Below are positions 1 through 64,000 of a stretch of 64,000 nucleotides of DNA, piece by piece. A program made the position numbers and the translations under genes. The number at the start of each line of letters is the position of its first letter. Positions within the stretch are counted from its first letter, which is position 1. The notes beneath the pieces are model-generated. The model did not search any database. It was not told the origin of the DNA and saw only the letters and a list, made by a program, of their open reading frames with translations. Source of the stretch: Echinicola arenosa (GTDB taxonomy: Bacteria; Bacteroidota; Bacteroidia; Cytophagales; Cyclobacteriaceae); assembly GCF_014841125.1 (NCBI RefSeq), contig NZ_JACYTQ010000007.1, positions 203,257 through 267,256 of the forward strand. Direction: 5' to 3'.

Positions 1-323
1 TTTTGATCCGGGGCGACAATAGCTCCGGGCATATTTCCCCCAGCGGCGTTGATGAGCACATCAATTTTTCCAAAATCTCTCTCCACCTGTTCCCTGGCTT
101 TCATAAGCGCTTCCTCATTGGTTACATCTGACACCAAAGGAGAAGCTTGTCCTCCATTTTCATTGATATGGGTAACCAGGTCTTTTACCTTATTTGGATT
201 TCTTCCCAAAACAATGACTTTGGCACCTTCTTCTGCTAGGTAAGTGGTGATTTGACTGCCAAGAACTCCTGTGGAGCCACTGATTAATATAATTTTGTCT
301 TTTACAGAAAATAGATCAGACAT
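1..323 (-). CDS. SDR-family oxidoreductase, N-terminal part (gene continues beyond window start); possibly UxuB-like D-mannonate/fructuronate oxidoreductase
   Basis: Reverse-strand translation from the ATG at 321-323 gives MSDLFSVKDKIILISGSTGVLGSQITTYLAEEGAKVIV... with the SDR Rossmann TGxxxGxG motif. It sits immediately upstream of uxaC in the same orientation. The UxuB assignment is inference from context. Confidence 0.6.
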   Translation of the reverse strand, partial: MSDLFSVKDKIILISGSTGVLGSQITTYLAEEGAKVIVLGRNPNKVKDLVTHINENGGQASPLVSDVTNEEALMKAREQVERDFGKIDVLINAAGGNMPGAIVAPDQ

Positions 324-368
324 AATGTATGATAGACTTATTAATGATTAGCGATTAGCGAAAATAAA

Positions 369-1796
369 TTACTGGAAGTTAAAGAATCCTTTAGCATTGT
401 TATAGCAAATATCCTGTACCAATTTCCCCAGCCATTTTTCATCAGGAGGTAATTCGCCATTGGCTACATCATTTCCTATGAGGTTACAAAGCGTTCTTCT
501 AAAGTACTCGTGGCGAGGAAAGGACAGGAAGCTTCTTGAATCAGTAAGCATCCCTACAAAACAGCTGAGCAACCCCATATTAGAAAGTGCATTCATCTGT
601 TTTTCCATCCCATCTTTTTGATCCATGAACCACCAGCCTGAACCAAATTGTACCTTTCCCCGAACTGATCCATCATTGAAGTTGCCTGCCATGGTGGCCA
701 TGACTTCATTGTCTCTAGGGTTAAGGTTGTATAGTATGGTTTTACAAAGCTGATCATTTTTGTCAAGCTCATTTAAAAACAGAGAAAGGGCCTTGGCTTG
801 ACTAAAGTCCCCAATAGAGTCAAATCCGGTGTCAGGACCTAAAGTAGCCAACATCCTTTCATTGGTGTTTCTCAAGGCTCCCAAGTGAAATTGCTGGGTC
901 CATCCTTTGGCATGATAAAGTTTACAAAGTTCAATCAAGGTTACAAACTTGAAATAGGCTGTTTCCTGCGTGTTCAGTTTACCACCTGAAATCACCTTAT
1001 TAAATAAATCTTCAATATCATAGGTGCCTAAAGGAAAAAAGTAAAGTTGTTCCAAGCCATGATCAGCTAGTCTGCCACCATTTTCATGGAAGAAGGAGAT
1101 ACGGTTTTCCAGCGCTGCCATTAATTTCTCATGGCTGTTAATCTGAATATTACTGGTAGCAGAAAGTTTTTCCAAATAAGCTTGATAAGCCTTAGGGTCT
1201 TCCACAGCAAAAGATTTGTCAGGCCTGAAAGTAGGGAAAAGGCCTATGGGTATTCCATTCATATGGGCTTTTTGATGGTGTTCAAGGCTGTCGATGGGAT
1301 CGTCTGTAGTACAAACAGTTTCTACCTTCATGCCTGTAAGCAGTGCCTGAGTACTGTGAGAATCTTGCTGAAGCTGTGCCGTGGCATCTTGATACACCTC
1401 ATGGGCATTATCCTGAGAGAGTAGGCTTTCAATTCCAAAGTACCTCAAAAGCTCTAAATGAGTCCAATGATAAAGAGGGTTTCGCATGGTATAAGGAACA
1501 GTATAAGCCCATTTGGCAAACTTTTCTTCATCACTTGCATTACCCGTTATATATTTTTCATTTACTCCCAAAGTACGCATGGCCCGCCACTTATAGTGAT
1601 CTCCAGCAAGCCATATTTGAGAGATGTTATCGAATTTTCTGTTTTCTGCAAGATCTTTGGATGATAAGTGGCAGTGGTAATCAATGATGGGCATTTCCTT
1701 TGCATAATCATGGTAAAGGACATTGGCCATCTTAGATTGAAGCAAAAAATCATCTTGGATGAAAGTGGATTTAATGTCAGTTGTGGGATTACTCAT
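369..1796 (-). CDS. uxaC: glucuronate isomerase (uronate isomerase)
   Basis: 475 aa, full length. N-terminal region (FIQDDFLLQSKMANVLYHDYAKEMPIIDYHCHLSSKDL...HYKWRAMR) is typical of UxaC. Confidence 0.9.
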   Translation of the reverse strand: MSNPTTDIKSTFIQDDFLLQSKMANVLYHDYAKEMPIIDYHCHLSSKDLAENRKFDNISQIWLAGDHYKWRAMRTLGVNEKYITGNASDEEKFAKWAYTVPYTMRNPLYHWTHLELLRYFGIESLLSQDNAHEVYQDATAQLQQDSHSTQALLTGMKVETVCTTDDPIDSLEHHQKAHMNGIPIGLFPTFRPDKSFAVEDPKAYQAYLEKLSATSNIQINSHEKLMAALENRISFFHENGGRLADHGLEQLYFFPLGTYDIEDLFNKVISGGKLNTQETAYFKFVTLIELCKLYHAKGWTQQFHLGALRNTNERMLATLGPDTGFDSIGDFSQAKALSLFLNELDKNDQLCKTILYNLNPRDNEVMATMAGNFNDGSVRGKVQFGSGWWFMDQKDGMEKQMNALSNMGLLSCFVGMLTDSRSFLSFPRHEYFRRTLCNLIGNDVANGELPPDEKWLGKLVQDICYNNAKGFFNFQ

Positions 1797-2151
1797 AAGT
1801 CATTTAATCTGATTTTCACATAAAAAGGCTGAGAGCCATTACTATGAAAATTATACTTAATTTTTGATTTTTTGCGAGGTTTAAGTACCAATACATACAT
1901 ACAAATGTGTGTGTTGTTTTTGCCTTTTGAAGTTGAGAGAATACTTAAACTGCAAAAAAAGAACGAATGTATCTATAGTTTACAATAAGTAATATTAGGG
2001 AATGTTTGTTGTTTTTTTAAGTAAAAAGAACACTTTAATAACGGAATCGTTTTCGTACCTTCAAGGACACAAGTATTATTCTGAATTATCCAGTATCAAT
2101 AGGTAAAATAGTTTTAAATTTGATGTCCATAATAGTTGCTGAGAATAGTTT

Positions 2152-3171
2152 ATGAGTGGAATTAACATCAAGAAATTAGCCGAAGCACTTGGTTTGGCCC
2201 CTTCTACAGTTTCGCGGGCACTCAATGACAGCCATGAGATCAGTGAGAAGACCAAAAAAAGGGTCTTACAGATGGCTGATAAGATGAATTATCAGCCTAA
2301 TCCATTTGCAAGGAGCCTCCGAGAGCACAGAAGCAAGACCATTGCCATGATTATTCCTGATCTGGTCAATAACTTTTTTTCACAAGTCATTGAAGGAGTT
2401 GAGGAGATTACCCAGCAGTTTGGTTATCACTTGCTGGTTTACCATACCCATGAGAACCTCGAAAAGGAGAAGGAAATCGTATCCCATTTGCTTAATGGGC
2501 GGGTAGATGGGATCATGATGTCGGTATCCCACCAAACCAAGGAAATTGACCATTTAAATCGAATACACCAAAAGGGGATTCCGATAATTTTCTTCGATAG
2601 GATTTGTGAATCCATTCCAACAACCAAGTTTGTTACCAATGGTTATCAAAGTGGTTTTGAAGCAACTTCTCATTTGGTGGAGCAGGGTTGCAAAAGGATT
2701 GCATTCTTGTTGTTGTCCAGAGAGATTTCCATTAGCCAACAGCGATTAAAGGGCTATGTGGATGCTCTTGATCATCATGGCTTGGAATTGGACGAAAAGC
2801 TGATCCTTAGATGTGATAACCAAGAAGGAGAATATCATGACATAATCAAAAATTTTTTAAATCAATCAAACAAACCAGATGCTGTTTTGGCAGCGGTAGA
2901 AAAATTAGCCATCAGCACTTATTATGTAGCCAAGGAACTTGAAATTTCTATTCCTGATGATTTGAAAGTGGTCAGTTTTTCCAATATGAAAATTGCTGAT
3001 TTGCTAAATCCAAGTTTGACCACAATTGCCCAGCCCACCCATGAATTTGGAAGACAAGCTGCCAGTTTGCTGATGAAAAAGCTGAACAAAAAGAATACGC
3101 CTGACTTTGCCGATGAAGTAATTGTTCTTCCCTCCACCTTACATATTAGGGCTTCTTCTACAAGAAAGTAG
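2152..3171 (+). CDS. LacI-family transcriptional regulator (likely hexuronate regulon)
   Basis: N-terminal HTH IKKLAEALGLAPSTVSRALN followed by a periplasmic-binding-protein-like sugar-binding core. Divergent from uxaC. Confidence 0.85.
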   Translation: MSGINIKKLAEALGLAPSTVSRALNDSHEISEKTKKRVLQMADKMNYQPNPFARSLREHRSKTIAMIIPDLVNNFFSQVIEGVEEITQQFGYHLLVYHTHENLEKEKEIVSHLLNGRVDGIMMSVSHQTKEIDHLNRIHQKGIPIIFFDRICESIPTTKFVTNGYQSGFEATSHLVEQGCKRIAFLLLSREISISQQRLKGYVDALDHHGLELDEKLILRCDNQEGEYHDIIKNFLNQSNKPDAVLAAVEKLAISTYYVAKELEISIPDDLKVVSFSNMKIADLLNPSLTTIAQPTHEFGRQAASLLMKKLNKKNTPDFADEVIVLPSTLHIRASSTRK

Positions 3172-3270
3172 ATAGATACAACTTATTTCTTAGTGACCGA
3201 TATTGGTCAAAGAAAAGATGAAACAAAAAATCCCGAGAGTATCGGGATTCTTAGGCTTAGTGATGATTTT

Positions 3271-4203
3271 TTACTTGAAGGCATCGGCTTTGTGATAGGC
3301 GTCAATCAGGGCTTGCTCACCTTCTTTACCTGGCATGGCATTTCCATGTTCCATGCCACATACTCCTTTGAATCCTTGGTTATCAATCCATTTGAATACA
3401 TTTTGATAGTTGATCTCACCTGTTCCAGGTTCTTTTCGGCCAGGGTTATCTCCAATTTGAATATAGTCGATTTCCTCCCAGCAAAGCTGCATGTTTTTGA
3501 TCAGGTCTCCTTCATTTCTTTGCATGTGATAAATGTCGTAAAGAATCTTGCAAGCAGGGCTGTCCACTGATTTGCAGATCAGGTACCCCTGATTGGAATG
3601 CCTCAAAAATAGGTCAGGGTTATCACTTAAAGGCTCCATGACCATGGTTAAATTGTGGGGTTCAAAAACATCGGATGCCAATTTATAGGCTTCGATTACG
3701 TTGGCTGTTTGTTGGTCCAAAGGTAATCTCCGCTCAAAATATCCTGGTACCACTGTCATCCATTTGGCATTGACTATTTTGGCTACTTCTACTGCTTTTT
3801 CACATTCCTTTATAAAAGCTTCTTTGAATTCCTGTTTGCCTGTAGTTAGTCCGGTTTTCCAATTGAAGCCTGGGTCAATCACAAAAACCCCCATGGTCAT
3901 GTTGTTCTTCTCCAGTGCTGCACCGATGCGTTTTTGATCTTCCAGAGAGCGATTCATTAGCCCATTGTCCTCAAAAGCAGTAAAACCTTGTTCGGCCATG
4001 AAATTGATTTGATCTATATAATCATCTCCGGCGTGGTTTTTAAACATGCCAAAGTGCGGAGCGTAGTTCATATTGAATTCCCTTCTTGCTTTGGCTTTTT
4101 CTGAAGTGCTTGCCAGTGATACTCCGCTGGTGAATGTAGCCAAAGCACTTCCTAGGGCAGCATTTTTTAAAAAATTCCTTCTAGGGTTGATGTGGTTTTT
4201 CAT
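3271..4203 (-). CDS. sugar phosphate isomerase/epimerase (xylose-isomerase-like TIM barrel), Tat-secreted
   Basis: Tat-type signal MKNHINPRRNFLKNAALGSALATF. The C-terminal half resembles hydroxypyruvate-isomerase / AP-endonuclease-2 TIM barrel proteins. Confidence 0.65.
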   Translation of the reverse strand: MKNHINPRRNFLKNAALGSALATFTSGVSLASTSEKAKARREFNMNYAPHFGMFKNHAGDDYIDQINFMAEQGFTAFEDNGLMNRSLEDQKRIGAALEKNNMTMGVFVIDPGFNWKTGLTTGKQEFKEAFIKECEKAVEVAKIVNAKWMTVVPGYFERRLPLDQQTANVIEAYKLASDVFEPHNLTMVMEPLSDNPDLFLRHSNQGYLICKSVDSPACKILYDIYHMQRNEGDLIKNMQLCWEEIDYIQIGDNPGRKEPGTGEINYQNVFKWIDNQGFKGVCGMEHGNAMPGKEGEQALIDAYHKADAFK

Positions 4204-4483
4204 TTTAATATTGTTGTTAATTGCAGTGATTATTAAGGTTATTTTGAGAAATACAATATTTTCAAAAGCTGTTCAATATAAATAGTTATCTATCCATTCG
4301 CAAGGGATTTGGTTTACGAGTTCTGCCCTTTAGGATAAATGGAGGATATAATCTAAAGGGTATGAATTTTAAAATGTGACAACATGTGTCTGTCTTTTGA
4401 TTCTGCCTAAAGTCAATAATGTCATATAGTTGAAAAAATGTTACATTTATTACATTATTAAAGCTTGAATTCTAGGTGACAAT

Positions 4484-5452
4484 ATGAATCGAATAGACCG
4501 TTTAACCGCAATATTGACCCATTTACAATCCAAAAGATTGGTCAAAGCACAGCAGATTGCTGATCGTTTTGATATTAGTTTGCGGACGGTTTATCGAGAT
4601 GTAAAAGCACTTGAAGAAGCTGGTGTACCCATCATCGGCGAAGCAGGTTCAGGGTACTCGTTGGTTGAGGGATACAGGTTACCCCCTGTTATGTTCACAG
4701 AAGATGAGGCAATGGCTTTTGTAGTTGCAGAAAAAATGGTTGAGAAACTAACGGATAAAGAAAGTGCAGCCCATTTTAAATCGGCCATGTATAAAATCCG
4801 GTCTGTACTTCGCAGTGGGGAGAAGGAAATATATGAACAGGCAGAAACCCATATTGAAATTAGAAAGAAAGCCAATACTCTTCAACAAGCCGATAGACCT
4901 AAGACCATCCCTATGATTCTTTCAGGTGTAGTTAACAAAGTGGTTTTGATTATGGAGTATAAAGCAATCGGCAAAGATGCTGCGTCAGAGAGAGAAATAG
5001 AGCCAGTGGGTATTTATTATTTTTATGATCAATGGTATATGATTGCTTATTGTCGCCTCAGAAAAGCCTACAGAACTTTCCGAATAGATAGAATAATTTC
5101 AATGAAGGAATTGGATGAGAAATTTGAAAACAAACATCCAAGTTTACAGGCCTATTTAAAGGAGTTGGAGAACAAAAAGGAATTGACCAAGATTGTGGTT
5201 GAAGTGGATAAATCGGTGGCACCGTATCTAAACCAATCTAAATATGAATACGGTTTGGTGTACGAAACAGATGTAGCGGATAAAGTGGAGATGACATTTA
5301 TGTTGCCTTATGAGGATGACTTTATTAGGTGGTACTTTATGTTTGCAGAATATGCTGACATTCAGTCTCCAGATCATTTGAAGGATAAGATCATTCAAAA
5401 AATGCACAAAAAGTGGGAACGGTTAAAGAAATGCACTAGCCTACTGACATAG
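4484..5452 (+). CDS. HTH-WYL-WCX transcriptional regulator (YafY/BrxR/CapW-like)
   Basis: N-terminal DeoR-like wHTH (MNRIDRLTAILTHLQSKRLVKAQQIADRFDISLRTVYRDVKALEEAGVPI). The central block VVLIMEYKAIGKDAASEREIEPVGIYYFYDQWYMIAYCRLRKAYRTFRIDRI is typical of a WYL domain. Confidence 0.7.
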   Translation: MNRIDRLTAILTHLQSKRLVKAQQIADRFDISLRTVYRDVKALEEAGVPIIGEAGSGYSLVEGYRLPPVMFTEDEAMAFVVAEKMVEKLTDKESAAHFKSAMYKIRSVLRSGEKEIYEQAETHIEIRKKANTLQQADRPKTIPMILSGVVNKVVLIMEYKAIGKDAASEREIEPVGIYYFYDQWYMIAYCRLRKAYRTFRIDRIISMKELDEKFENKHPSLQAYLKELENKKELTKIVVEVDKSVAPYLNQSKYEYGLVYETDVADKVEMTFMLPYEDDFIRWYFMFAEYADIQSPDHLKDKIIQKMHKKWERLKKCTSLLT

Positions 5453-5724
5453 GGTTGTCACTACTAAAGCTTTAATTTGTCCTAAAGAAAACCAACAAAA
5501 CATAAAGAGTTGCTTCCGCGTACTTTCTTTATCTATGTCTAGAAAGTAAAATATGAATTACACAATTCCCAAAATTCAAAACAGAGTGATTTGAATTTTA
5601 GGAAAGTAAACTTTATGATTCTAGAGTTCGGTTTTCAGATGATTATATTTGTGTCACTTCTTGAGACGGAAAAGTGGTCGAATGATATAGAGATGACCTT
5701 AAGATAAAATAAATCTATTTTGTT

Positions 5725-5937
5725 ATGATTTTGGTATTTAAAACATCTATTGATAATGAAACTGAAGTCAATCATGTAGCTCCAGTTTTAAACAGGATTT
5801 TGGGAAACGGGGCGTGGAATTTTGACTTGGAAGATTGTGATAGGATTTTAAGGGTTGTTACCGAAGTAGATCAAGTAGAAGAAATTGCAACAGCAATCTC
5901 CGCATCTGGTTTTTTTTGTGAAGAATTGGGTGACTAA
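5725..5937 (+). CDS. hypothetical small protein (70 aa), doubtful
   Basis: ORF only; no recognisable motif. Lies in an 800-nt otherwise non-coding gap. Confidence 0.15.
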   Translation: MILVFKTSIDNETEVNHVAPVLNRILGNGAWNFDLEDCDRILRVVTEVDQVEEIATAISASGFFCEELGD

Positions 5938-6253
5938 GTTTTATTCCCAGTAACCAATAGTTTTTCCTTGGATTTATATGTTCATTTTGATAGTAAAGAT
6001 TAATAGGAGGAATGTTGGATTTTGAATTCGAATAATCAAAATAAGTCAGACTCATTCCTTTCTGCATTGTTAGATTCTCTGCTAGTAATACACCATTCAA
6101 AATCAGTTTCTTGATAAATTTTTTTAATCATTTTTCAAAAATCATTTAAGGTTGATTGCATTTCTAAAGTGATAGTTATTATCAATTATAATTAATTTGG
6201 ATTAAATCTAAATAGATATACTTTTGTGAAATTATCTATAATTAATCTAAATA

Positions 6254-7120
6254 ATGAAAAGGTTTATAACGCTGTTTTTAATATCTGCTTTGATGCTTTC
6301 ATGTGGCTCAAAGTCTTCTAAAAGTACTCAGCAAGAAGAAATATATTCGTCCAAAAAAATCATCACAGCAGGGGGGACTATTACTGAAATAGTCTTTGCA
6401 TTGGGGCATGGAGATGAGATCATTGCAACGGACAGAACAAGTACTTACCCTGCCAGCATGCAATCATTGCCTTCTATTGGATATAGAAATCAGATTCAAG
6501 CGGAAGGGATACTTTCGCTTGGTCCGGATATGATTTTGGTGGAAGAAGGTTACCTTAATGATGACGTCCTTTTCCAACTTCAAAATAGCGGCAAGGAGGT
6601 TCATGTTTTTGAAAAACCACTTGATAAATCCAGCTCAATAAGTTTGATAGAGTCTGTTGGACAGCTTTTTAAAGAAGAAGAAAATTCCAAAAAATTAGTG
6701 GGTAATCTCGAACAAGATTTTAGTAGGTTGGAGACATTGAAGACTAAGGATAAGCGAAACCCTGAAGTGATTTTTATCATGTCTAGAGGCCCTGAAACAG
6801 TCTTTTTGGCTGGAAAGGAAACTTTTGCAGATGCCATCATCCAATTGGCAGGAGGCAAGAAATCCCCAGTGGACTTTGAAGGAATGAAACCACTTACTCC
6901 AGAAGCTTTGGCTGCTATCAATCCTGAATACATCTTACTGTTTGAATCGGGTTGGAAAGCATCAGGAGGAAAAGATGGTTTGAAGGCCATTCAAGGAATC
7001 ACTGAAACTGAAGCTTGGAAAAAAGATCAACTGATAGCAATGGATGGTCATTATCTCTCTGGATTTGGGCCCAGACTGGGTAAGGCAGCCATTGAGTTAT
7101 TCGAAAAGACCCACCCTTAA
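6254..7120 (+). CDS. hmuT: hemin ABC transporter substrate-binding lipoprotein (HmuT/ChuT-like)
   Basis: Lipoprotein signal (LMLSCGS). Class-III PBP-like length and composition. First gene of a hmuTUV-like block. Confidence 0.7.
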   Translation: MKRFITLFLISALMLSCGSKSSKSTQQEEIYSSKKIITAGGTITEIVFALGHGDEIIATDRTSTYPASMQSLPSIGYRNQIQAEGILSLGPDMILVEEGYLNDDVLFQLQNSGKEVHVFEKPLDKSSSISLIESVGQLFKEEENSKKLVGNLEQDFSRLETLKTKDKRNPEVIFIMSRGPETVFLAGKETFADAIIQLAGGKKSPVDFEGMKPLTPEALAAINPEYILLFESGWKASGGKDGLKAIQGITETEAWKKDQLIAMDGHYLSGFGPRLGKAAIELFEKTHP

Positions 7121-7130
7121 GTTTAAAGCC

Positions 7131-8204
7131 ATGTTACTGTCTTTAAATTATCATACTGTCCGATCCAAACGCCCATTAATTCTGGGGATATGCTTTGTGT
7201 TGCTTTTAGCTTCGGCACTATTAGCCTTGCTGACAGGAGCTTACCCCATATCGCTGTCAGAAGTAGTGAATATCATTCTGAGCAAGTTTGGCTTAAATTT
7301 AATCGAAGTTCCTGATGAAAAAATGGCTGTATTGTGGACCATAAGGTTACCAAGAGTATTGTTGGCGATTTTGGTTGGGGGTGCCTTGGCTGTTGCAGGG
7401 GCCTCTTTACAGGGGCTTTTTAGAAATCCATTGGTAGAGCCTGCCATCATAGGTGTCAGTTCGGGAAGTGCTTTGTTTGCGGTAATCATGATCGTTTTTT
7501 CAGGAACGATTGGTTGGCAATTGCAATCCATCATGGGAGTCTTTGCTTTGCCATTTGCTGCCTTTATAGGAGGCTTGCTGAATACTTTCCTGGCTTACAG
7601 ATTGGCCAGTAAAGGAGGCAAAACTGATATTTCCATTTTGATATTGGCTGGAGTGGCCATCAATGCACTCTCAGCAGCTTTGATAAGTTTGGTAATTTAT
7701 TATGGAGATGATAATGCCATTCGAAACTTTACATTTTGGAGTTTGGGAAGTTTGGGAGGCGCCAGTTGGACAAAGCTTTATATAGCTGGAACATTGGTCT
7801 TGCTTAGTTCTGTAATCATCATGTCATTTCCAAGGTCATTGAATGCCCTTGCAATCGGAGAATCAGAAGCTTTCCATATGGGTGTAAATGTACAAAAAGT
7901 AAAGTATGTGGTACTGTTCTTTAGTGCCTTGGCCGTAGGTGCAGGGGTGTCTGTGACAGGAGCCATTGGTTTTGTAGGACTGGTAGTGCCTCATTTGGTC
8001 CGAATGGTTTTGGGATCTGACCATCATACGCTTTTGCCAGTTTCATTTCTGACAGGAGGGATTTTGTTGTTGGTTTCTGATGTCCTTTCGAGGATAATAG
8101 TGGCCCCCGCAGAACTCTCCATAGGAATCATTACGGCCATTTTAGGTGCACCGTTCTTTATCTATATACTGATGAATTTTAAGCAAAAAAGAATAACCGT
8201 ATGA
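7131..8204 (+). CDS. hmuU: FecCD-family iron/heme ABC permease
   Basis: Multi-TM protein with the FecCD signature region. Start moved to the ATG at 7131 (MLLSLNYHTVRSKRPL...) to avoid overlap with hmuT. The stop overlaps the hmuV start (ATGA). Confidence 0.85.
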   Translation: MLLSLNYHTVRSKRPLILGICFVLLLASALLALLTGAYPISLSEVVNIILSKFGLNLIEVPDEKMAVLWTIRLPRVLLAILVGGALAVAGASLQGLFRNPLVEPAIIGVSSGSALFAVIMIVFSGTIGWQLQSIMGVFALPFAAFIGGLLNTFLAYRLASKGGKTDISILILAGVAINALSAALISLVIYYGDDNAIRNFTFWSLGSLGGASWTKLYIAGTLVLLSSVIIMSFPRSLNALAIGESEAFHMGVNVQKVKYVVLFFSALAVGAGVSVTGAIGFVGLVVPHLVRMVLGSDHHTLLPVSFLTGGILLLVSDVLSRIIVAPAELSIGIITAILGAPFFIYILMNFKQKRITV

Positions 8205-9013
8205 TCACAGCCAATGGAATTCATTTTTGTTTAAAAAATAGACCGATTTTGGAAGAAATTGATGTTTCAATTTCTTCGGGTGAGCTGGCTGTGGTACTGG
8301 GCCCTAATGGAGCAGGGAAATCCACTTTGCTTAAGTTACTGACTGGAGAACAAGTTTGTTCGAATGGCAAAATAACTATTAACGGTGAAGCGATCGAAAG
8401 CCTCAAAACCAACGAGCTGGCAAAATATCGGGCAGTGATGCCACAGCATTCGGTTGTTAATTTTCCTTTCTCTGTAGAGGAAATAGTGGGACTAGGCGCT
8501 TTATCCCATGATAAGCAGACGCGTTCTTCCCAACTTTTGGAAGAAGTGATGAAGCTCACGCAGGTTGAAGCTTTTAGGCATAGAATGATCAATGAACTCT
8601 CAGGCGGTGAAAGACAAAGGGTGCACTTGGCCCGTGTTCTTCTCCAAATTTGGGAAGACAAGCCCTTTCCTAGGTACTTGTTTTTGGATGAACCTACCTC
8701 GAGTATGGATATCGCCCAACAGCATTTGGTGCTAAGTATTGTGCAACAGCTAAAAAAGCGAAACATTGGTGTTTTTGCCATTTTACATGATCTCAATTTG
8801 GCTGCTCAATATGCCGATAAGATCCTGTTGATGAAGGAAGGCAATATTCGTTATTCCGGTAGTGTTCAGGAAACAATGCAGGAAGAAAAACTGACTGAAA
8901 TTTATGGGCATCCCATTTCAGTTTTGCCTCACCCTTCTATAGAAAATGCTTTATTGATCAGTTCTGAAGCACTGGTCAACAACAAACAATACATCTCATT
9001 TAAAACAGCTTGA
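8201..9013 (+). CDS. hmuV: heme ABC transporter ATP-binding protein
   Basis: Walker A GPNGAGKST, ABC signature LSGGERQR, Walker B LFLDEP. Confidence 0.85.
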   Translation: MITANGIHFCLKNRPILEEIDVSISSGELAVVLGPNGAGKSTLLKLLTGEQVCSNGKITINGEAIESLKTNELAKYRAVMPQHSVVNFPFSVEEIVGLGALSHDKQTRSSQLLEEVMKLTQVEAFRHRMINELSGGERQRVHLARVLLQIWEDKPFPRYLFLDEPTSSMDIAQQHLVLSIVQQLKKRNIGVFAILHDLNLAAQYADKILLMKEGNIRYSGSVQETMQEEKLTEIYGHPISVLPHPSIENALLISSEALVNNKQYISFKTA

Positions 9014-10062
9014 ATATGAATACAATTGTTAAAGACAACGAGTTAAAAGAAAAATATAAAAACTTCAAAGCAAAAAATCCAGGTATCAGAATCAGGGAAG
9101 CGGCCAAGCAATTGGGTGTTTCGGAAGCTGAGCTTTTAGCGACATCTATAGGAGAAGGTGTAGTGCTATTGAAAGGGAATTGGGCGGATTTCATCTTACA
9201 ATGCAGAGATTTAGGGAGGGTTTTGGCTTTGACACGTTCCGAGGGATGTGTTTTGGAACATAAAGGTACTTTTCAGAAAATCAGTATTCATGGTACCTCT
9301 CCAAATCAAATAGCCACGGTGATTGGCCCCATTGAGCAAAGGATATTTTTTAGCAATTGGAAGTTTGGTTTCTCCGCTGAAATTCAGGGAGCAAGAGGGC
9401 CAATGAAAAGCTTTCAGTTTTTTGACAAAGCTGGAGATGCCATTTTGAAGATTTATATGCAAAAAGAAAGCAACCTGGAGGTCTTTGAGCAACTGACGCA
9501 AGCGTATAAAGCTTTGGATCAATCCGCTGTTTTGGACATGGAGACCATTCCTGGCCCTGAATATGCCAAAGAGGTAAACGCGGCTGCATTTAGAGAGGAT
9601 TGGGAAAATATGAAGGATACCCATGACTTTTTTGGGATGCTCAAGAAATACAAAATACATCGTTTGGAGGCTTTAAAATTGATAGGCGAAAAATGGGCCT
9701 ACCCTGTTGAAAAACTAGTAGTTAGAAATATACTGGAAACGGCTTCTGCAAAGAAATTACCCATCATGATCTTTGCTGGAAATAGAGGAAACATCCAAAT
9801 CCATCAAGGGAAAGTGAGAACTACCAGACAGCTGGACAATTGGTTCAATGTCATGGACCCGGATTTTGTGATGCACCTCAATGAGGACACCATAGACAGT
9901 GCTTGGGTGGTGCATAAAAACACTACGGATGGATTGGTGTCTTCTGTGGAACTTTATGATCAAGCTGGTGAACTGATCGCACAATATTTCGGATTGAGGA
10001 AGCCTGGAATTCCTCAAAATGTAAGTTGGAAAAATTTGATAGACAACTTACCGCGCATTTAA
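9010..10062 (+). CDS. HemS/ChuS/HmuS-family hemin-degrading/heme-trafficking protein
   Basis: 350 aa. N-terminal ...AAKQLGVSEAELLATSIGEGVVLLKGNWADFILQCRDLGRVLALTRSEGCVLEHKG... matches the ChuX/HemS family pattern. Translationally coupled to hmuV. Confidence 0.65.
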   Translation: MNMNTIVKDNELKEKYKNFKAKNPGIRIREAAKQLGVSEAELLATSIGEGVVLLKGNWADFILQCRDLGRVLALTRSEGCVLEHKGTFQKISIHGTSPNQIATVIGPIEQRIFFSNWKFGFSAEIQGARGPMKSFQFFDKAGDAILKIYMQKESNLEVFEQLTQAYKALDQSAVLDMETIPGPEYAKEVNAAAFREDWENMKDTHDFFGMLKKYKIHRLEALKLIGEKWAYPVEKLVVRNILETASAKKLPIMIFAGNRGNIQIHQGKVRTTRQLDNWFNVMDPDFVMHLNEDTIDSAWVVHKNTTDGLVSSVELYDQAGELIAQYFGLRKPGIPQNVSWKNLIDNLPRI

Positions 10063-10168
10063 GACGAACTCAATTTTTTATAATTGTCTCTTTACTTTTT
10101 GAGTTGTTTTGAATCCTCGGGCTTCGGTCCGGGGTTCATTTAACTCTTGAAGTCAGTAGTATTTAAAT

Positions 10169-12472
10169 ATGATGAAAAAGATTATTTATACCCTATTACT
10201 CAACTTAATCTGTGAGTTGGTTTTTGCTTATGGGCAAGCCTTGCAGGTTCAAGTTCAGGATGCCAAAGGAAGCCCTATTCGGCATGGCATTGTCCGCATG
10301 GGTGAGCAGCAGTTGCTCACAGTCGATGAGGACGGTATGGTGCAAATCAACCTGGCCGCATATGAAGCATCCACGGTTTTGCAAATCTATGCCATGGGGT
10401 ATGAGAAAGTTGAAATCACAGTAGGGGAATTACAACAAAACCCCAAAGTAATCCTCAAAGAATCGCTTGGCCAGATGGATGAATACGTTCTTTCTGCTAC
10501 GCGGACCAACAGAAGTGTAGAGGATTTACCCATGCCTGTAAAGGTATTGACAACTGAGAAAATACAGGAAACCGGAGCATTCAGGTTATCAGATGTGTTG
10601 AGTGAACAGACAGGTTTACAGCTTGTGGCCGATCATGGAACAGGTTTACAAATGCAGGGCTTGGATTCAGATTACATCCTGATTTTGTTGGATGGAGAAC
10701 CTTTGATTGGTAGGACAGGAGGAACTTTTGATCTGGATAGGATCAGTGTCAGCAATATCGAGCGAATAGAAATTCTTAGAGGGCCTTCCAGTGCGATTTA
10801 TGGCAGTGAGGCAATGGCCGGTGTAGTGAATATCATTACTAAAAAACAAGAAGAAAAATTGACCGCTAAGGTAATGGGCAGGTATGGTTCTTTTAAATCC
10901 CTAGACTTGGGAGGGGAGGTAGGCTGGCAGGAAAATGGTTGGCAGCTTTATGGCTACTACAATCATTACAGTACAGATGGCTATGATTTGAGCCCAGAAA
11001 GTTTGGGCAATACCAAATCCCCTTATGATGCCCAAACTGCCCAATTGAAATTGGGAAAAGACTTGGGAGAGAAATGGAAAATCAATCTTAGCAGCAGGTT
11101 CTATGATGAAAAATACCAGGATATCATGGAAACGACCAGAGGAAATGAATCTGTGATTGCTGACATGGAAGGCAGCCGGAGGGATATCAATATCAACCCT
11201 TCAGTAGCCTTTAAGCCTTCGAAAGACTGGAACTTTACGCTGCGACATACCACAACCATTTTTGATACACATTCTTCTACTGTTTATCGCGAAGATGGGG
11301 CATTTCTGGATAAGGAAGATTTTTCCCAAAACTATCACCGTACTGAGCTTCAAACAGATCATACACTGGGCGACAAGCAATTGCTGACAGTGGGGGTGGG
11401 ACATCAGATAGAGACTGTAGAGGCAACTCGCTATGATGATGTCAACCGGTTTGATGCCAGCTACCTTTACCTGCAGCATCAGTGGGCCCCTTCCGATAAA
11501 TGGAATGTGGTGACAGGAGCCAGAGGAGATCATCACAGTCAATATGGTGGACGTGTGAGCCCTAAAATTTCTGCCATGTACAAATTCTCTGATCAATTTA
11601 GCTGGCAGGCTTCCATTGGGGCAGGTTTCAAGTCCCCGGATTTCAGGCAGCTATTGCTCAACTTCAATAATGCTGCTGTAGGCTATTATGTCTATGGGGC
11701 CAATTTGGTGGAAGATGGTGTTGCCCGATTGCAGGAGCAAGGTCAGGTACAGCAAATATTAATGGATCCAAGCTTATTTGGAGATTTGGATGCAGAGCAT
11801 AGCTGGGCGTTTAATACGGGCTTTAGATGGCGGGTCAGCGAAGATCTTCTTGTCAGGACGAACTTTTACAGAAACCAGATTTATAACCTGATTGAGACCG
11901 CTGCGGTGGCGAGGCTGACCAATAGCCAGCACGTTTACAGCTACCTTAACCTTAGCGAAGTGATTACACAAGGAGCAGAAGTAGATGTCAACTACCGAGT
12001 GGGCACTCAGTGGCGTTTTTCTTTGGGATACGCTTATTTGGATAGCAGGGATCAGGAAGTACTTGACGGAATCGAAAATGGTGAATACTTCAAGAGAAAT
12101 GAACAGAACCAAACGACAAGAGTAACAAAGGCAGACTATGGTGGATTGTTTAACCGCAGTCGTCACAGTGGAAATGTGAAGGTAAACTTTTGGGAAAAGC
12201 ATACAGGAGTCAATATGGCGCTAAGAGGAATCTATAGAGGCAAGTATGGCTTTGGAGATATTAATGGCAATCAAATTCTGGACGATGAATCAGAATATGC
12301 AGATGGTGTATTTCAAATTCACCTGACTTTAAACAAACAATTTGACAATGGGATTGAAGTGGAGACAGGCGTGAAAAACATCACAGACGCCTTGAATCAA
12401 TATGATGCCACCAATCCCGGAAGAACCTATTTTATAGGAATCAATACCTCACTAAATCAATTATTTAAATGA
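10169..12472 (+). CDS. TonB-dependent outer-membrane receptor (heme/hemoprotein, HmuR-like)
   Basis: Signal peptide, N-terminal carboxypeptidase-regulatory-like domain and plug (DEYVLSATRTNRSVEDLPMPVKVLT). Long beta-barrel ending in an aromatic-rich C-terminus. Confidence 0.8.
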   Translation: MMKKIIYTLLLNLICELVFAYGQALQVQVQDAKGSPIRHGIVRMGEQQLLTVDEDGMVQINLAAYEASTVLQIYAMGYEKVEITVGELQQNPKVILKESLGQMDEYVLSATRTNRSVEDLPMPVKVLTTEKIQETGAFRLSDVLSEQTGLQLVADHGTGLQMQGLDSDYILILLDGEPLIGRTGGTFDLDRISVSNIERIEILRGPSSAIYGSEAMAGVVNIITKKQEEKLTAKVMGRYGSFKSLDLGGEVGWQENGWQLYGYYNHYSTDGYDLSPESLGNTKSPYDAQTAQLKLGKDLGEKWKINLSSRFYDEKYQDIMETTRGNESVIADMEGSRRDININPSVAFKPSKDWNFTLRHTTTIFDTHSSTVYREDGAFLDKEDFSQNYHRTELQTDHTLGDKQLLTVGVGHQIETVEATRYDDVNRFDASYLYLQHQWAPSDKWNVVTGARGDHHSQYGGRVSPKISAMYKFSDQFSWQASIGAGFKSPDFRQLLLNFNNAAVGYYVYGANLVEDGVARLQEQGQVQQILMDPSLFGDLDAEHSWAFNTGFRWRVSEDLLVRTNFYRNQIYNLIETAAVARLTNSQHVYSYLNLSEVITQGAEVDVNYRVGTQWRFSLGYAYLDSRDQEVLDGIENGEYFKRNEQNQTTRVTKADYGGLFNRSRHSGNVKVNFWEKHTGVNMALRGIYRGKYGFGDINGNQILDDESEYADGVFQIHLTLNKQFDNGIEVETGVKNITDALNQYDATNPGRTYFIGINTSLNQLFK

Positions 12473-13080
12473 TCATCAATAACATGAAAAAAGTAAACTA
12501 TTTCATTTTGGCAATGTTGGCATTGCCTTTATTTACCGCATGCACTGATAACGACGAAACCGAACCAGAAGTGGAATTGGAAGCGGTTTTGGTGGAGGAT
12601 TTATATGCTCCAGGTGCCCAGTCAGGAGGAACTGAATTTGTTTATTACAGCTTAGAAAACAACGCAGTTGTAGATTCTGAAGATGGCGATTGGGATCTGG
12701 GATTTTTCGGAACCACCATTATTGTAAATAATGGCGTGAATGGTGACGGAAATGCAGAAGCTACCGTATTAAACGGAGTAATTTTCGATGAATTGGAATC
12801 GGTCCCCACCACAGCGGAATTTGCGATAGATACTGAGGAGGGAAATGCCATTCCAACAGGAAGTGGAAATGGATGGTACTTATATGATCAACCAACCCAT
12901 ATTGTTACACCTCTAGCAGGAGTAGTGATTTTGGTTAAAACCAATGCAGGTAATTATGCCAAGTTGGAAATGATCAGCTATTACGAAGGGAATCCTGCTC
13001 ATGAGGATATAGACCCTTTTGCTGGAGGTTATCAAACATTCAGATATACCCTCCAGTCCAATGGAACAATGAATTTCTAA
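12469..13080 (+). CDS. HmuY-family heme-binding lipoprotein (putative)
   Basis: Lipobox LFTAC, ~200 aa with the DWDLGFFG motif reminiscent of HmuY. Start overlaps the receptor stop. Confidence 0.5.
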   Translation: MIINNMKKVNYFILAMLALPLFTACTDNDETEPEVELEAVLVEDLYAPGAQSGGTEFVYYSLENNAVVDSEDGDWDLGFFGTTIIVNNGVNGDGNAEATVLNGVIFDELESVPTTAEFAIDTEEGNAIPTGSGNGWYLYDQPTHIVTPLAGVVILVKTNAGNYAKLEMISYYEGNPAHEDIDPFAGGYQTFRYTLQSNGTMNF

Positions 13081-13114
13081 GGTTAACTTGATTTGACATA
13101 TGTTTTCGCAGAAA

Positions 13115-13144
13115 AGATGGGGCTCTTGGCTCCATCTTTTTTTT
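13115..13144. terminator. bidirectional rho-independent terminator between convergent genes
   Basis: AAGATGGGGCTCTTGGCTCCATCTT hairpin followed by T8. Confidence 0.5.
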
Positions 13145-13147
13145 AAT

Positions 13148-13729
13148 CTATCTATCATTTAGTCCTTTTCCCTCAAAGATATCAGGCATGGCTTTTTCAA
13201 TCCTCGAGATACGGGTTTTGGCTTGTTTTGCTTGAGAAAAATGGAGCAGATAGCCTCTTTGCCTTCCTGGGGTCAAGGCTTCAAAAGCGGTTTTGAACGA
13301 AGGCGTTTCCTTGAATTTATCTTCCAATTCCTCAGGTACATCAAATTCCGTGGTTTTTTTCATTTCCACCACCAAACCCGCTTTTTCTATTTCAATAGCT
13401 TCATAAATATAAGCTTTGATGGTGGTCTGCTGCTTGACAATGTCATCGATGTGAGTGAATCGGATTTGACGTGCTGATTGGACATTTTTAGTTTGTTGGA
13501 TCAGGATGTTTTCCGGGTCTTTTAGCAAAGCTCCTTTATGGAAGAGGAACGCACAGTATTCTTTGAATTCATGGATCAAAACCACATTATTGCCTTTTAG
13601 CGTGTAACAAGGGTGCATCCACTTGAAATCTTCGGTGAGTCCACAATCCAAGGCAATTTTTCTCATCAACTTCATTTCATTCTGCCACTTTTGGGCCTTT
13701 TCCAAAAACAGGTCAACTTTGGTGTTCAT
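13148..13729 (-). CDS. YdeI/OmpD-associated family protein (DUF1801-like)
   Basis: 193 aa; the N-terminal KWQNEMKLMRKIALDCGLTEDFKW... and C-terminal ...FEALTPGRQRGYLLHFSQAKQAKTRISRIEKAMP... are typical of the family. Confidence 0.55.
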   Translation of the reverse strand: MNTKVDLFLEKAQKWQNEMKLMRKIALDCGLTEDFKWMHPCYTLKGNNVVLIHEFKEYCAFLFHKGALLKDPENILIQQTKNVQSARQIRFTHIDDIVKQQTTIKAYIYEAIEIEKAGLVVEMKKTTEFDVPEELEDKFKETPSFKTAFEALTPGRQRGYLLHFSQAKQAKTRISRIEKAMPDIFEGKGLNDR

Positions 13730-13730
13730 G

Positions 13731-14114
13731 CTATTCAGTTTTGGGTTTACAATGGTTTAGATCAGGGCTAAAATACCATGATACTATGGTAAGTACAAGT
13801 AGTAGGGAAGGGCCAAATAAAGTGGTTGGATGATCTCCAATGGCCAAGTGGCTGATAATGGCTCCGGTCATAGTGAAGAAGAAGCCAGCATAAGCCCACT
13901 CTTTCAATAATGGATATTTTGGGATGAGCACTGTAACAACACCTAGGATTTTCCAAATACCAATAATGGTCATTAGGTAAAGCGGATAGCCCAATGATGA
14001 AAAATTTGACACTTCTTCTTCCATTTTAATCAGTTGTACAATGCCAGTGGAGGTCATGCCTAAAGCTAGCCAAATGGTAGCTACCCAATAGATGATCCTA
14101 TTGCTCTTTGTCAT
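13731..14114 (-). CDS. DoxX-family membrane protein
   Basis: 127 aa with four predicted TM helices and DoxX-like composition. Confidence 0.55.
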   Translation of the reverse strand: MTKSNRIIYWVATIWLALGMTSTGIVQLIKMEEEVSNFSSLGYPLYLMTIIGIWKILGVVTVLIPKYPLLKEWAYAGFFFTMTGAIISHLAIGDHPTTLFGPSLLLVLTIVSWYFSPDLNHCKPKTE

Positions 14115-14120
14115 AGTTTT

Positions 14121-14585
14121 TTATTTGAGTGATTTTACAATTTCTTCCAAACGATTATGCGCCCAATTGATACCTTGTCTGAAGGGAAGTTTTAAGTTTT
14201 CATCTCTATAGGCTACTGATTGGTAAATCACTTGCTTTTGGAGCTTACTTTGGTTGGAAGTAAGCTTAAGGAATTCCAGTACTTCTAACTGTACACCGAA
14301 CGATGCACCTTCCATCTCAAAAGTTCTGATGATTTTCTCATTAGGAGTAAACTCGTGGATTACACCGTTGAAACAATGTTTGTTTCCTTTGGGGTCAGTG
14401 GTTTCAAATTGGAAGCTGCCATGTTTTTTACTTTCTAGTTTAAGTACCTTGGTTCCCATCCATTGTTCCACGATTTGGGGCTCAATGTAGGCTTTAAAGA
14501 GCAGGTCTACTGGCAAGTCAAATTCTCTGGTAATAAAAATCTCCTGTTTACCTTCTTCGGTATTTACCTTTGTTTTTAGTTCCAT
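14121..14585 (-). CDS. SRPBCC / AHSA1 (activator of Hsp90 ATPase homolog)-domain protein
   Basis: 154 aa with the typical beta-grip fold composition. Co-operonic with ArsR, a common pairing. Confidence 0.6.
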   Translation of the reverse strand: MELKTKVNTEEGKQEIFITREFDLPVDLLFKAYIEPQIVEQWMGTKVLKLESKKHGSFQFETTDPKGNKHCFNGVIHEFTPNEKIIRTFEMEGASFGVQLEVLEFLKLTSNQSKLQKQVIYQSVAYRDENLKLPFRQGINWAHNRLEEIVKSLK

Positions 14586-14591
14586 TTGGGG

Positions 14592-14915
14592 CTATTGATT
14601 AGGTTGGTGTTTTTTCATTATTTCCTCTAGTTTATTAAAGCGGTCATCCCACATTTTTCTGAAAGGTTCTATAAAGTCAGCTACCTCTTTCATTTTGTTG
14701 GGATTAAAATGATAGATGATTTCCCGGCCCTGTTGTTCTTGAGCCAATAATTCACAGGCAGTAAGTATCTGAAGATGCTTGGACACAGTGGGTCTTGCTG
14801 TATCAAAGTTGTTCGCAATGGCACCTGCTGTCATCGATTGAGAAGCTACCAGGAGCAGAATTGCCCGTCTGGTTGGATCTGCAATGGCTTGGAATACATC
14901 TCTTCTTAATTTCAT
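14592..14915 (-). CDS. ArsR/SmtB-family transcriptional regulator
   Basis: HTH ...[40 protein letters not shown]... Confidence 0.8.
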
Positions 14916-15177
14916 TATGTAGTCATTTAACTACAAATATATATGTAGTTATTTAGCTACGCAAAATTTACGGAAAATAATTTCTGCTAGGTTTTGAAAA
15001 AGAGTTGTTTTTGATACATTCCTAGCATATGTTCAGTAATGGGGACTATTTACTGCTTTGGCTCTTGGTGATTTGTCTTTTGAGGCTTAAATTTTGAATG
15101 AAGAAATATTACAAAAACGCCCTATTTGATAAGTATCAGATCAAATAGGGCGATTGCCGTTCCTTTAAATCAACTGA

Positions 15178-16362
15178 TTAACTATTTTCCTCAATGGCCT
15201 GAAGAATCACCATACAGGCTTTTTGGATTTCTTCTTCGGTAATGGTCAGGGGAGGGGCAATGCGCATGCTGTCCTCGCAGAATAAAAACCAATCGGTGAT
15301 GATTCCCAATTCAATTGCCCTATCGATAATCGGTTTTAACACCTCAAATGATTCGAACTCCACAGCCATCATCAGGCCTTTGTTGCGGATGCCTTTGATT
15401 TTATCATGTTTCAGTAACTTTTTAAACAGCTCTGCTTTTGCGGCTACTTGTTCGATCAGTTTTTCTTCTTTTAGTACTTGGATGGTTGCCAAAGATGCAG
15501 CTGAACTTACCGGGTGACCTCCAAAGGTAGTGATATGACCCAGTAGTGGATTATTTTTAAATACAGCCATCACCGGTTGGGCCGCAATAAAGGCTCCTAT
15601 GGGCATTCCACCTCCCATTCCTTTGGCACAGACCAATATATCAGGTTCAATACCGTAGTGTTCAAAAGCCCAGAATTTGCCCGTCCTGCCAAATCCAGCT
15701 TGAATCTCATCCAGAATCAGTAAAGTACCCGTTTCGTCGCATTTATGGCGGAGTGCCTGAAAAAACTCTTTGGACGCAACCCTAATTCCTCCTTCTCCTT
15801 GGACAGTTTCAATGATAAATGCTGCCGTTTCTTCAGTGATTTGCTCCAAAGCTTCCATTTCCCCGAAAGGTACATTGGTAATACCAGGTAATAATGGCCT
15901 GTAGCCTCTTTTGAAAATTTCATTTCCACCAACAGATAATGCTCCATGGGAAGATCCGTGATAAGCATTGACACAGCTTATGATTTCTCTTCTACCTGTG
16001 TATCTTTTGGCCAGTTTCAACGCACCTTCTACAGCCTCACTGCCACTATTAACAAGATAGACATTGTCCAATCTTTCAGGCAATGTGCTAACCAAAGCCT
16101 TGGCCAGTTGGGCTTGGGGAGACTGTACATATTCTCCATAAACCATCAGATGCATGTATTTATCCAATTGATCTTGAATAGCTTTGACGACTTTTGGGTG
16201 TCGGTGTCCCACATTACTGACTCCAATACCTGAAATCAAGTCCATGTATTTTTCTCCCTTAGGTCCATACATATAGACACCTTCTGCCTTTTCTATTTCT
16301 ATCAGTAAGGGAAAGTCAGTTGTTTGTGCCAGATGGGATAAAAAGAGTTGTCGATTGTTCAT
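15178..16362 (-). CDS. class-III (aspartate aminotransferase family) PLP aminotransferase, acetylornithine/ornithine aminotransferase-like
   Basis: 394 aa; GIGVSNVGHRHPKVV...VNSGSEAVEGALKLAKRYTGRR...; PLP lysine region DEIQAGFGRTGK. Confidence 0.85.
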   Translation of the reverse strand: MNNRQLFLSHLAQTTDFPLLIEIEKAEGVYMYGPKGEKYMDLISGIGVSNVGHRHPKVVKAIQDQLDKYMHLMVYGEYVQSPQAQLAKALVSTLPERLDNVYLVNSGSEAVEGALKLAKRYTGRREIISCVNAYHGSSHGALSVGGNEIFKRGYRPLLPGITNVPFGEMEALEQITEETAAFIIETVQGEGGIRVASKEFFQALRHKCDETGTLLILDEIQAGFGRTGKFWAFEHYGIEPDILVCAKGMGGGMPIGAFIAAQPVMAVFKNNPLLGHITTFGGHPVSSAASLATIQVLKEEKLIEQVAAKAELFKKLLKHDKIKGIRNKGLMMAVEFESFEVLKPIIDRAIELGIITDWFLFCEDSMRIAPPLTITEEEIQKACMVILQAIEENS

Positions 16363-16610
16363 GATAAATTGCCCTATAGATCTTTTTGATTTTGGATAGT
16401 CAAAATTAAGGGTTTTATCTGGAATAGGTCAAACACCTTTTTGTAATGCCCTTTTATTAAACAGGTTTGATTGATGTCCTTAATGGAGAAGTGTTTTCAA
16501 GCATTACAAGTAAAATCGTTTGACATTACAAAATTTACGATTTATGAGGTTTTATCTGCGTAATATGTTTTATTTGAAATAGTTTTTAATTCAAATTTCC
16601 AATCACGAGA

Positions 16611-17744
16611 ATGAGTCAATATGATGTGGCTGTCATTGGCAGCGGGCCTGCGGGAGCTTCGGCAGCTTATAGTTTAGCAAAAAAAGGAATATCTACTGTA
16701 TTGATTGAGAAGGAAACCTTGCCAAGGTACAAGACTTGTGGTGGTGGTTTTGTGTTTCGAGGTAGGAGAAACATGCCTTTTGATATTTCACCTGTGGTTG
16801 AAAGAGAATTTTATCAGATCAATCTTTATTTTGAAAATGAGGAGATGATGCTGACCACCAAGCGGGATGTGCCTGTAATTAGTATGGTGATGCGTGATGA
16901 TTTTGATCATTTTATCATCAAAAAGGCCAAGGAACTTGGTGTAGATGTGAAAGAAGGACATAAGCTTAATGGGATTACTTTTGGTGAAATGCCTACTTTA
17001 CACACCAGCCAAGGAGATATTCAGGCCAAGATGATCATAGCTGCAGATGGAGCACTTAGTCCAACAGCCAAGATGGCAGGATGGAAAGAGACCAGAAAGT
17101 TGATTCCGGCATTGGAGTATGAAGTGGAGGTAAGCCCTGAAGATTTTGAGCGTTTGTCGCAGGAAGTAAGGTTTGACGTGGATACCATTCCACATGGCTA
17201 TGCCTGGAGCTTCCCCAAAAAGAATCATTTGTCTTTAGGCGTCGCTTCAGCCAGAAAGGTGAGGATTGACCTCAAAGCCCATTATAGAAAGTATGTGGAG
17301 AAATTGGGCATCAAAGAAGTGATCAGTGAAAAAGCGCATGGATTCCAAATTCCAGTTGCTCCAAGGACGGATGGCTTTTACAGAAACAATGTGTTTTTGA
17401 TAGGAGATGCGGCGGGTTTTGCAGATCCAGTGACCGCAGAAGGAATTTCCAATGCCATTTTGAGTGGACAGCTAGTCGTGGAAGCTATTGCCGAAGCAGA
17501 GCTGAATCCTCAAAAGGCAGGAGAACTTTACCAAAGTAAATTAGAGGAAGACTTGCTCCCGGAAGTCATTACTGGCGTAAGTGTTTCGAAGTGGTTTTAT
17601 AGTCAGCGGATGATCAGGAACTTCTTGATGAAGAAGTACGGTGATTATTTTATCTCAGCCATGACGGATGTATTTATTGGTGACAGGAGTTATCCAAGGG
17701 ATTTGATGAAGAGTTTAAAGCGAAAAATCAAGGAATTGGTTTAA
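16611..17744 (+). CDS. geranylgeranyl reductase family FAD-dependent oxidoreductase
   Basis: N-terminal DVAVIGSGPAGASAAYSLAKKG FAD fold, ...TCGGG... motif, 377 aa. Confidence 0.8.
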   Translation: MSQYDVAVIGSGPAGASAAYSLAKKGISTVLIEKETLPRYKTCGGGFVFRGRRNMPFDISPVVEREFYQINLYFENEEMMLTTKRDVPVISMVMRDDFDHFIIKKAKELGVDVKEGHKLNGITFGEMPTLHTSQGDIQAKMIIAADGALSPTAKMAGWKETRKLIPALEYEVEVSPEDFERLSQEVRFDVDTIPHGYAWSFPKKNHLSLGVASARKVRIDLKAHYRKYVEKLGIKEVISEKAHGFQIPVAPRTDGFYRNNVFLIGDAAGFADPVTAEGISNAILSGQLVVEAIAEAELNPQKAGELYQSKLEEDLLPEVITGVSVSKWFYSQRMIRNFLMKKYGDYFISAMTDVFIGDRSYPRDLMKSLKRKIKELV

Positions 17745-17772
17745 AAGCTGTTTATAATTGATGAAATTTTAT

Positions 17773-17808
17773 AAATCCGAGACTTCTTTAAAGTTCTCGG
17801 ATTTTTGT
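17773..17808 (+). terminator. rho-independent terminator of the geranylgeranyl reductase gene
   Basis: AAATCCGAGA-(12 nt loop)-TCTCGGATTT followed by TTGTTT. Confidence 0.7.
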
Positions 17809-17813
17809 TTGCC

Positions 17814-19740
17814 GTGCATGCTAAACTCCAAGAGGGTTTAAGTCCCTTATGGGCGAGTTGACACGAACCATTAGTTGAGGGCAAGGGTGTTCGGGGCGAC
17901 CCGAAATCTGAAAGAAGCCTAAGACAAAACTTTGCCTTAATGAACAAGAACTGCATATAAGGCCTACTTGTGGGACGAGGTGGCAATAGACACCGAACTC
18001 CAAACGCCAAACGTAAGCAAGGTGGTAAATGCAGTAAGGTAAAGTGGATGAAGTTTAGCTTAACGCGGGAGGCCCCGTATCCGAGAGGAGATCGGGGAGT
18101 CAGCAGCGGCCATAGTAGTGAAGAAGGCCCTGTAATGGGGCTGGAGTGAAGGGCCAAATCTTTAAACAAGGAGCAGTTACCGGACAAATTGCAACAACCA
18201 CAATGAAAGCAGGAAAACACAACAGTGGTCAGATGAGTCTAGCAGGACTGGACGCATGGCCGTGTGGCCATGCGGTCAGAGGCGCAGACGTATTCTACAA
18301 GTCGGGCGGCAAGGTTAAGCGGGAGTGGTTGTCAAGATGTTCGGAAGAACGAGCCTTGACCAAGGACTTGATGGCAAAGGTAGTGTCGCCATCGAACCTT
18401 GTTGCCGCATTGCGGCAAGTAGTTTCCAACAAGGGCAGTTCGGGAGTTGACGGGATGACAACGAAGGAGTTGCAGGAATGGTTTGGGAGCCACTACCAAC
18501 AGCTCCAACACCAAATTATCACGGGCAACTACCAGGTACAGGCAGTACATGAAGTACAAATTCCCAAACCCAATGGCGGAGTACGGATCCTGGGGATTCC
18601 CACGGTAAAAGACAGGTTGGTACAACAGGCCATCAGTCAGGTGCTAAGCCAACACTACGATCCCACATTTTCGGAAAGAAGCTACGGCTTTAGGCCAGAC
18701 CGTGGGGCACATGATACCCTGCAGCAGGCCACCCAAGACGTATCGGAAGGCCGGGGCTGGATAGTGGATATAGACTTGGAGAAGTTTTTCGACAAAGTGA
18801 ACCACGACAGGCTTTTGTGGCTGTTAGGTACACGGGTCGGAGACAAACGCCTACTGAAGCTAATCGGCAAATTCTTACGGGCAGGACTGCTCAAAGAAGG
18901 ACTGGTTGGCCAACGGATAAAAGGCACGCCCCAAGGCAGTCCGTTATCACCCTTGCTGTCGAACATCGTACTGGATGAACTGGACAAGGAACTGGAAGTC
19001 CGTGGCCACCGCTTTGCACGCTACGCAGACGACTTAATTGTAATGGTCAAAAGCGAAGCCTCAGCCAATCGGGTATTATCGAGCCTGACAGTGTTCATAG
19101 AACAGCGCATGTTGCTGAAAGTGAACAGAGCAAAGAGCAAGATAAGCAGGCCACATGAACTGAACTTTCTAGGTCACAGGCTCCTAAGTGATGGACGGCT
19201 TGGACTTAGCAAAGTGAGTGAAAATCGCTTAAAAGCAAAGCTAAAGCAACTGAGCCAACGCAATCGGGGCATCAGCCTCGAACAGTTGGTCAGGGAACTC
19301 AACCCCGTTCTGCGGGGATGGCTCAACTACTTTAAAAAGGCCCAAATGCTCACAAAGCTAAAGGTATTAGAGGGCTGGCTCAACCGTAGGATCCGTTGTT
19401 TTCGGCTAAAGCAATGCAAACGGGCGTTATCATTGGCCAAGTTCCTACACGGTCTTGGTGTACCTTGGAACAGGAGCTGGACAACGGCAGGAAGCTCCAA
19501 GGGGTGGTACAGGCTGTCTATAACCCATGCCGCCCACGAAGGAATGAACCTAAAATGGTTCCGCTCCATAGGCTTGTACAGCCTAAAAGAGAACTACGTT
19601 AAATATTTAAAGAAACCGCCCAGTACGACAAACGTACGCTGGGTGGTGTGAGAGGACAGCAAAGTTAGGGTAGCTCCCTATCTTTGCTTCCTACTCGATT
19701 GTTTCAATGGAATCAAAATAAATCGATTTAGGAATTATAG
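17814..19740 (+). mobile_element. group II intron (compact, ORF in domain IV; bacterial class-C-like, inserted just 3' of a terminator). Boundaries approximate.
   Basis: GTGCATG lies ~10 nt after the terminator hairpin. About 330 nt of structured-looking RNA precedes an RT/maturase ORF. The 3' boundary is not resolved; domain V/VI were not confidently identified by eye. Confidence 0.6.
18146..19651 (+). CDS. group II intron reverse transcriptase/maturase (intron-encoded protein, no endonuclease domain)
   Basis: RT blocks including YADDLIVMV (RT5 YADD). The domain-X region (LRGWLNYF) and C-terminal end FRSIGLYSL are typical of En-less bacterial intron-encoded proteins. The true start is possibly downstream of the listed ATG. 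Confidence 0.9.
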   Translation: MKGQIFKQGAVTGQIATTTMKAGKHNSGQMSLAGLDAWPCGHAVRGADVFYKSGGKVKREWLSRCSEERALTKDLMAKVVSPSNLVAALRQVVSNKGSSGVDGMTTKELQEWFGSHYQQLQHQIITGNYQVQAVHEVQIPKPNGGVRILGIPTVKDRLVQQAISQVLSQHYDPTFSERSYGFRPDRGAHDTLQQATQDVSEGRGWIVDIDLEKFFDKVNHDRLLWLLGTRVGDKRLLKLIGKFLRAGLLKEGLVGQRIKGTPQGSPLSPLLSNIVLDELDKELEVRGHRFARYADDLIVMVKSEASANRVLSSLTVFIEQRMLLKVNRAKSKISRPHELNFLGHRLLSDGRLGLSKVSENRLKAKLKQLSQRNRGISLEQLVRELNPVLRGWLNYFKKAQMLTKLKVLEGWLNRRIRCFRLKQCKRALSLAKFLHGLGVPWNRSWTTAGSSKGWYRLSITHAAHEGMNLKWFRSIGLYSLKENYVKYLKKPPSTTNVRWVV

Positions 19741-19841
19741 ACCATTGGTCAAATGATGGAATAAGAATAATAATTTCACTTTTCATTTTAGCTCAAATCA
19801 ATTAACTTCCAACCTTGTATTTATTAGAAACCCAATTTACA

Positions 19842-20597
19842 ATGAAATTAAACCTATTAATCCCGATTGTTGCGGGAAGTCTATTGAGCATTCCAGCTCT
19901 GGCTCAGCACAAGCAAATTCAATTACCTCCAGAAGCAACAGAAGTATGGGAACCAGAACCTAGGAAAGTTACTCCTGGGGAAGAAAATCATCTACCGCCT
20001 TCTGATGCTATTGTTCTTTTTGATGGCAGTGATTTGAGTGCATGGAAAAGTTATAAAACCGGAGGTGATGCTGAATGGAGTGTGCATGATGGTATCTTTA
20101 CAGTGGCGGCTGGCAAAGGTGATATTGCCACTAAAGAGTCTTTTGGGGATGTGCAGGTACATATCGAATGGAAAGCACCAGATGTGGTGAAAGGAGACGG
20201 GCAAGGAAGAGGAAATAGTGGGCTATTCTTTATGGATCGCTATGAAGTACAGATTTTAGATTCCTATGATAATCGCACTTATTCTAATGGTCAAGCAGCT
20301 TCTTTATACAAAGAAGGTATACCTTTAGTAAATGCTACGCGACCTCACACAGAATGGAATACTTATGATGTGTTCTTTACAGCACCTAGGTTCAATGAGG
20401 ATGGCATGTTGATCAGACCTGCTTATGTAACGGTCATCCATAATGGTATTTTGGTACAAAATCATTATGAAGTAAAAGGCTCAACTGCGTATATCGGGGT
20501 TCACCAATATGAACCCCATGAAGCGGAGTTGCCAATCAAGTTACAGGACCATGGCAATCCGGTGAATTTTAGAAATATCTGGGTCAGGAAACTTTGA
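19842..20597 (+). CDS. DUF1080 (3-keto-disaccharide hydrolase-like, concanavalin-like fold) secreted protein
   Basis: Signal peptide MKLNLLIPIVAGSLLSIPALA; C-terminal ...DHGNPVNFRNIWVRKL is typical of the family. Confidence 0.65.
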   Translation: MKLNLLIPIVAGSLLSIPALAQHKQIQLPPEATEVWEPEPRKVTPGEENHLPPSDAIVLFDGSDLSAWKSYKTGGDAEWSVHDGIFTVAAGKGDIATKESFGDVQVHIEWKAPDVVKGDGQGRGNSGLFFMDRYEVQILDSYDNRTYSNGQAASLYKEGIPLVNATRPHTEWNTYDVFFTAPRFNEDGMLIRPAYVTVIHNGILVQNHYEVKGSTAYIGVHQYEPHEAELPIKLQDHGNPVNFRNIWVRKL

Positions 20598-20636
20598 TCT
20601 CGGACAATATTTAACCACTAACCCAAAAAAACAAAG

Positions 20637-21965
20637 ATGTCTTCAAGAAGAAAATTTTTGCAAAACTCCCTGCTGGCAACGGCAGCACTTTCTATTCCAA
20701 CTGTTTTATCCGCTAAAGACTTTGGGCAGTTTACACGGAAAATTGGAGCCAATGACCAAGTGAATGTCGGCCTTATCGGTGCCAATGGGATGGGCTGGTC
20801 CAATATGAATTCGTTTTTAAAAATGCCACAGGTCAATTGTGTGGCCATCGCGGATATTGACCAAAGCGTATTGGACAGGAGGGCTGCTGATGTTGAAAAG
20901 CAAAGGGGTAAGAAGCCAAAACTTTATAAGGATTATAGAAAAATGCTGGAAGATAAGGATATCGATGTGGTCATCATCGGTACGCCTGATCATTGGCATT
21001 GTTTGACTTTAATAGATAGCCTTGCTGCCGGAAAGCATGCTTATGTAGAGAAGCCATTGGCCAATTCAATCCAAGAATGTAACCTGATGGTCAAGGCGGC
21101 TGAGCGTTATGGCAAGTTAGTGCAGGTCGGCCAGTGGCAGCGAAGTGGCAGTCAATATGACGAAGCCATTGAATTTGTGAAATCTGGACAACTTGGAAAT
21201 ATCCGCTTGGTAAAATGTTGGGCTTATCAAGGTTGGATGAACCCTGTTCCGGTAAAACCCAATAGTACACCTCCAGCAGGAGTGGATTATAAAATGTGGC
21301 TGGGCCCGGCACCAGATCGAGCCTTTAACGAAAACCGTTTCCATTTTAATTTCCGTTGGTTTTGGGATTATGCCGGTGGGTTGATGACTGATTGGGGGGT
21401 ACATGAAATTGATATTGCCTTGTATGCTATGGGAGTTAGCGCACCGAAGTCCGTTATGGCATCTGGAGGAAAGCTAGCTTATCCAGATGACGCTTCAGAG
21501 ACACCTGATACCCTTCAGACAGTATATGAATACGATGGATTCAACATGCTGTGGGAGCATGCGACGGGTATTGATGGAGGAAATTATGGTTACACTGAAG
21601 GCATTGCTTTCATAGGAAATAATGCCACATTGGTGGTGAACAGAGGGGGATGGGAGATTATTGCCGAGCAAAAAAATGGAAAGCCTTTGATTGAAGGAAT
21701 GGCCAGAGTAAAGCCAGAGGGAAATGCCTTAGATCGGCATACAACCAATTTTGTAGAGGCAATCAAAGCTAATGATGCTTCGAAGCTTAATTGTGCAGTC
21801 CAAACAGGTAGTGTTGCTGCTATCAATGCACATATGGGGAACATTGCTTATAAGACTGGTAAGAAGATATACTGGGATGCTGAAAAGGGATTGTTTACTG
21901 ACCCTGAGGCAAACCAACTTGTAAATGCCAATTACCATAATGGCTGGGAATTACCTAAGGTATAA
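20637..21965 (+). CDS. Gfo/Idh/MocA-family oxidoreductase, Tat-secreted
   Basis: Tat signal MSSRRKFLQNSLLATAALS; Rossmann VGLIGANGMG; 442 aa. The pairing with a DUF1080 protein is common in Bacteroidota. Confidence 0.8.
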   Translation: MSSRRKFLQNSLLATAALSIPTVLSAKDFGQFTRKIGANDQVNVGLIGANGMGWSNMNSFLKMPQVNCVAIADIDQSVLDRRAADVEKQRGKKPKLYKDYRKMLEDKDIDVVIIGTPDHWHCLTLIDSLAAGKHAYVEKPLANSIQECNLMVKAAERYGKLVQVGQWQRSGSQYDEAIEFVKSGQLGNIRLVKCWAYQGWMNPVPVKPNSTPPAGVDYKMWLGPAPDRAFNENRFHFNFRWFWDYAGGLMTDWGVHEIDIALYAMGVSAPKSVMASGGKLAYPDDASETPDTLQTVYEYDGFNMLWEHATGIDGGNYGYTEGIAFIGNNATLVVNRGGWEIIAEQKNGKPLIEGMARVKPEGNALDRHTTNFVEAIKANDASKLNCAVQTGSVAAINAHMGNIAYKTGKKIYWDAEKGLFTDPEANQLVNANYHNGWELPKV

Positions 21966-22046
21966 GCGATAGCTATACCCCAAAAAGGCCACTTTGATTA
22001 AATTTAAAGTGGCCTTTTCATGTCAATGAAAAAACATGATTAAAAC

Positions 22047-22748
22047 TTACCATCCCAAGAAAATCATTCCAGCTCCACAGATGGCAATGGAAGCACCGGC
22101 AATAGGTGTCATGTATTTTTCTAACCAGGATGTTTTTACAAATTGATAACCTGAATATATTAATATGACTATGAGGACCATGGTCAAAACCGTAAAGATT
22201 AAGAATACAGAAATCAAAACCATGAAATTAAAAGAGGACTGTTGGACAGCGGGGTAGGTCAACAATGGAAATAACGATTCGCAAGGACCTAGCAGAAAGA
22301 TAATGAATAAGATCCAAGGGGTGACCTTTTGGCGATTTGTCGGATATATCATATTACTATGGTCATGCTCGTATACATAAACAGATCCATCGTCGTACAC
22401 ATCGAAATGCTTGTGTCTTTTTTCTCGATAAACACCATACATTCCATAAAGAAAATAGAGTAGCCCAAAGCCAAACAGTACCCAGCTGGCAAGACCGCCT
22501 CTCAGTTCATTCAGAACGTCAATTTTACCCAATGAAAATCCCAATCCAGCACCAATTAAAGCCAAGAGAACCGAAGCGAGCACGTGGGCAATGCCACAAA
22601 TGACTGTCCAAAACAGGATTTTTGGAAGTTTCCATCCTTTTGATTTACCTATGGCTATAAAAGGGATGTAATGATCCGGTCCTGAAACGGTATGCAGGAT
22701 GCTTATAGAGATAGCAGTTCCTAACAAAATGCTCAGTTCTGTTCCCAT
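22047..22748 (-). CDS. HupE/UreJ-like membrane protein (putative Ni2+ permease supporting urease)
   Basis: 233 aa polytopic membrane protein with an HTVSGPDH motif near the N-terminus and an internal His-rich loop (HKHFDVYDDGSVYVYEHDHSN). Last gene of the urease operon. Confidence 0.45.
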   Translation of the reverse strand: MGTELSILLGTAISISILHTVSGPDHYIPFIAIGKSKGWKLPKILFWTVICGIAHVLASVLLALIGAGLGFSLGKIDVLNELRGGLASWVLFGFGLLYFLYGMYGVYREKRHKHFDVYDDGSVYVYEHDHSNMIYPTNRQKVTPWILFIIFLLGPCESLFPLLTYPAVQQSSFNFMVLISVFLIFTVLTMVLIVILIYSGYQFVKTSWLEKYMTPIAGASIAICGAGMIFLGW

Positions 22749-23554
22749 AATTCTTTTATTGATTTGTTAATGATTTCGTCTTCACCAATTCGGATTTTAC
22801 TGAGGATTTGATAAAGCAATTCACCACTATTTCCCAATAACCTGATGACCAATGCGGATTGATTGAGAACAGAGATCCCAAATTCAATTTCTTTAACTCC
22901 TTCCAAAATTTGAGCAAAACTGGCCTTTTTAAGGTTTACATCTGCATTTGGTGTTATATAGAGTAGACAACCTTGATGGGTGAAGCCTTCATATAGCCCC
23001 ATATCTTGAACGTTTATTTTTTCAGGCATTAGGTAAAGGTTGTCTTTGAATATTAACCTTCCATCAACATACACTTGTGTGATGGCGTGATATTTGGTGA
23101 AAGTAAATTCTTCATTTTGATCCATGAATTTTCGGCCACAGGTAAGAATTTCTCCCCAGACCAAGGTACTGCTAGGTTTCAGATAAATGGTGTTTTCAGT
23201 TTTGTAATTGGCTCCCTTGTGGGGTACAGTGGGGTGGGGGACATAGCTAAAATAGGCTTCTTTTCCCACTTTTACATTCATTTTTTGAGTAGTACCCTTT
23301 TTAGAAACATAAATTCTTTGATAGGACTGTGTTTGAAGGTTAAGGGCGGAATGGTCGATTACCTCGATATTGATATCGTAATGATCATCATTGAGCATGC
23401 CTGGGGAAGAACTCATGACCATCACCTCAAGCAGTAAATCTTTCTTATTCTCCCTTACTTCCACCAGGTTAAAAGGAGGCGTAAAGTAAACGTCTTTAAG
23501 TATTGTATGCTGACGAAGTCCAGTTTTGAGATGATATTTTTCCATTAGCGCCAT
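22733..23554 (-). CDS. ureD: urease accessory protein UreD (UreH)
   Basis: Position after ureG in the ureABCEFGD order; 270-290 aa. Start set at the internal Met (MALMEKY...) to avoid a 60-nt overlap with ureG. Confidence 0.65.
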
Positions 23555-24189
23555 AGTTCTGGTTCCACAGCATTTTCCTCGATCAAAGCATAACGCTGGA
23601 TCCATTGAATAATACTGTCCAAACCTGTGTCATTCATGAGGTTGGTAAAAACGAAAGGCTGTCCATTTCTCATTTTGCGGGAGTCATTTTCCATTACTTC
23701 CAAATTGGCATGAACCATAGCCGCCAAATCAATTTTATTGATGACCAAGAGGTCTGATCGGGTAATGCCCGGCCCTCCTTTTCTCGGGATTTTTTCCCCT
23801 TCAGCCACTGAGATGACAAAGATGGTGACATCAGCCAAATCTGGGCTGAAAGTAGCAGATAGGTTGTCTCCTCCGCTTTCAATAAATATTATTTCTACAT
23901 CAGGATGTCTGCTAACCATTTCATCTACTGCTTCCAAGTTCATGCTAGCGTCTTCTCGTATAGCTGTATGAGGACAGCCTCCAGTTTCTACACCAATGAT
24001 TCGGTCTTCTGGTAACAGGGAGTTTGTGGTCAAATAAAGGGCGTCTTCTTTGGTGTAAATATCATTGGTGATGACACCTATGCTGTAACCTTTGGCCATT
24101 CTTCTGGACAGCCTTTCGATTAAAGCAGTCTTTCCAGACCCAACTGGGCCTGCTATACCAATTTTAATGTATTTTCTTTCTTCTTTCAT
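23545..24189 (-). CDS. ureG: urease accessory GTPase UreG
   Basis: P-loop [20 protein letters not shown] metal motif (GGCPHTAI). Start chosen at [15 protein letters not shown]; the longer ORF uses a non-ATG start. Confidence 0.9.
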
Positions 24190-24199
24190 AGCTAAATGA

Positions 24200-24925
24200 T
24201 TAAGACATGTAAAGCCTTGAATATAGGTTTTCATGCTGCATACTTCTGATATCAAAAGCAGGGTTACAAAGACCCAGCATTTCAAGATCAAGGTTCAGAA
24301 TATCCTTGGTAACTTCCTGGATCATGGTGTGGGTACCGAAAAGAATTCTTTGTCCATCCATTTGTCCTAAAGGAACCAGCTTAACCGCATTGGTCATCAT
24401 GGCTACTGTGGCATTGTAAAGGAATGAAGCTATGGCATCTTGCATTGGAATTTCTAACAGAGCAGTGATCAGCCCATATACCACAGGAAAATACCCATAT
24501 GCGGACTTTTCTTTGACTTGGTGCTGGAACTCCTCAAGAAGGGAGGAGTCAATAAATTCAATATAGATTTTTAATAGCCTTGTCCCCATCTTTACACTTG
24601 CCTCTCTGATTTCCATAGGGGATTTCAGTGCATGACTTTCAATATCCAAAGCGACCAGTTTCTCAATGTCTTTGGCAGAAGTATATGCATGGGCTAGACT
24701 TACCAAGAAGCCATCATTGTATTTGTAGTTGTTTTCTAGCATGGCTTTGATGAACTTTATGGTGCTTTGGACATCTTTGACCAGACCTTGCTGCACGTAA
24801 GTCTCCAGTCCATTGGAGTGAGAAAAGCCACCAACAGGCAGCGTTGGATCCGCGATATGCAGAATATGAAGCAATTGACCACCCGAATGGGTATAAGTTA
24901 AATTTTTATTTTTCTTGATGCCCAT
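24200..24925 (-). CDS. ureF: urease accessory protein UreF
   Basis: 241 aa helical protein between ureE and ureG. Confidence 0.7.
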
Positions 24926-24929
24926 TAGG

Positions 24930-25433
24930 TTATTCTTTAGTGGTCAATTCCAGAATCTTGGAGAAAAGGGATCCTCCTTGCTTGCCATGGGAATGATCCA
25001 CATTGGCTTTTAGCATGTTCAATAGTTTGCAATGGGTTTTAGTAACTTGATATCCTGTGGCAATCAGCAATCTCTCAAGTGGTTTTTCGTACGGAACCAA
25101 TACTTTATCATCCTGAATAAAGAGTGGTAAATGCTTATTGCCTATTTCATAGCAAATGGTACCCATTTCATACATTGACCTCGGGGTGATCTCAATGGCA
25201 TCACAAGGTGAAATACTAACTACGATCAATTTGGTCTCATCCTCAAAAAGAATGTCACCTTCCAAAAGTCGGCTGCCTTCTCTGAGGAATTTTATAGCCA
25301 CCTCAGTGCCTGTGTCAGTTGTTTTGCGCAAAATACGTTTTGGGGCTTCAAACCATTCCAATTTTAATTCTTCGACCTTTTTGTTGTCAATGGGATATGA
25401 GGAAAGATTGCCTAAGACTTGTTTGCAGATCAT
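24930..25433 (-). CDS. ureE: urease accessory protein UreE (Ni metallochaperone)
   Basis: 167 aa with a His-containing C-terminus (NVDHSHGKQ), between ureC and ureF. Confidence 0.7.
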   Translation of the reverse strand: MICKQVLGNLSSYPIDNKKVEELKLEWFEAPKRILRKTTDTGTEVAIKFLREGSRLLEGDILFEDETKLIVVSISPCDAIEITPRSMYEMGTICYEIGNKHLPLFIQDDKVLVPYEKPLERLLIATGYQVTKTHCKLLNMLKANVDHSHGKQGGSLFSKILELTTKE

Positions 25434-25457
25434 ATTTAGGGATTGGGTGATATGATA

Positions 25458-27185
25458 TCAAAATAGGAAATAACGTTGTGCCAGAGGGAGTACTTCTAAA
25501 GGTTCACAAGTAATTACCTTACCCTCAACGGAAACTTCATAGTTTTCTGGATTGACTTCTATAACCGGGGTCTTGTCGTTATGGATCAGGTCTTTTTTTC
25601 CAATGTTTCTACAACCCTCTACGGGCACAACCTCTTTTTTTAACCCATATTTTTCTTTGATGTTGTTTTCCAATCCTGCTTTAGAGATGAAAGTGACAGA
25701 GGTTTTTTCAAGGGCGCTGCCATGGGCTCCAAACATATTCCGCATGATTACAGGTTGAGGGGTAGGGATGGAGGCGTTGGGGTCTCCCATTTTGCTGGCG
25801 GTGATCATTCCACCCTTAATTACCATTTCTGGTTTTGCCCCAAAGAAAGCAGGCTTCCACAGTACCAGGTCAGCTATCTTTCCCGATTCTATGGAACCGA
25901 CATGTTTAGCGATTCCATGAGAAATAGCGGGGTTGATGGTGTATTTGGCAATGTATCTTTTGACCCTGAAGTTGTCCGCTTGAAGCTCTCGGTCTTCAGG
26001 AAGGAAACCTTGTTGAATTTTGTTTTTATGTGCAGTTTGCCAGGTTCTGGTAATGACTTCACCCACTCTGCCCATGGCCTGAGAATCAGAACTCATCATA
26101 CTGAATACGCCCATATCATGGAGGATGTCCTCCGCTGCGATGGTCTCCTTTCGAATTCTTGAGTCTGCAAAGGCAACATCTTCCGGGATAGATTTGCTCA
26201 AATGATGACAGACCATCAACATGTCTAAATGCTCATCAATGGTGTTTTTGGTGTACGGACGGGTAGGGTTGGTCGAGCTGGGTAATACATTGGGAAATGA
26301 AGATATTTTAATGATGTCCGGAGCATGCCCCCCACCGGCCCCTTCAGTATGGAAGGTATGGATGGTTCTTCCTTTAATGGCATTTACAGTATCCTCAAGA
26401 AAACCAGCTTCATTAAGGGTGTCTGTATGGATAGCAATTTGCACATCGAATTCATCTGCTACTTTCAGTGAAGCATCTATCACAGCAGGCGTCGCGCCCC
26501 AATCTTCATGGATTTTAAGTCCGAGAGCTCCGGCTTCTACCTGCTCTTTGAGTGGGGCTAGGGTACTGCAATTTCCTTTTCCAAAAAATCCCAAATTCAT
26601 AGGGTAATGGTCGGCTGCTTCCAGCATTTTTTGGATATTCCATGCTCCAGGTGTGACGGTGGTGGCATTGGTGCCATCGGCAGGGCCAGTACCTCCGCCG
26701 ATCATGGTAGTGATGCCGCTAAACAGTGCATGTTCTATTTGTTGGGGACAAATAAAATGGATATGAGCATCTATTCCTCCTGGAGTCAGGATATGTCCTG
26801 CTCCGGAGTGAACCTCGGTTGAAGCTCCTATGATCAAGTCAGAATGCACTCCGGACATGGTGTCTGGGTTACCAGCTTTTCCTACACCGACTATTTTACC
26901 ATCCTTGATCCCTACATCTCCTTTTACTATTCCCCAATGGTCAATGATGATGACATTAAGAATGACAAAATCCAATACGCCTTCATTTCGAATATTGGTA
27001 GAGGCTTGAGACATTCCGTCACGTACGGTTTTTCCTCCTCCAAACATACTTTCTTCACCATAATGTTCGCTGTTGAAGTCTTTTTCGATTTCAATAAATA
27101 ATTCTGTATCCCCTAGTCTTATTTTGTCACCTGCCGTTGGGCCATAGATATTGGCATATTTAATCCTCTTGACTTTAAAGCTCAT
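25458..27185 (-). CDS. ureC: urease alpha subunit
   Basis: 575 aa; [32 protein letters not shown]...; active-site region MVCHHL... Confidence 0.95.
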
Positions 27186-27556
27186 ACATTTTCAGTTTTA
27201 AAATTTTTTGATTTGATTTTTTGCATGGCTTTGTCAAGGCTATTGGAAGATTGGGTGTCTCCTTGGGTAAGGTTATTGGCACCATAGGCCTTTTGAGCAC
27301 CGCTAAGTGGGATTAAGCTTACTTCAGTGCTTTCACCTGGCTCAAACCGTCTTGCTGTTCCTGCCAGGATATCCATGCGTTTTCCAAATGCTTTTGAACG
27401 ATCAAATGAAATGGCTTTGTTGACTTCAAAGAAATGAAAGTGCGAGCCAACCTGGATGGGGCGATCACCAGTGTTGGTGACTTCTATTGAAATGCTTGTA
27501 TGCTGGGCATTACAGACTATAGGTTCATCTTTTAAGATATATTCTCCTGGTATCAT
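27182..27556 (-). CDS. ureB: urease beta subunit
   Basis: 124 aa [17 protein letters not shown]... Confidence 0.9.
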
Positions 27557-27578
27557 GGTGTTGTGATTTGTGTGGTTT

Positions 27579-27881
27579 TTAGCGGATAGGATTGTGTACG
27601 GTCACCAGTTTAGTTCCATCTGGGAAGGTAGCTTCAATTTGTACATCATGGATCATTTCTGCTACCCCTTCCATTACATCTTCCTTCGTGAGAAAGGTGG
27701 CTCCAATCTGCATGAGTTCTGCAACAGACTTTCCATCTCGAGCCATTTCGTGCAATCGTGCACTTATGAGCGCAATGGACTCAGGATAGTTTAATTTTAC
27801 ACCTCTGGCTTTTCTTTTTTCAGCCAATTCACCGGCAAGGAAGAGCATGAGTTTTTCAGTTTCTCTGGGGGTGAGCTTCAT
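27579..27881 (-). CDS. ureA: urease gamma subunit
   Basis: 100 aa [34 protein letters not shown]... Confidence 0.9.
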
Positions 27882-28103
27882 AAAATATTAAAAGTTTAAT
27901 GGATATAGTATTAGTAGTACTAGGTTAATACTATTAAGATAATCCTAATTTGGGAACTAAGGAAATGTGTAACTGTGGAAAAATGGTAGAAAACAAAATG
28001 GATAATTCGTTAATCTTACACAAAAAAGTAAAAAGGGGGCGAATAAGCTGTTCTTTTTTGAAAAAGGATGATCAGAAAGGGGATAGTAGGTTAGGAGTTG
28101 TTG

Positions 28104-28856
28104 CTACAACTTCTTTTTTAACTTCATAAACTCCTGTTCCAAAAAAGCTAACTTTTCTTCGATTTCTACATTACTTTCAAGGGCTTTTTTGGCAAAGGTG
28201 AATTTGATGAGCCACAGTTCTTTAATCTCAGATAAGTTGAGGTATAAATCATCTATATTTCTATTGGCTGCCCTTAAAGTAACTGTGTTGCCAGAAAGAA
28301 AAAATTTCCTTAAGACCAATTGACTACTAGTGACAATCAGAACCAATTCGCCATTTTCTATTTTATGATAATCTTCATGATCAACGAACTCACCTAGGAC
28401 CATGTCTTTTGGTAGCAAACCTTTATCATGGTTGGTCATCTCAAGATTGGAAATAATATACCCTCGATATCTTTTGGTATCAGTAATGGGAACTTGGATG
28501 ACAGGCAAATCTTCGATGAAGTGCGGTTTGTCATGGAATTTGATATAATCTACTTCATTGTTGGAGGTGATGCAAGGGATTTTTGGGAAGCTGTCCTTTT
28601 GATTGATTCCGTGCAAGGTGAGGTCCCCTTTGAATTTCAGTAGTTTGTTGACGGTAAGCTCAGTAGTCAATAGATCATCAATAGATATGCTAAAGTAATT
28701 AGCAATTTTGATGATTGTTTCTAATTTTGGTTCGCTTCTACCTTCTTCATATGCACCCAAAGTGCCTCTTTTTAATTCGAAAAGCTCAGCGAAAGCTTGT
28801 TGGCTAAGCTTTTTAACATTTCTGATTTTCCTAATATTTTTACCAAAATTTGACAT
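28104..28856 (-). CDS. XRE-family HTH regulator with C-terminal LexA/S24-like (or cI-like) domain; putative repressor of the divergent psp-flotillin operon
   Basis: N-terminal HTH IRKIRNVKKLSQQAFAELFELKRGTLGAYEEGRSEPKLETIIKIANYFSISIDDL. ~250 aa with a beta-rich C-terminal half, divergent from the 29118-33044 operon. The catalytic Ser/Lys dyad was not confidently identified. Confidence 0.55.
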   Translation of the reverse strand: MSNFGKNIRKIRNVKKLSQQAFAELFELKRGTLGAYEEGRSEPKLETIIKIANYFSISIDDLLTTELTVNKLLKFKGDLTLHGINQKDSFPKIPCITSNNEVDYIKFHDKPHFIEDLPVIQVPITDTKRYRGYIISNLEMTNHDKGLLPKDMVLGEFVDHEDYHKIENGELVLIVTSSQLVLRKFFLSGNTVTLRAANRNIDDLYLNLSEIKELWLIKFTFAKKALESNVEIEEKLAFLEQEFMKLKKKL

Positions 28857-28885
28857 TTATTGCTAAAATAATTTGCATATAAAAA

Positions 28886-28900
28886 TCTATTGCGTATATT
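28886..28900. promoter_or_regulatory. candidate operator half-site (TATACGCAATA-like, inverted relative to the 29075-29093 site)
   Basis: CTATTGCGTATAT is the reverse-complement-like partner of TATACGCGAATA, 180 bp away in the divergent promoter region. Confidence 0.2.
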
Positions 28901-29074
28901 TATCTAACAATATTAGCGAATTGTATCGGTAAATACTAATGTGTTTAACAGTAAAATGAATTTTGAGCCAGTTTTTTGTATTTGTGCTAACAAAATTAGA
29001 TAGCGTAATGGGGTTAGATTTAATTTGTTAGTTATAGAGTACTTGAAAAGGACTTAAAATAGCCAGATTTTCGT

Positions 29075-29093
29075 ATTATTATACGCGAATAAT
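29075..29093. promoter_or_regulatory. candidate operator: inverted repeat ATTAT-ACGCGA-ATAAT immediately upstream of the psp-flotillin operon
   Basis: TATTATACGCGAATAAT, ~25 nt upstream of the ATG at 29118. Confidence 0.25.
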
Positions 29094-29117
29094 TTTATCA
29101 ACTTAAATCATTTTGAA

Positions 29118-29513
29118 ATGAAAGATCACTTTCAGATAACAAAAGACTTTTTACTTGAACTTAATTTTGATGTTGTCTTCGAAAATAAGGATGAAGGAAT
29201 ATTGATGGTTCATAAGGAGAATTTTGGTATAAAGAATTTAATCCTCGGTGTAGCCCCACCAATTTTAATAATGGAGCAGTTTCTTTTTAAGATCAATAAT
29301 CAATCTGATAAGATATATAAGAACCTACTCCAAAAGAACAGGGATATCATTCATGGTGCTTTTGTTTTAGATGAGTCAGGTAAAAAGGTGATTTTCAGGG
29401 ATACATTGCAGATTGAAAATATGGACCTAAATGAACTTGAAGGGTCACTGAATAGCCTGAGTTTATTAATGAGTGAGTATTCAGAACAAATAATTGAGTT
29501 TTCTAAATATTAA
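29118..29513 (+). CDS. small cytoplasmic protein, possibly YbjN/T3SS-chaperone-like fold; first gene of the psp-flotillin operon
   Basis: 131 aa, acidic, mixed alpha/beta composition, 12 nt upstream of pspA. The family assignment is a guess from size and composition. Confidence 0.45.
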   Translation: MKDHFQITKDFLLELNFDVVFENKDEGILMVHKENFGIKNLILGVAPPILIMEQFLFKINNQSDKIYKNLLQKNRDIIHGAFVLDESGKKVIFRDTLQIENMDLNELEGSLNSLSLLMSEYSEQIIEFSKY

Positions 29514-29524
29514 ATATTAATGAC

Positions 29525-30241
29525 ATGAACATTTTTAAACGATTATTCAAAATAGGAGAGGCTGAAGCCAATGCAGCCATTGATAAAATGGAAGACCCTA
29601 TCAAGTTGACGGAGCAAGGAATCCGTGATCTTAGAGAGGACCTCAACAAAAATATGGAAGCCCTTGCCCAAGTAAAAGCTTTGGCCATTAGAGCAAAGAA
29701 TGACCAAGAGGGCTATATAGAAAAGAAAGAGGATTATCATAATAAGGCGGTGCTGATCCTGAAAAAGGTTCAACAGGGAAGTATGGATGCGACAGAGGGA
29801 GACAGACTTGCTAAAGAAGCGTTGTTGAAGAAAGAGGAGATGCAGCAGCATGTTGCCAGGACTGAAGGGGAGGCGAACAAATTCAATGACAATGTGGCTC
29901 AACTTGAAAAAAACATTCAAACTATCAAATCCAGTATTGGCAATTGGGAGAATGAGCTCAGTACTTTGAAGGCAAGGGTAAAGGTCAGTAAGGCCACCAA
30001 AAGTCTGAATAAGCAAATGGCCGAAATTGATAGCAGCAGCACTGTTTCCATGCTTGAAAGAATGAAGGAAAAGGTTGCCCAAGAAGAAGCGCTGGCTGAA
30101 GCTTATGGTGAAATTGCTGGAGCTTCTAAAACGATCGATGATGAATTGGAAAAAGCCGCAAGTTCTTCAGAAGTCAAAGCAGAGGATGACTTGAGCAAAC
30201 TTAAAAATCAATTGGGGTTTAACGAAGATAAAAATACCTGA
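29525..30241 (+). CDS. pspA: PspA/IM30/Vipp1-family protein (bacterial ESCRT-III superfamily)
   Basis: MNIFKRLFKIGEAEANAAIDKMEDPIKLTEQGIRDLREDLNKNMEALAQVKA... aligns by eye with the E. coli PspA N-terminus ([40 protein letters not shown]...). 238 aa, all-helical. Confidence 0.85.
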   Translation: MNIFKRLFKIGEAEANAAIDKMEDPIKLTEQGIRDLREDLNKNMEALAQVKALAIRAKNDQEGYIEKKEDYHNKAVLILKKVQQGSMDATEGDRLAKEALLKKEEMQQHVARTEGEANKFNDNVAQLEKNIQTIKSSIGNWENELSTLKARVKVSKATKSLNKQMAEIDSSSTVSMLERMKEKVAQEEALAEAYGEIAGASKTIDDELEKAASSSEVKAEDDLSKLKNQLGFNEDKNT

Positions 30242-30243
30242 TC

Positions 30244-30942
30244 TTGGATAGTTTAATTAACATCATCTTTTCTCAGGTCAACATAACCTTGACCATTTTC
30301 CTTATTTTACTGGTAGTGTATTGGTTATTGACCATGATCAGTGGAATTGACTTTGAACTGGACGTAGAGATCGATGTGGATGTTGATACTGGAGTGGATG
30401 TAGATGGAGGAGGCACTGAGTTTCAGGATATATCCAATGCAGAAATCCATAAAGACGAGGTGGTAGGCAAACGGATACAACCACTAAAATGGTGGCAGAT
30501 CTTTTTGATTTACTTCAATTTTGTGGGTTTGCCTTTTATGTTTACCCTTACCTGTTTTGTGTTTATCTGGTGGTTCAGTACCGTCCTGCTTACTGCAGTC
30601 ACAGTATCTTATGAGAATGTATTTGGTTTTGGGATTCTGATCGTGACCTTTTTTGCTTCATTGATCCTTACCAAAATCTTTACGACTCCATTCAAAGGAT
30701 TCTTTAAACACTTGAACAAGGATGGGGACAAGGCCAATGACTTTATAGGAAGACAAGGAATATTGCTTTCTTCCATATCAGGAAATAAAATGGGAAATGC
30801 AGAAGTTCATATCAATGGAGATTCGATGTCCATTTATGTCAAATCATTGAATGGAGATGCATTGAATTATCAAGACAGAATACTAATTATCAAGCAATCT
30901 GCTGACAAAAACTATTTTTTAGTTCAATCATATAACGACTAA
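30244..30942 (+). CDS. NfeD-like membrane protein (YqiJ/YuaF/YdjH-like) with acidic repeat linker and C-terminal OB-fold
   Basis: N-terminal TM helix, an acidic DFELDVEIDVDVDTGVDVDGGG tract, two or three more TM helices, and a C-terminal beta-rich domain (GRQGILLSSISGNKMGNAEVHINGDSMSIYVKSL) resembling the NfeD OB domain. Sits 3 nt after pspA and 15 nt before the flotillin gene. Confidence 0.55.
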   Translation: MDSLINIIFSQVNITLTIFLILLVVYWLLTMISGIDFELDVEIDVDVDTGVDVDGGGTEFQDISNAEIHKDEVVGKRIQPLKWWQIFLIYFNFVGLPFMFTLTCFVFIWWFSTVLLTAVTVSYENVFGFGILIVTFFASLILTKIFTTPFKGFFKHLNKDGDKANDFIGRQGILLSSISGNKMGNAEVHINGDSMSIYVKSLNGDALNYQDRILIIKQSADKNYFLVQSYND

Positions 30943-30956
30943 ACTATTTTATCAAA

Positions 30957-33044
30957 ATGAATCATTTAATACCAATTATCGGGATTGGATTAGGGGGAGT
31001 ATTGTTCCTAATCGTAGTATATTTCATCATTATAGCGATGTTTTATCGGAAGGTTCCACAAGGCCGGGCAATTATTAGAACTGGTTTTGGCGGGACTAAG
31101 GTGGCCACTGACAAGGGGCTCTATGTGATACCTGTTTTCCATAAGGTGGAGATCATGGATATTTCAGTCAAAAAGATCCAAATTGAGCGTTTGGCCCATG
31201 AGGGATTGATCTGTAAGGACAATATGCGGGCAGATATCAAGGTAGCTTTCTTTGTTCGGGTAAACAATGATGTGGCCTTTATCAAAAGAGTGGCCCAAAC
31301 AATTGGGGTAGACAGGGCTTCCAGGATTGAAACTTTGGAAGACCTATTCGAAGCGAAGTTTTCTGAAGCACTCAAGACTGTTGGTAAGAAGTTCCAGTTT
31401 ATAGAGCTTTATGAGGCGAGAAGGGAGTTTAGGGATGAAATTGTGGACATCATAGGTACAGATTTGAATGGTTATACCTTGGAGGATTGTGCCATTGACT
31501 TTTTGGAACAAACGCCTATTAGCCATTTAAAACCAGACAACATTCTGGATGCAGAGGGGATCAAGAAAATCACTGAGCTTACAGCTGTTCAAAATATGAA
31601 AGCCAACCTGATTAAACGGGATGAGCAAAAAACCATAAGAAAGCAGGATGTGGAAGCTAGAGAGGCGATTTTGGAATTGGATAAGCAACTTGCTGAAAAA
31701 GAGGAACAACAAAGACGAGAGATTGCGAATATCAAAGCCCGTGAATCTGCTGAGATCAGTAAAGTCGCAGAAGAAGAAAGATTAAAGTCTGAATCGGCAC
31801 GAATTGCTACGGAAGAAAAAGTGAGGGTGGCTGAAGAGAATATGGCCCGTCAGGTGATTGTAGCGGCCAAAAACAAGGAGCGTACAGATGCTGTGGAGAC
31901 AGAAAGAGTGGAAAAAGACAGAATGCTTGAAGCCACAGAGAGAGAGCGTATTGTAACTCTTGCACAAATTGAGAAAGAGAAAGTAGTAGAAGTAGAGAAA
32001 AAGAATATCCAAGATGTGATCAGGGATCGCGTGATGCTAGAAAAAGGAGTGGTTGAAGAGCAGGAGAACATGAAAGATATTCAGGAATTCAAGACTGCCG
32101 AGCGTGAGAAGCAAGTGAGAATTACTATTGCTGAGGCCAATGCGCAAGAAGAATTGATCAAAACGATCAAAGCAGCAGAGGCTCAAAAAGAAGCAGCAAA
32201 ATCCAAAGCGGAAGAAATCAATATTGAGGCGCAAGCTAAGAAAGAAGCCAGTGAAAAAGAAGCAGAAGCTAGGAAGACCATTGCCGATGCCAAAGCGAAG
32301 GAAGAAGCAATTATTGGTATGTCAGAAGCCCAAGTAATGCATGCGAAGGCTGATGCCAGTGAAAGACAAGGTGTCGTAGAAGCGTTGATCATAGAGAAGA
32401 AAGCCAGGGCTGAAGCGGCTGGAATAGAAGCCAAAGCAAATGCAAACCTTAAAGAAGGGGAGTCTGAAGCAGAGGTGATCAAGAAGAAAGCCTTAGCTGA
32501 TGCTGCTGGAATCGAAGAAAAAGCGGCAGCGATGAAGAAGCTGGATGGGGTAGGTAAGGAGCATGAGGAATTCAAGCTTCGTCTGGATAAGGAATTGCAG
32601 GTAGACCTTGCCAATATCAATATTCAAAGAGATATCGCCGATGCCCAAGCGCAGGTGATCAGTGATGCCCTTAAAGCAGCCAAAATTGATATTGTGGGTG
32701 GAGAAACCATGTTCTTTGACCAGATAATTGGACAGATTACCAGAGGAAAAGGTTTTGATAGGCTTGTCCAGAACAGTAGTAATATCCAAGAAATCAAAGA
32801 GTCTATCTTAGGGGATGATTATGCCAAAGGAAACCTTTTGGAAAAAGTAAGGAATTTCTCCAAGAAGTATGGTATTTCTTCCGAAGACTTGAAAAACTTC
32901 ACTATTGCCAATCTATTGATCGAACTCCAGGAGCGGTCAAAGGATAAGGATGAGCAAAGTATGCTTGGCAACCTATTCAATATAGCCAAGAGCTTAGGGC
33001 TTTCTGATCAGAAAATTTCTGGTTTGAATAATAAAATGGTGTAA
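30957..33044 (+). CDS. flotillin/SPFH (band-7) family protein, YqiK/FloT/YdjI-like, with a long E/A/K-rich coiled coil
   Basis: N-terminal TM plus SPFH domain (YRKVPQGRAIIRTGFGGTKVATDKGLYVIPVFHKVEIMDISVKKIQI...), then ~350 aa of EA-repeat coiled coil. 695 aa. Confidence 0.85.
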   Translation: MNHLIPIIGIGLGGVLFLIVVYFIIIAMFYRKVPQGRAIIRTGFGGTKVATDKGLYVIPVFHKVEIMDISVKKIQIERLAHEGLICKDNMRADIKVAFFVRVNNDVAFIKRVAQTIGVDRASRIETLEDLFEAKFSEALKTVGKKFQFIELYEARREFRDEIVDIIGTDLNGYTLEDCAIDFLEQTPISHLKPDNILDAEGIKKITELTAVQNMKANLIKRDEQKTIRKQDVEAREAILELDKQLAEKEEQQRREIANIKARESAEISKVAEEERLKSESARIATEEKVRVAEENMARQVIVAAKNKERTDAVETERVEKDRMLEATERERIVTLAQIEKEKVVEVEKKNIQDVIRDRVMLEKGVVEEQENMKDIQEFKTAEREKQVRITIAEANAQEELIKTIKAAEAQKEAAKSKAEEINIEAQAKKEASEKEAEARKTIADAKAKEEAIIGMSEAQVMHAKADASERQGVVEALIIEKKARAEAAGIEAKANANLKEGESEAEVIKKKALADAAGIEEKAAAMKKLDGVGKEHEEFKLRLDKELQVDLANINIQRDIADAQAQVISDALKAAKIDIVGGETMFFDQIIGQITRGKGFDRLVQNSSNIQEIKESILGDDYAKGNLLEKVRNFSKKYGISSEDLKNFTIANLLIELQERSKDKDEQSMLGNLFNIAKSLGLSDQKISGLNNKMV

Positions 33045-33049
33045 TGCTT

Positions 33050-33085
33050 AAGGCTGCCACCTTTCGGCAGCCTTATTTTTTTTTT
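33050..33085 (+). terminator. rho-independent terminator after the flotillin gene
   Basis: AAGGCTGCC-ACCTTTC-GGCAGCCTT followed by T11. Confidence 0.7.
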
Positions 33086-33144
33086 GCAGGGGGAGTGCTA
33101 TACACAAGTCACATTCCCAAATAATAATCAAGATTGATTAAGAA

Positions 33145-36100
33145 ATGAAGCAAGACGATCAAAGCACGGTAAATAAAGATGCATTGGATGGTGGAACCTA
33201 TGAAATTATCCGTAAAAGGCTGGAAGGTCATAAGGATGATTTACAGATGAGATTACATCAGTTAAATGAATCTCGAAAAGGGGTATTTGGCTCCCTGGAG
33301 ACCAAGTTAATAGCTAATAATAGGGTCAGTACAGAAAATAACTGTGTGGCCAGAGATATTATTTCTTTGGGCAATACTTGTATTTTTGGTTATAATGTCC
33401 ACTTTGGCTTACGAACTGATATTAAGCTATCTGATGTATTTAGTATTTACCAGTTTGATGAGAATAGGTTTGAGCAAGTATCGCTCGGTTTGATTGAAGA
33501 GGATGCCTTTGTAAATGACTTTTCCAACCTCTACAAGTACTATCGGAATACTATTTTTTCCAAGTTTACCATAATAGGCAATTACCTTTATATGGTTTTT
33601 CAGCTTAGTGAGAGCGTCACAGATATCAAAACTTTTAAGTGGTTGATTGCTGATAAGAAATTAAAGTATATCGATAACCGGAGTGATCATGAGTATAAGT
33701 TTCCCAAGCAGCATCAATTCAGTTGGCAAGAAGCCACAAGGGATATGCAGCGGTATGGGAAGCACTCTCATGTTTCCATTATGGATAAGGTTTTTGTGGA
33801 GACCATTGGAGGGGATTTGACCATCAAAATCGAGGACAATACCGATGATGGTATGGGAATTTATTCCGAGCCAGTTGACTACAGAGATCAAACTTTGGAT
33901 GATGGACAAATCAGGTTTGCGGATTTGGGCAATTTGATTGTTTTGGAGATCAAACCATTTCAGGAAAGGGCACGCTATTTTGTGTACAACCATAAAATGC
34001 AGGAAGTCCAAAAAATTGACTCTATAAAAGACGCAGCCGTATTATTGCCAGATGATCAGGGAATCATATTTCCCAATGGATATTATTTGCAAACGGGGGA
34101 ATATCATGTTTTTAATAATGATGTCGACCAACTTAAGTTTGTTGGGGCTGTGGCTTCTCCAAATGGGGAGGATTATCTATATAAGTTTTATGCTTCCGAA
34201 AAGGGAACTTATGTTCTTATGGATTACAATGTCATAGAACAGGAAATAAAAACACCTATTGTTTGTGGTGGTTTTACCATCCTTCCCAATGGGGAATTGT
34301 GTTACTTCAAAGCAGAGGACGAGCAGACAAAGCACCATATGATGCAGATATGGCAAACTTCCTACCTGGAAGGAGATATTTTGCCGTCGGAACATCAAGA
34401 TACTCTTTTGTATAAAATCGGTAACAAGGACATCGTTAAAGCCATGGCCGAATCTCATGAGCTGATCATTCTCCTCAATAAAGAAGATAACTATGATGGC
34501 CTTTATACAGATGTGGCCAAGCTTTCAAAGGATATTTTAGATGCTTACTATTGGCTTCATGAAGTTGAAGCGGGACAATTGAGTAAGCCTTTAAAGGCTA
34601 TTAATGAAGCGGCCAATGCAGCTATCGATGAATTCCAAAAGGTAGTCCAACTCAAAAAGAATGCTGCAGGCAGTACCAAAGAAATCCAAGATAAATCCCA
34701 GACACTTTTTAATAAAATTAAGGGTACTTCATTTAGGAGCATTGATGAATTTGTGGATTTGCTTGGTCAACTGAGATCCATAAGGGGAGAGGTGATAAGT
34801 CTTTATGAGATAAGGTATATAGATGAGTCATTGCTTAGATCCTTGGAGGAAGAAATAGCCCATCATACCAATAAAATTTCAAGAAGGTGTGTGGCGTTTT
34901 TATTGGATGAAAAAGCGCTTCTGCCTTATCATGGCAAAGTCACTGAGAAGCAACAACATCTTGAGCAGGTCACCAAGGTTGTTGAGGCGAAACAGCTGGA
35001 AGAAGAGGTCAATCAGGTGGCGAAAGACTTGGAAATGTTGATTGATATTGTCTCTAACTTGGAGATTGAAGATACTTCACATTCTACTAAAATCATTGAT
35101 AATATTTCACTGATTTTTGCCACTATTAACCAGTTAAAGGCTGCGATTAAGAATAAGGGAAAGCTTCTGGGCAGCAAAGAGGCAAAGGCTGATTTTGCCG
35201 CTCAGTTAAAGCTGATTGACCAGAGCATTATCAATTACTTGGATATTGCTGCTACTCCTGAAAAGTGTGATGAATTCTTGACAAAAGTAGGCGTTCAGCT
35301 GGAAGAGATCGAAGGGAAATTTGCTGATTACGAGGATTTTGTTTCGGATATTATTGAAAAGAGGGAAGAGGTATACAATGCTTTTGAAAGCAAAAAGGGA
35401 GCGATTACCGAAAAGAGACATAAAAAGGCCATAGCTCTTAAATCAGCCTCAGAGCGGATCCTTAAGAGCATTGGAAAAAAAGCAGAAAGCTTAAAGTCTG
35501 CGGATGAAATCAACGGGTATTTTGCCGCAGATATAATGGTGTCCAAATTAAGGGACATTATTGAGCAACTTAGAGAGCTAGATGACAGCGGAAATGCGGA
35601 GGAAATAGAAACATCTCTGAAGACCAGTAAAGAGGATGCGCTTAGAAAGTTAAAAGATAAACTTGATCTCTATGAAGATGGGGAAAATATTATCAAGTTA
35701 GGCAAGCATAAGTTTGGAGTGAACCGTCAAGAGCTGGATTTAACGATAGTTACCAAAGATAAAAATCTTTGCTATCATCTCAGTGGGACTGATTTCTACC
35801 ACGAACTTCATCATGAAGTTTTGGATAAGAGCCAAAAGTACTGGAGCCAGGAGTTCGTATCAGAAAATGAAGAAGTTTATAGGAGTTCCTATTTAGCTTA
35901 TAAGGTATATATGGATAAAGATCCTTTGGAACTAGCCCGATTGGATGTAGCCGAATTATTGAAAGTAATTCAAGAGGAGAGCAGTAGCAACTATTCGGAA
36001 GGTTATGTAAAAGGGGTTCATGATGAAGATGCCGCTGCAATTCTGAAGATGCTTGTACAAAAGCATGAAGAGTTGAAGATATTGACTTATCCATCCACCG

Positions 36101-38013
36101 TCCGGGCCTATGCCCAATTTTTCTGGTTTAGCTTGGAAAAGAATGAGCAAGAGGCTTTAAATCATTCCATTAAAGCTTCTGGTTTAGTCCTGAAGTTTTT
36201 TCCTTCATCGAAGGAATATGACTTTTTGATCGAAGAGTTAGAAGAGTCCATTGCAAAATATGGTGAAGCTTCAGGTCTATTTACAAGCTTTAAAGCCAAT
36301 GCCATTGCGCATTATTTGTTTGATGAACTCCAAAGCGATGATCATTTTGCTCTTAGTAGCAGCGCTGCGAAAATTGTAGAGGGATTCAAGCAGATGCTGG
36401 TTAAGGAAAAAGCCCAGGATCAATTTCACCATAATTTGGAAAAACTGGTTAGCCTTTCGTCAAAAGTGAAGCTTTACAGGCAGTGGTTAAAGGCTTTCGT
36501 AAAGGTAAGTCAAGGTACGGATGACTTAGAGTATATTGATGAAGCCGTTTGTGTTTTGCTCTTGCAGGAAGGCAAAAGAAACCTGATTTCGGCTAGCCCG
36601 TTTGCAAAAATCCAAGGCCTAAAAGGGGAGCATAACACTATCAATCATGGAGAGATGAATTTCAATTACCATGATTTCAGTGCACTTTTGGATCATTTTG
36701 TCAATCAGGAAGTGGTGGCATTTAATGCTTATCGAAAGGCCAAGCATCAAGTAACAGAGGAGCTTAAAGATCAGCTGAAATTGGAGGAGTTTAAGCCTAG
36801 AGTATTGACCTCATTTGTTAGAAATAAACTTATCGATCAAGTTTACTTTCCATTGTTTGGAGAAAATTTGGCCAAACAATTAGGTAGTGTGGGGGATAAT
36901 AAAAGAACGGATAGAATGGGGATGTTGCTCTTAATCTCGCCTCCCGGTTATGGCAAGACTACTCTAATGGAATATATATCCAATCGGTTGGGATTGGTTT
37001 TTATGAAAATCAATGGTCCGGCAATCGGGCATGAAGTTACCTCAGTAGACCCTGCTTCAGCCACCAATTCTGCCGCGAGGGAAGAGTTGAAAAAACTCAA
37101 TCTGGCTTTTGAGATGGGCAATAATGTGATGCTTTATTTGGATGATATCCAGCACTGTAATCCTGAGTTTTTACAAAAATTCATCTCCTTGTCCGATGGT
37201 ACTCGGAAGATTGAAGGGGTTTTTAACGGAAAGCCCAAGACCTATGATCTTAGAGGGAAGAAGTTCTGCGTGATCATGGCTGGAAATCCTTACACGGAAA
37301 GCGGTGAGAAATTCAAGATTCCTGACATGCTGGCAAATAGGGCTGATATCTACAACTTGGGGGATATCATTGGGGATACAGCCAGTTTGTTTAAGCTAAG
37401 TTTGATTGAGAATGCACTTACATCCAATGCTGTTTTGCATCAGCTAAGCAGCAAAAACTTTGAAGATGTCTATACTTTAATCAATAGAGTGGAGAACAAT
37501 GCGGAAAATGGAGAGCTTAAAGGTAATCATACGACACAAGAAGTTCAGGATTATGAAGCTGTACTTAGAAAGGTGTTGAATATCAGGAACACAGTTTTGA
37601 AAGTAAATGAGACTTATATCAAGTCTGCAGGTATGGAAGATGAGTACCGTACAGAACCATCATTTAAGTTGCAGGGCTCTTACCGGGATATGAATAAGCT
37701 GGTGGCCAAAGTGGTGCCGATTATGAATGAAGCAGAGCTAGATGGATTGTTGCTTTCACACTATGAAAATGAGTCTCAGACCTTGACAGCGGCAGCAGAA
37801 GCCAATCTACTAAAATACAAAGAACTGAGAGGAATGCTTAGCTCAGAGGAAGAAGAAAGGTGGAAATCCATCAAAACTACCTTTGCAAAAAACAACAAGT
37901 TAAAAGGCTTTGGGAATAAAAATGAGATGGCCCAAGTGCTTTCTCAAATGATGGCTTTTAGCGAAAATCTAGAAGGAATAAAGGCAGTTCTTCAAAAAGG
38001 CTTTGAAAAGTAA
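33145..38013 (+). CDS. giant (1622 aa) uncharacterised protein with C-terminal MoxR/AAA_5-type ATPase module. An N-terminal globular region and a ~750-aa helical/coiled-coil middle have no recognisable family.
   Basis: Walker A ISPPGYGKTT (nt 36940-36963); Walker B VMLYLDDIQH (37129-37152). Sensor/Arg region CVIMAGNPYTESGEKFKIPDMLANRADIY matches the AAA_5/MoxR pattern NP..E.G...lp.al.nRF. Uninterrupted ORF with a strong terminator after it. Confidence 0.8.
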   Translation: MKQDDQSTVNKDALDGGTYEIIRKRLEGHKDDLQMRLHQLNESRKGVFGSLETKLIANNRVSTENNCVARDIISLGNTCIFGYNVHFGLRTDIKLSDVFSIYQFDENRFEQVSLGLIEEDAFVNDFSNLYKYYRNTIFSKFTIIGNYLYMVFQLSESVTDIKTFKWLIADKKLKYIDNRSDHEYKFPKQHQFSWQEATRDMQRYGKHSHVSIMDKVFVETIGGDLTIKIEDNTDDGMGIYSEPVDYRDQTLDDGQIRFADLGNLIVLEIKPFQERARYFVYNHKMQEVQKIDSIKDAAVLLPDDQGIIFPNGYYLQTGEYHVFNNDVDQLKFVGAVASPNGEDYLYKFYASEKGTYVLMDYNVIEQEIKTPIVCGGFTILPNGELCYFKAEDEQTKHHMMQIWQTSYLEGDILPSEHQDTLLYKIGNKDIVKAMAESHELIILLNKEDNYDGLYTDVAKLSKDILDAYYWLHEVEAGQLSKPLKAINEAANAAIDEFQKVVQLKKNAAGSTKEIQDKSQTLFNKIKGTSFRSIDEFVDLLGQLRSIRGEVISLYEIRYIDESLLRSLEEEIAHHTNKISRRCVAFLLDEKALLPYHGKVTEKQQHLEQVTKVVEAKQLEEEVNQVAKDLEMLIDIVSNLEIEDTSHSTKIIDNISLIFATINQLKAAIKNKGKLLGSKEAKADFAAQLKLIDQSIINYLDIAATPEKCDEFLTKVGVQLEEIEGKFADYEDFVSDIIEKREEVYNAFESKKGAITEKRHKKAIALKSASERILKSIGKKAESLKSADEINGYFAADIMVSKLRDIIEQLRELDDSGNAEEIETSLKTSKEDALRKLKDKLDLYEDGENIIKLGKHKFGVNRQELDLTIVTKDKNLCYHLSGTDFYHELHHEVLDKSQKYWSQEFVSENEEVYRSSYLAYKVYMDKDPLELARLDVAELLKVIQEESSSNYSEGYVKGVHDEDAAAILKMLVQKHEELKILTYPSTVRAYAQFFWFSLEKNEQEALNHSIKASGLVLKFFPSSKEYDFLIEELEESIAKYGEASGLFTSFKANAIAHYLFDELQSDDHFALSSSAAKIVEGFKQMLVKEKAQDQFHHNLEKLVSLSSKVKLYRQWLKAFVKVSQGTDDLEYIDEAVCVLLLQEGKRNLISASPFAKIQGLKGEHNTINHGEMNFNYHDFSALLDHFVNQEVVAFNAYRKAKHQVTEELKDQLKLEEFKPRVLTSFVRNKLIDQVYFPLFGENLAKQLGSVGDNKRTDRMGMLLLISPPGYGKTTLMEYISNRLGLVFMKINGPAIGHEVTSVDPASATNSAAREELKKLNLAFEMGNNVMLYLDDIQHCNPEFLQKFISLSDGTRKIEGVFNGKPKTYDLRGKKFCVIMAGNPYTESGEKFKIPDMLANRADIYNLGDIIGDTASLFKLSLIENALTSNAVLHQLSSKNFEDVYTLINRVENNAENGELKGNHTTQEVQDYEAVLRKVLNIRNTVLKVNETYIKSAGMEDEYRTEPSFKLQGSYRDMNKLVAKVVPIMNEAELDGLLLSHYENESQTLTAAAEANLLKYKELRGMLSSEEEERWKSIKTTFAKNNKLKGFGNKNEMAQVLSQMMAFSENLEGIKAVLQKGFEK

Positions 38014-38019
38014 TAAAGT

Positions 38020-38058
38020 AACAGACCTGGGTCAATGCGTAACTTCTGTGTCGCATTG
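38020..38058 (+). terminator. rho-independent terminator after the giant ATPase gene
   Basis: GGTCAATGCG-(12 nt)-CGCATTGACC followed by TTTATT. Confidence 0.7.
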
Positions 38059-38251
38059 ACCTTTATTCTATCCTTCTACTGTTACCACTAGTCTTTAGGA
38101 TACTGCTGAGATACCTACCATTTTAAGCGGAAGAGCATCGACTTTAAAACCTGAATACGGAAGCTGCTAGACGTTAACTATTTATCCCTTATGGGCATTT
38201 TCTTTTTCAACTTACCCTTTCCTTGAGATTAAGAAAATGTAATTGGTTCAT

Positions 38252-39610
38252 TTACTCCTGCGAAATCAATTCTAAGGCCTGCTCATAATCGAGGTCTTTT
38301 TCATCTATTAAATCCTGAATGGAAGCTTTAATAGGGTAGTCTGGTAAAAGTCCCCTGTTGGAAGTGGTTTGCTTTTGCGAAACTGGAAAAAGCAGGTGAA
38401 AGCGAGGTATTCCGATATTGATGGAGGAGTGAGGTAAGCTGATGTATTCTTTGGATCCTGCGGCAAAACCTTCGTACCTCGTCCCCGTTTCTGTACCAAT
38501 GACAATGGCATCTCCATATTCTTTTAGATACCTGGCCAAGGTTGATCCGGCAGAGAATGTTCTGCCATTGACCAAGACATAAATAATTCCTGTAAAAGCA
38601 TGGCTGGACTTTTTCGGGATTTTATAAACGCGCTCTTTACCACTCCAAGAAATGCTTTTCTTCAAAAAAGGATCATTGGTAGTTCCCTTCATAATATAGG
38701 GCACCATATCATCTGCAAATTCGTTCCGTCCTCCAGTATTATCCCTCAGGTCTATTATCAGTGAGTTGATATGATGATTTTCTAAAGAGGTAAAAATCTC
38801 TTGGTAGAAATCCCTTGAGTGAATACCATATTTTTTGATCAGTTGGATATCAAATGATTTTAGCTTGAGTAAGGCATGGCCTTTCTTGAAATGCAGCTCA
38901 TAAAAATCTTTAATACTTTCTTCTTGAGGTTTGGAAGGCAAATTCAACGCTTTATAACTGCTGACCTGCTCTTCTCTGGTCAATGCTTTGATTTTTGTCT
39001 CAAGGATCGGCTCTTTGGGACTGCTTTGGTACTTGATCTGAAAGTGATCCTTCTGATCAATGTAAAAATAGTATATCCAGGGAAAGCTAAGATTGATAAT
39101 TTGGTCAGCATAGGTGATGATTTCTCCATCAGAAGGGGTGGCAAGGCGTAGTCGGTTAAGAATATCTTCAGCGTTCAATCCATTGATCGAAATGATTTTG
39201 TCTCCTTGGTTCATAATAGGTTTTAGGGAGTAATCACGCCAAACATAGAGGTCATTATCTATAACCTTTATAGCTATAGGCAAATACTTGAATTTATTTT
39301 GGGGAATCCCATTATGTACAGTGTCAGACCAATTCCCCAAAGCAAAGTGACCTTCATCGCTTAATGCACAAATCTGGCTGATATAAGTGAAATAAGCATT
39401 CAAGGATATTTCATCTTGATAAATCGCATCAATGATTCTTGTACTTGCTACATGGAAATCAGGTTTGTAAATCTTGAGAGCTGGGTTATATTTTTCAATG
39501 TTGTCTCTCAAAAAAGTGAGGTCCGCAATGGCATCGTTTTTAGAAAGATGCTGAGAAAATGCAAGATGAAAACTTAGTAAGAAGCATATTATTCCCAAAA
39601 GAAATTTCAT
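38252..39610 (-). CDS. S41-family peptidase (C-terminal processing/tail-specific protease-like), secreted
   Basis: Signal peptide MKFLLGIICFLLSFHLAFS at the internal Met (start moved to 39610). Catalytic region GIIYVLVNGRTFSAGSTLARYLK (Ser nucleophile) with Lys downstream. Confidence 0.75.
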   Translation of the reverse strand: MKFLLGIICFLLSFHLAFSQHLSKNDAIADLTFLRDNIEKYNPALKIYKPDFHVASTRIIDAIYQDEISLNAYFTYISQICALSDEGHFALGNWSDTVHNGIPQNKFKYLPIAIKVIDNDLYVWRDYSLKPIMNQGDKIISINGLNAEDILNRLRLATPSDGEIITYADQIINLSFPWIYYFYIDQKDHFQIKYQSSPKEPILETKIKALTREEQVSSYKALNLPSKPQEESIKDFYELHFKKGHALLKLKSFDIQLIKKYGIHSRDFYQEIFTSLENHHINSLIIDLRDNTGGRNEFADDMVPYIMKGTTNDPFLKKSISWSGKERVYKIPKKSSHAFTGIIYVLVNGRTFSAGSTLARYLKEYGDAIVIGTETGTRYEGFAAGSKEYISLPHSSINIGIPRFHLLFPVSQKQTTSNRGLLPDYPIKASIQDLIDEKDLDYEQALELISQE

Positions 39611-39740
39611 TCGCAGGATATTTTGGTAGAGCGTAGTGTTACTTAAACATAGCTTTTGATCTTTTAATATCCAATACCTTATCTCGAAGGGACAAAGAAA
39701 AATCCCGGAATTTTCCGGGATTGGGTTTTTAAGGATATGT

Positions 39741-41291
39741 TTATATTCCTGTTTTGAAATGGCTGTGGTTGGGTTGGCAAAACATGTATCCATGATCAAT
39801 ATAACGACCAGGAGGGTTAGTGGTTAATGGGTTTCGAAGTACATTGATCAATCGGGTATAATCAGCAGGAGGGGTACCGTTTTGAATATCTTGATTTCTG
39901 AGTAAAACTTCATTGTGGAGAATAGTTCCAATGCTACTGGCGAACGTTCCGCAGGCCCCATTTGAAATAGTACTATTTGCATCTGAAGCAGCAAAGCTTG
40001 TGGTGCATTCATAAGGTGCATGGAAGGCTATGTTTTTTGTGGTTACCGTTGCTCTGGCTGCTCTGCCCAAGTTTTCAAGACCGTCTATAATTCTCGGCGT
40101 ACAGCCAGAGTAGCAGGTGATTTCAGTAGTAAACCAAGCACATGTTTTTCTTTTAAGTGCATTGTAATTTCCTGTATGAAATCCATTGCGAAGAACTCCT
40201 GGACCAGCTTGGGCTCCAAACACTCCTGGACAAGGGCTACCATGGCCCCTTACGATTTCCATCACCAGTTCCTTACCAGCTCCAATGGCAAGCCTGTGAG
40301 TGTTGATGGCATTGTTTACAGCAGTATGTTCGTTTCTGTTATGAGTCCTTGCAGCAGTTATGGATGCTTGACTTGGAGAATAAATGGTAAAGCCTCTTAC
40401 AACCGTAGGCGTGGGGATTTCTTTCATATAGGGTGTAATGTGCGTGAGGTTACAGCCCAAGGTAGGCAGTTCATCTGCCATAGGATCTGCATCAAATTCA
40501 AACCAAACTTTTTTGGAATAATCTATGACCAGTGCTTCACAGCCTCCCCCTCTTTGTGGACATTCCAGGGGTGATGGTGGTGTAGGAGGAGTGATTACTA
40601 TACTGCTGTCTTCGACGGCTTCAGTTTCTTTATCTAAATAACCTATGGGCAGATAGAGATGATAATTGTTTTTTAAGCCGACTTTCAGTCTTAAATCAAA
40701 ATATTCCATATCTAAGTCAGGTGGGAGATGGATGTCAAATACCGCTTCGCTTTGGCCAACCTCAATGGGGTATTCTTTATAAGTTGAATAAATAGAGATG
40801 TCCAATTCCTCATAGTTTGGGATAAAAAACTGAAAATGCCCATTTTGTAAATCAAGATAATTGGCTGCTATCCAGAAGTTGGAAAAGGAACAGGAAAAGT
40901 AAGGTTGACTATATAAAGTAAACTCATCACCTTGACTTTTTTCCAGGAAGCTTGCTAGCAGGGAGCGGTCTTCATCATTGATTTCTCCATTGGCATTGAT
41001 GTCCGCAGCGATAGCACAGGGGATTTGATCAATACTTCCAGAATTGAGCATATTATTGATAGTGTTGATGTCGTCGGTATCTACCTTCATATCTTCATTG
41101 ATGTCTCCCATGATAAATAAGGGCGTGAAGTTGGCCGGTAAATTTTTCAAGGCCGTTCCTGGTTCCGAAACAGGAACATGGTTGACGAGCGTTTCTTCAG
41201 AAATAGTGATATTACTTTGCTCTCTTTGGTTTCCTCCTTCGCACGAAAACAGCAGAAGTACTGTTACGAGGTTTGCTATGTAGGATTTCAT
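39741..41291 (-). CDS. lipoprotein with dockerin-like Ca-binding repeats and Cys-rich C-terminal domain, function unknown
   Basis: Lipobox LLFSCEGG. Two D-x-N/D-x-D-G repeats (DINEDMKVDTDDINTINNML / ADINANGEINDEDRSLLASFL) resemble dockerin type I / EF-hand-like pairs. C-terminal ~250 aa is rich in C, G, T and N. Confidence 0.45.
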   Translation of the reverse strand: MKSYIANLVTVLLLFSCEGGNQREQSNITISEETLVNHVPVSEPGTALKNLPANFTPLFIMGDINEDMKVDTDDINTINNMLNSGSIDQIPCAIAADINANGEINDEDRSLLASFLEKSQGDEFTLYSQPYFSCSFSNFWIAANYLDLQNGHFQFFIPNYEELDISIYSTYKEYPIEVGQSEAVFDIHLPPDLDMEYFDLRLKVGLKNNYHLYLPIGYLDKETEAVEDSSIVITPPTPPSPLECPQRGGGCEALVIDYSKKVWFEFDADPMADELPTLGCNLTHITPYMKEIPTPTVVRGFTIYSPSQASITAARTHNRNEHTAVNNAINTHRLAIGAGKELVMEIVRGHGSPCPGVFGAQAGPGVLRNGFHTGNYNALKRKTCAWFTTEITCYSGCTPRIIDGLENLGRAARATVTTKNIAFHAPYECTTSFAASDANSTISNGACGTFASSIGTILHNEVLLRNQDIQNGTPPADYTRLINVLRNPLTTNPPGRYIDHGYMFCQPNHSHFKTGI

Positions 41292-41537
41292 GACTTTGGG
41301 TTTATAGTTATTTAGGGGCTTGGAATATAGGCTGCTTTGTTTTCTATTCAGTTTGGTTGAATAGAACCTTGGTGCATCAAAAAGAAAATATCAGATCATC
41401 TAATAGTTATTCCTTTAGGTAATAAAATAAGTGTATTAAGTATTAAATTACAAAAATATAGCTAAAAATGCTAGAGTTGAAATGCTTAAAGATAAATAGA
41501 GCGATCCAAACCCGGATTTGAACCGCTCTATGTTTTG

Positions 41538-44000
41538 TTAAAATTCCTTTTCTCCGAATTCGCTCTTGATGAAGCGTGATTTATTTTTTAACTCATTGAA
41601 GGTAAAGCTAATATTGATCATGATCATATCCACTTCGTAGACATAATTGGTAGTGGTGTAGAATTCATTTTCCCTCCATGTAGTGATTCGCTGCTCATTG
41701 GTATCCAAAAGGCCAAGGTCCATATTTAACCACTGCAAGGTAGTACTCAGCCTGCCATCCAAAAATGTCTTTTTTAAGGTAAGGTTAGGGGAAAAGAACC
41801 TTGAATCCTCACCTTGGGCAGTATTTCTATCAGAAAGATAATTTAAGGTCCACTGTAATTTTAAGGAAGAGGAAAGGTCAAAACTTGTGTTGGCATTGAT
41901 GGAGTAAACCCAGCTTGAAGTGTCAATAGGCCTATCATCAAATGTTCCTTTGATGATATACTGATAGATGTTGCCGCTGGCAAAAATGTTCCACCATTTG
42001 GTCGGGTTGAGCTCTATTCCTGCTTCAAGTCCCAGTGATTTTCCAGTGCCTACATTGGAGTAAATCCTGTTGAGGATAGTGTCATTATAAACTGTATTGA
42101 CTCTATTTACCAGGTTTTGGATATGGCTGTAGTAAGTGGTAGCAAAGAATGAGTTTTTCCCAAAGTCTTTGACCAACCCCAATTCAGTTAAGTCTACAAA
42201 TTCAGGCAAGAGGGTTGGGTCACCTTGCTCCAATGTTTCGGAGTGTTCTCTTTCAGGAAAGGGGTTCATTTTAAAAGTGGTTGTCCTTTGAACTCTTTTA
42301 CTGTAGGCTGCTTTTAATGTTAGGTCCTCATTGAAGGCATACTGTAAAGTGGCTGAAGGGTAAAGTTTGACAAAGTCATAGTAATACGTAGTGTCCACTG
42401 TTCCAGCTTTGTCTTTAAGATCCAATTCCCTATCCATATATTCTAGCCTAAGTCCTGCGGAGTAGCTCCATTTGTCTTTTTCACCAGAGAGCTGCCCATA
42501 GCCAGAATGGATTTGTCTGGTGAGGTCCACGTTGCTTGAAAATTCCGGCACCAATTCATATTCACCTGTTTCATTATTCTTTCTTTCATAGACAAAATCA
42601 CCGGTATGGTTAAGGTTTCTAAACTGATAGCCTGTTTCGAAAGTACCTATGCTCCAAGGTGCTGCCTTATAATCTGTTTGAAACCTCACTCCGTGAAGGG
42701 GGTTGTCATTAGTATTGTATTCGTCCTGGTATACAATGTCAGTATCTGGATAGCCTAGGTTTAGGTTGGTTGTTGGACCACCCAACATGGTATATTCATA
42801 TAAAAAGGAAGAGCTTAAGTTGGCCTTATTTTTAAATGTGTGGCTATAGTCAAAACTTCCTAAGACAAAATCTCCTCTGCGGATTCGAAGGTTCTCATTA
42901 TAGTATTGCATAGAGTAAATGGTTTCCCCATTTACTTCTGCGTGATTGTCATAATAAATAATGTCAGCAGTTCTATCTTTGCTTCTTTTACCGCCATAGA
43001 AACCAAGGCTAAAAGTATTAGACTCATTGGGAGTGTATCCCACCGTAAATCTTCCTGAATAACTTTTCTCATCAAAACTTCTTTCCCCATCTGAAGGGAA
43101 ATAAGTAGTGGTATCTCCATCGATGGTGTAGACATTTCCTTCTCTTCTTCCTGCAAGATCATTTCTTAGATAGCTGGCCCCAAAAGAAATGTCCCAATCG
43201 TTTTTCCGGTGATTGATGGTGAAGTCAGCACCATATCTGACTGCATTTTGCTTATTGTCATAATCCTGAACGCTGGGCAGGCCAATTTTGGTATTGGCTT
43301 GAACAAAGGTGCCGTCAGTTGCTCCTATGGATGTGATGATGTTGATAATCCCTGCTTTTCCCTCTGGATCATATTTTGCCGATGGGGCAGTCACCAATTC
43401 CACATTTTGAATGCTGTTGGCGGGAATCTGGCCTAAGATTAAAGCTGGGTCAGTCTGAACAGGCTTGCCATTGATCATTACCACAAAGCCTGTGGTGCCC
43501 CTTACAGAAATATTTCCACTGGCATCGATAGTCAAAGAAGGGAGGTTTCGCAGAACGTCATTGGCTGTGCCGCCCTGACTGGATTGGAAGCTATTGGCCT
43601 CATAGACCTGTCGGTCTATTTTGTGCATGGTGGTAAAAGCCTTGCCTGTGATTTCTACTTCCTCTAATAGTTGTTGGTTGGGAGAGAGTAAGATAGTTTT
43701 CAAATCCAAGATCTCAGATTTTGCAATCGTTATATTTTCAACAACTGTTTTGTCATAACCCATAAACTGGGCAATCAAGTAATAGTCGCCTTTTTGCTGA
43801 TCTAAGATTTCAAATTGTCCTTCTGCATTGGTTACCGTTCCAGCAACGAGACTACTGTCTTTGGTGGCGTATAAGGCGATGTTGGCATATTCAAGAGGAA
43901 GAGCTTCTTGGGCGTCTTTTAAAGTGCCTTTGATGCCTGTCTGGGCCATGCAAAGCCCGCTTAATAAAAATAGTAATGAGGATAGTATTGTTTTACTCAT
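41538..44000 (-). CDS. TonB-dependent-receptor-like outer-membrane beta-barrel protein with N-terminal carboxypeptidase-regulatory-like domain
   Basis: Signal peptide; the CarbopepD_reg-like N-terminus (GIKGTLKDAQEALPLEYANIALYATKDSSLVAGTVTNAEGQFEI) is a Bacteroidota TBDR hallmark. 820 aa, C-terminal aromatic residue. Confidence 0.7.
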   Translation of the reverse strand: MSKTILSSLLFLLSGLCMAQTGIKGTLKDAQEALPLEYANIALYATKDSSLVAGTVTNAEGQFEILDQQKGDYYLIAQFMGYDKTVVENITIAKSEILDLKTILLSPNQQLLEEVEITGKAFTTMHKIDRQVYEANSFQSSQGGTANDVLRNLPSLTIDASGNISVRGTTGFVVMINGKPVQTDPALILGQIPANSIQNVELVTAPSAKYDPEGKAGIINIITSIGATDGTFVQANTKIGLPSVQDYDNKQNAVRYGADFTINHRKNDWDISFGASYLRNDLAGRREGNVYTIDGDTTTYFPSDGERSFDEKSYSGRFTVGYTPNESNTFSLGFYGGKRSKDRTADIIYYDNHAEVNGETIYSMQYYNENLRIRRGDFVLGSFDYSHTFKNKANLSSSFLYEYTMLGGPTTNLNLGYPDTDIVYQDEYNTNDNPLHGVRFQTDYKAAPWSIGTFETGYQFRNLNHTGDFVYERKNNETGEYELVPEFSSNVDLTRQIHSGYGQLSGEKDKWSYSAGLRLEYMDRELDLKDKAGTVDTTYYYDFVKLYPSATLQYAFNEDLTLKAAYSKRVQRTTTFKMNPFPEREHSETLEQGDPTLLPEFVDLTELGLVKDFGKNSFFATTYYSHIQNLVNRVNTVYNDTILNRIYSNVGTGKSLGLEAGIELNPTKWWNIFASGNIYQYIIKGTFDDRPIDTSSWVYSINANTSFDLSSSLKLQWTLNYLSDRNTAQGEDSRFFSPNLTLKKTFLDGRLSTTLQWLNMDLGLLDTNEQRITTWRENEFYTTTNYVYEVDMIMINISFTFNELKNKSRFIKSEFGEKEF

Positions 44001-44072
44001 GGAAATAATTATTTCCTACAAAGCAACAGGGATAGCTACTGAATTTACGGTAAAAACTATCCCATTATGGTA

Positions 44073-44879
44073 TTATCGGGCAATTGCCTTAGATCTGTAT
44101 TCCAGAGGAGTCAGCGTGGTTAATGATTTGAAGAATTTTACAAAATTTGATGAATCTGTAAAGTTAAGCTTATAGGCTATTTCAGTAACATTGCTACTCG
44201 TATGTGTCAGAAGGTTTTTAGCCTCTATCAGTAATCTTTCTTTGATTACTTCCCTCGCTGTGGCATTTACAGACATTTTGCAAACCTTATTCAAACGCTT
44301 AAGGGACATGTTCATCATTTTGGCATATTCTTCTGCGTGATTGGCTTCCATAAAATGCTCATTCAGCAGTTGCTTGAAATGTGCAAAGTCACTGGTAACA
44401 CTTGGATTATTGGGCTTGCTTTTCTGGGAGAGGGAATGGCTCTTGATAACTACTAAGTTGAGAAAAGCTGTCAATAAGTCATCATCCCCTTTGTTTTTAA
44501 AGGCATGGTAGAAGTCTTCGAGAATTTTGAAAAAAGCACCTTCGTCTTGAATTTTAAAATGTTTTGGAAATTGGAAAAGGCAGTTTAACGCCTTGGGATA
44601 ATGGCTGAGTACTTCTTCTTTGAACAAAACCACAAAACCATCAGGAACTTTAGAAAAGTCCCAGCAGTGAACCTGTCCAGGTCCCAAGTAGAAACCTGTA
44701 GGCGGCACCACATCAAACGTTTCATCTCCTATGGTGTGTTGACCGGAACCTTTGGAAAGAAAAATAAGCTCATGATAACCTGCATGCTTGTGAGGCTTTG
44801 TAGGTTTGATCACTGGCTTCATTCTGGATATTTTCAAAACCAGTTCATCATCGAGCTTTTTCTTAAAATTGAAATCCAT
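44073..44879 (-). CDS. AraC-family transcriptional regulator
   Basis: Cupin-like N-terminus; C-terminal AraC HTH pair (...MSLKRLNKVCKMSVNATAREVIKERLLIEAKNLLTHTSSNVTEIAYKLNFTDSSNFVKFFK...). Confidence 0.8.
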   Translation of the reverse strand: MDFNFKKKLDDELVLKISRMKPVIKPTKPHKHAGYHELIFLSKGSGQHTIGDETFDVVPPTGFYLGPGQVHCWDFSKVPDGFVVLFKEEVLSHYPKALNCLFQFPKHFKIQDEGAFFKILEDFYHAFKNKGDDDLLTAFLNLVVIKSHSLSQKSKPNNPSVTSDFAHFKQLLNEHFMEANHAEEYAKMMNMSLKRLNKVCKMSVNATAREVIKERLLIEAKNLLTHTSSNVTEIAYKLNFTDSSNFVKFFKSLTTLTPLEYRSKAIAR

Positions 44880-45029
44880 GGGATAGGAAATGAGGCTTAG
44901 GTTAGAATCGATTTATACTTCGAAATTACAATCAAATTTTCAAATTGATAGTTTTCTTTTATAAATGGTAATTCGGGCTTTTGACTCCTTTATTTTCTGA
45001 ATTCAATACCTTGTCAAACTCTCATAAAA

Positions 45030-45950
45030 CTATTCAGTTTGTGTAAATTTTTTGTAATAATGTGAAATTTCAGCACTTTTTAATCCTTGATGGATAATGA
45101 TCTGGTTTCTAAATTGTAATGGCTCACCTTTAGGTATTCTTATAGGATTTCTACCAGGAAAAGCCATGTTTTGCATGCTTTTGGCACTTCTTAGAATCCA
45201 ACCTTGGTAATGAGTAAGCATTTGGGGCTCACCCATGATGACAATGCCAGATGTAGAGTGATTGTCAAAACTTCCAATTAGGTTCATCCAGGGACCTGCT
45301 TGAACAGGTAAGGTTTGCGGTTCTATTTTTATACCTTCAGAGGAAAATTGAATATCCTCAGGGAGCTTGACTCTTGGGGAAAAGCCACCATAACCTTTTT
45401 GATCTTCTGAACCTCCTAATTCCAGGTTGTCCACCAAAGCATTAAGTTTTATCTCAAAGGTGAGAGCATAAGCACCCTTTTCCAATCGTTCATAAGTGAT
45501 TTTCACATTTTCTCTTAACACTTCACTTTGTCCCAAACTATCCGAAACCCAAGCGACTTCAGCCTCTAATTCACCAACACCATCATTGATATTCATGTTG
45601 GTATTGGTGACTTTCCAAGAAATGCCTTCACAGAACCAAGGATCGGCAATGCGTTTTCCGTTAACATAGAGTTGATGCCAGGTCCAAAAAATTCCCCTAT
45701 GGTGGAAATGGTCCTCAGGAAAGTCCTCCGTTAACACTTCTCCGTTTAGTCCATAAAGGGGATGGACATAATTGGCTCTTGGGTATTTACCATTTAGTGT
45801 TTTTGTGGCTGTTTGGTAAAAATATCTTGGCTGGTTGTTTTCTTTCAAAAGTATCCCTTCAGAAGTCTTTTCAAAAGCCAACTCCTGGGCAACTGAATTA
45901 ATATGAACCAAAAAGCTGGAAAGGAAGATAAAGAGAAGTTTGGTTTTCAT
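45030..45950 (-). CDS. PmoA-like (DUF6807) secreted protein
   Basis: Signal peptide; HFHHRGIFWTWHQL motif typical of the so-called methane-oxygenase PmoA family commonly found near Gfo/Idh/MocA genes in Bacteroidota. Confidence 0.45.
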   Translation of the reverse strand: MKTKLLFIFLSSFLVHINSVAQELAFEKTSEGILLKENNQPRYFYQTATKTLNGKYPRANYVHPLYGLNGEVLTEDFPEDHFHHRGIFWTWHQLYVNGKRIADPWFCEGISWKVTNTNMNINDGVGELEAEVAWVSDSLGQSEVLRENVKITYERLEKGAYALTFEIKLNALVDNLELGGSEDQKGYGGFSPRVKLPEDIQFSSEGIKIEPQTLPVQAGPWMNLIGSFDNHSTSGIVIMGEPQMLTHYQGWILRSAKSMQNMAFPGRNPIRIPKGEPLQFRNQIIIHQGLKSAEISHYYKKFTQTE

Positions 45951-46046
45951 GGTTGGGTTTAGTGTAAATTTGATGCAATATCTAAAAATAAAAGCAGCAA
46001 ACCGGATTCCCCAATTTGCTGCTTAAATAAATTTAGGAATTAAGGA

Positions 46047-47015
46047 TTACTTTCTTCCAATAGCTTTTTTAGCTGCTTTGACAATATTGTCAGCATTCAA
46101 GCCATATTTCTCGAGCAGATCGGTAGGAGTACCGGATTCACCGAAAGAATCATCTACTCCCACGAATTCCTGTGGAGCGGGATTGTTCCTTACCAAAGTC
46201 TGAGCAACACTATCACCAAGACCACCATTGTACTGGTGTTCTTCGGCGGTTACACAGCAACCAGTCTTGGCTACTGATTGCAAGATTGCTTCAGTATCCA
46301 ATGGCTTGATCGTGTGGATATTGATCACCTCTGCACTGATGCCTTCTTCTCTCAGTTTGGCTTCGGCCACAACTGCTTCCCATACCAAATGACCTGTAGC
46401 AAAGATGGTTACATCAGTACCTTCGATCATTTTCCATGCCTTGCCAATCTCAAATTTTTGATCAGAAGGAGTGAAGATAGGCCATTTAGGACGACCAAAT
46501 CTCAAGTAAACAGGGCCATGGTGTTCCGCAATTGCCATGGTGGCTGCTTTGGTTTGATTGTAATCACAAGGGTTGATTACTGTCATGTTAGGCAACATTT
46601 TCATCATACCCAAGTCTTCCAAAATCTGGTGGGTAGCGCCATCTTCTCCCAAAGTCAAACCTGCGTGTGAAGCACATATTTTAACATTCTTTTCAGAATA
46701 GGCGATGGATTGGCGGATTTGGTCATAAACCCGACCAGTGGAGAAGTTGGCGAAAGTACCTGTAAAAGGAATTTTTCCATTGATGCTCATACCAGCAGCG
46801 AGGCCCATCATATTGGCCTCAGCAATGCCTACTTGGAAGAACCTCTCTGGAAATTCTTTTTGGAAAGCACCCATTTTAAGGGAACCGATCAAGTCAGCAC
46901 ATAGCCCGACAACATTTGGGTTTTTACGTCCAGCTTCCAAAAGCCCATCACCGAAACCGGAACGGGTGTCGCTTTTTTCTGTATAGGTGAATTTAGTATC
47001 TAAAGTCTTTTCCAT
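46047..47015 (-). CDS. transketolase, C-terminal (pyrimidine-binding) subunit
   Basis: 322 aa, ...GATHQILEDLGMMKMLPNMTVINPCD...; split-type transketolase. Confidence 0.9.
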   Translation of the reverse strand: MEKTLDTKFTYTEKSDTRSGFGDGLLEAGRKNPNVVGLCADLIGSLKMGAFQKEFPERFFQVGIAEANMMGLAAGMSINGKIPFTGTFANFSTGRVYDQIRQSIAYSEKNVKICASHAGLTLGEDGATHQILEDLGMMKMLPNMTVINPCDYNQTKAATMAIAEHHGPVYLRFGRPKWPIFTPSDQKFEIGKAWKMIEGTDVTIFATGHLVWEAVVAEAKLREEGISAEVINIHTIKPLDTEAILQSVAKTGCCVTAEEHQYNGGLGDSVAQTLVRNNPAPQEFVGVDDSFGESGTPTDLLEKYGLNADNIVKAAKKAIGRK

Positions 47016-47082
47016 TTTTTGATCTGTTAAGCCACAGTCTAATAATAACCATTTGGCTGTGGTTGGTTAACGGTTTTGTTGA

Positions 47083-47934
47083 TTAGTAGTCACCAAGGGT
47101 TTCTTCCAATTGGCCCAAAGCATTTTCCAATTGCTCATCACTTGGAGCAATACCATGCCATTTGTGTGTACCAACCATAAAGTCTACACCATAGCCCATT
47201 TCAGTATGAAGCAGGTTCAATACCGGCTTACCTTTACCCAAGAGTGTTCTGGCGTATTCCAAACCAGCCAGTACAGATTCCATATCATTGCCTTTAAGGG
47301 TATCAATCACTTCCCAACCAAAGGCTTCCCACTTGGCTTTTAAGTCATTTAAGTTCATAACAACGTTGGTAGGGCCGTCGATCTGCTGTCCATTAAAGTC
47401 AATGGTAGCGATCAAATTATCTACTTTGTGGTGAGGGGCATACATGGCCGCCTCCCAGATTTGACCTTCTTGCTGTTCTCCATCTCCCATAAGGGCGTAA
47501 ACAACGCCTTCATCTCCATCTATTTTTTTGGCTTGTGCCGCTCCGATAGCAACAGATAGTCCTTGTCCCAACGATCCAGAGGCGATTCTAATGCCTGGAA
47601 GACCTTCCTCAGTGGCAGGGTGGCCTTGAAGTCTGCTGTTTATTTTTCTGAATGTTTTAAGCTCAGCTGTATCAAAATATCCGCTTCTGGCAAGCACACT
47701 GTACCAAACCGGAGAGATGTGTCCGTTGGATAGGAAGAATAAGTCTTCGCCTTTTCCTTCGATTTTGAAGTCATTGTTATGGTTCAATTGGTTGAAGTAA
47801 AGTGCCACGAAAAATTCGGTACATCCTAATGAGGCACCTGGGTGTCCGGACTGTACTTCGTGAACCATACGCAAAATGTCACGTCTCACTTGTGAGGCGG
47901 TCTTTTTTAGTTGTTCGGTTGATAGCTTTTCCAT
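47083..47934 (-). CDS. transketolase, N-terminal (TPP-binding) subunit
   Basis: 283 aa, ...SGHPGASLGCTEFFVALYF...GDGEQQEGQIWEAAMYAPHHKVDNL... Confidence 0.9.
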   Translation of the reverse strand: MEKLSTEQLKKTASQVRRDILRMVHEVQSGHPGASLGCTEFFVALYFNQLNHNNDFKIEGKGEDLFFLSNGHISPVWYSVLARSGYFDTAELKTFRKINSRLQGHPATEEGLPGIRIASGSLGQGLSVAIGAAQAKKIDGDEGVVYALMGDGEQQEGQIWEAAMYAPHHKVDNLIATIDFNGQQIDGPTNVVMNLNDLKAKWEAFGWEVIDTLKGNDMESVLAGLEYARTLLGKGKPVLNLLHTEMGYGVDFMVGTHKWHGIAPSDEQLENALGQLEETLGDY

Positions 47935-47944
47935 TTTAAAGGAA

Positions 47945-48394
47945 TTATTTAAGTATTTGATTTGAATGTTCTTTGGTTTTTACTTTTTCGATGATTTCGG
48001 CAATTTTGCCTTTTTCATCGATAACAAAAGTAGTTCTAACAGTCCCCATATAAGTCCTGCCATAGTTTTTCTTTTCTCTCCAAGTATTGTAAAGCTCATG
48101 AACAGTCTTGTCTTCATCTGCAATGAGTGGGAAAAGAAGTTCAAATTTTTCGATGAACTTCTTATGGGATTTTTCAGAATCAGTACTGATCCCCAAAACA
48201 ATATACCCAGCTTTAAGAAGCGAATCATAATTGTCTCTCAAATCGCATGCTTGAGCAGTACAGCCTGGCGTATTGTCTTTGGGATAAAAATATAAAACTA
48301 CCTTTTTGCCGAGATAATCGGACAATTTGATAGTGTTGCCATCTTGGTCTTTTGCTTCGAAATCAGGTGCCTTATTTCCTACTTCTAATGACAT
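47945..48394 (-). CDS. bcp: thioredoxin-dependent peroxiredoxin Bcp
   Basis: 149 aa, peroxidatic Cys context YPKDNTPGCTAQAC. Confidence 0.85.
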   Translation of the reverse strand: MSLEVGNKAPDFEAKDQDGNTIKLSDYLGKKVVLYFYPKDNTPGCTAQACDLRDNYDSLLKAGYIVLGISTDSEKSHKKFIEKFELLFPLIADEDKTVHELYNTWREKKNYGRTYMGTVRTTFVIDEKGKIAEIIEKVKTKEHSNQILK

Positions 48395-48459
48395 GTTATT
48401 TTAGTTTATGAGTTAAGTGTTTTTTTGACATTTAAATTTGATAATTATTTTCTAAAAAT

Positions 48460-50331
48460 CTAGAGCTTCCTGCTAAAAACAACAGAATTTCCTGCATTAT
48501 CGGTTACTTTCAATTCAAACTGCCCTTTGAAAGGGGCTTTGTCAATCTTTTCTGTCCAAATGACACCGCTTTTATGTTCAAATCGCAAAATAACCCATTT
48601 TCCATCAATTCTGGCCTCAAAACTATGAATCCCTGAAAGATTGTCCCTAATGGAAAATCTAAGTTGGGATGAATTAATCCTAATGGGGCGAATAGTAGGC
48701 GCTATATCATCCTCAGCGAGTACAAAAGTACCAAAATTTTTGGTTTTGAAGATAATATGGTCATTGGTCCATTCTCCCCCTACAAAACGCTTATAACCGT
48801 TGGCATAAAGTTGATAAACATCTACATACTCTTTGGGTCTATTATAGGAGGAAACATCCATACTAACGGTTATTTCCTCTCTTAGGTAGCCATCCCGGTC
48901 ATCGTTGATTTTAATGGAGGGACGTCCGTTGTAGCTTCCACTTTCTGTGTAAAGAAATAGTGTTTCTAACAAACTATTCTCTTCCGTTTGGACAATGGTG
49001 TGGCCATCATTGTAATAATATTCTTTGTTGAAAGGGATTTTTGCTTGAACCTTAGGGTAAATGATTTCAGTGCACACGTCTATTGAATCCGGAATACCAT
49101 ACTCCATATCCCATATATAGGTCCTATACCTTGGGTCTTCATAGGAAAGCATTACGTCCATCATCAGTCCGCTCACATAGAAGGTAGCCATTTTGTTGGT
49201 CTCCTGCTTATCCGCTCTGACAATCATCCAATTATGCTCAAAATCTACTTTGCTTCTTGAAGCAGAATAAGTACTTATTGCATGGTTTTCTTTTTCGCCT
49301 TTAAATTTTAAAGATAGATTGCGTCTATTGCCAAACACATCTTCTAAAACCACGTCAACATCCTTAATACTATCAGGACTGACTTCAATGGCCCCACTGA
49401 AAAGGCTGTCAGGGCTATAATAATCGAATTGATTATAGGGTGTGGTATAAAGTTTCGTGTAACTGTTTTGGTGGGTATGGCTCAATAAAAACCTACCAAG
49501 ATTGAAATCTATTTTATCAACATTGAGGTCAAAAGTCTTGATTCCACTTTCATAGATTTCAAAATGTGGAAAACCGTTTTGGTTATATGCACCGTCTAAT
49601 TTATCATATGCCCTTACTTCGATTCCTACTTTTCCAGTAATTTCGATCGGTTTGTCAATAACAAACTCATTTCCTCTAAAGTTTAAGCGAAGCACAGTTC
49701 TTTGGAATTGTCCGTTTACCCTGCTTTCTAAAGTAAGGGGTGTAATGGCAATGGTCCTGAATGTAGGAGGGGTAGTATCCTTGATTTCACTAAAGCCAAA
49801 CTTTAGCGGATCCAATGCCCTGTCCAAGCTGTCTCGGATTTCAAAATGAAGGTGGGGGCCTCCTGAGCTTCCCGTATTTCCAGAGTAGGCGATGATTTCC
49901 CCTTTTTTTACAGGTAGTGCCGAGGCTTCAGGGTAAACTTCTAAGGAATTTTCCTCAGCGTCAGCCATCTTTTGCCACATGTATTTTGCGATTTTGGCGT
50001 TAAAATCTCTAAGGTGACCATAAAGTGTGTATTGCCCATTCGTATGTTTTAAATAAATCACATTCCCATAACCATAAGTAGATATCTTCATCCGGTAAAC
50101 ATATCCATCTGCGGCAGCGTAGACCGGCAAACCCTGTCTACCATCGGTTTTGATGTCGATTCCACTGTGAAAGTGGTTAGGGCGAATTTCACTCATATTT
50201 CCGGAAAGGTAATTTCGCTCTCCTGGCTTAATGGGGAATTGATAATAATTTTTATCTACCTGCGAAAAACCAACGGATGACAAAGCCCAGAAAAGAAAAA
50301 GGAACAGGAATTTATTTAATCTCAAAATCAA
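48460..50331 (-). CDS. M23-family metallopeptidase with large C-terminal extension
   Basis: Signal peptide; HFHSGIDIK ... GNTGSSGGPHLHFEIR (HxxxD / HxH M23 motifs). 623 aa. Confidence 0.75.
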   Translation of the reverse strand: MILRLNKFLFLFLFWALSSVGFSQVDKNYYQFPIKPGERNYLSGNMSEIRPNHFHSGIDIKTDGRQGLPVYAAADGYVYRMKISTYGYGNVIYLKHTNGQYTLYGHLRDFNAKIAKYMWQKMADAEENSLEVYPEASALPVKKGEIIAYSGNTGSSGGPHLHFEIRDSLDRALDPLKFGFSEIKDTTPPTFRTIAITPLTLESRVNGQFQRTVLRLNFRGNEFVIDKPIEITGKVGIEVRAYDKLDGAYNQNGFPHFEIYESGIKTFDLNVDKIDFNLGRFLLSHTHQNSYTKLYTTPYNQFDYYSPDSLFSGAIEVSPDSIKDVDVVLEDVFGNRRNLSLKFKGEKENHAISTYSASRSKVDFEHNWMIVRADKQETNKMATFYVSGLMMDVMLSYEDPRYRTYIWDMEYGIPDSIDVCTEIIYPKVQAKIPFNKEYYYNDGHTIVQTEENSLLETLFLYTESGSYNGRPSIKINDDRDGYLREEITVSMDVSSYNRPKEYVDVYQLYANGYKRFVGGEWTNDHIIFKTKNFGTFVLAEDDIAPTIRPIRINSSQLRFSIRDNLSGIHSFEARIDGKWVILRFEHKSGVIWTEKIDKAPFKGQFELKVTDNAGNSVVFSRKL

Positions 50332-50923
50332 GTAATTTTTCTTCTTCTATGTATGCTTCCAAACGATCTCCTACATTTACTTTACCAACTCCAGCTGGTG
50401 TGCCGGTAAATATGAGATCTCCTTTTTTTAACGTAAAAAACTTTGAGATATATTCTAGAATCACACCAAAATCAAAAAGCATCATAGCGGTATTACCCTT
50501 TTGTATTTGTACACCGTTAATATTCAGATGGAAATTGATGTCGGATAGATCCTTAAAACTTTCCTTGGAAAGAAAGCTTCCAACAGGCGCAGAACCATTG
50601 AAACCCTTGGCAATTTCCCATGGTAATCCTTTTTCTTTACAGGTTTTCTGAATGTCCCTTGCTGTAAAATCAATCCCGATACCAATTTCATCAAAGTAGC
50701 GGTGAGCAAATTCCCTTTTGATAAATTTCCCTTCCCTGTTTATTTTTAGGACAAGTTCTACTTCATGATGGATGTCATTGGAGAAATCTGGTAAATAGAA
50801 AGGAAGGTTGTTTTTCAGCAGCGCAGTATCAGGCTTCAAAAAAACAACAGGGTTTTCGGGTCTTTCATTTTGGAGCTCTTCAATATGCTCTACGTAATTT
50901 CGGCCAATGGCGATGATTTTCAT
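50312..50923 (-). CDS. fumarylacetoacetate hydrolase (FAH) family protein
   Basis: Start moved to the internal Met MKIIAIGRNYVEHIEEL (typical FAH N-terminus); ~200 aa. Confidence 0.75.
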   Translation of the reverse strand: MKIIAIGRNYVEHIEELQNERPENPVVFLKPDTALLKNNLPFYLPDFSNDIHHEVELVLKINREGKFIKREFAHRYFDEIGIGIDFTARDIQKTCKEKGLPWEIAKGFNGSAPVGSFLSKESFKDLSDINFHLNINGVQIQKGNTAMMLFDFGVILEYISKFFTLKKGDLIFTGTPAGVGKVNVGDRLEAYIEEEKLLDFEIK

Positions 50924-51034
50924 GAAAAATCGGATTATAGGTTTTTCTAAGTTTTCACAAAGAAACTTAATAAGCATGGATTAAGAAAATGTTTCTTCGG
51001 CTTAATTTACAGGCGTTAGCCCTAAAAATAGGTG

Positions 51035-51913
51035 TTATTTTAATTCAGGGAGTGGAATATATGAATTATCCCCTTTGACCATGGGCCAGTCTTTTGCTTT
51101 CCACCTTTTTTTAGCGGTAGCTATGGTTGACTTTTCACTGGAGACAAAATTCCATTCTATAAACCTTTCTTCTTCAAAAGCAGGGCCACCAAATAGGATG
51201 ATATGACTTTCAGCTTTGATCTCCAAAGCACATTGGTTATCAATTTTAGAGACCAGTAGGTTACCTTTTTCTACAAGGTTTTCACAGGCTTTGACTTCTC
51301 CTTCTACTACGCAAATGCCAATTTCTCCTTCAAGCTGTCCAGCAATTTCAAGGCTATATTCACCATTGGTTTTTATATCGACCATGAACAAGTCTGAGTG
51401 TACTGGAACAGGAGATATCTTCCCATAACCTGTGCCTGCAACAAGTGTAAACTGGGCAGATTGATCTTTCCAGGTGGGCAGGTCCTTTGCATCAATATGA
51501 TGAAACTGAGGGGCCATGTTCTCTTTTTCTTTGGGCAGGGCTACCCAAATCTGGTACCCATGAATAGGATAGGTCTTCCCATCTCTTTGTTCAGGAGGAG
51601 TTCTTTCTGTATGGGTGACGCCTTTTCCAGCGGTCATCCAATTAACAGATCCGGGTGAGATACGCTGCTTGGTACCAAGGCTATCCTCATGGATCATTTC
51701 ACCTTCCAAGAGAAAAGTTAGAGTGGATAAGCCGATATGCGGATGTTGGCCTATATCCATATATTTGGTTGGGCCAACTGTTGACGGCCCCATATGATCA
51801 ATAAAGACAAATGGGCCTACCATTCTCTTGTTGCGGAAGGGAAGTAACCTCCCCAACATAAAGTCGCCTATGTCACGACTTCTTTCAGGAATGATAAGGT
51901 CTGTATTTGACAT
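51035..51913 (-). CDS. pirin-family (quercetin 2,3-dioxygenase-like) bicupin protein
   Basis: 292 aa, ...GPFVFIDHMGP...HPHIGLSTLTFLLEGEMIHEDSLG... Confidence 0.8.
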   Translation of the reverse strand: MSNTDLIIPERSRDIGDFMLGRLLPFRNKRMVGPFVFIDHMGPSTVGPTKYMDIGQHPHIGLSTLTFLLEGEMIHEDSLGTKQRISPGSVNWMTAGKGVTHTERTPPEQRDGKTYPIHGYQIWVALPKEKENMAPQFHHIDAKDLPTWKDQSAQFTLVAGTGYGKISPVPVHSDLFMVDIKTNGEYSLEIAGQLEGEIGICVVEGEVKACENLVEKGNLLVSKIDNQCALEIKAESHIILFGGPAFEEERFIEWNFVSSEKSTIATAKKRWKAKDWPMVKGDNSYIPLPELK

Positions 51914-51920
51914 TTATTAT

Positions 51921-52439
51921 TTATTTAGAGATTTGAAGCCAGGAAATATTCCAATTCAATCCTAAAGTAACAGGAAATGTAAAGCCATTAAATATAGCAG
52001 TGAAATTCTTTTTACGCTTAGGTTCAAAATCTTTATGAGAAGCATTTTCCCTTCTTTCCTTGGCTTTTTTGAGGTTGTTGGTTGAAAAGAGTTTTATAGT
52101 AAAAGTTCTCTGGTAAACCTCTATTTCTGTTACATCAAGTTCAGTTTCTCGGAACTCCTGATTACCATAGACAACAGTGATTTGAGAACTTCTGAAATCT
52201 GGAATTTCGGTGAGGAAATCCATCAAATAGGTATGGAATTCATCAGTTGATATGCTGTTCATTCCTAACTTCTCATCAGAAAGATGAATTTGTATTTTAG
52301 TATGGCCAGCGTTTGAATCTTCTTGAGTGATTTGTGTTATGGAAAATCCTTTGGGGATAAATAAACCTGGTAAGTGTTCCACCAATATAGGCATCTTAGG
52401 TGTCAGCTCCAGAAGCTGAATAAAATCTATCGTTCGCAT
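51921..52439 (-). CDS. DUF6428-like protein (paralog of 54415-54966), possibly arsenic-related
   Basis: Shared blocks with the ars-operon DUF6428 gene (F.ITQ/EI..., HIQIHL/HIQLW, IKLF.STT/NN.KKAK). Confidence 0.4.
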   Translation of the reverse strand: MRTIDFIQLLELTPKMPILVEHLPGLFIPKGFSITQITQEDSNAGHTKIQIHLSDEKLGMNSISTDEFHTYLMDFLTEIPDFRSSQITVVYGNQEFRETELDVTEIEVYQRTFTIKLFSTNNLKKAKERRENASHKDFEPKRKKNFTAIFNGFTFPVTLGLNWNISWLQISK

Positions 52440-52748
52440 ATCTTATTACTTCAATTCTTAATCTAGGATACGTATTTTTTAATTAATTAGCCACAAAGAT
52501 CATCAAAATAATGATTTTTTTTTAATCGAAAAATTGGAATAATAATACGGTTTATAAGCAAAATTATAAGGAATTGAAATGATTTGATGTTTTGTATTTT
52601 ATAAAATGTTTTTTATGTCTAAAAAAAACGAATAACGTGTAAAAAATACATATAAGAGTCTTTCATGATTGTCACAAGAAAATATAAAAAAATATTCCAA
52701 GCGGTAAATATTTGATCTTGAAGTGTTTTGGAGTAGGCTCCATTTGGA

Positions 52749-53789
52749 TCAGATATAGAATTTTTTTCTTAACCAAAGGCTAACTTTTACCAATAAAATC
52801 AAAGCTGGTACTTCGATAAGTGGTCCTATGACACCAACAAATGCTTGACCGCTATGAATGCCAAAAACACCGATAGCAACAGCAATGGCCAACTCGAAGT
52901 TGTTGCCGGCAGCTGTAAATGAAACGGCAGCATTTTGATCGTATGGTGCTCCTGAAAGTTTGCACGTAACAAATCCCACCAAAAACATTATGATGAAATA
53001 GAGTATTAAAGGAATAGCTATCAAAAGTATGTCACCGGGGATTTGGACTATCAATTCCCCTTTCAGGCTGAACATGATAATAATGGTGGATAATAAGGCT
53101 ACCAAGGTTATTGGGGAGATACTTGGGATGAATTTTTCATTATACCATGACTCTCCCTTTAGTTTTACTAGAATGACCCTGCTGAAAAAACCTAAAAGAA
53201 AAGGAATCCCCAAGTAGATGCCAACACTTTCAGCAATAGTAGCAATAGAAATATCTACATTCACACCATCAAACCCAAAGTATGGAGGCAAAACGGTGAT
53301 AAATAACCAAGCATAAAAGCCATATACAAAAACTTGGAAAATACTGTTCAAGGCCACCAAAGCGGCACCGTACTCTTTGCTCCCTTCACCCAAGTCATTC
53401 CAAACTAAAACCATGGCGATGCACCTGGCTAGCCCAATTAAAATCAAACCAACCATGTATTCAGGATGGTCATTTAAAAAGAGCATTGCTAAAACAAACA
53501 TCAATATTGGCCCTATGACCCAATTCAATAGCAGTGAAATGGAAAGTATTTTGGTGTTTTGGAAAACCTTTGGTAATAAAGCATAGTTGGCCTTGGCCAA
53601 GGGTGGGTACATCATTAGGATCAATCCAATGGCTATGGGCAAATTGGTAGTTCCATAACTGTAAGTATTAATACTTTCCGCAAGCTGTGGAAAAAAATAA
53701 CCTAACAATATGCCCACGCACATCGCAGTAAAAATCCATAAGGTGAGGTACTGATCTAGGAAGTTTAGTTTTTTAGTGGTAGAAGCCAT
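52749..53789 (-). CDS. arsB: ACR3-family arsenite efflux transporter
   Basis: Start at the internal Met [20 protein letters not shown]...; ten predicted TM helices, ACR3-typical. Confidence 0.85.
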
Positions 53790-53793
53790 TGGT

Positions 53794-54405
53794 TCAAATG
53801 TTGGAAAAGACATAAAACATTTCAGTTGCTATTTGAAGAGAACGCTCGTCGTAGCGAGCTTCTTCTTCGAGGCTGTCATCAAAAAGCTTGGGATCCATAT
53901 ATCGAATGGGGATTCTTAATTCTGCGCCGGGGATATAGGGACAGTTTTCATCTGCGTGAGCACAGGTCATTACAGCTGCAAAATTAGTTTTAGGATTTTT
54001 AGGGTGGTCAAAGCGCTTTGAAAATACCGATATCAGTGTTGGTTCAAACCCGTATTTTAACTTGTACAATGGGTTTTCTATGCCTTCTTTTTCTATTTCA
54101 AAACCGAAACGAATCAATGATGCAATAGTCCTTTCATTGCAAGCGGTTACTTCAGTTCCACTGGAAAAGCATGCCGCTTTCACATCATAGTAATCTGCAG
54201 CGACTTGTGCCCATACTTGTCCAAATTGGCTCCGTCTAGAATTGTGGGTACATATAAAGTTGATTTGGGCAGTCTTGTCATGATGTTCTGCAACATAATT
54301 GATCAAGGGTTGAAGCTCCTTTTTGCGTGTAGGAGAAATGGTATCAAAATTTAAAGCGTCAATTTTAGACTGCAACTTTGGAAAGAGGTTCTTCTTGGTT
54401 TTCAT
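53794..54405 (-). CDS. arsC: arsenate reductase, LMW-PTP (thioredoxin-coupled) type
   Basis: 203 aa, P-loop-like CTHNSRRSQ (CX5R LMW-PTP motif). Confidence 0.75.
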
Positions 54406-54414
54406 ATCTCCGGT

Positions 54415-54966
54415 TTAACAACAGTCAGATGAGGGTTCGCAGCAGTTTTCAGATTGTTTCTTCAAAGATTTGAGAGACAGTTTTACCTTTGGTTTAGGCA
54501 GTGCCTCTGGCCCACAGCAGGCTGCTGCTTTTTCCTCTTCTGTGGAAGCCCTGTCTTTGGCCTTGCAGGTTGTTGTTGATTCAAAAAGCTTAATATGCAA
54601 TTGATCTTTTTCAACTAAGATTCCGCTGATATTTAGTATCGCTGTATGAAAACTTTTGTTGCCATATTCAAATTTTATGTCTGTATCAGTTAATGTAGGT
54701 CTTACTTGATGGACGAGATCAAATATTTTGAGTGCCTTTTGTGCATTTAAATTGTGATCAGGCTCCAAGGTACCATTTTCCCAAAGTTGGATGTGAGTTT
54801 CACTCCACTGGTTTCTTTGGCCGCCACAGTCCACTGTGTCGAAATTTACATTTTTGATTTCCGTGATATGAAAATCATTTCTAACATATTTTCCTTCTGC
54901 ATATTCAAATACTAATCCATGGTTTGGATAGCTTCTGAGGGTATTGATAAATTCTTGAGTTTTCAT
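54415..54966 (-). CDS. DUF6428-family protein in ars operon, Cys-rich C-terminus
   Basis: 183 aa; C-terminal AAACCGPE...CCEPSSDCC vicinal cysteines, plausibly As(III)-binding. Sits between arsR and arsC. Confidence 0.45.
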   Translation of the reverse strand: MKTQEFINTLRSYPNHGLVFEYAEGKYVRNDFHITEIKNVNFDTVDCGGQRNQWSETHIQLWENGTLEPDHNLNAQKALKIFDLVHQVRPTLTDTDIKFEYGNKSFHTAILNISGILVEKDQLHIKLFESTTTCKAKDRASTEEEKAAACCGPEALPKPKVKLSLKSLKKQSENCCEPSSDCC

Positions 54967-55009
54967 AATTATATTATTGCAATATTACGATTAATAGTGT
55001 CAAATTTTT

Positions 55010-55393
55010 TTAACAGCAATTTTTTTTAAATTTCTCTGAGTCAAATTGATCGAATAGCTTGTTGAACAAGGATTGTATTCTTGCCCATTGGCTAGGGTTG
55101 ATACAATAACTGATCGATACGCCTTCAATGGTTCCTTGGATAATTCCCAGGGTTTTTAATTCCCTGAGGTGCTGGCTAATGGTGGCTTGGGCCAAACCTA
55201 ATTCCTTGACCAAATCTCCGTTTACGCAAGCATTGGCTTTGAGTAAGTGTTGGATGATGGCGATCCTTGCAGGGTGTGCGAGGGCCTTAGCTACATTGGC
55301 TAATTCGTTTTGCTCAGCACTGAATAAATCTGTTTTGGTAATCCCCATAATTGAATTATTATATTGCAATATTACGATTAATATTTTTTTCAA
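55010..55393 (-). CDS. arsR: ArsR-family metalloregulator
   Basis: ...LANVAKALAHPARIAIIQHLLKANACVNGDLVKELGLAQATISQHLRELK...; As(III)-binding Cys in the CVNG region. Confidence 0.8.
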   Translation of the reverse strand: MKKILIVILQYNNSIMGITKTDLFSAEQNELANVAKALAHPARIAIIQHLLKANACVNGDLVKELGLAQATISQHLRELKTLGIIQGTIEGVSISYCINPSQWARIQSLFNKLFDQFDSEKFKKNCC

Positions 55394-55609
55394 TCAAAAT
55401 AAATTGCAAAAAGTAGTTAGTGGAATTTAAGAAAGCTGTAAATATTTAAATAATACAATTTATTTCAGACACTTAATAGGTCATTTCCGTAAAACATAAT
55501 ATGTTTGTTAATAAATTGTTAATCAGGTGTTAGCTGATTAATTTATGTTATAGAAAAGGAAACTAACTGTATGTTTCTGATCAAATATAACTAAGAAGAG
55601 AGGAGTACT

Positions 55610-56278
55610 ATGAAATGGGCTTATAGCATTAAAAACAGGATGACCATTGCTATTTTGTTGATGGTGGTCTTTGTTTCTGTATTTGTTAAGAATATCTTGG
55701 ATGAAGAACATGTTTCTGATCTAAGCAGTTCATGTGCTACGATTTATGAAGATAGACTGCTGCCGGAGAGTTATATTTATCACCTTTCGGAGTATTTGTA
55801 TAAAAAGCAAATGATGATTGACGCTTGTCAGACACAGCTTGATTATGCAAATATTTCAGATAAAAACATACATTATAATTCAAAGATCGATTCTATTTTA
55901 AGCGACTTTGAGGCTACTTACTTGACAAAAGATGAGGAAATATACCTTACTGATCTAAAGAAAAATGTCAATGAACTTTATCATGTAGAGGCTAGATTAG
56001 GTCAGTATGCTGTTTTACCGGAAGATTTTCAACAAGCAAAACAAAAATCAGATCAGTTGATCTCTTTAGCTTCCAATAATCTTAATCAGTTATCTGAGGT
56101 TCAATTGACAGTTGGGAAGCAATTGAATGATGACTCTAAAAGAATCATGGCAGGTAGTGCAATTTTGACCAAATTTGAAACAGTGATTTTAATTGTACTG
56201 GGAATCTTGATTAACGCTTTGGTGTTTGGTGTGATTTCAAGTCGGTCAAAAATAAAGCAGACAGCGCACCTGAATTAA
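55610..56278 (+). CDS. MCP four-helix-bundle-like domain membrane protein (standalone sensor-like)
   Basis: N- and C-terminal TM helices flank a ~170-aa helical ectodomain; the family call is from architecture only. Confidence 0.4.
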   Translation: MKWAYSIKNRMTIAILLMVVFVSVFVKNILDEEHVSDLSSSCATIYEDRLLPESYIYHLSEYLYKKQMMIDACQTQLDYANISDKNIHYNSKIDSILSDFEATYLTKDEEIYLTDLKKNVNELYHVEARLGQYAVLPEDFQQAKQKSDQLISLASNNLNQLSEVQLTVGKQLNDDSKRIMAGSAILTKFETVILIVLGILINALVFGVISSRSKIKQTAHLN

Positions 56279-56342
56279 CAAAAAGATAAAGAACTTATTG
56301 GAGGCAGTTTTCGTTGAAAATTGCCTCTTTTATTTTGTAAAT

Positions 56343-58091
56343 ATGTCAACTCCTAGTAAAGAAAGAAAAGTGACCATGGGTCACGTTTTTAAAACAATTA
56401 TCTGGCCCAGAAGAAAGCATCTCTTTTTAGGCTTGTTTTTGATCATCATCAGTAGGTTGGCGGGACTTGTCCTGCCTGGTGCAAGTAAGTACCTGATGGA
56501 TGAAGTGATTCCCAATTCCAATATGCAGCTTCTTAAATGGTTGGTTATTGCAGTGGGTGCTGCTGTGGTCATCCAGGCTGTAACTTCATTTGCTTTAACC
56601 CAAATATTGAGCGTGGAAGCCCAGCATTTGATCGCCAAACTTAGGGCGAAGGTGCAGCGTCACATTATTCATTTGCCCATTCGCTTTTTCGATAATGCCA
56701 AAACAGGAGAACTAGTGTCAAGGATTATGACCGATGTGGAAGGGGTGCGGAATTTGGTGGGAACAGGTTTGGCACAGATGATCGGAGGGATACTGACATC
56801 GATCATTTGCTTAGGGCTGTTGATTTACATTAGCCCATTGATGACGTTATATGTTTTGGTTCCAGTGGTCGTTTTTGGATTGATCTCTTTAAAGGCTTTT
56901 AGTAAAATCCGTCCCATTTTCAGGGAAAGAGGAAAAATCAATGCTCAGGTGACTGGAAGACTGACAGAAACTTTAGGTGGTATCCGAGTGATCAAAGGTT
57001 TTAATGCGGAATCCCAAGAAGTAAAAACTTTTGAAGAAGGAGTTCTCAGGTTGTTTTTGAATATCAAGTCCAGCTTGACCACCACCAGTATGGTGACCAG
57101 TTCAGCCACCCTTTTGTTGGGGCTTGCTTCGGCTGGAATTATGGGGATTGGTGGTTATATGATCATGGAGGGAAACATGACCTTTGGGGATTTTCTGGCG
57201 TTTACCTTGTATTTAGGCTTTATGATTGCTCCAATTGTCCAGATGAGTAATATCGGTAGCCAGTTGACAGAAGCTTTTGCCGGCTTGGACAGAACGGAGG
57301 AAATTATGAATATACCATTGGAGGAGGATGAGAAAACCAGAAATATACAGCTCCCAAGGATCAATGGTGATGTTGAGTTTGATCGGGTGAGTTTTGCCTA
57401 TGAAGAGGGTAAACCAGTTGTCAAAGAGGTAAACTTTGAAGCCAAGGCAGGAACCATGACGGCTTTGGTGGGAACATCTGGCTCAGGAAAGACCACCATC
57501 GCTGGCTTGGTAGCTTCCTTTCTCAACCCGGCCAGTGGGACCATCAAGGTGGATGGTCAGGACTTACAGCAAGTAAGTCTTTCCAGTTTCAGGAGCCAAT
57601 TGGGAGTAGTGCTGCAGGATGATTTTCTCTTTGAAGGGACTATCCGCGAAAATATACTTTTCCCAAGGCCTGATGCAAGCCAAGAACAGTTGACACAAGC
57701 GGTATTTGCAGCCCATGTTCATGAGTTTACAGATCGGTTTGAAGATGGATTGGATACTTTGATAGGAGAGCGCGGAGTCAAACTTTCCGGAGGTCAAAAG
57801 CAACGGATTGCCATAGCCAGAGCCATTTTGGCAGATCCAAGGATTTTGATCTTGGATGAGGCCACTTCCAATTTGGATACGGAAAGTGAAACATTGATTC
57901 AGGCCAGTTTGAAAGAACTGATGAAAGGTCGAACCACTTTTGTGATTGCCCACCGGTTAAGTACCATCAGACAGGCCAATCAGATTTTGGTGGTGGAGAA
58001 GGGGCAAATTGTAGAGCGTGGAAGGCATGAAGAACTGATGGAAAGTCAAGGGAGATATTATGATTTGTATACTTATCAGGCGAGGATTTAG
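56343..58091 (+). CDS. ABC transporter permease/ATP-binding protein (MsbA-like exporter)
   Basis: 6-TM domain plus NBD (GTSGSGKTT, LSGGQKQRIAIARA, ILILDEATSNLD). Start set at the ATG at 56343. Confidence 0.85.
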   Translation: MSTPSKERKVTMGHVFKTIIWPRRKHLFLGLFLIIISRLAGLVLPGASKYLMDEVIPNSNMQLLKWLVIAVGAAVVIQAVTSFALTQILSVEAQHLIAKLRAKVQRHIIHLPIRFFDNAKTGELVSRIMTDVEGVRNLVGTGLAQMIGGILTSIICLGLLIYISPLMTLYVLVPVVVFGLISLKAFSKIRPIFRERGKINAQVTGRLTETLGGIRVIKGFNAESQEVKTFEEGVLRLFLNIKSSLTTTSMVTSSATLLLGLASAGIMGIGGYMIMEGNMTFGDFLAFTLYLGFMIAPIVQMSNIGSQLTEAFAGLDRTEEIMNIPLEEDEKTRNIQLPRINGDVEFDRVSFAYEEGKPVVKEVNFEAKAGTMTALVGTSGSGKTTIAGLVASFLNPASGTIKVDGQDLQQVSLSSFRSQLGVVLQDDFLFEGTIRENILFPRPDASQEQLTQAVFAAHVHEFTDRFEDGLDTLIGERGVKLSGGQKQRIAIARAILADPRILILDEATSNLDTESETLIQASLKELMKGRTTFVIAHRLSTIRQANQILVVEKGQIVERGRHEELMESQGRYYDLYTYQARI

Positions 58092-58120
58092 AATGAAGTA
58101 CGAAGTATAATGTAGGAGGA

Positions 58121-58148
58121 AGGAAGAGGGAAGTAGGAAGAGGGAAGT
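58121..58148. repeat. perfect 14-nt tandem duplication (AGGAAGAGGGAAGT x2)
   Basis: Direct reading of the intergenic sequence. Confidence 0.6.
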
Positions 58149-58280
58149 GCGAAGTTGGGAATATTGAGTAAGAAGATGAAAAATTGTAAGGGCAGGCTTC
58201 TGATGATTTATTCGGAATGATTCTGTCAGGTCGAGCTTGTCTTTGTCGCAAGACAGGTGGAGTCGAGCCCATAAATTGAG

Positions 58281-58340
58281 AAAGCTGTTCCTGATGCCTG
58301 TCCTGAATTAAAGTCAAAGGATACGGTCAGGGACAGCTTT
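58281..58340. repeat. long imperfect hairpin (AAAGCTGTTCCTGA ... TCAGGGACAGCTTT) between convergent genes; possible bidirectional terminator/REP-like element
   Basis: 14-bp stem with one mismatch and a ~30-nt loop. A second hairpin GTCTTTGTCGCAAGACAG lies at ~58240-58260. Confidence 0.4.
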
Positions 58341-58363
58341 TAAATAGGATTTAAAAACTTAAT

Positions 58364-60019
58364 TTAACAACCATCATTTTTTTGAGGTTTGAAATAGGGG
58401 ATATAACTGAAGCTGATCCCTTTATTTTTGCTTTCTCCTTTTATGGCTTCTGTTGGAGTTTTTACTTTGTACATTTCCTTTTTCCATTCTGGAATCTGAT
58501 CGAATACTTTTTGTAAGTCATTCAGTGTTCCTCCCAGTTGACCTTCATATTTCTTTGGGTGCTTTTGGTGTTCAAAATAAATTTCAATGGCTTTCTCATA
58601 TGCAGAAATATGATCATAACCAGTTCTATTCATGAAATAGGTCCAATAGAAGTCGTTATTCGTTTGCAAATAAACTTCAGTTTCATAATTGAATTTCCCG
58701 TTGTTTTCAGAGGTATAGTTTCTATGATAGGACCAAAATGCAATGTCTTCTTGGTTATAGGATTTTAGCTCTCTATTTGGTATTTCTTTTCTATCCAAAT
58801 AAATTTTATAATCAGTATTTTTTTGCCACTCTTTCATTTGATAGTTTGAGGGACGTTTTTTGTTCAATATAGGAGGTGCAGGAACCATTGAAAGTTTTGA
58901 AGCTTTTTCCCTGCTTTTTTTTGACATAAGTGCCCAGAGTTGTCTCATTCTCTCTACTTCAGTTTCATCGTACCTTACTCCTCGCTTTTCTAACCGGGCT
59001 TCATTCATTATTCTCTTGTAATCTTTATATAGCATTTCATATTCTTTCAAATATTCATCATCTTGTAGGCCTGATGTATTTAAGTTATTTTTTTGAACCT
59101 GTGAGCTTTCCTGAGGCCTCATTGCTAGCAATGATACAATTCCAATAGCAATGGGAAGGGTCAGCAGCACTTTGATTGCTGTCTTTTGCCAGTTTTTGGT
59201 TTTGTTCATCATGGTTATTCGGTTTTTGGTCAATGAATATTTTGAATAGCTTACCAAGTGGTTTTGCTGATGTTGCTGGGCATAGGATAGTAGCAGGTAT
59301 TGATAGCTTTTTTTGTCTTGGTACTTAATGATTACCTCCTCATCTGCAATAAACTCATGGTTAGATTGGATGGCTTTTTTATAGCGTTGCAATATCGGAT
59401 TGAACCAGAAAATGACCTTCAGTACTTCAATGAATAAAATGTCCAAGCTGTGCCATTGATGGGCATGGACAGCTTCATGATGAAGTAATTGGTGATGAAC
59501 GACCCCTTTTTGGAACTGAGACTTGTCCAGAAAAATAAACCTTAAGAAGGTGAAGGGAAGATCTTTTCCTGAACTTAGTACAATCTTAAATGAGCCTTTA
59601 TCGATTATCTCACACATTTTAATCTTCGAGTACAGTTTGCGCAGATGGATCAACAATCGAATAATAAGAACAAGTGATACCAAGAAGGAAATTGCCATTA
59701 AAATGGTCTCCAAAGGTGGGATTTGAAGGGGGGCCACCTTGCTTTTTGTTTCCAAAATGACGGGGGTCGAGTTGGTCTCCATCTGCTCCGAAGGAAGAAT
59801 TTCTTCAACTGCAAAATGGGTGAAAGTAGGAGTGACCTTAACTACTTTCGTATAAGGTTTTAGAGGAGATGGTATGAAAGGAACACACAATGAAAAGATG
59901 AGACTTCCCAAAAGAAAATACCGATTGAATTGGTAGGCTTTTTCTTTGGATAGGAGAAAGTGGTAAGCCAAGTATAAAATTAACAGGCTTATAGTGGATT
60001 TGATCAAATAGACAATCAT
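58364..60019 (-). CDS. BlaR1-like M56-family peptidase / signal transducer
   Basis: N-terminal TM helices and HEAVHAHQWH (HExxH) motif; 551 aa. Overlaps and is co-transcribed with blaI. Confidence 0.7.
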   Translation of the reverse strand: MIVYLIKSTISLLILYLAYHFLLSKEKAYQFNRYFLLGSLIFSLCVPFIPSPLKPYTKVVKVTPTFTHFAVEEILPSEQMETNSTPVILETKSKVAPLQIPPLETILMAISFLVSLVLIIRLLIHLRKLYSKIKMCEIIDKGSFKIVLSSGKDLPFTFLRFIFLDKSQFQKGVVHHQLLHHEAVHAHQWHSLDILFIEVLKVIFWFNPILQRYKKAIQSNHEFIADEEVIIKYQDKKSYQYLLLSYAQQHQQNHLVSYSKYSLTKNRITMMNKTKNWQKTAIKVLLTLPIAIGIVSLLAMRPQESSQVQKNNLNTSGLQDDEYLKEYEMLYKDYKRIMNEARLEKRGVRYDETEVERMRQLWALMSKKSREKASKLSMVPAPPILNKKRPSNYQMKEWQKNTDYKIYLDRKEIPNRELKSYNQEDIAFWSYHRNYTSENNGKFNYETEVYLQTNNDFYWTYFMNRTGYDHISAYEKAIEIYFEHQKHPKKYEGQLGGTLNDLQKVFDQIPEWKKEMYKVKTPTEAIKGESKNKGISFSYIPYFKPQKNDGC

Positions 60020-60387
60020 TGCTTTTTATTTTCGATTTGACGATCTATCAACTGTTTGAGGTCCTCCAATTCCTCCTGGCTCAAGTCAGTTTCTGAGGTG
60101 AAGAAAGAGGCAAACTGGGAGGGACTATTATCAAAGAAATTTTTAATCATTCCTTTTACCTGTTTTCCAAAATAGCTGCTCTTCTGGACCAAGGGGTAGT
60201 ATTCCCTGGAATTACCAAAAGTCCTGAAGGCCACGAATTTTTTGTCTGTCATCCTCTTGAGTAGCGTGGCCACGGTGGTCGCTGCGGGTTTGGGTTCTGG
60301 ATAGGCTTCCAGCAGGTCCTTCATAAAAGCCTTTTCCATTTTCCATAGGTAATTCATCAATTGTTCTTCGCTTGGAGCAAGTTTCAT
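60016..60387 (-). CDS. BlaI/MecI/CopY-family transcriptional repressor
   Basis: Start at the internal Met MKLAPSEEQLMNYLWKMEKAFMKDLL... (winged helix of the penicillinase-repressor family). Confidence 0.8.
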   Translation of the reverse strand: MKLAPSEEQLMNYLWKMEKAFMKDLLEAYPEPKPAATTVATLLKRMTDKKFVAFRTFGNSREYYPLVQKSSYFGKQVKGMIKNFFDNSPSQFASFFTSETDLSQEELEDLKQLIDRQIENKKQ

Positions 60388-60713
60388 TTCTACAGTATTA
60401 GATGTTGTTCTATAAATGTAGAATAAAAATTTAATTAAAAAAATAGTTCGAATAAATTTTATCACAAATAGCTATTTAATAGACTTTTGAGATAAGGCTA
60501 TCTGAAAGGGAATTGCCCAAGCAGATTTGATATTAAGAAATTCGGATATTTTAGTTTTAGAACTCTATAAAAAATTGTTTAGCAACGCTCTACAAAAGTC
60601 AATAAGGAAAATTAGCTAAAAAGTATCGGTCTAAAGCAAATTGGGAGGAGGCCTTAAATACCTTTTTTCAATACTTAAGGCCCATTACTTTTTTCATTTA
60701 ACTTAATAAACTA

Positions 60714-61046
60714 CTATAATTCAAATACCTGTTTCATTATTTGCCATTTTTCCCCTTCAGGAACCCCTGGAAGACCTTGCTGGTAAGTCCACATCAGGTC
60801 CTCCCATTCTTTTACTTTAGGATTGGCAGCATCCATTTTAGCTTTTTTCTCGAATGTAAAATCATCATCTGCCTCCATCACCATAAATAGTCGGTTTTCC
60901 CATCGGTAAATGTCCATACGGCTGATTCCTGCATCCTTAATACTTTTTTTGATTTCTGGCCACACCTCTTGATGGTAATCTTCATACTCTTTGATCAATT
61001 GGAGATCGTTTTTTAGATCCAAGGCCATGGTATATATCTTGCTCAT
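60714..61046 (-). CDS. rhaM: L-rhamnose mutarotase (RhaM/YiiL family)
   Basis: 110 aa; ...YEDYHQEVWPEIKKSIKDAGISRMDIYRWENRLFMVME... is typical. Confidence 0.8.
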   Translation of the reverse strand: MSKIYTMALDLKNDLQLIKEYEDYHQEVWPEIKKSIKDAGISRMDIYRWENRLFMVMEADDDFTFEKKAKMDAANPKVKEWEDLMWTYQQGLPGVPEGEKWQIMKQVFEL

Positions 61047-61055
61047 TTTGATAAA

Positions 61056-61883
61056 TTAAGAAATGCCATAAAATTTAGCGGCGGTCAAGCCCATTACATC
61101 GGCTCTTTCGTTTGTACTTAAAGATAAAATGTAATCCTTTACAATGGATACATTTTTTGGGTAATCAGCTGCCAAAAGTGCCACTGGCCAATCCGAACCA
61201 AACATCAATCTTTTGGTACCAAAAGCTTCAAAGACCACATCCATATAGGGCGTCAATTCTGCTTTGTTCCAGTTTTTCCAATCTGCTTCGGTCACCATCC
61301 CAGACACCTTGCAGCTAACATTTTCAAAGCCTGCAATGTGCTTCATGTTTTTAGCCCACTCGTTGATTTTGCCATCTTTGATATACGGTTTGGCCAGGTG
61401 GTCTATCACAAAAGGCTGGTTCGGGAAGCTTTTTACCAGATTAATGGCTTCTTCTAGATGGTGTGGGAAGATCAGAATATCATAAGTATATCCGAATTTT
61501 TCCAAGTGTGCCATACCTTTTATAAAGGCAGCATCCGCCATTAATTCCGGTGGCCGACCTTGAAGGATCATTCTGAAACCGCACATTGTCGGATTATCGC
61601 TATATTGCTCCAAATCAGCTAGGACAGTTGCTGAACACAAGTCTACCCAACCCACTACTTTTTTTATCCAAGGGTTTGCTTTGCTCAGTCCCAATAAAAA
61701 TTCATTTTCCTCTAAAGATTCATCAGCCTGAACCGCTATGGTACCATCAAATCCTTCTTGGTCCAATAAGGGCCTCAGGTCCTCAGGAAGAAAATCCTTA
61801 CGGATCACAGACATGCTTTCATCAATCCAGGCATGTTTTTCAGGATGGTATTTCCAAAAATGTTGGTGGGCATCAATTTTCAT
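61056..61883 (-). CDS. amidohydrolase-2 family protein (L-fucono/rhamnono-lactonase-like)
   Basis: MKIDAHQHFW... metal-binding start typical of amidohydrolase_2 lactonases. Confidence 0.7.
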   Translation of the reverse strand: MKIDAHQHFWKYHPEKHAWIDESMSVIRKDFLPEDLRPLLDQEGFDGTIAVQADESLEENEFLLGLSKANPWIKKVVGWVDLCSATVLADLEQYSDNPTMCGFRMILQGRPPELMADAAFIKGMAHLEKFGYTYDILIFPHHLEEAINLVKSFPNQPFVIDHLAKPYIKDGKINEWAKNMKHIAGFENVSCKVSGMVTEADWKNWNKAELTPYMDVVFEAFGTKRLMFGSDWPVALLAADYPKNVSIVKDYILSLSTNERADVMGLTAAKFYGIS

Positions 61884-61962
61884 TAATTAGTAATTTTGGG
61901 TAAGACAAATAAAACCCGCCAATCCTAAGACCGGCAGGTTGAAATATAGTTAAAGGATTAAA

Positions 61963-62820
61963 TTATCCCTTATAATTTACTGCAGTTTGGCTAGAAGTTC
62001 CCAGTCCGTTAATGCCAAGTTCCACTACATCACCTTCCTTGAGGTAGGTAGGAGGATTCAATCCCAAACCAACACCTGCAGGAGTACCTGTGGAAATAAT
62101 ATCACCTGGCAATAAGGTCATATAGTTACTTAAGTGGCTGATCAAGGTAGGAATATCAAATACCAAATCAGAAGTGTTACTGTTCTGCAGCATTTTCCCA
62201 TTCACTTTCAACCATAGGTTCAAGTTATGAGGATCTTGGATCTCATCTTTGGTGACTAAGTAGGGTCCTAGAGGAGAGAAGTTGTCATTACTTTTTCCTT
62301 TTACCCACTGTCCACCATGGCTTAATTGGAAGTCACGCTCAGAAACGTCATTTAGCAAGCAATAACCTGCTATATAATCCATGGCATCTTCCTTGGCCAC
62401 ATAACTGGCTTTTTTACCGATCATTACAGCCAGTTCCACTTCCCAATCCGTCTTTTCAGAGTTCCTCGGGATAATGATATTGTCATTTGGTCCACAAAGG
62501 GAAGAAGTTGCTTTCATAAAGATGACTGGTTGCTTAGGTACTTCCATGCCGCTTTCTTTGGCATGAAGTGAATAGTTAAGACCAATGCAAATGATTTTGG
62601 AAGGACGCTTGATAGGAGGGCCCAAACGGGTTTCATTGCTCACTACTGGGCAATCGGCTTCATTGCTTTCCAACCAAGCTGCCAATTTGTTCAAACCGTC
62701 ATTTTCCAAGAACTCTTCTGTCCAGTCTTGTCCGAATCCACTACAATCGATGCGGGTACCGTCTGCTTTTTCAATCCCTGGCTTTTCTTGGCCAGCATTT
62801 CCAAATCTTAATAATTTCAT
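61963..62820 (-). CDS. FAH-family hydrolase (2,4-diketo-3-deoxy-L-fuconate/rhamnonate hydrolase-like)
   Basis: 285 aa FAH fold (...CIGLNYSLHAKE...EVELAVMIGKKA...). Confidence 0.75.
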   Translation of the reverse strand: MKLLRFGNAGQEKPGIEKADGTRIDCSGFGQDWTEEFLENDGLNKLAAWLESNEADCPVVSNETRLGPPIKRPSKIICIGLNYSLHAKESGMEVPKQPVIFMKATSSLCGPNDNIIIPRNSEKTDWEVELAVMIGKKASYVAKEDAMDYIAGYCLLNDVSERDFQLSHGGQWVKGKSNDNFSPLGPYLVTKDEIQDPHNLNLWLKVNGKMLQNSNTSDLVFDIPTLISHLSNYMTLLPGDIISTGTPAGVGLGLNPPTYLKEGDVVELGINGLGTSSQTAVNYKG

Positions 62821-63047
62821 TTTTTGGTTATTCTTTTGAGGTAAATATAAAGGACTTACCTGTTATAAATTATTATTGAAAATAGAGGTTGTCTAATAAG
62901 TCTGAAACACATCATCACGAGCTAAGCGAAGTGATCTCTCTCTATTCACATTGTTCGTATGTGGAGATAGCCTGCCCTCCGGGAGGCGGGCTTCTCTTCG
63001 CTATCGCTAAAATCGCAATGACGTGGATTTTGAGATAGCCTCTATTA

Positions 63048-63827
63048 TTACATTTTTAGATTGACAAATCCACCGTCAATAGGGTAGTTGCCACCTGTTA
63101 GGAAGGAAGATTCATCCTTGCAGAGGTAAAGAGCCATAGCAGCAATTTCCTCTGGCGTACCCATTCTTCCGATAGGCTGGGTAGCGGCCAATTTATCAAA
63201 CATTTCCTTTTCCTGTCCTGGATAGTTTTTTGCCAAAAAGCCATCCACAAAAGGAGTGTGGACACGACCTGGAGCAATGCTGTTGACGCGAATATTGTAG
63301 GATACATAATCCCTGGCCATGGAAAGGGTCATCGCAAAGACAGCCCCTTTGGTCATGGAATAGGCAAACCGATCAGGAATCCCAATGGTCGAAGCAACAG
63401 AGGCCATGTTGATAATGGATCCACCGTTTTCTTTCATCTTGGGTAGTGCAGCGACGCTACAATTATAAATGCCTTTGACATTTACCTGATACAATCTGTC
63501 AAAATCTGCTTCACTGGTGTTTTCTAAATTTCCCACATGAGAAACTCCAGCGTTGTTGATCAATACATCGATATTTCCAGGGATAGATGCAATGGTACTT
63601 TTCATGGCATCGGTTTTAGAAACATCACCTTGTAAAAAAGTAACCTGATAACCTTTTTCGGTTAGGTCCTGAGCCACTTTTTTCCCTGATTGTTGATCAA
63701 AATCAATGAAATAAACGTTTCCTCCTTCTTGGGCAAAGCGGGATGTCATGGCCAGACCAATACCACTGGCACCCCCAGTAATTAAAATGGTTTTATTTTT
63801 CATAATATTTCTAACTTCAAAATCCAA
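63048..63827 (-). CDS. SDR-family oxidoreductase (2-keto-3-deoxy-L-fuconate/L-rhamnonate dehydrogenase-like)
   Basis: TGGASGIGLA Rossmann motif, catalytic S...YSMTK. Confidence 0.8.
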   Translation of the reverse strand: MDFEVRNIMKNKTILITGGASGIGLAMTSRFAQEGGNVYFIDFDQQSGKKVAQDLTEKGYQVTFLQGDVSKTDAMKSTIASIPGNIDVLINNAGVSHVGNLENTSEADFDRLYQVNVKGIYNCSVAALPKMKENGGSIINMASVASTIGIPDRFAYSMTKGAVFAMTLSMARDYVSYNIRVNSIAPGRVHTPFVDGFLAKNYPGQEKEMFDKLAATQPIGRMGTPEEIAAMALYLCKDESSFLTGGNYPIDGGFVNLKM

Positions 63828-63881
63828 TTGGAAAGCTAATTTATATTTTATTTAAAGCTATCCTGTTGAATACCGAACATT

Positions 63882-64000
63882 TAGGCTTTCGCTGGTTCTT
63901 CATTCCATACAGGGCCGCTTGTAAAATCATATTCTTCCAATGAATCAGCTTTCATTTCAATGCTGTACCCTGGCAATAATGGAGTTTGATAGCGACCGTT
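63882..64000 (-). CDS. C-terminal end of an upstream gene in the same catabolic cluster (partial), identity unknown
   Basis: Reverse-strand reading gives ...PLLPGYSIEMKADSLEEYDFTSGPVWNEEPAKA* with a TAA stop at 63882-63884. Confidence 0.3.

Follow-up and report, generated by a model that had tools for sequence, protein, structure and literature searches.

Genes and features at the locus

The window analyzed here is a 64,000-nt stretch of the genome of Echinicola sp. CAU 1574. On its + strand, a gene for a geranylgeranyl reductase family FAD oxidoreductase (16611-17744; Pfam FAD_binding_3 and DAO, weak GGR_cat), whose protein is 100% identical to Echinicola sp. CAU 1574 protein P0121, is followed by an intrinsic terminator, a reverse transcriptase (RT) gene and, outside the element described below, a gene of the 3-keto-disaccharide hydrolase family (19842-20597, + strand; Pfam PF06439, 1.8e-44). 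The terminator (17773-17806, + strand) consists of the hairpin AAAUCCGAGACUU/AAG-UUCUCGGAUUU (17773-17804) and a U-run that extends to 17806. It had already been recognized in the initial annotation and has a folding energy of −13.8 kcal/mol (z = −4.6), which 1 of 200 shuffled sequences matched; a simple terminator scan missed it because of the bulge in its stem. No integron context was found among the neighboring genes.

Directly behind the U-run, positions 17807-19699 (+ strand) very probably form a full-length retroelement of 1893 nt, a group II intron of class C (IIC) that runs from GUUUG at its 5′ end to CUACUCGAU at its 3′ end. Judged by sequence, it belongs to a known kind, the ordinary bacterial IIC intron, a self-splicing mobile RNA type with its own reverse transcriptase. 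Both ends were placed by aligning the region with over 40 related introns among the matches listed (the related loci, given L numbers, are the best 80 from a scan of a genome collection and do not include the CAU 1574 genome). These include introns from multi-copy genomes, where the identity between copies starts and stops exactly at the positions matching 17807 and 19699. An empty site in Echinicola sp. 20G agrees with both ends, with a 1-nt ambiguity. The 3′ boundary, initially left open, is now set at 19699.

The GC content of the intron is about 0.50 versus 0.30-0.39 in the flanking spacers. The ribozyme parts are all present: the 5′ end, an EBS1-bearing domain I, J2/3 followed by domain III, domain V, and a domain VI that contains a bulged A. 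RNA outside the ORF amounts to 396 + 48 nt; the 5′ part ends at the ATG of 18203 and is longer than the approximately 330 nt first estimated. Rfam searches of both strands of the window gave one D1D4-3 match and the domain V/VI model described below also gave one, in line with the earlier statement that the window holds no second copy. The 90% cluster of the intron-encoded protein (IEP) has one member on one contig, and a look-up of the exact IEP in a contig collection gave no entry. Searches of a plasmid collection returned distant matches (among those listed, identity is 66% at most and coverage of the query 47% at most, the best being a Microscilla plasmid), and a phage collection returned only distant similarity, with one short 75% stretch in one phage record. 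None of these matches points to a vector.

5′ end, domains I to IV and exon recognition

The intron begins with GUUUG (17807-17811, + strand), a lineage variant of GUGYG that is also found in L007, L087, L089, L091 and L092. The GTGCATG at 17814 that had been read as an intron start of the form GUGCA is present, but the true start is the GUUUG 7 nt upstream at 17807: in all relatives it is matched by intron positions 8-12 (AUGCA/GGGCA), and identity between the copies of multi-copy genomes begins 7 nt before it. Intron position 3 forms a Watson-Crick pair with the nucleotide at window position 18063 (+ strand) in 43/43 introns (G-C, 33; U-A, 5; A-U, 5), and among all alignment columns that of 18063 has the highest mutual information with position 3 (1.02 bits). 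A18063 is presumably part of epsilon-epsilon′, a name that we infer. The departure of U3 from GUGYG is offset by the covarying A18063 and is kept across the lineage.

Domain I (17812-18068, + strand) is closed by a basal stem placed from the alignment (CCGUG, 17812-17816; CGCGG, 18064-18068). It contains a full-length match to the Rfam model group-II-D1D4-3 (RF02001; 17890-18060) at 128.7 bits (gathering score, 32), which bears out the check with Rfam group-II-D1D4 models that the initial annotation had proposed. The D1D4-1 model (RF01998) stays below its gathering score (28.9 bits against 35) and aligns with a 10-nt gap. This sub-threshold match and the alignment are the evidence for a segment with a reduced domain II, J2/3, domain III and the start of domain IV (18070-18154, + strand). 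Domain II is a short GAGA-capped hairpin (approximately 18071-18098), a form that the alignment shows to be common to the whole sub-lineage of L001, L007, L016 and L087-L092; J2/3 and domain III follow with GUCAGCAG (18099-18106) and CCAUAGUA.

We located EBS1 (AAUA, 17985-17988, + strand) in the 8-nt terminal loop GCAAUAGA of a GGUG/CACC stem by its covariation with 5′ exon ends, examples being CAAA/UUUG in L067 and UGAA/UUCA in L069. Over 49 intron/site combinations, 156/196 EBS1/IBS1 positions pair, compared with 105.8 ± 5.2 after shuffling, and 0/2000 shuffles reach 156. In the Echinicola intron, IBS1 (UUUU, 17803-17806, + strand), with which the 5′ exon ends, pairs with EBS1 at −1, −2 and −4 and leaves a U·U mismatch at −3, which is the usual state among AAUA-type relatives. 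The first 3′ exon nucleotide (U, 19700, + strand) is the presumed IBS3. Since it is a T at most related sites, covariation is little informative for EBS3/IBS3.

Domains V and VI

Domain V (19615-19647, + strand) has a CGC catalytic triad (19617-19619), a G19618·U19644 wobble, a 2-nt AC bulge (A19636-C19637) and an ACAAA loop. Triad, wobble and bulge have likewise been described for the Oceanobacillus iheyensis intron (triad C358-G359-C360, G·U wobble, A376-C377 bulge; PMC3669008). The initial annotation had noted a bulged hairpin in the 3′ end of the ORF without being able to place domain V; the hairpin is there, at 19620-19644, and is itself domain V. A reading of the bulge as CG was rejected in favor of AC with a U·G pair, on which RNAalifold, the minimum free energy (MFE) fold and the published O. 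iheyensis structure agree. The AGCAAAG...CTTTGCT hairpin reported past the stop codon is likewise present and corresponds to domain VI (19649-19697, + strand), in which A19693, 7 nt before the 3′ splice site, is bulged as the branch-point adenosine. The intron ends in GAU; an alternative 3′ end at 19694 (CCUAC) was discarded, because the conserved CUCGAU runs on to 19699 and copies diverge only beyond it.

As single sequences, domain V folds with an MFE of −17.2 kcal/mol (z = −3.9) and domain VI with −26.3 kcal/mol (z = −5.8). RNAalifold on 43 introns returned 24 pairs; compensatory changes support 10 of these, 4 domain V pairs among them. In 12/43 introns, G-C replaces A-U in the basal helix of domain VI (UGAGAGG/CCU[A]CUCG), a compensatory change; the distal helix covaries as well. 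We also built a covariance model of domains V/VI (R1) from 34 other IIC introns, with this intron and its close relatives left out. R1 has a single match in the window (19614-19699, 68.9 bits, E = 1.7e-14). The Rfam model Intron_gpII (RF00029) gave no match on 17600-20000, even at E ≤ 10, and reaches its gathering score in only 2/16 related loci; together with the R1 match, this marks the null result as low sensitivity for IIC introns and not as absence of the domains. The initial annotation had named a missing domain V/VI match as grounds for rejecting the intron. Taken literally, such a match is missing with RF00029, whereas R1 finds both domains.

The intron-encoded protein

The IEP gene (18203-19651, + strand) lies inside domain IV and encodes 482 aa with an RT domain, an X/maturase domain and a short C-terminal region (RVT_1, GIIM, TIGR04416). 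The most likely start is the ATG at 18203, and the same ATG start is found in L087, L089 and L091. The initial description of a 501-aa RT/maturase lacking an endonuclease (En) domain was accurate as to domains (RVT_1 and GIIM, YADD, no other domain), while the length is probably 482 aa. On the ORF of the 501-aa reading (18146-19651), Pfam detects RVT_1 (2.8e-39) and GIIM (domain X, 1.3e-17) and nothing further; the YADD block is intact (RYADDLIV), and no En domain was found in the IEP by Pfam search. At NCBI, Echinicola sp. CAU 1574 has a 482-aa protein that is 100% identical to the IEP, whose nearest known relative shares 82% identity.

Among proteins in the PDB, the IEP aligns end to end with the GsI-IIC RT (6ar1; 357 bits, 1.2e-105). 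The alignment with this 428-aa En-less RT spans residues 75-486 of the 501-aa reading, with no additional C-terminal domain. Other top relatives are the Eubacterium rectale IIC RT (333 bits) and the Roseburia intestinalis/E. rectale IIC RT domains (283 bits), with E values of 3e-98 (7uim) and 5e-83 (5hhj) for IIC entries. Non-IIC matches are weaker, at 131 bits for the IIA protein LtrA (5e-37) and 122 bits for a IIB maturase. A comparison with retron RTs, raised in the initial annotation as a check, leaves the retron models far below their cutoffs (St85, 89/235; Ec67, 59/450), as it does Drt3a (55/200) and Drt2 (53/390), and TIGR04416 passes (375.5 bits against a cutoff of 300).

The N-terminal extension of the IEP, approximately 55 aa long, carries a conserved EWLSxCxEERALT motif. 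At the other end, the last 12 codons and the stop (UGA) overlap domain V and reach the base of domain VI; the ORF is likewise read through domain V in 13/50 relatives. Codon differences from relatives in the core number 66/40/155 at positions 1/2/3, a strong third-position bias that points to purifying selection on the IEP.

Target site and empty site

The initial annotation placed the insertion about 10 nt downstream of the terminator. It does directly follow the terminator, though at 0 nt past the U-run and 2 nt past the last paired base. The intron is inserted in the sense orientation, with the upstream gene on the same strand. As 5′ exon, the terminator supplies the DNA/RNA stem-loop by which IIC introns identify their targets. 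This placement recurs among related introns: 41/45 distinct insertion sites, taken from related introns among the matches listed, follow a hairpin of −10 kcal/mol or below that ends at most 10 nt from the insertion point, with a mean of −18.4 kcal/mol versus −6.6 for controls (p = 1e-23).

An uninterrupted homologous terminator in a relative, whose absence was to have counted against the intron, is found in the sister strain Echinicola sp. 20G (AP024154.1, L081). There the intergenic region is intron-free and colinear with our flanks joined at 17806|19700, with 258 identical of 268 aligned positions (about 96%) and no indel. The terminator hairpin is also found at this intron-less locus, as is the same hydrolase neighbor, 204 nt past the reductase gene; the spacer between the two genes measures 204 nt in 20G and 2097 nt (204 + 1893) in CAU 1574. 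The filled junction reads TTTTT|GTTTG and the empty site TTTTTTGTTTT (longer 20G empty site, AAATCCGAGACTTCTTTAAAGCTCTCGGATTTTTTGTTTTAATG), and the exon sequences flanking 17806|19700 are GGAUUUUU|UGUUUCAA. From these sequences, the element appears to have inserted precisely between the terminator U-run and the remaining spacer, and the approximately 96% identity of the flanks to the empty site indicates an evolutionarily recent insertion.

Alternative interpretations

The class C assignment of the initial annotation is borne out by an IEP nearest to IIC RTs, the IIC domain I signature, IIC domains V/VI and the terminator-site rule in relatives. A group II intron of another class (for example IIB-like D/E/F or CL) that adjoins the terminator by chance might have been suspected from the 5′ motif GUGCA, which looked non-canonical, and from the blindness of RF00029 to domains V/VI here. 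We consider it highly improbable: the best structural relatives of the IEP are IIC RTs without exception, with a lead of more than 150 bits, domains V/VI are nearly identical to those of the GsI-IIC-type locus L075, the IIC intron of O. iheyensis has the same CGC triad, and the relatives obey the terminator-targeting rule. A stand-alone RT system (a retron, DGR, Drt defense RT or group II intron-like RT) would account for the weak matches to retron and Drt models, yet all those scores lie far below the respective cutoffs, TIGR04416 passes its own, the RT sits inside a full ribozyme with domains I-VI, and the insertion is a precise 1893 nt bounded by intron ends. This reading is effectively refuted.

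A complete IIC intron may also be structurally intact and now immobile, the relic of a single old insertion with no current splicing or retromobility. It is a single copy as far as seen (one member on one contig in the 90% cluster), its closest IEP relative is only 82% identical, domain II is reduced with a sub-threshold D1D4-1 score, EBS1 and IBS1 have a mismatch, and a place behind a terminator means low transcription. We nevertheless think such a relic unlikely, because all 482 codons are open with YADD intact, the third-position bias of the core codon differences (66/40/155) reflects purifying selection, every catalytic RNA motif is present, the odd features (GUUUG, short domain II) are compensated and common to the whole sub-lineage, and flanks about 96% identical to the empty site make the insertion recent.

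Proposed life cycle

For a complete IIC intron of this kind, the life cycle may be modeled on that of characterized IIC introns, which have no En domain, integrate behind intrinsic terminators and take their primers from the replication fork (PMC4424553). In these introns a stem-loop serves 5′ exon recognition, and branching needs the IEP (PMC7161350). By analogy, the Echinicola intron would be transcribed by read-through of the terminator, and the IEP would bind the intron RNA and promote lariat-forming splicing. The resulting RNP would target a terminator-type DNA stem-loop together with the short IBS1 (UUUU, against EBS1 AAUA) and IBS3, in DNA that is probably single-stranded during replication. 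The RNA would reverse-splice just past the U-run and then be copied into cDNA, for which the nascent replication strand may serve as primer, since the IEP cannot cut the opposite strand. A position behind the terminator and outside coding sequence would keep both host harm and intron expression low.

The finding matters little beyond annotation, where the genome record names the protein only ("group II intron reverse transcriptase/maturase") and our analysis adds the exact ends, the class, the target site and the empty site. It does bear on how such introns are sought. Intron_gpII misses domains V/VI of most IIC relatives, so that the lack of a domain V match is unfit for rejecting IIC introns, and as the IEP ORF often overlaps domain V in IIC relatives, domain V should be sought inside the ORF end. 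With its filled site in CAU 1574 and its empty site in 20G, the locus is a clean natural case of a Bacteroidota intron targeting a terminator. We know of no Bacteroidota IIC intron that has been studied biochemically.

Comparison with known introns

The Echinicola intron shares with the terminator-targeting IIC introns B.h.I1 (Bacillus halodurans), O.i.I1 (Oceanobacillus iheyensis), GsI-IIC (Geobacillus stearothermophilus) and Ta.it.I1 a small ribozyme with approximately 440 nt outside the ORF, an En-less RT/maturase that aligns end to end with the GsI-IIC RT, the CGC triad and AC bulge of domain V, a 4-nt EBS1/IBS1, and sense insertion directly past a hairpin and U-run. At the Geobacillus GsI-IIC-type locus L075, domains V/VI (AACCGCC...GGUGGUGUGAGAGG...CCUACUCGAU) are nearly identical to ours, and the domain VI end CCUACUCGAU is identical. 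The Echinicola intron differs from these four in its 5′ end, GUUUG instead of GUGYG with a compensating U3-A18063, in a domain II cut to one small hairpin, in the IEP N-terminal extension of approximately 55 aa, and in an ORF whose UGA stop lies past domain V, in the base of domain VI. IEP identity to Firmicutes IIC introns is only about 45%.

The same sub-lineage features are found in IIC introns from Bacteroidota and metagenomes (L007 from a Saprospiraceae MAG, L087-L092, L001, L016 and L074), none of which, to our knowledge, has been named or experimentally characterized. L007, whose intron also measures 1893 nt, and L087-L092 share GUUUG, while L001 and L016 have GUGUG. Also shared are a short domain II, an extended IEP, an AAUA/AAUG EBS1 and insertion after U-runs; these introns differ from ours in their host sites and in IEP identity (58-82%). 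The U-rich 5′ end of the sub-lineage could regenerate the terminator U-tract after insertion. That all of this adds up to a distinct, mainly Bacteroidota IIC sub-lineage (GUUUG with a compensating U3-A tertiary pair, minimal domain II, IEP extension of approximately 55 aa, ORF through domain V) with U-tract regeneration is a speculative proposal that we rate as rather improbable in its entirety. Were it true, the host terminator would keep working and the element would be nearly silent, and an RNA with ribosomes crossing its domain V could not be translated and fold as a ribozyme at the same time.

The IIC-attC introns (for example S.ma.I2) belong to the same class and also recognize a DNA stem-loop (PMC4424553). 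Their targets are the attC sites of integrons, whereas the Echinicola target is a terminator and U-run after a housekeeping-type gene.

A precise insertion behind a terminator

The intergenic region between a geranylgeranyl-reductase-family gene (16611-17744, + strand) and a 3-keto-disaccharide hydrolase gene (about 19842-20597, +) spans 2097 nt. It starts with a terminator hairpin, AAAUCCGAGACUU…AAG-UUCUCGGAUUU (17773-17804, +), followed by a U-run up to 17806; hairpin and U-run together (17773-17806) fold at −13.8 kcal/mol (z = −4.6), a stability matched by 1 of 200 shuffled sequences. The features listed in the initial annotation were all recovered at their coordinates: GTGCATG at 17814, a reverse transcriptase (RT) ORF with YADD and domain X, a bulged hairpin inside the end of the ORF and an AGCAAAG…CUUUGCU hairpin past its stop codon.

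We delimited the intron using multi-copy genomes (for example, six Vibrio sp. nBUS_14 loci, four Gemmataceae MAG loci and the locus pair L004/L005), in which the copies diverge right before a 5′ GUGCG and right past a 3′ …CGAU. In the alignment to relatives, the homologous 5′ end of the window intron is GUUUGCCGUGCAUGC at 17807. The GUGCA at 17814, initially taken as the intron start, corresponds to positions 8-12 in every relative and was rejected. The 3′ boundary, previously left open, falls at 19699, where copies diverge after …CGAU. Based on these divergence points and the homologous 5′ end, the whole intron occupies 17807-19699 (+, 1893 nt). Its closest genomic relative among the matches listed, from a Saprospiraceae MAG (L007), is also 1893 nt long, and repeat-collapsed metagenome contigs with close homologues are roughly 1.9 kb, consistent with this length.

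Echinicola sp. 20G (AP024154.1, locus L081) has the same gene order, a 98% identical reductase, an uninterrupted terminator and a spacer of only 204 nt. This spacer aligns without indels to 17745-17806 joined with 19700-19841 (258 identical of 268 aligned positions), and at its empty-site junction TCTCGGATTTTT is followed by TGTTT. Because 2097 − 1893 = 204, the element is, as judged from this comparison, a precise insertion with a placement ambiguity of one T only. The U-tract after insertion reads TTTTT followed by GTTTG (17802-17811), versus TTTTTTGTTTT in the empty site (L081, 5195-5206). As the U-rich 5′ end of the intron largely restores the U-tract, the host terminator may still work.

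Ribozyme domains

The Rfam model group-II-D1D4-3 matched in full at 17890-18060 (128.7 bits, gathering score 32), and D1D4-1 gave a sub-threshold match at 18073-18154 (28.9 bits versus 35). With 43 distinct 5′ halves aligned, domain II proves much shorter in the sub-lineage of the window intron, which accounts for the weak D1D4-1 score. Rfam also reported 5_ureB_sRNA at 26730-27024 (+, 52.4 bits, gathering score 40), in antisense orientation over the 5′ portion of the gene for the urease alpha subunit (25458-27185, −), which adjoins urease beta (27182-27556) and gamma (27579-27881); the most likely source of this match is conservation of the coding sequence, not a demonstrated antisense sRNA.

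The GUUUG 5′ end is shared with L007 and with metagenome relatives of 74-82% identity in the intron-encoded protein (IEP), each preceded by a U-run. In the alignment of 5′ halves, the column that shares the most mutual information with intron position 3 (1.02 bits) is that of 18063, which immediately precedes the 3′ strand of the basal stem of domain I; the two form Watson-Crick pairs in 43/43 sequences (G-C, 33; U-A, 5; A-U, 5). This covariation indicates that the departure from GUGYG is compensated rather than decay, and we infer that the pair is part of ε-ε′.

The generic domain V/VI model RF00029 (Intron_gpII) found no match in 17600-20000 even at E ≤ 10, an outcome that, according to the initial annotation, would count against an intron, whereas a class-specific model does match at 19614-19699. 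Across 16 loci encoding relatives of the IEP, D1D4-3 was present in 13 and RF00029 passed in only 2, both narrowly (44.1 and 41.6 bits versus 40), with domain V overlapping the end of the IEP match in one of them. RF00029 is thus a practical blind spot when class C (IIC) introns are annotated automatically.

Aligning the sequence on either side of the ORF ends in about 60 related loci, among the genome-collection loci listed, gave a 3′ module with hardly any variation, AACCGCC-(hairpin)-GGUGGUGUGAGAGG-(hairpin)-CCUACUCGAU, located at 19614-19699 in the window intron and also present in the Geobacillus GsI-IIC-type locus L075. RNAalifold (43 distinct sequences) predicted 24 pairs and found compensatory double changes in 10. 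The class-specific covariance model, trained on 34 other introns with the window intron and its close relatives excluded, gave exactly one match in the 64-kb window (+, 68.9 bits, E = 1.7e-14). On the strength of the conserved module and this match, the in-ORF hairpin is domain V, which the initial annotation had not placed, and the hairpin past the stop makes up the distal portion of domain VI. Domain V (19615-19647, +) has a CGC triad (19617-19619), a G19618·U19644 wobble, a 2-nt bulge (A19636-C19637) and an ACAAA loop. Its triad, G·U wobble and AC bulge match the active site of the O. iheyensis IIC intron (C358-G359-C360, G359·U, A376-C377; PMC3669008). In domain VI (19649-19697, +), A19693 is bulged and lies 7 nt from the 3′ end.

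The IEP reading frame crosses domain V and ends at a UGA within the conserved GUGAGAGG at the base of domain VI (19614-19651). Among 50 relatives the stop codon immediately precedes domain V in 32, overlaps or falls inside it in 5 and lies beyond it in 13. Domain V folding and translation would exclude each other on one RNA molecule.

Intron-encoded protein

The ORF contains RVT_1 (2.8e-39) and group II maturase GIIM (1.3e-17) domains and none besides. Its score with the NCBIfam model TIGR04416 (group II intron RT/maturase) is 375.5 bits, above the cutoff of 300, while the retron and Drt models score far under their own cutoffs. The top solved-structure matches are class C proteins throughout: the GsI-IIC RT (6ar1; 357 bits, E = 1.2e-105, aligned end to end), the E. 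rectale IIC RT (7uim; 333 bits) and the IIC RT domains 5hhj/5hhl (283 bits), versus 131 bits for the IIA protein LtrA and 122 bits for a IIB maturase. Echinicola sp. CAU 1574 encodes a 100% identical protein of 482 aa, annotated "group II intron reverse transcriptase/maturase"; among known relatives, the nearest is 82% identical in the IEP. Because of this 482-aa protein, and with the same Met in close relatives, we move the start from GTG 18146 (a 501-aa reading) to ATG 18203.

Codon differences from relatives in the core show a strong third-position bias (66/40/155), indicating past purifying selection on the protein. Residues 1-56 (18203-18370) form an N-terminal extension of ~55 aa, absent from the GsI-IIC RT, with an EWLSxCxEERALT motif conserved in related loci L001, L007, L014, L016 and L087-L092. 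As codon-position bias is far weaker there (10/12/14), this first part may experience little constraint at the protein level or have a double role as domain IV RNA.

Related introns and proposed life cycle

The IIC-type En-less IEP, domains V/VI and terminator-adjacent insertion bear out the initial class C reading: the element is a class C group II intron of an ordinary, well-understood kind, from a Bacteroidota sub-lineage with small peculiarities. One copy is visible in the 64-kb window, and among the matches listed from plasmid and phage collections, all are distant. Elsewhere, a Pyrinomonadaceae MAG (CAWGWE010000002.1; L079, 5275-9120) carries a tandem array of three IIC copies head to tail; at two junctions the 3′ end …CCCGAU directly abuts GUGCGCCCGGCA of the following copy. 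The NCBI/ENA metagenome relative closest to the window intron (78% IEP identity) follows a GC-rich hairpin and neighbours a Y1_Tnp (IS200-type) transposase gene encoded on the opposite strand (L087, 716-961; L088, 749-994).

In the window, a full ribozyme and an intact RT/maturase without En are inserted in sense orientation precisely behind a terminator U-run, and a sister strain lacks the insertion. By analogy with characterised IIC introns, terminator read-through would lead to intron transcription and the IEP would help lariat splicing; the RNP would then recognise a DNA stem-loop with IBS1 and IBS3 and reverse splice into DNA, where the nascent replication strand would prime cDNA synthesis. 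Positive + strand GC skew in 13 of 16 4-kb bins weakly suggests that the lagging strand is templated by the intron sense strand, as would be expected of introns lacking En. The GC content of the intron (about 0.50; spacers, 0.30-0.39; window, about 0.40) fits a foreign origin.

Target recognition

EBS1 (AAUA, 17985-17988, +) lies in an 8-nt terminal loop, GCAAUAGA (17983-17990). In 49 distinct intron/site combinations the four corresponding loop positions pair with exon positions −1 to −4 in 96%, 96%, 45% and 82%, respectively (156/196 pairs in total, versus 105.8 ± 5.2 with introns and sites shuffled; 0/2000 shuffles reach 156), and clear switches include CAAA/UUUG and UGAA/UUCA. The window intron pairs at −1, −2 and −4, with a U·U at −3 that is usual for AAUA-type relatives in U-runs.

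One Bacteroidetes MAG has a single kind of intron at three sites (L019, L020, L021; ~3490-3534), each time after a repeated GTCCCGTAGGGAC hairpin and then AAAATATAGG, with no T-run; this target looks like a dispersed palindromic repeat, not a terminator.

In 41 of 45 distinct upstream flanks, a hairpin of at least −10 kcal/mol strength has its end no more than 10 nt from the insertion point (mean −18.4 kcal/mol, versus −6.6 for 450 45-mers taken as controls from the same loci; Mann-Whitney p = 1e-23), and 29/45 have at least 5 T within the last 8 nt. Class C introns are documented to insert after intrinsic terminators, to lack En and to use replication-fork priming (PMC4424553), with stem-loop-assisted 5′ exon recognition and IEP-dependent branching (PMC7161350). 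The hairpin and U-run targeting of the window intron and its relatives agrees with these documented systems.

Follow-up and report, generated by a model that had tools for sequence, protein, structure and literature searches.

The 64,000-nucleotide stretch of Echinicola arenosa DNA analysed here (the window) contains six genes, recovered at exactly the positions first proposed, in which a regulator gene is divergent from five genes on the plus strand. The genes, the sequence elements between them and the domains of the largest product are as follows.

28104-28856, minus strand: XRE/Cro-type HTH regulator, 250 aa (ORF call and domain search)
28862-28876: operator-like palindrome 1, GCTAAAATAATTTGC, 5 nt from the xre start codon (read from the sequence)
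28903-28917: operator-like palindrome 2, TCTAACAATATTAGC, 41 bp from site 1
28986-29000: operator-like palindrome 3, GCTAACAAAATTAGA, in the divergent promoter region
29118-29513, plus strand: CesT/Tir-like small chaperone-type protein, 131 aa (PF22550, CesT_Tir_1)
29525-30241, plus strand: YjfJ-type PspA/IM30 protein (ESCRT-III superfamily), 238 aa (PspA_IM30)
30244-30942, plus strand: YqiJ/YuaF-like NfeD membrane protein, 232 aa, TTG start (AF2 model, Foldseek)
30957-33044, plus strand: YqiK-type flotillin, 695 aa (Band_7; BLASTP to YqiK)
33049-33085, plus strand: hairpin resembling an intrinsic terminator, with T10 after it, in the flotillin-ATPase gap
33145-38013, plus strand: giant soluble ATPase, 1622 aa (DUF3686, DUF7902, AAA_5)
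33238-34551, plus strand: DUF3686 domain of the ATPase, aa 32-469 (PF12458, E 1e-178)
34912-35160, plus strand: DUF7902 domain of the ATPase, aa 590-672, inside a long helical middle region (PF25472, E 5e-26)
36925-37302, plus strand: AAA+ core of the ATPase, MoxR/dynein (AAA_5) type, aa 1261-1386

The spacers leading from cesT through pspA and the NfeD gene to the flotillin gene measure 11, 2 and 14 nt; the preliminary description gave 3-15 nt. The flanking operons are unrelated, as had been claimed: genes for urease gamma, beta and alpha and for UreE lie upstream of the block, and a Peptidase_S41 gene lies downstream.

The small protein encoded upstream of PspA matched CesT_Tir_1 over profile positions 1-130 of 131 (E 3e-55, 186 bits against a cut-off of 27). 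It had been called YbjN-like; YbjN and CesT were present as weak secondary Pfam matches, and CesT_Tir_1 was the best family. The PspA protein matched PspA_IM30 (PF04012) across residues 2-229 (E 3e-42, 145.3 bits against a cut-off of 33.9). Because it scored far under the equivalog cut-offs for both E. coli PspA and LiaH, it is, judged by sequence, not an orthologue of either. It aligned end to end with E. coli YjfJ (25% identity, BLASTP E 3e-7), and its orthologue was assigned to the yjfJ family by Popp et al. (PMC11237479).

A Pfam search of the NfeD-like protein found no match, even at E 10; its homologues carry the public names DUF1449 or OB-fold-containing protein. Its AF2 model consists of three TM helices, backed by hydropathy, and a C-terminal five-strand beta domain (OB-fold); both AF2 models were of moderate confidence (pLDDT about 66). 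The top Foldseek matches in the PDB were 2K14 (YuaF NfeD; E 9e-5, TM 0.71), 8Z5G (YbbJ) and 3WWV, whereas the hhalign match to E. coli YqiJ was not significant (E 0.05, probability 1%), although it placed the C-terminal strands in register. The adjacent flotillin consists of an N-terminal membrane anchor, an SPFH/Band_7 domain, a long coiled coil and a C-terminal domain. Hydropathy located a single hydrophobic segment (residues 1-34), and residues 220-560, the Glu/Ala/Lys-rich coiled coil, are 61% E/K/A/Q/R. The full-length protein gave no match in the Pfam scan; when the N-terminal 224 aa were scanned alone, Band_7 was detected at residues 32-176 (E 5e-16, 59.6 bits against a cut-off of 23.6). 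BLASTP aligned the protein with E. coli YqiK over 445 aa (30% identity, E 1e-47). The terminator proposed between the flotillin gene and the giant gene was confirmed as a 10-bp stem with six G-C pairs (33049-33075) followed by T10. E. sediminis has an equivalent hairpin and T-run, and Zunongwangia has a long hairpin. Of 57 flotillin-ATPase gaps covered by a strict scan, 14 contained a hairpin; about nine of these, the window included, start no more than 25 nt past the flotillin stop codon, and those nine or so are all from Bacteroidota. Given a strong terminator at this position, the ATPase gene may be expressed on its own.

The giant ATPase is 100% identical to an Echinicola arenosa protein. 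It had been described as an orphan, a label that does not survive the database search: more than 5,488 homologues were found at E<=1e-10, as were 925 clusters at 50% identity, and identity across classes is 66-76%. The proposed MoxR/AAA_5 module is present, with AAA_5 and AAA matches at E about 1e-7 (AAA_5 above its cut-off) and a core whose fold is closest to MoxR, dynein or midasin modules. Hydropathy detected no TM segment. The DUF3686 region, for which no PDB relative was found by sequence, has been described as beta-propeller repeats (Popp et al., PMC11237479). The ATPase motifs, arranged as NP...G..F.IP....NR, stay unchanged in homologues as distant as 29% identity, and this implies that the protein is an active enzyme. 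Where Walker B should have its catalytic Glu, however, Asp is invariant, so the protein could act as a slow switch and not as a motor.

MoxR-type AAA+ proteins have cognate VWA-domain partners, as in RavA-ViaA, CbbQ-CbbO and NorQ-NorD. NorQ, CbbQ and RavA were the best structural matches of the AAA+ core, but the giant ATPase is about six times the size of MoxR-class proteins, with extra DUF3686, helical and DUF7902 regions, and carries DD in place of the MoxR-class DE at Walker B. No VWA domain was detected in the six proteins, and no further conserved neighbour that might supply one was found among 80 related loci. An N-terminal MIT domain of the Vps4 type was not found either, and the protein does not belong to the classical AAA clade. 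It is not Vps4-like by descent; the AAA+ fold alone is shared.

The regulator combines an HTH_3 domain (Pfam E 4e-12) with a C-terminal half that had been likened to the S24 domains of LexA and cI. The likeness holds for the fold. Although the Peptidase_S24 match of the protein itself was weak (E 4e-4, 20.5 bits, under the 23.3-bit cut-off), the domain was matched by 13 of the 25 family sequences (lowest E 4e-9), and the family profile matched E. coli LexA in hhalign (E 3e-5); a short C-terminal coiled coil is also present. The likeness does not extend to the catalytic residues. In the hhalign alignment the Ser-Lys dyad of LexA (S119/K156) is absent, with T140 in the S119 column (where family members have T, S, V, Q or E) and R183 in the K156 column. 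By this alignment, the regulator carries a degenerate LexA/S24-like C-terminal domain that lacks the dyad. The three conserved operator-like sites in the xre/cesT divergent promoter region share the consensus GCTAA-N5-TTAGC. Site 1 occurs at the equivalent position in most Flavobacteriia loci, the spacing of sites 1 and 2 is conserved at 41-42 bp, and the third site is also present in loci L001, L004, L006, L007 and L016. The strict form CTAA-N5-TTAG occurs 2.8 times per kb in 31 xre-cesT intergenic regions compared with 0.034 per kb in all locus DNA, an 84-fold enrichment. Sites 1 and 2 adjoin xre rather than the presumed cesT promoter.

Gene order was compared across the 80 related loci, which come from five phyla; 63 of them extend 3.5 kb or more upstream and were informative for flotillin adjacency. 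Flotillin adjoins the ATPase in 61 of the 63 informative loci, spanning Bacteroidota, Planctomycetota, Verrucomicrobiota, Desulfobacterota and Clostridia, and the NfeD-like gene lies directly upstream of the flotillin gene in about 60. Besides this triad, no other neighbour is conserved across the five-phylum set. PspA lies upstream on the same strand as the ATPase in 32 of 39 informative Bacteroidota loci, while the PspA/CesT/XRE set is present in none of the 23 informative loci from other phyla. All three of these genes occur together in 31 loci, only in Bacteroidota, and they come and go jointly with two exceptions: L041 has PspA without XRE and CesT, and in L024 PspA is downstream on the opposite strand. 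The six genes have different flanks in Zunongwangia, E. sediminis, Dokdonia and 28 further Bacteroidota loci. Because the xre gene accompanies cesT-pspA in 31 loci with differing neighbours, it is part of the module and not a regulator of the urease operon. The evolutionary core is therefore the triad of NfeD, flotillin and ATPase, to which Bacteroidota have added an upstream cassette of cesT-pspA and the regulator. The six genes together constitute a genuine, co-inherited and strongly conserved module, with a putative role in membrane stress, set among unrelated flanks.

The system had been presented as undescribed. This claim must be withdrawn, on grounds that the preliminary description itself had named, since exactly this operon, with a divergent cHTH+protease gene, was reported by Popp et al. 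2024 (mSystems, PMC11237479, section 19 and Table S3), who propose a role in chaperoning and membrane dynamics. Their Table S3 gives the matching gene order, regulator included, for Dokdonia donghaensis (example ANH61663.1), and the Dokdonia locus in our set matches that row with identical gene order. The six genes, their order and their orientation are common to both and there is no structural difference; the Dokdonia giant protein is 71% identical to that of E. arenosa. The left neighbours differ, being the urease operon in E. arenosa and PadR-PspC-Toastrack genes in Dokdonia. The region is thus probably one more copy of a catalogued operon class, to whose published description the loss of the dyad in the regulator and the three conserved operator-like sites are small additions.

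The flotillin, 30% identical to YqiK, and the upstream three-TM protein with an OB-fold matching YuaF resemble the E. coli yqiJ-yqiK and B. subtilis yuaF-floT pairs (SPFH2 group), with which E. arenosa shares the order NfeD then SPFH, in keeping with the SPFH-NfeD operon rule (PMC2636767). However, genes for a giant ATPase, PspA or CesT are missing from the E. coli yqiJ-yqiK locus, and YqiJ lacks the acidic Asp-rich loop of the E. arenosa protein. The core had instead been matched to the B. subtilis pspA-ydjGHI (samGHI) operon, in which PspA is likewise encoded with an SPFH protein and the SPFH protein YdjI is needed for PspA membrane foci (PMC8581546). That match reduces to an analogy. The NfeD-flotillin pair in E. 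arenosa is of the YqiJ/YqiK (YuaF/FloT) type; YdjI is a soluble protein with a Zn finger; the membrane proteins YdjG (Zn-ribbon/NTF2-like) and YdjH (TPM-domain) are not NfeD (Popp et al., PMC11237479); CesT and ATPase genes are absent; and control is by sigma-W rather than by an XRE protein. In E. coli yjfI-yjfJ a small CesT-superfamily gene lies directly upstream of a YjfJ-type PspA, as in E. arenosa, but YjfI is a CesT-like DUF2170 protein from a different family, with no BLASTP similarity to the CesT-like protein, and the downstream genes are polyamine-related and not flotillin or ATPase. With ESCRT-III/Vps4 and HflK/C-FtsH the module shares the idea of a membrane polymer or SPFH cage combined with an AAA+ machine, although the giant ATPase lacks the protease domain and TM segment of FtsH.

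We propose the following working model. The flotillin, anchored via its N-terminal hydrophobic segment, and the NfeD protein would together build an SPFH cage or microdomain at the cytoplasmic face of the inner membrane, by analogy with the solved QmcA-YbbJ and flotillin cages. The soluble MoxR-like ATPase would dock on this scaffold or its clients through its propeller and helical N-terminal part, and would spend ATP to assemble, remodel or disassemble the flotillin/NfeD scaffold. In Bacteroidota, the CesT-like chaperone may hold PspA, which on envelope stress would be delivered to the flotillin platform and seal or stabilize the membrane, as suggested by YdjI-PspA in B. subtilis. The XRE protein would bind the three GCTAA-N5-TTAGC sites and control both divergent promoters; given the loss of the Ser-Lys dyad, its S24-like domain is probably a sensor or dimerization module and not a RecA-triggered self-cleaving switch. 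The terminator after the flotillin gene may lower expression of the ATPase relative to the high-copy structural proteins. We infer all protein-protein contacts in this model from gene linkage. Taken as a whole, a catalogued operon class built around a flotillin/NfeD platform is the account we favour, with reasonable though far from complete confidence.

In a rival account, suggested by the preliminary description, the giant ATPase would be a dedicated Vps4-like motor that disassembles or remodels PspA polymers, as the main purpose of the module. Within Bacteroidota the two genes are largely found together, the ATPase motifs are conserved, no Vps4-like ATPase for bacterial PspA is known according to a 2025 review (PMC7619361), and Popp et al. 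(PMC11237479) raised ATP-dependent remodelling for PspA-AAA+ pairs in general. The notion of a dedicated ATPase next to PspA nevertheless fails at the level of the family: with flotillin/NfeD linkage in five phyla and PspA in none of the 23 loci outside Bacteroidota, the ATPase partners flotillin/NfeD first and PspA is a lineage-specific addition. We therefore regard a PspA motor as the main purpose of the module as doubtful.

Two further explanations lead away from membrane remodelling. An anti-phage, abortive-infection or envelope-defence island under a phage-repressor-like switch would account for a regulator with an XRE-HTH and a LexA/cI-like fold, for its matches to the PADLOC control-protein, RmrA and CapH models, and for the position of the block between unrelated operons. 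However, PADLOC-DB 2.0 identified no defence system in the six proteins: the HTH matches were generic, PspA gave coiled-coil noise only (E>2e-3) and the other four proteins had no match. No nuclease, toxin or other effector domain was found in the six proteins, and the regulator lacks the dyad required for SOS-type cleavage. Nor do the borders resemble those of an island, as no tRNA or flanking direct repeats were found there, two Echinicola species share synteny on the right flank, and in relatives the block is bordered by housekeeping or metabolic genes. The cross-class identity of the 1,600-aa ATPase is also unlike that of fast-evolving defence genes, and a defence role, which the preliminary description had entertained, is very unlikely. 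Less likely still is that the giant gene encodes a DNA-repair ATPase that merely neighbours membrane genes. The public name of the protein in NCBI and UniRef is 'DNA repair ATPase', the Pfam text for DUF3686 reads 'ATPase involved in DNA repair', and there are weak RuvB_N matches confined to the P-loop; but the RuvB and p97 matches are limited to some 40 residues surrounding Walker A, the giant ATPase showed no DNA-binding or nuclease domain, DUF3686 was mentioned nowhere in the literature searched, and in five phyla the gene is almost always linked to flotillin/NfeD.

It is a speculative reading, and one we consider rather unlikely, that the giant MoxR-like ATPase could be an ATP-driven remodeller, acting on bacterial flotillin cages and, in Bacteroidota, also on ESCRT-III-like PspA polymers. 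If this were true, such a flotillin/PspA-remodelling ATPase would be a non-homologous functional counterpart of Vps4, and the module would be a self-contained, transcriptionally switched membrane-repair machine.

All six open reading frames of the module were recovered at exactly the coordinates that had been claimed for them in the preliminary description:

28104-28856, minus strand, xre
29118-29513, plus strand, 131-aa gene (CesT/Tir-like)
29525-30241, plus strand, pspA
30244-30942, plus strand, 232-aa gene (NfeD-like), TTG start
30957-33044, plus strand, 695-aa gene (flotillin)
33145-38013, plus strand, 1622-aa gene (giant ATPase)

The plus-strand genes are separated by spacers of 11, 2 and 14 nt, followed by a 100-nt gap 3′ of the 695-aa gene. 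The module is flanked on the left by ureABC/ureE on the minus strand and on the right by a Peptidase_S41 gene. The S41 peptidase ORF (38252-39799, minus strand) begins with TTG under a first-start rule and overlaps the upstream dockerin-type ORF (39741-41291, minus strand) by 59 nt; its true start is probably further downstream. In the corresponding locus of E. sediminis (L086), synteny with the window holds on the right (dockerin-type protein, TonB-dependent receptor), and there is no urease on the left: the urease operon (window 23545-27881) is not found at the corresponding position (L086:1-4790), and the S41 peptidase gene (38252-39799) is likewise missing. Neither a tRNA nor flanking direct repeats were found at the module borders, leaving a mobile-island origin unsupported, and the intergenic regions contained no Rfam families.

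The linkage of these genes was analysed in loci retrieved by a pattern scan using one genome per species. The best 80 loci among the 600 rows listed were retained, drawn from Bacteroidota, Planctomycetota, Verrucomicrobiota, Desulfobacterota and Clostridia; their ORFs were called and then compared with iterated profiles built from the six module proteins of the window. Among the 63 of these best 80 loci having at least 3.5 kb of upstream sequence, the flotillin gene was located directly 5′ of the ATPase gene in 61, including two Clostridia loci in which the genes overlap by 11 nt, and the NfeD gene was also present in approximately 60 of the 63. Of 39 informative Bacteroidota loci, 32 carried pspA upstream in the same orientation; of the 23 loci belonging to other phyla, none did. 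XRE, CesT and PspA were all present in 31 loci. All-against-all clustering of the locus ORFs detected no further conserved neighbour; the leftover clusters were antisense shadow ORFs within the two big genes. These counts across phyla show that NfeD-flotillin-ATPase is the evolutionary core, upstream of which Bacteroidota have gained xre/cesT-pspA as a cassette, and that the ATPase tracks flotillin/NfeD, not PspA. The preliminary description had asked whether the giant gene co-occurs with PspA, SPFH and NfeD proteins: linkage to SPFH/NfeD holds in nearly all informative loci, and linkage to PspA only within Bacteroidota. The same six genes recur in the quite different surroundings of Zunongwangia, Dokdonia and E. 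sediminis, showing that xre belongs to the module and is not a regulator of the urease operon. In Dokdonia sp. Hel_I_63 a second PSP-type system is situated directly 5′ of the module (L087:402-4714); it comprises PadR, a PspC + LiaI-LiaF-TM + Toastrack protein, DUF4440 and DUF2807, and is absent from the window flanks.

The preliminary description had regarded the system as a candidate undescribed one. However, section 19 of Popp et al (2024, mSystems; PMC11237479; preprint 2020) describes the operon, with a CesT/Tir-PspA dyad combined with further genes, and states that abbreviated operons lacking PspA are more widespread. A row of Table S3 in the same paper, for Dokdonia donghaensis ANH61663.1, gives the same gene order, including "<-cHTH+Protease", and the Dokdonia locus that we fetched matches this row gene for gene, including the upstream PadR-PspC-Toastrack genes. 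The block therefore belongs to a system already present in the literature. Searches for SPFH/MoxR, for PspA/flotillin/NfeD/ATPase and for DUF3686 returned no experimental study of the operon. The module is real and conserved, and its operon class has been catalogued before rather than being a new system; the link between the ATPase and flotillin/NfeD/PspA is published as a comparative-genomics observation, of which this locus is another member.

The giant protein is not the orphan that it had been taken for, since more than 5,488 proteins match it at E ≤ 1e-10 in a word-indexed search, and an exhaustive search matched 925 clusters at 50% identity, including full-length proteins as distant as 25% identity. 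Its sequence is 100% identical to that of a protein from Echinicola arenosa (Cytophagales, Cyclobacteriaceae). Pfam assigns DUF3686 to aa 32-469 (E 1e-178), DUF7902 to aa 590-672 and one AAA+ module to aa 1261-1386, and the protein lacks a transmembrane segment. Across 31 diverse homologues, down to 29% identity, the Walker A motif (SPPGYGKT), the Walker B residues D1333-D1334 (LDDIQH; window 37141-37146), N1381 (GNPYTESG) and R1399 (IPDMLANRAD) are invariant. In Walker B an Asp replaces the usual catalytic Glu, a hint that the enzyme may be slow or act as a switch. An AF2 model of aa 1130-1622 (pLDDT 66; AAA core 70-85) places a β-hairpin before the sensor-1 strand. The AAA+ protein is well conserved and apparently active. 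Against PDB sequences, both the giant protein and its family profile aligned over no more than about 40 residues surrounding Walker A, and the N-terminal 1,200 residues matched nothing; similarity to RuvB and p97 is confined to the P-loop. A search of the literature library for DUF3686 found no paper.

The remaining proteins were assigned by a combination of sequence and structure. The 695-aa protein gave no match in a full-length Pfam scan even at E 10, while a fragment scan matched its first 224 residues to Band_7 (E 5e-16). The full-length miss is evidently due to the bias filter responding to the coiled-coil region, and automated annotation of such flotillins can therefore overlook the SPFH domain. 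The protein is 30% identical to the E. coli flotillin YqiK over 445 residues (E 1e-47), with a single N-terminal hydrophobic segment and a middle region of 340 residues rich in E/K/A/Q/R. NCBIfam offered nothing useful for the NfeD, flotillin or giant proteins. For the 232-aa protein, whose homologues are publicly named DUF1449 or OB-fold proteins, Pfam likewise gave no match even at E 10, the family profile matched no PDB sequence, and its comparison with E. coli YqiJ by hhalign was not significant. The label "NfeD-like" nevertheless holds structurally, because the AF2 model (pLDDT 66), with three long transmembrane helices and a five-strand C-terminal domain, has as its best PDB matches the NfeD proteins YuaF (2K14, E 9e-5), YbbJ (8Z5G) and 1510-C (3WWV). 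Between TM1 and TM2 (aa 36-56; window 30349-30411) lies a near-invariant Asp-rich loop, DFxLDxDxDxDxD...EGG, that the model leaves disordered and that E. coli YqiJ lacks; it may serve to bind cations or to sense. One metagenomic protein, P0274 (1345 aa), is an apparent fusion of NfeD1b_N to DUF3686. It was rejected as a Rosetta-stone fusion, as residues 225-490 look like an out-of-frame, high-GC translation and it is probably two adjacent genes joined in error during gene calling; the protein does reveal a long-form NfeD gene immediately 5′ of a DUF3686 gene. The 131-aa protein, previously called YbjN-like, is a full-length member of CesT_Tir_1 (PF22550, E 3e-55), and YbjN is left as a weak secondary match. 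The pspA product matches PspA_IM30 (Pfam, E 3e-42) and aligns end to end with YjfJ, a PspA paralogue of E. coli.

In the regulator family the HTH is near-invariant and the C-terminal half is poorly conserved. The family profile matches residues 101-182 of E. coli LexA (hhalign E 3e-5), and assignment of the S24 fold is sound because 13 of 25 family members match Pfam S24. LexA S119 is aligned to T140, in a column occupied by T, S, V, Q or E, and LexA K156 to R183; the regulator therefore lacks the Ser-Lys dyad, making canonical self-cleavage unlikely. The divergent xre-cesT intergenic region (261 bp) carries three GCTAA-N5-TT(A/T)GC palindromes:

28862-28876, palindrome 1, adjoining the xre start codon
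28903-28917, palindrome 2, 41-42 bp from site 1 in related loci
28986-29000, palindrome 3

Their positions are kept in related loci. The strict core CTAA-N5-TTAG occurs five times in the window versus 1.2 expected, and its density is 2.8 per kb in 31 related xre-cesT intergenic regions versus 0.034 per kb in all locus DNA (84-fold). The three palindromes are likely operators of the XRE regulator. An extra exact match to the core is found at 28690-28702, inside the xre coding sequence. A TTTTGTA(T/A)TATTA motif is located 33-90 nt 5′ of the cesT start, in the window (approximately 29069-29081) and also in about ten flavobacterial loci (L001, L004, L007 and L015 among them), and may contribute to a promoter of the Bacteroidota type. 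A sigma-70 promoter scan, which is not designed for Bacteroidota promoters, was uninformative (33 sites versus 27.5 expected).

Within the 100-nt gap between the flotillin and ATPase genes there is a hairpin (33049-33075) with a 10-bp stem containing 6 GC, followed by T10. In E. sediminis a hairpin and T-run with a different loop is also found 3′ of the flotillin gene, and Zunongwangia has a longer hairpin at the equivalent position. A strict hairpin scan, which ended at an N in one locus, detected one in 14 of the 57 gaps it reached; about nine of the 14 (the window included), all of them from Bacteroidota, begin no more than 25 nt from the flotillin stop codon. Outside Bacteroidota the flotillin-ATPase gap is often shorter than 100 nt, or the genes overlap. 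Judged from sequence, the hairpin may be an attenuator specific to the lineage, keeping ATPase levels low relative to those of the scaffold proteins.

The ATPase is 76% identical to its Flavobacteriaceae counterparts versus 47-50% to those of other Cytophagales (Pontibacter, Hymenobacter, Nibribacter), and XRE is 63% identical versus 34-38%. All proteins of the block (28104-38013) are much nearer to Flavobacteriaceae than to other Cytophagales (related loci compared: L001, L022, L045 and L072), which suggests that the whole block entered the Echinicola lineage by an old lateral transfer.

Alongside the gene linkage, which is observed, we infer a set of protein contacts as follows. Flotillin and NfeD would assemble into an SPFH cage or platform at the cytoplasmic side of the inner membrane, for which QmcA-YbbJ, a solved complex among the structural matches, is a precedent. 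The soluble, MoxR-like ATPase would use its propeller and helical part for docking, and ATP for assembling or remodelling the scaffold or its clients. In Bacteroidota, the CesT-like chaperone would hold the YjfJ-type PspA, which would be handed to the flotillin platform upon envelope stress, a delivery paralleling that of B. subtilis, where PspA recruitment depends on YdjI (PMC8581546). XRE would control the divergent promoters via the three palindromes. We are highly confident in the identification of the module and hold the mechanistic details only tentatively; identification and mechanism taken as a whole are reasonably probable.

That the giant protein might instead be a dedicated, Vps4-like motor for PspA is unlikely: every non-Bacteroidota locus lacks PspA, although these genomes might carry a pspA gene at another site, and the AAA+ fold is of the MoxR type. 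The preliminary description had also entertained a defence or abortive-infection function, but an anti-phage island is very improbable for a module that is highly conserved, that PADLOC matches only at the HTH, and in which neither an effector domain nor mobile-element marks were found. Least credible of all is a true DNA-repair ATPase, since nothing speaks for it except the public name "DNA repair ATPase", itself without support.

The triad-first linkage counts, the loss of the regulator dyad, the candidate operator GCTAA-N5-TTAGC and the candidate attenuator are minor additions made here. A 2025 review notes that bacterial PspA/Vipp1 polymers have no known Vps4-like ATPase (PMC7619361). The operon pairs flotillin and NfeD, plus PspA in Bacteroidota, with a large AAA+ protein and so provides a concrete experimental entry point. 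The module is an attractive candidate for a system that uses ATP to remodel flotillin or PspA assemblies in bacteria.

Follow-up and report, generated by a model that had tools for sequence, protein, structure and literature searches.

The regulator gene and the divergent operon

Within the window (the whole 64-kb stretch of Echinicola DNA that was analysed), a genuine open reading frame encoding a 250-aa regulator is separated by 261 nt (28857-29117) from an operon of five genes on the opposite strand (Table 1), in keeping with the divergent intergenic region of about 260 nt described in the initial annotation.

Table 1. Genes, candidate operators and other elements of the regulator/PspA locus
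Feature	Position	Strand	Description
Regulator gene	28104..28856	minus	250 aa
Intragenic candidate operator	28689..28703		GCTAAAGTAATTAGC; perfect GCTAA-N5-TTAGC; centre +160 from regulator ATG
Candidate operator -13	28862..28876		GCTAAAATAATTTGC; 1 mismatch; abuts regulator start codon
Initially annotated "inverted copy"	28887..28899		CTATTGCGTATAT
Candidate operator -54	28903..28917		TCTAACAATATTAGC; core CTAACAATATTAG perfect
Candidate operator -86	28935..28949		ACTAATGTGTTTAAC; 2 mismatches
Distal candidate operator -137	28986..29000		GCTAACAAAATTAGA; core perfect; operon side
Micro-ORF remnant	29008..29031	plus	7 codons (MGLDLIC); hydrophobic micro-ORF intact in flavobacterial relatives
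Conserved box	29068..29080	plus	TTTTCGTATTATT; family consensus TTTTYGTAWTATT; 76/80 loci
Initially annotated palindrome	29075..29093		ATTATTATACGCGAATAAT; ATTATT-N7-AATAAT
Weak operator-like site	29085..29099		GCGAATAATTTTATC; 2 mismatches
CesT/Tir-like chaperone gene	29118..29513	plus	PF22550, E 3e-55; first gene of operon
PspA/IM30 gene	29525..30241	plus	PF04012, E 3e-42
Membrane protein gene	30244..30942	plus	232 aa; no Pfam match; by position the YqiJ/YuaF-like 3TM protein of the operon in the available part of Ravi et al. 2024
TM and coiled-coil protein gene	30957..33044	plus	695 aa; no Pfam match; by position the band-7/flotillin protein in the available part of Ravi et al. 2024
AAA+ ATPase gene	33145..38013	plus	1622 aa; DUF3686 + DUF7902 + AAA+; last gene of operon

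The regulator is composed of an XRE HTH (residues 3-72), a flexible linker (78-87), an S24-like beta domain (92-221) and a C-terminal helix (230-249). Its N-terminus matched the Pfam HTH_3 profile over residues 8-62 (E 4e-12), with 46.3 bits against a gathering cutoff of 23 for the XRE/Cro-cI HTH family (PF01381), in agreement with the length and the HTH type first assigned to the protein. The Peptidase_S24 profile (PF00717) was matched by 24 of the 31 family members and partially by the window protein (20.5 bits, under the cutoff of 23.3). Foldseek searches with the AF2 model of the regulator (pLDDT 82) returned T. maritima LexA (3k2z, E 2e-8) and lambda cI (3bdn) as the top matches, and also 186 CI and the C-terminal domains (CTDs) of E. 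coli LexA. The C-terminus is beta-rich and has an S24 (LexA/cI) fold, as had been proposed at the outset. The GC profile gave no compositional sign of transfer, and a tblastn search with the Pontibacter LexA CTD as query found no second LexA-like gene in the 64-kb window.

The operon (29118-38013) has the gene set and order of the CesT/Tir-PspA, band-7/flotillin, AAA+ and YqiJ/YuaF operon described in the available part of Ravi et al. (PMC11237479). The regulator gene was divergent from the cesT-like gene in 80 of 80 related loci, nearly all of which ran on into pspA and the remaining operon, and no SOS gene adjoined the regulator in these 80 loci. With PADLOC, the regulator drew only generic HTH matches and the five operon proteins drew none. 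The suggestion that the regulator gates a prophage, defence or toxin module was not borne out, as no such module is present at the regulator/PspA locus and the operon, with its CesT-like, PspA, YqiJ-like, flotillin-like and DUF3686 AAA+ products, is of the envelope-stress type.

Catalytic residues and family of the regulator

The signature of S24 self-cleavage comprises a Ser nucleophile (LexA Ser119, in G-x-S-M), a Lys general base (Lys156) and an Ala-Gly (or Cys-Gly) scissile bond. In the window protein the Ser column is filled by Glu139 (N-L-E-M), as found by MAFFT and by hhalign against both LexA/UmuD/cI and the Ser/Lys-type relatives; Glu occupies position 139 in 30 of the 31 sequences of the family alignment, and of the 120 nearest family members, 116 have NLEM or SLEM. 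The Lys column holds Arg183 (31/31 in the family alignment). The A-G-Y of the Ser/Lys-type relatives was aligned by hhalign to V102-D103-Y104, and manual alignment to the P. russatus CTD sequence likewise placed x-Asp103 opposite Ala-Gly; position 103 is Asp or Glu in 30/31 sequences of the family alignment. A placement of Ala-Gly at Cys95-Ile96 (hhalign against E. coli LexA/UmuD/cI alone, probability 2.4%) was superseded by the Ser/Lys-type alignment, which gives Val102-Asp103. Residue 184 is Lys in the window protein and Arg in most family members, and one pairwise alignment, with T. maritima LexA, was shifted by one residue and set Lys184 of the window protein opposite the catalytic Lys; the nucleophile Ser was missing from the window protein in every alignment.

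In the wider family Glu139 and Arg183 co-vary, with 29 E/R pairs versus 27 S/K pairs and few mixed pairs. Because the Ser, the Lys and the Ala-Gly bond are all replaced and the Glu/Arg and Ser/Lys pairs co-vary, self-cleavage and a response to DNA damage are not supported, and the regulator is predicted to be catalytically dead. The initial annotation, which envisaged a self-cleaving repressor answering DNA damage and proposed a search for the Ser/Lys dyad by alignment with LexA/UmuD/cI, was correct in its peptidase fold and not in its catalytic residues, since Glu139/Arg183 and x-Asp103 stand in place of the dyad and the Ala-Gly bond.

Alignment of the regulator family profile with that of the Ser/Lys-type relatives by hhalign gave a probability of 100% and an E-value of 3.2e-41 over 243 columns, including the terminal helix. 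These relatives match the published C-terminal sequences of the non-canonical LexA family (PMC8565304), and the orthologues WP_013071519.1, WP_013749942.1 and WP_066317457.1 appear in Table S9 of the same study, which lists BLASTP homologues of SOS regulators. The cluster names of the Ser/Lys-type representatives were uninformative. The regulator has the architecture of the Bacteroidetes non-canonical LexA proteins (a PF01381-type penta-helical HTH, a CTD of S24 fold and a terminal alpha-helix, with full-length homology) and their autoregulation signature, CTAA-N5-TTAG boxes at the regulator's own promoter; the conserved S24 signature residues of that family are absent from the window protein. 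[quoted passage not shown] The catalytic-residue alignment in PMC8565304 was made without the Glu/Arg clade and PspA is not mentioned there, and our literature search found no paper on a PspA-linked LexA paralogue or on the induction of the PspA operon in flavobacteria.

All three distant Glu/Arg-type relatives (3/3) adjoin CesT_Tir_1/PspA, in three operon types, and the Ser/Lys-type relatives do not. Since the cleavage residues were lost, the CTAA-N5-TTAG boxes were kept and the pairing with the PspA/flotillin operon is constant, the regulator probably arose as a copy of LexA whose role shifted from DNA damage to envelope stress.

Conserved palindromes and other intergenic elements

The conserved elements are 15-bp GCTAA-N5-TTAGC palindromes fixed at -13, -54, -86 and -137/-147 from the regulator ATG among 81 loci. 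The core of these palindromes is the box that EMSA validated for Pontibacter actiniarum LexA (PMC8565304). The 24 kb of intergenic regions contained 139 copies of CTAA-N5-TTAG, as against about 130 in some 970 kb of flanking sequence. Exact matches to CTAACAAWATTAG number only two in the 64-kb window, 83 bp apart and both in the divergent intergenic region, and eight sites with at most 2 mismatches lie within about 410 bp, where about 0.15 were expected from the rest of the window. Core-perfect CTAA-N5-TTAG boxes are located at 28904-28916 and 28987-28999. Other 15-mers with 1 mismatch (19357, 21426, 43008 and 55299) were isolated singletons, two of them (19357 and 43008) within long ORFs, and were treated as chance occurrences.

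The -13 site, with at most 1 mismatch, was found in 80/81 loci, the -54 site, where intergenic conservation peaks, in 77/81, and the -137/-147 site in 44; at -86, better sites than that of the window are present in Tenacibaculum, Dokdonia and Leeuwenhoekiella. In many relatives the -137/-147 site lies about 40-58 nt ahead of the micro-ORF ATG, and the -137 site probably overlaps the operon promoter. The centre-to-centre spacings in the intergenic array (41, 32 and 51 bp) are near whole helical turns, which suggests cooperative multi-site binding. The +160 site is 173 and 214 bp away from the upstream sites, distances that are not cleanly phased. A relative with the same HTH (L081) kept the sites at -13, -56 and +160, and a relative with a diverged HTH (L084) was without them.

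The intragenic site coincides with the codons for Ala52-Asn-Tyr-Phe-Ser56 of the HTH domain and was perfect, at +160 to +169, in 78 of the 81 loci. Its codon use (GCT 100%, TTT 100% and AGC 96%, versus 30-80% at other invariant residues) demonstrates that this operator is held by synonymous-codon constraint. An operator that sits in the part of its regulator's gene encoding the DNA-binding domain, and that shows only through such constraint, is an unusual feature.

The operators originally proposed were a pair of TATACGC(G)AATA sites. Both strings exist, although three bases had been dropped in rendering the palindrome (ATTATT-ATACGCG-AATAAT), and the reverse complement of CTATTGCGTATAT agrees with TATACGCGAATA (29080-29091) at 11 positions if a single-base gap is allowed. 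Of 2000 intergenic regions of matching composition simulated with a Markov model, 640 (32%) contained a gapped inverted pair of equal quality, and the ACGCGAATAAT half was not conserved in relatives, even in the closest, Zunongwangia. CTATTGCGTATAT lies between the -13 and -54 operators in a block of moderate conservation, ttattgTAtatTTAc, and only the left edge of the palindrome overlaps the conserved box, its right half not being conserved. As operators the pair is not supported, and the conserved sites are the GCTAA-N5-TTAGC palindromes at other coordinates.

Matches to the TTTTYGTAWTATT box in the window were not above chance (6 versus 3.85 expected). An ECF-type -10 element, a palindrome and a terminator tail were considered for this box and rejected, since inspection by eye across genera showed neither a consistent -35 element nor a consistent palindrome or GC-rich stem. 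The Rfam scan of 27800-29600 found no RNA family, the sigma-70-type promoter scan gave an uninformative 6 matches versus 3.4 +/- 1.7 expected, and the promoter/terminator scan found no terminator-like sites. The Bacteroidetes -7 motif TAnnTTTG gave only 1-mismatch matches in the 80 intergenic regions, at several conserved AT-rich blocks.

Predicted regulation and comparison with known systems

Taken together, the regulator is probably an autoregulated, non-proteolytic, predicted repressor of the PspA/flotillin/AAA+ envelope-stress operon, derived as a dead paralogue from non-canonical LexA. That it is autoregulated and controls the divergent operon, as the initial annotation held, is very probable in view of the synteny in 80/80 loci and the conserved operators around the start codon. 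A regulator dimer would bind the 15-bp palindromes at five positioned sites, one in its own gene (+160), two at its own start codon and promoter region (-13 and -54) and two facing the operon (-86 and -137), and the S24-like domain may mediate cooperative, cI-like multi-site binding. The regulator would thereby repress its own gene and, most likely, the cesT-like/pspA/yqiJ-like/flotillin-like/AAA+ operon as well; we infer that the regulator itself binds the boxes and represses rather than activates, and likewise the promoter positions and the inducing signal. Because no self-cleavage is predicted, release of the regulator from DNA would be non-proteolytic. It may come about through a switch of partner involving PspA or the CesT-like chaperone, or through a ligand in the remodelled Glu139/Arg183/Asp103 pocket; alternatively, another protease may act in trans.

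It is rather unlikely that the regulator combines autorepression with activation of the PspA operon from -86/-137, in the manner of ClgR at mycobacterial psp, with the TTTTYGTAWTATT box as the core promoter. If that box were the promoter, the operon-side operators would lie about 95-120 bp upstream, too far for simple occlusion, and ClgR, according to the available part of PMC11237479, is an HTH regulator of Cro-like type whose gene belongs to the psp operon. Activation by non-canonical LexA regulators is not excluded in PMC8565304, but the characterised members act as repressors according to the same study, the spacing of the distal operator from the micro-ORF start in many relatives is typical of promoter overlap, and no activator-type contacts could be inferred.

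An improbable alternative is that the CTAA-N5-TTAG sequences serve as ordinary SOS boxes, occupied chiefly by the genuine, cleavable non-canonical LexA of the host, so that the regulator and the operon are members of the SOS regulon and the regulator acts elsewhere or on other sites. The core here is the same as that of validated SOS boxes, and CTAACAATATTAG is among the predicted SOS sites in Sphingobacteriia and Cytophagia (PMC8565304). Genuine CTAA-N5-TTAG LexA proteins exist in Cytophagales, the order of Echinicola (PMC8565304), so another protein could occupy the same boxes in Echinicola, and cross-talk with genuine LexA is possible there. However, the same positioned boxes are kept in about 80 loci of Flavobacteriaceae, a family whose SOS regulon is governed by a GGA-N5-TCC LexA (PMC8565304), which leaves the Glu/Arg paralogue as the CTAA-group protein there; furthermore, the boxes track the regulator gene, including the site in its coding sequence, and are gone in the relative with the diverged HTH.

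Finally, a cI/LexA-type repressor that self-cleaves upon DNA damage (through activated RecA) or infection, binds TATACGC(G)AATA and controls a module of prophage, defence or toxin genes is very hard to credit: the XRE HTH, the S24 fold and the quoted sequences are real, but Ser nucleophile, Lys base and Ala-Gly bond are missing, the sites are not conserved and are equalled in about a third of the simulated regions, and the operon is PspA/flotillin/AAA+, with only generic HTH matches from PADLOC.

The predicted non-proteolytic repressor provides a specific candidate regulator and operator map for the PspA/ESCRT-III-type membrane-repair operons of Bacteroidetes, and a clean case of a pseudo-peptidase, in which a whole clade is recognisable by its coupled Ser-to-Glu and Lys-to-Arg replacements. 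In this clade the DNA-binding specificity of an SOS repressor appears to have been kept while the target and the mode of switching off changed. A wider and still doubtful proposal is that this non-cleaving LexA paralogue, with the SOS-repressor box retained and hard-wired to CesT-like/PspA operons, senses envelope stress by a partner switch and cross-wires responses. Were the partner switch true, binding of free CesT-like chaperone or PspA to the remodelled Glu/Arg/Asp "active site" would dislodge the regulator from a looped operator array that includes the intragenic site. In hosts that also have a CTAA-type LexA, such as Echinicola or Tenacibaculum, the response to DNA damage and that to envelope stress would be wired together through the common boxes.

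The regulator has in common with Pontibacter actiniarum LexA (WP_025606010.1; Sanchez-Osuna et al. 2021, PMC8565304) a penta-helical XRE HTH, a linker, an S24 fold, a terminal helix, a dyad-spacer operator and several boxes at its own promoter. Unlike the Pontibacter-type LexA, it has x-Asp, Glu and Arg for Ala-Gly, Ser and Lys, it never adjoins SOS genes and always CesT-like/PspA genes, and it has an extra perfect operator within its own coding sequence. With LexA and lambda cI it has in common the C-terminal fold found by Foldseek and the logic of a dimeric HTH repressor, and the several phased operators suggest CTD-mediated cooperativity, as with cI; it differs from both in having no autoproteolysis apparatus and an extra C-terminal helix, and its HTH is of the XRE type whereas that of LexA is a winged helix.

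Known psp regulators include PspF, a sigma-54 enhancer-binding protein of Proteobacteria, the Cro-like HTH protein ClgR of Actinobacteria, and LiaRS of Firmicutes. As with these, in the available part of PMC11237479, the regulator gene is located beside or divergent from pspA with a common promoter region, and its product would be expected to couple envelope stress to psp. Unlike PspF and LiaRS, it has no AAA+ or two-component module, and its homology to ClgR is limited to the generic HTH. No cognate transcription factor is named for the CesT/Tir-PspA operon type in that part of the study, and the S24-like XRE regulator described here is a candidate for this role.

Fold and catalytic positions of the regulator

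The regulator carries an HTH domain (Pfam HTH_3, residues 8–62, E 4.4e-12), as expected for the XRE protein recognised in the initial annotation, and matched Pfam Peptidase_S24 in part (residues 157–208 against profile positions 56–105 of 116), at 20.5 bits, slightly below the gathering score of 23.3; 24 of the 31 members of its family matched this profile. Its nearest relative is a protein of Echinicola sp. 20G (98% identity), and the next relatives (55–67%) are exclusively from Flavobacteriaceae, namely Zunongwangia, Aquimarina, Tenacibaculum and Dokdonia. When an AlphaFold model, computed from an alignment of the 31 family members (pLDDT 82), was compared with the PDB by Foldseek, it matched T. 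maritima LexA (E 2e-8), full-length lambda cI, 186 CI and many E. coli LexA C-terminal domains. Both the structural matches and the Peptidase_S24 matches within the family therefore confirm that the C-terminus had been correctly described as cI/LexA-like.

Alignment to E. coli LexA, UmuD and lambda cI by MAFFT and hhalign, the check proposed for a Ser/Lys dyad, found the dyad absent: Glu139 (N-L-E-M) occupies the column of LexA Ser119 and Arg183 that of LexA Lys156. In the family alignment, Glu is found at position 139 in 30/31 sequences, Arg at 183 in 31/31 and an acidic residue (Asp or Glu) at 103 in 30/31; NLEM or SLEM is present in 116 of the 120 closest members. Pairwise alignment to T. 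maritima LexA was shifted by one residue, placing Lys184 opposite the catalytic Lys, and residue 184 is Arg in most family members. No alignment of the regulator supplied a serine nucleophile.

The C-terminal 163 residues, used as the query of an exhaustive HMMER search, retrieved 117 cluster representatives, mostly of about 250 aa and of the same architecture. Among the 88 that were aligned, the two catalytic columns co-vary (29 Glu/Arg versus 27 Ser/Lys, with few mixed pairs), and the Ser/Lys members contain canonical G-D-S-M, V-K-R and A-G-Y motifs. Profile-profile alignment of the regulator family with 20 Ser/Lys members (probability 100%, E 3.2e-41) covered 243 columns, including the terminal helix, and paired A-G-Y with V102-D103-Y104. 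With Glu139 and Arg183 at the catalytic columns and V102-D103 in place of Ala-Gly, the beta-rich domain is thus, as judged by alignment, an S24 pseudo-peptidase. These replacements give no support to self-cleavage stimulated by RecA, and the proposal of a self-cleaving repressor was abandoned.

Predicted operators

The initial annotation had proposed as operators a palindrome, ATTATTATACGCGAATAAT, and an inverted copy, CTATTGCGTATAT, whose reverse complement matches TATACGCGAATA (29080–29091) with a one-base gap. Both strings exist, but their operator role was not upheld: the pair is statistically unremarkable, because an equally good gapped inverted pair occurred in 640 of 2000 simulated intergenic regions of the same first-order composition, and the ACGCGAATAAT half of the palindrome was not conserved, even in Zunongwangia, among the 80 related intergenic regions compared.

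The divergent intergenic regions extracted from these 80 loci instead share CTAA-N5-TTAG, at other coordinates, with 139 copies in 24 kb of intergenic sequence versus about 130 in the other ~970 kb of these loci. Matches to the 15-bp form GCTAA-N5-TTAGC (perfect or with one mismatch), mapped in 81 sequences (1.0 Mb), clustered at fixed distances from the regulator ATG (Table). In the window, eight sites with at most two mismatches lie within ~410 bp, where the rest of the window would predict ~0.15, and exact CTAACAAWATTAG has only two matches in the whole 64 kb, both in the divergent intergenic region. The centre-to-centre distances calculated from the mapped sites (41, 32 and 51 bp, and 93 bp in Aquimarina) each approximate a whole number of helical turns.

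Table. Features of the regulator and its surroundings (window coordinates unless residues are stated; the last column counts perfect or one-mismatch matches among 81 sequences).
Feature	Position	Description	Matches
Regulator ORF	28104–28856	minus strand, 250 aa	
HTH domain (AlphaFold model)	residues 3–72	helical	
Linker (AlphaFold model)	residues 78–87	disordered	
Beta-rich domain (AlphaFold model)	residues 92–221		
Terminal helix (AlphaFold model)	residues 230–249		
Predicted operator +160	28689–28703	perfect	78, all perfect (+160..169)
Predicted operator -13	28862–28876	1 mismatch	80
Predicted operator -54	28903–28917	1 mismatch, core perfect	77
Predicted operator -86	28935–28949	2 mismatches	20
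Predicted operator -137	28986–29000	1 mismatch, core perfect	44 (-137/-147)
Weaker operator-like sites	28803, 28830, 29085	window-specific	
Divergent intergenic region	28857–29117	261 nt	
ATTATTATACGCGAATAAT	29075–29093	palindrome, initial annotation	
CTATTGCGTATAT	28887–28899	inverted copy, initial annotation	
Tiny ORF remnant	29008–29031	7 codons	
Box TTTTCGTATTATT	29068–29080		
Partner operon	29118–38013		
Membrane protein gene	30244–30942	232 aa	
Coiled-coil protein gene	30957–33044	695 aa	
Urease cluster	23545–27881	minus strand	

The perfect +160 site spans the HTH-domain codons Ala52-Asn-Tyr/His-Phe-Ser56 and reads GCT-AAY-TAY-TTT-AGC in 71/71 loci with ANYFS at codons 52–56. Among 79 aligned genes, GCT encodes Ala52 and TTT Phe55 in 100%, and AGC Ser56 in 96%; the Asn53 codon varies freely at its third base, which lies in the spacer, and for other invariant residues of the domain the commonest codon reaches only 30–80% of sequences. 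Since these codons are fixed despite 50–60% protein identity, the codon pattern indicates that the intragenic site is under selection as DNA sequence.

A relative with the same HTH retained boxes at -13, -56 and +160, and L084, a relative with a diverged HTH and recognition region (DISRTSVGAYEDERAEP), had no CTAA-N5-TTAG boxes, which argues that the boxes follow their cognate regulator. Upstream in L084 (5772–6000), ATTGTCA and TTACAA each occur twice and may represent a diverged operator.

The partner operon and neighbouring elements

In each of the 80 loci the gene divergent to the regulator is CesT/Tir-like (PF22550); genes for PspA, a membrane protein, a flotillin-like protein and a DUF3686 AAA+ ATPase follow it in nearly all. 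The accessible part of Ravi et al. 2024 (PMC11237479) describes this operon type and names no cognate regulator for it. PADLOC detected no defence proteins in the operon, and its PspA/flotillin/AAA+ content does not fit the suggested gate for prophage, defence or toxin modules.

The same arrangement, divergent from CesT_Tir_1/PspA, recurs in three distant relatives of the Glu/Arg type (C-terminal domain identity 24–32%), across three different operon types (the dyad on its own, flotillin/AAA+ and polyamine-type); the link between regulator and PspA is therefore older than any single type. PspA is not adjacent in two Ser/Lys-type relatives. Among the loci carrying Glu/Arg-type regulators beside these operon types (L081–L083, L084, L087), the dyad-alone type adjoins clpP-clpX, and the polyamine type comprises DUF4178/DUF350/spermine-synthase genes.

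The membrane and coiled-coil proteins had no Pfam or NCBIfam match at E <= 0.1; equivalent genes are called YqiJ/YuaF-like and band-7/flotillin in the literature. The operon proteins are 70–88% identical to those of Zunongwangia (Flavobacteriales; L001–L005 compared) and the regulator only 61–67%; such high operon identity in a Cytophagales host, Echinicola, suggests horizontal transfer of the locus, at which no GC anomaly was found.

In nearly all flavobacterial relatives, a tiny hydrophobic ORF of 12–24 codons lies directly upstream of cesT, between it and the distal operator. The Aquimarina type (23 codons, MIxxxxY[IL]ANLAVDIVEKLxxFL) has 36 distinct DNA versions with length and frame fixed; the third codon position varies most and the second least, and the ORF looks like a coding sequence. 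A very strongly conserved box, TTTTYGTAWTATT, found in 76/80 loci 33–148 nt upstream of the cesT start, corresponds to TTTTCGTATTATT in the window. The box does not belong to the CTAA-type operators; an A-run often lies 5' of it and could pair with its T-run, and possible roles for it are promoter element, processing signal or attenuation signal. A urease cluster (ureA/B/C and accessory-like ORFs, recognised by eye from translations), immediately downstream of the regulator, has no relation to the regulator finding.

Proposed regulation and relation to non-canonical LexA

The Bacteroidetes 'non-canonical LexA', which shares the regulator's architecture, has CTAA-N5-TTAG as its box, validated for the Pontibacter actiniarum protein by EMSA and mutagenesis (Sanchez-Osuna et al. 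2021, PMC8565304). Orthologues of the regulator are among the BLASTP homologues in Table S9 of that study (WP_013071519.1, Z. profunda; WP_013749942.1, Dokdonia; WP_066317457.1, Aquimarina AD10), whose catalytic-residue alignment contains only G-D-S-M sequences and which does not mention PspA. Flavobacteriaceae often have both ortholog groups, with the SOS regulon under the GGA-N5-TCC regulator (PMC8565304). A literature search found no later paper on the clade's lost catalysis or PspA partner, both of which appear undescribed so far.

The best-supported reading of these sequences is a dimeric, non-cleavable LexA-family repressor. A regulator dimer would occupy the phased boxes that surround the regulator's start codon and promoter, together with the strong intragenic box, resulting in negative autoregulation; the operon-side boxes would control the PspA operon. 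We infer that the regulator, rather than another protein, binds the boxes because of the family homology, the assignment of flavobacterial SOS to GGA-N5-TCC and the co-variation of HTH and box. Repression is likewise inferred, rather than activation, because characterised relatives act in this way and, in many relatives, ~40–58 nt separate the distal box from the first translated ORF downstream; no promoters could be located from sequence at the locus. The positioned boxes and the synteny in 80/80 loci thus agree with the autoregulated repressor of a divergent operon originally proposed, acting through sites other than those proposed. By analogy, the favoured route of induction is non-proteolytic, through either a partner switch or a ligand. 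The analogues are PspA-PspF, PspA-ClgR and regulatory type III secretion chaperones.

In conclusion, the regulator would represent a new form of a known family, a pseudo-peptidase paralogue of non-canonical LexA that appears dedicated to envelope-stress operons.
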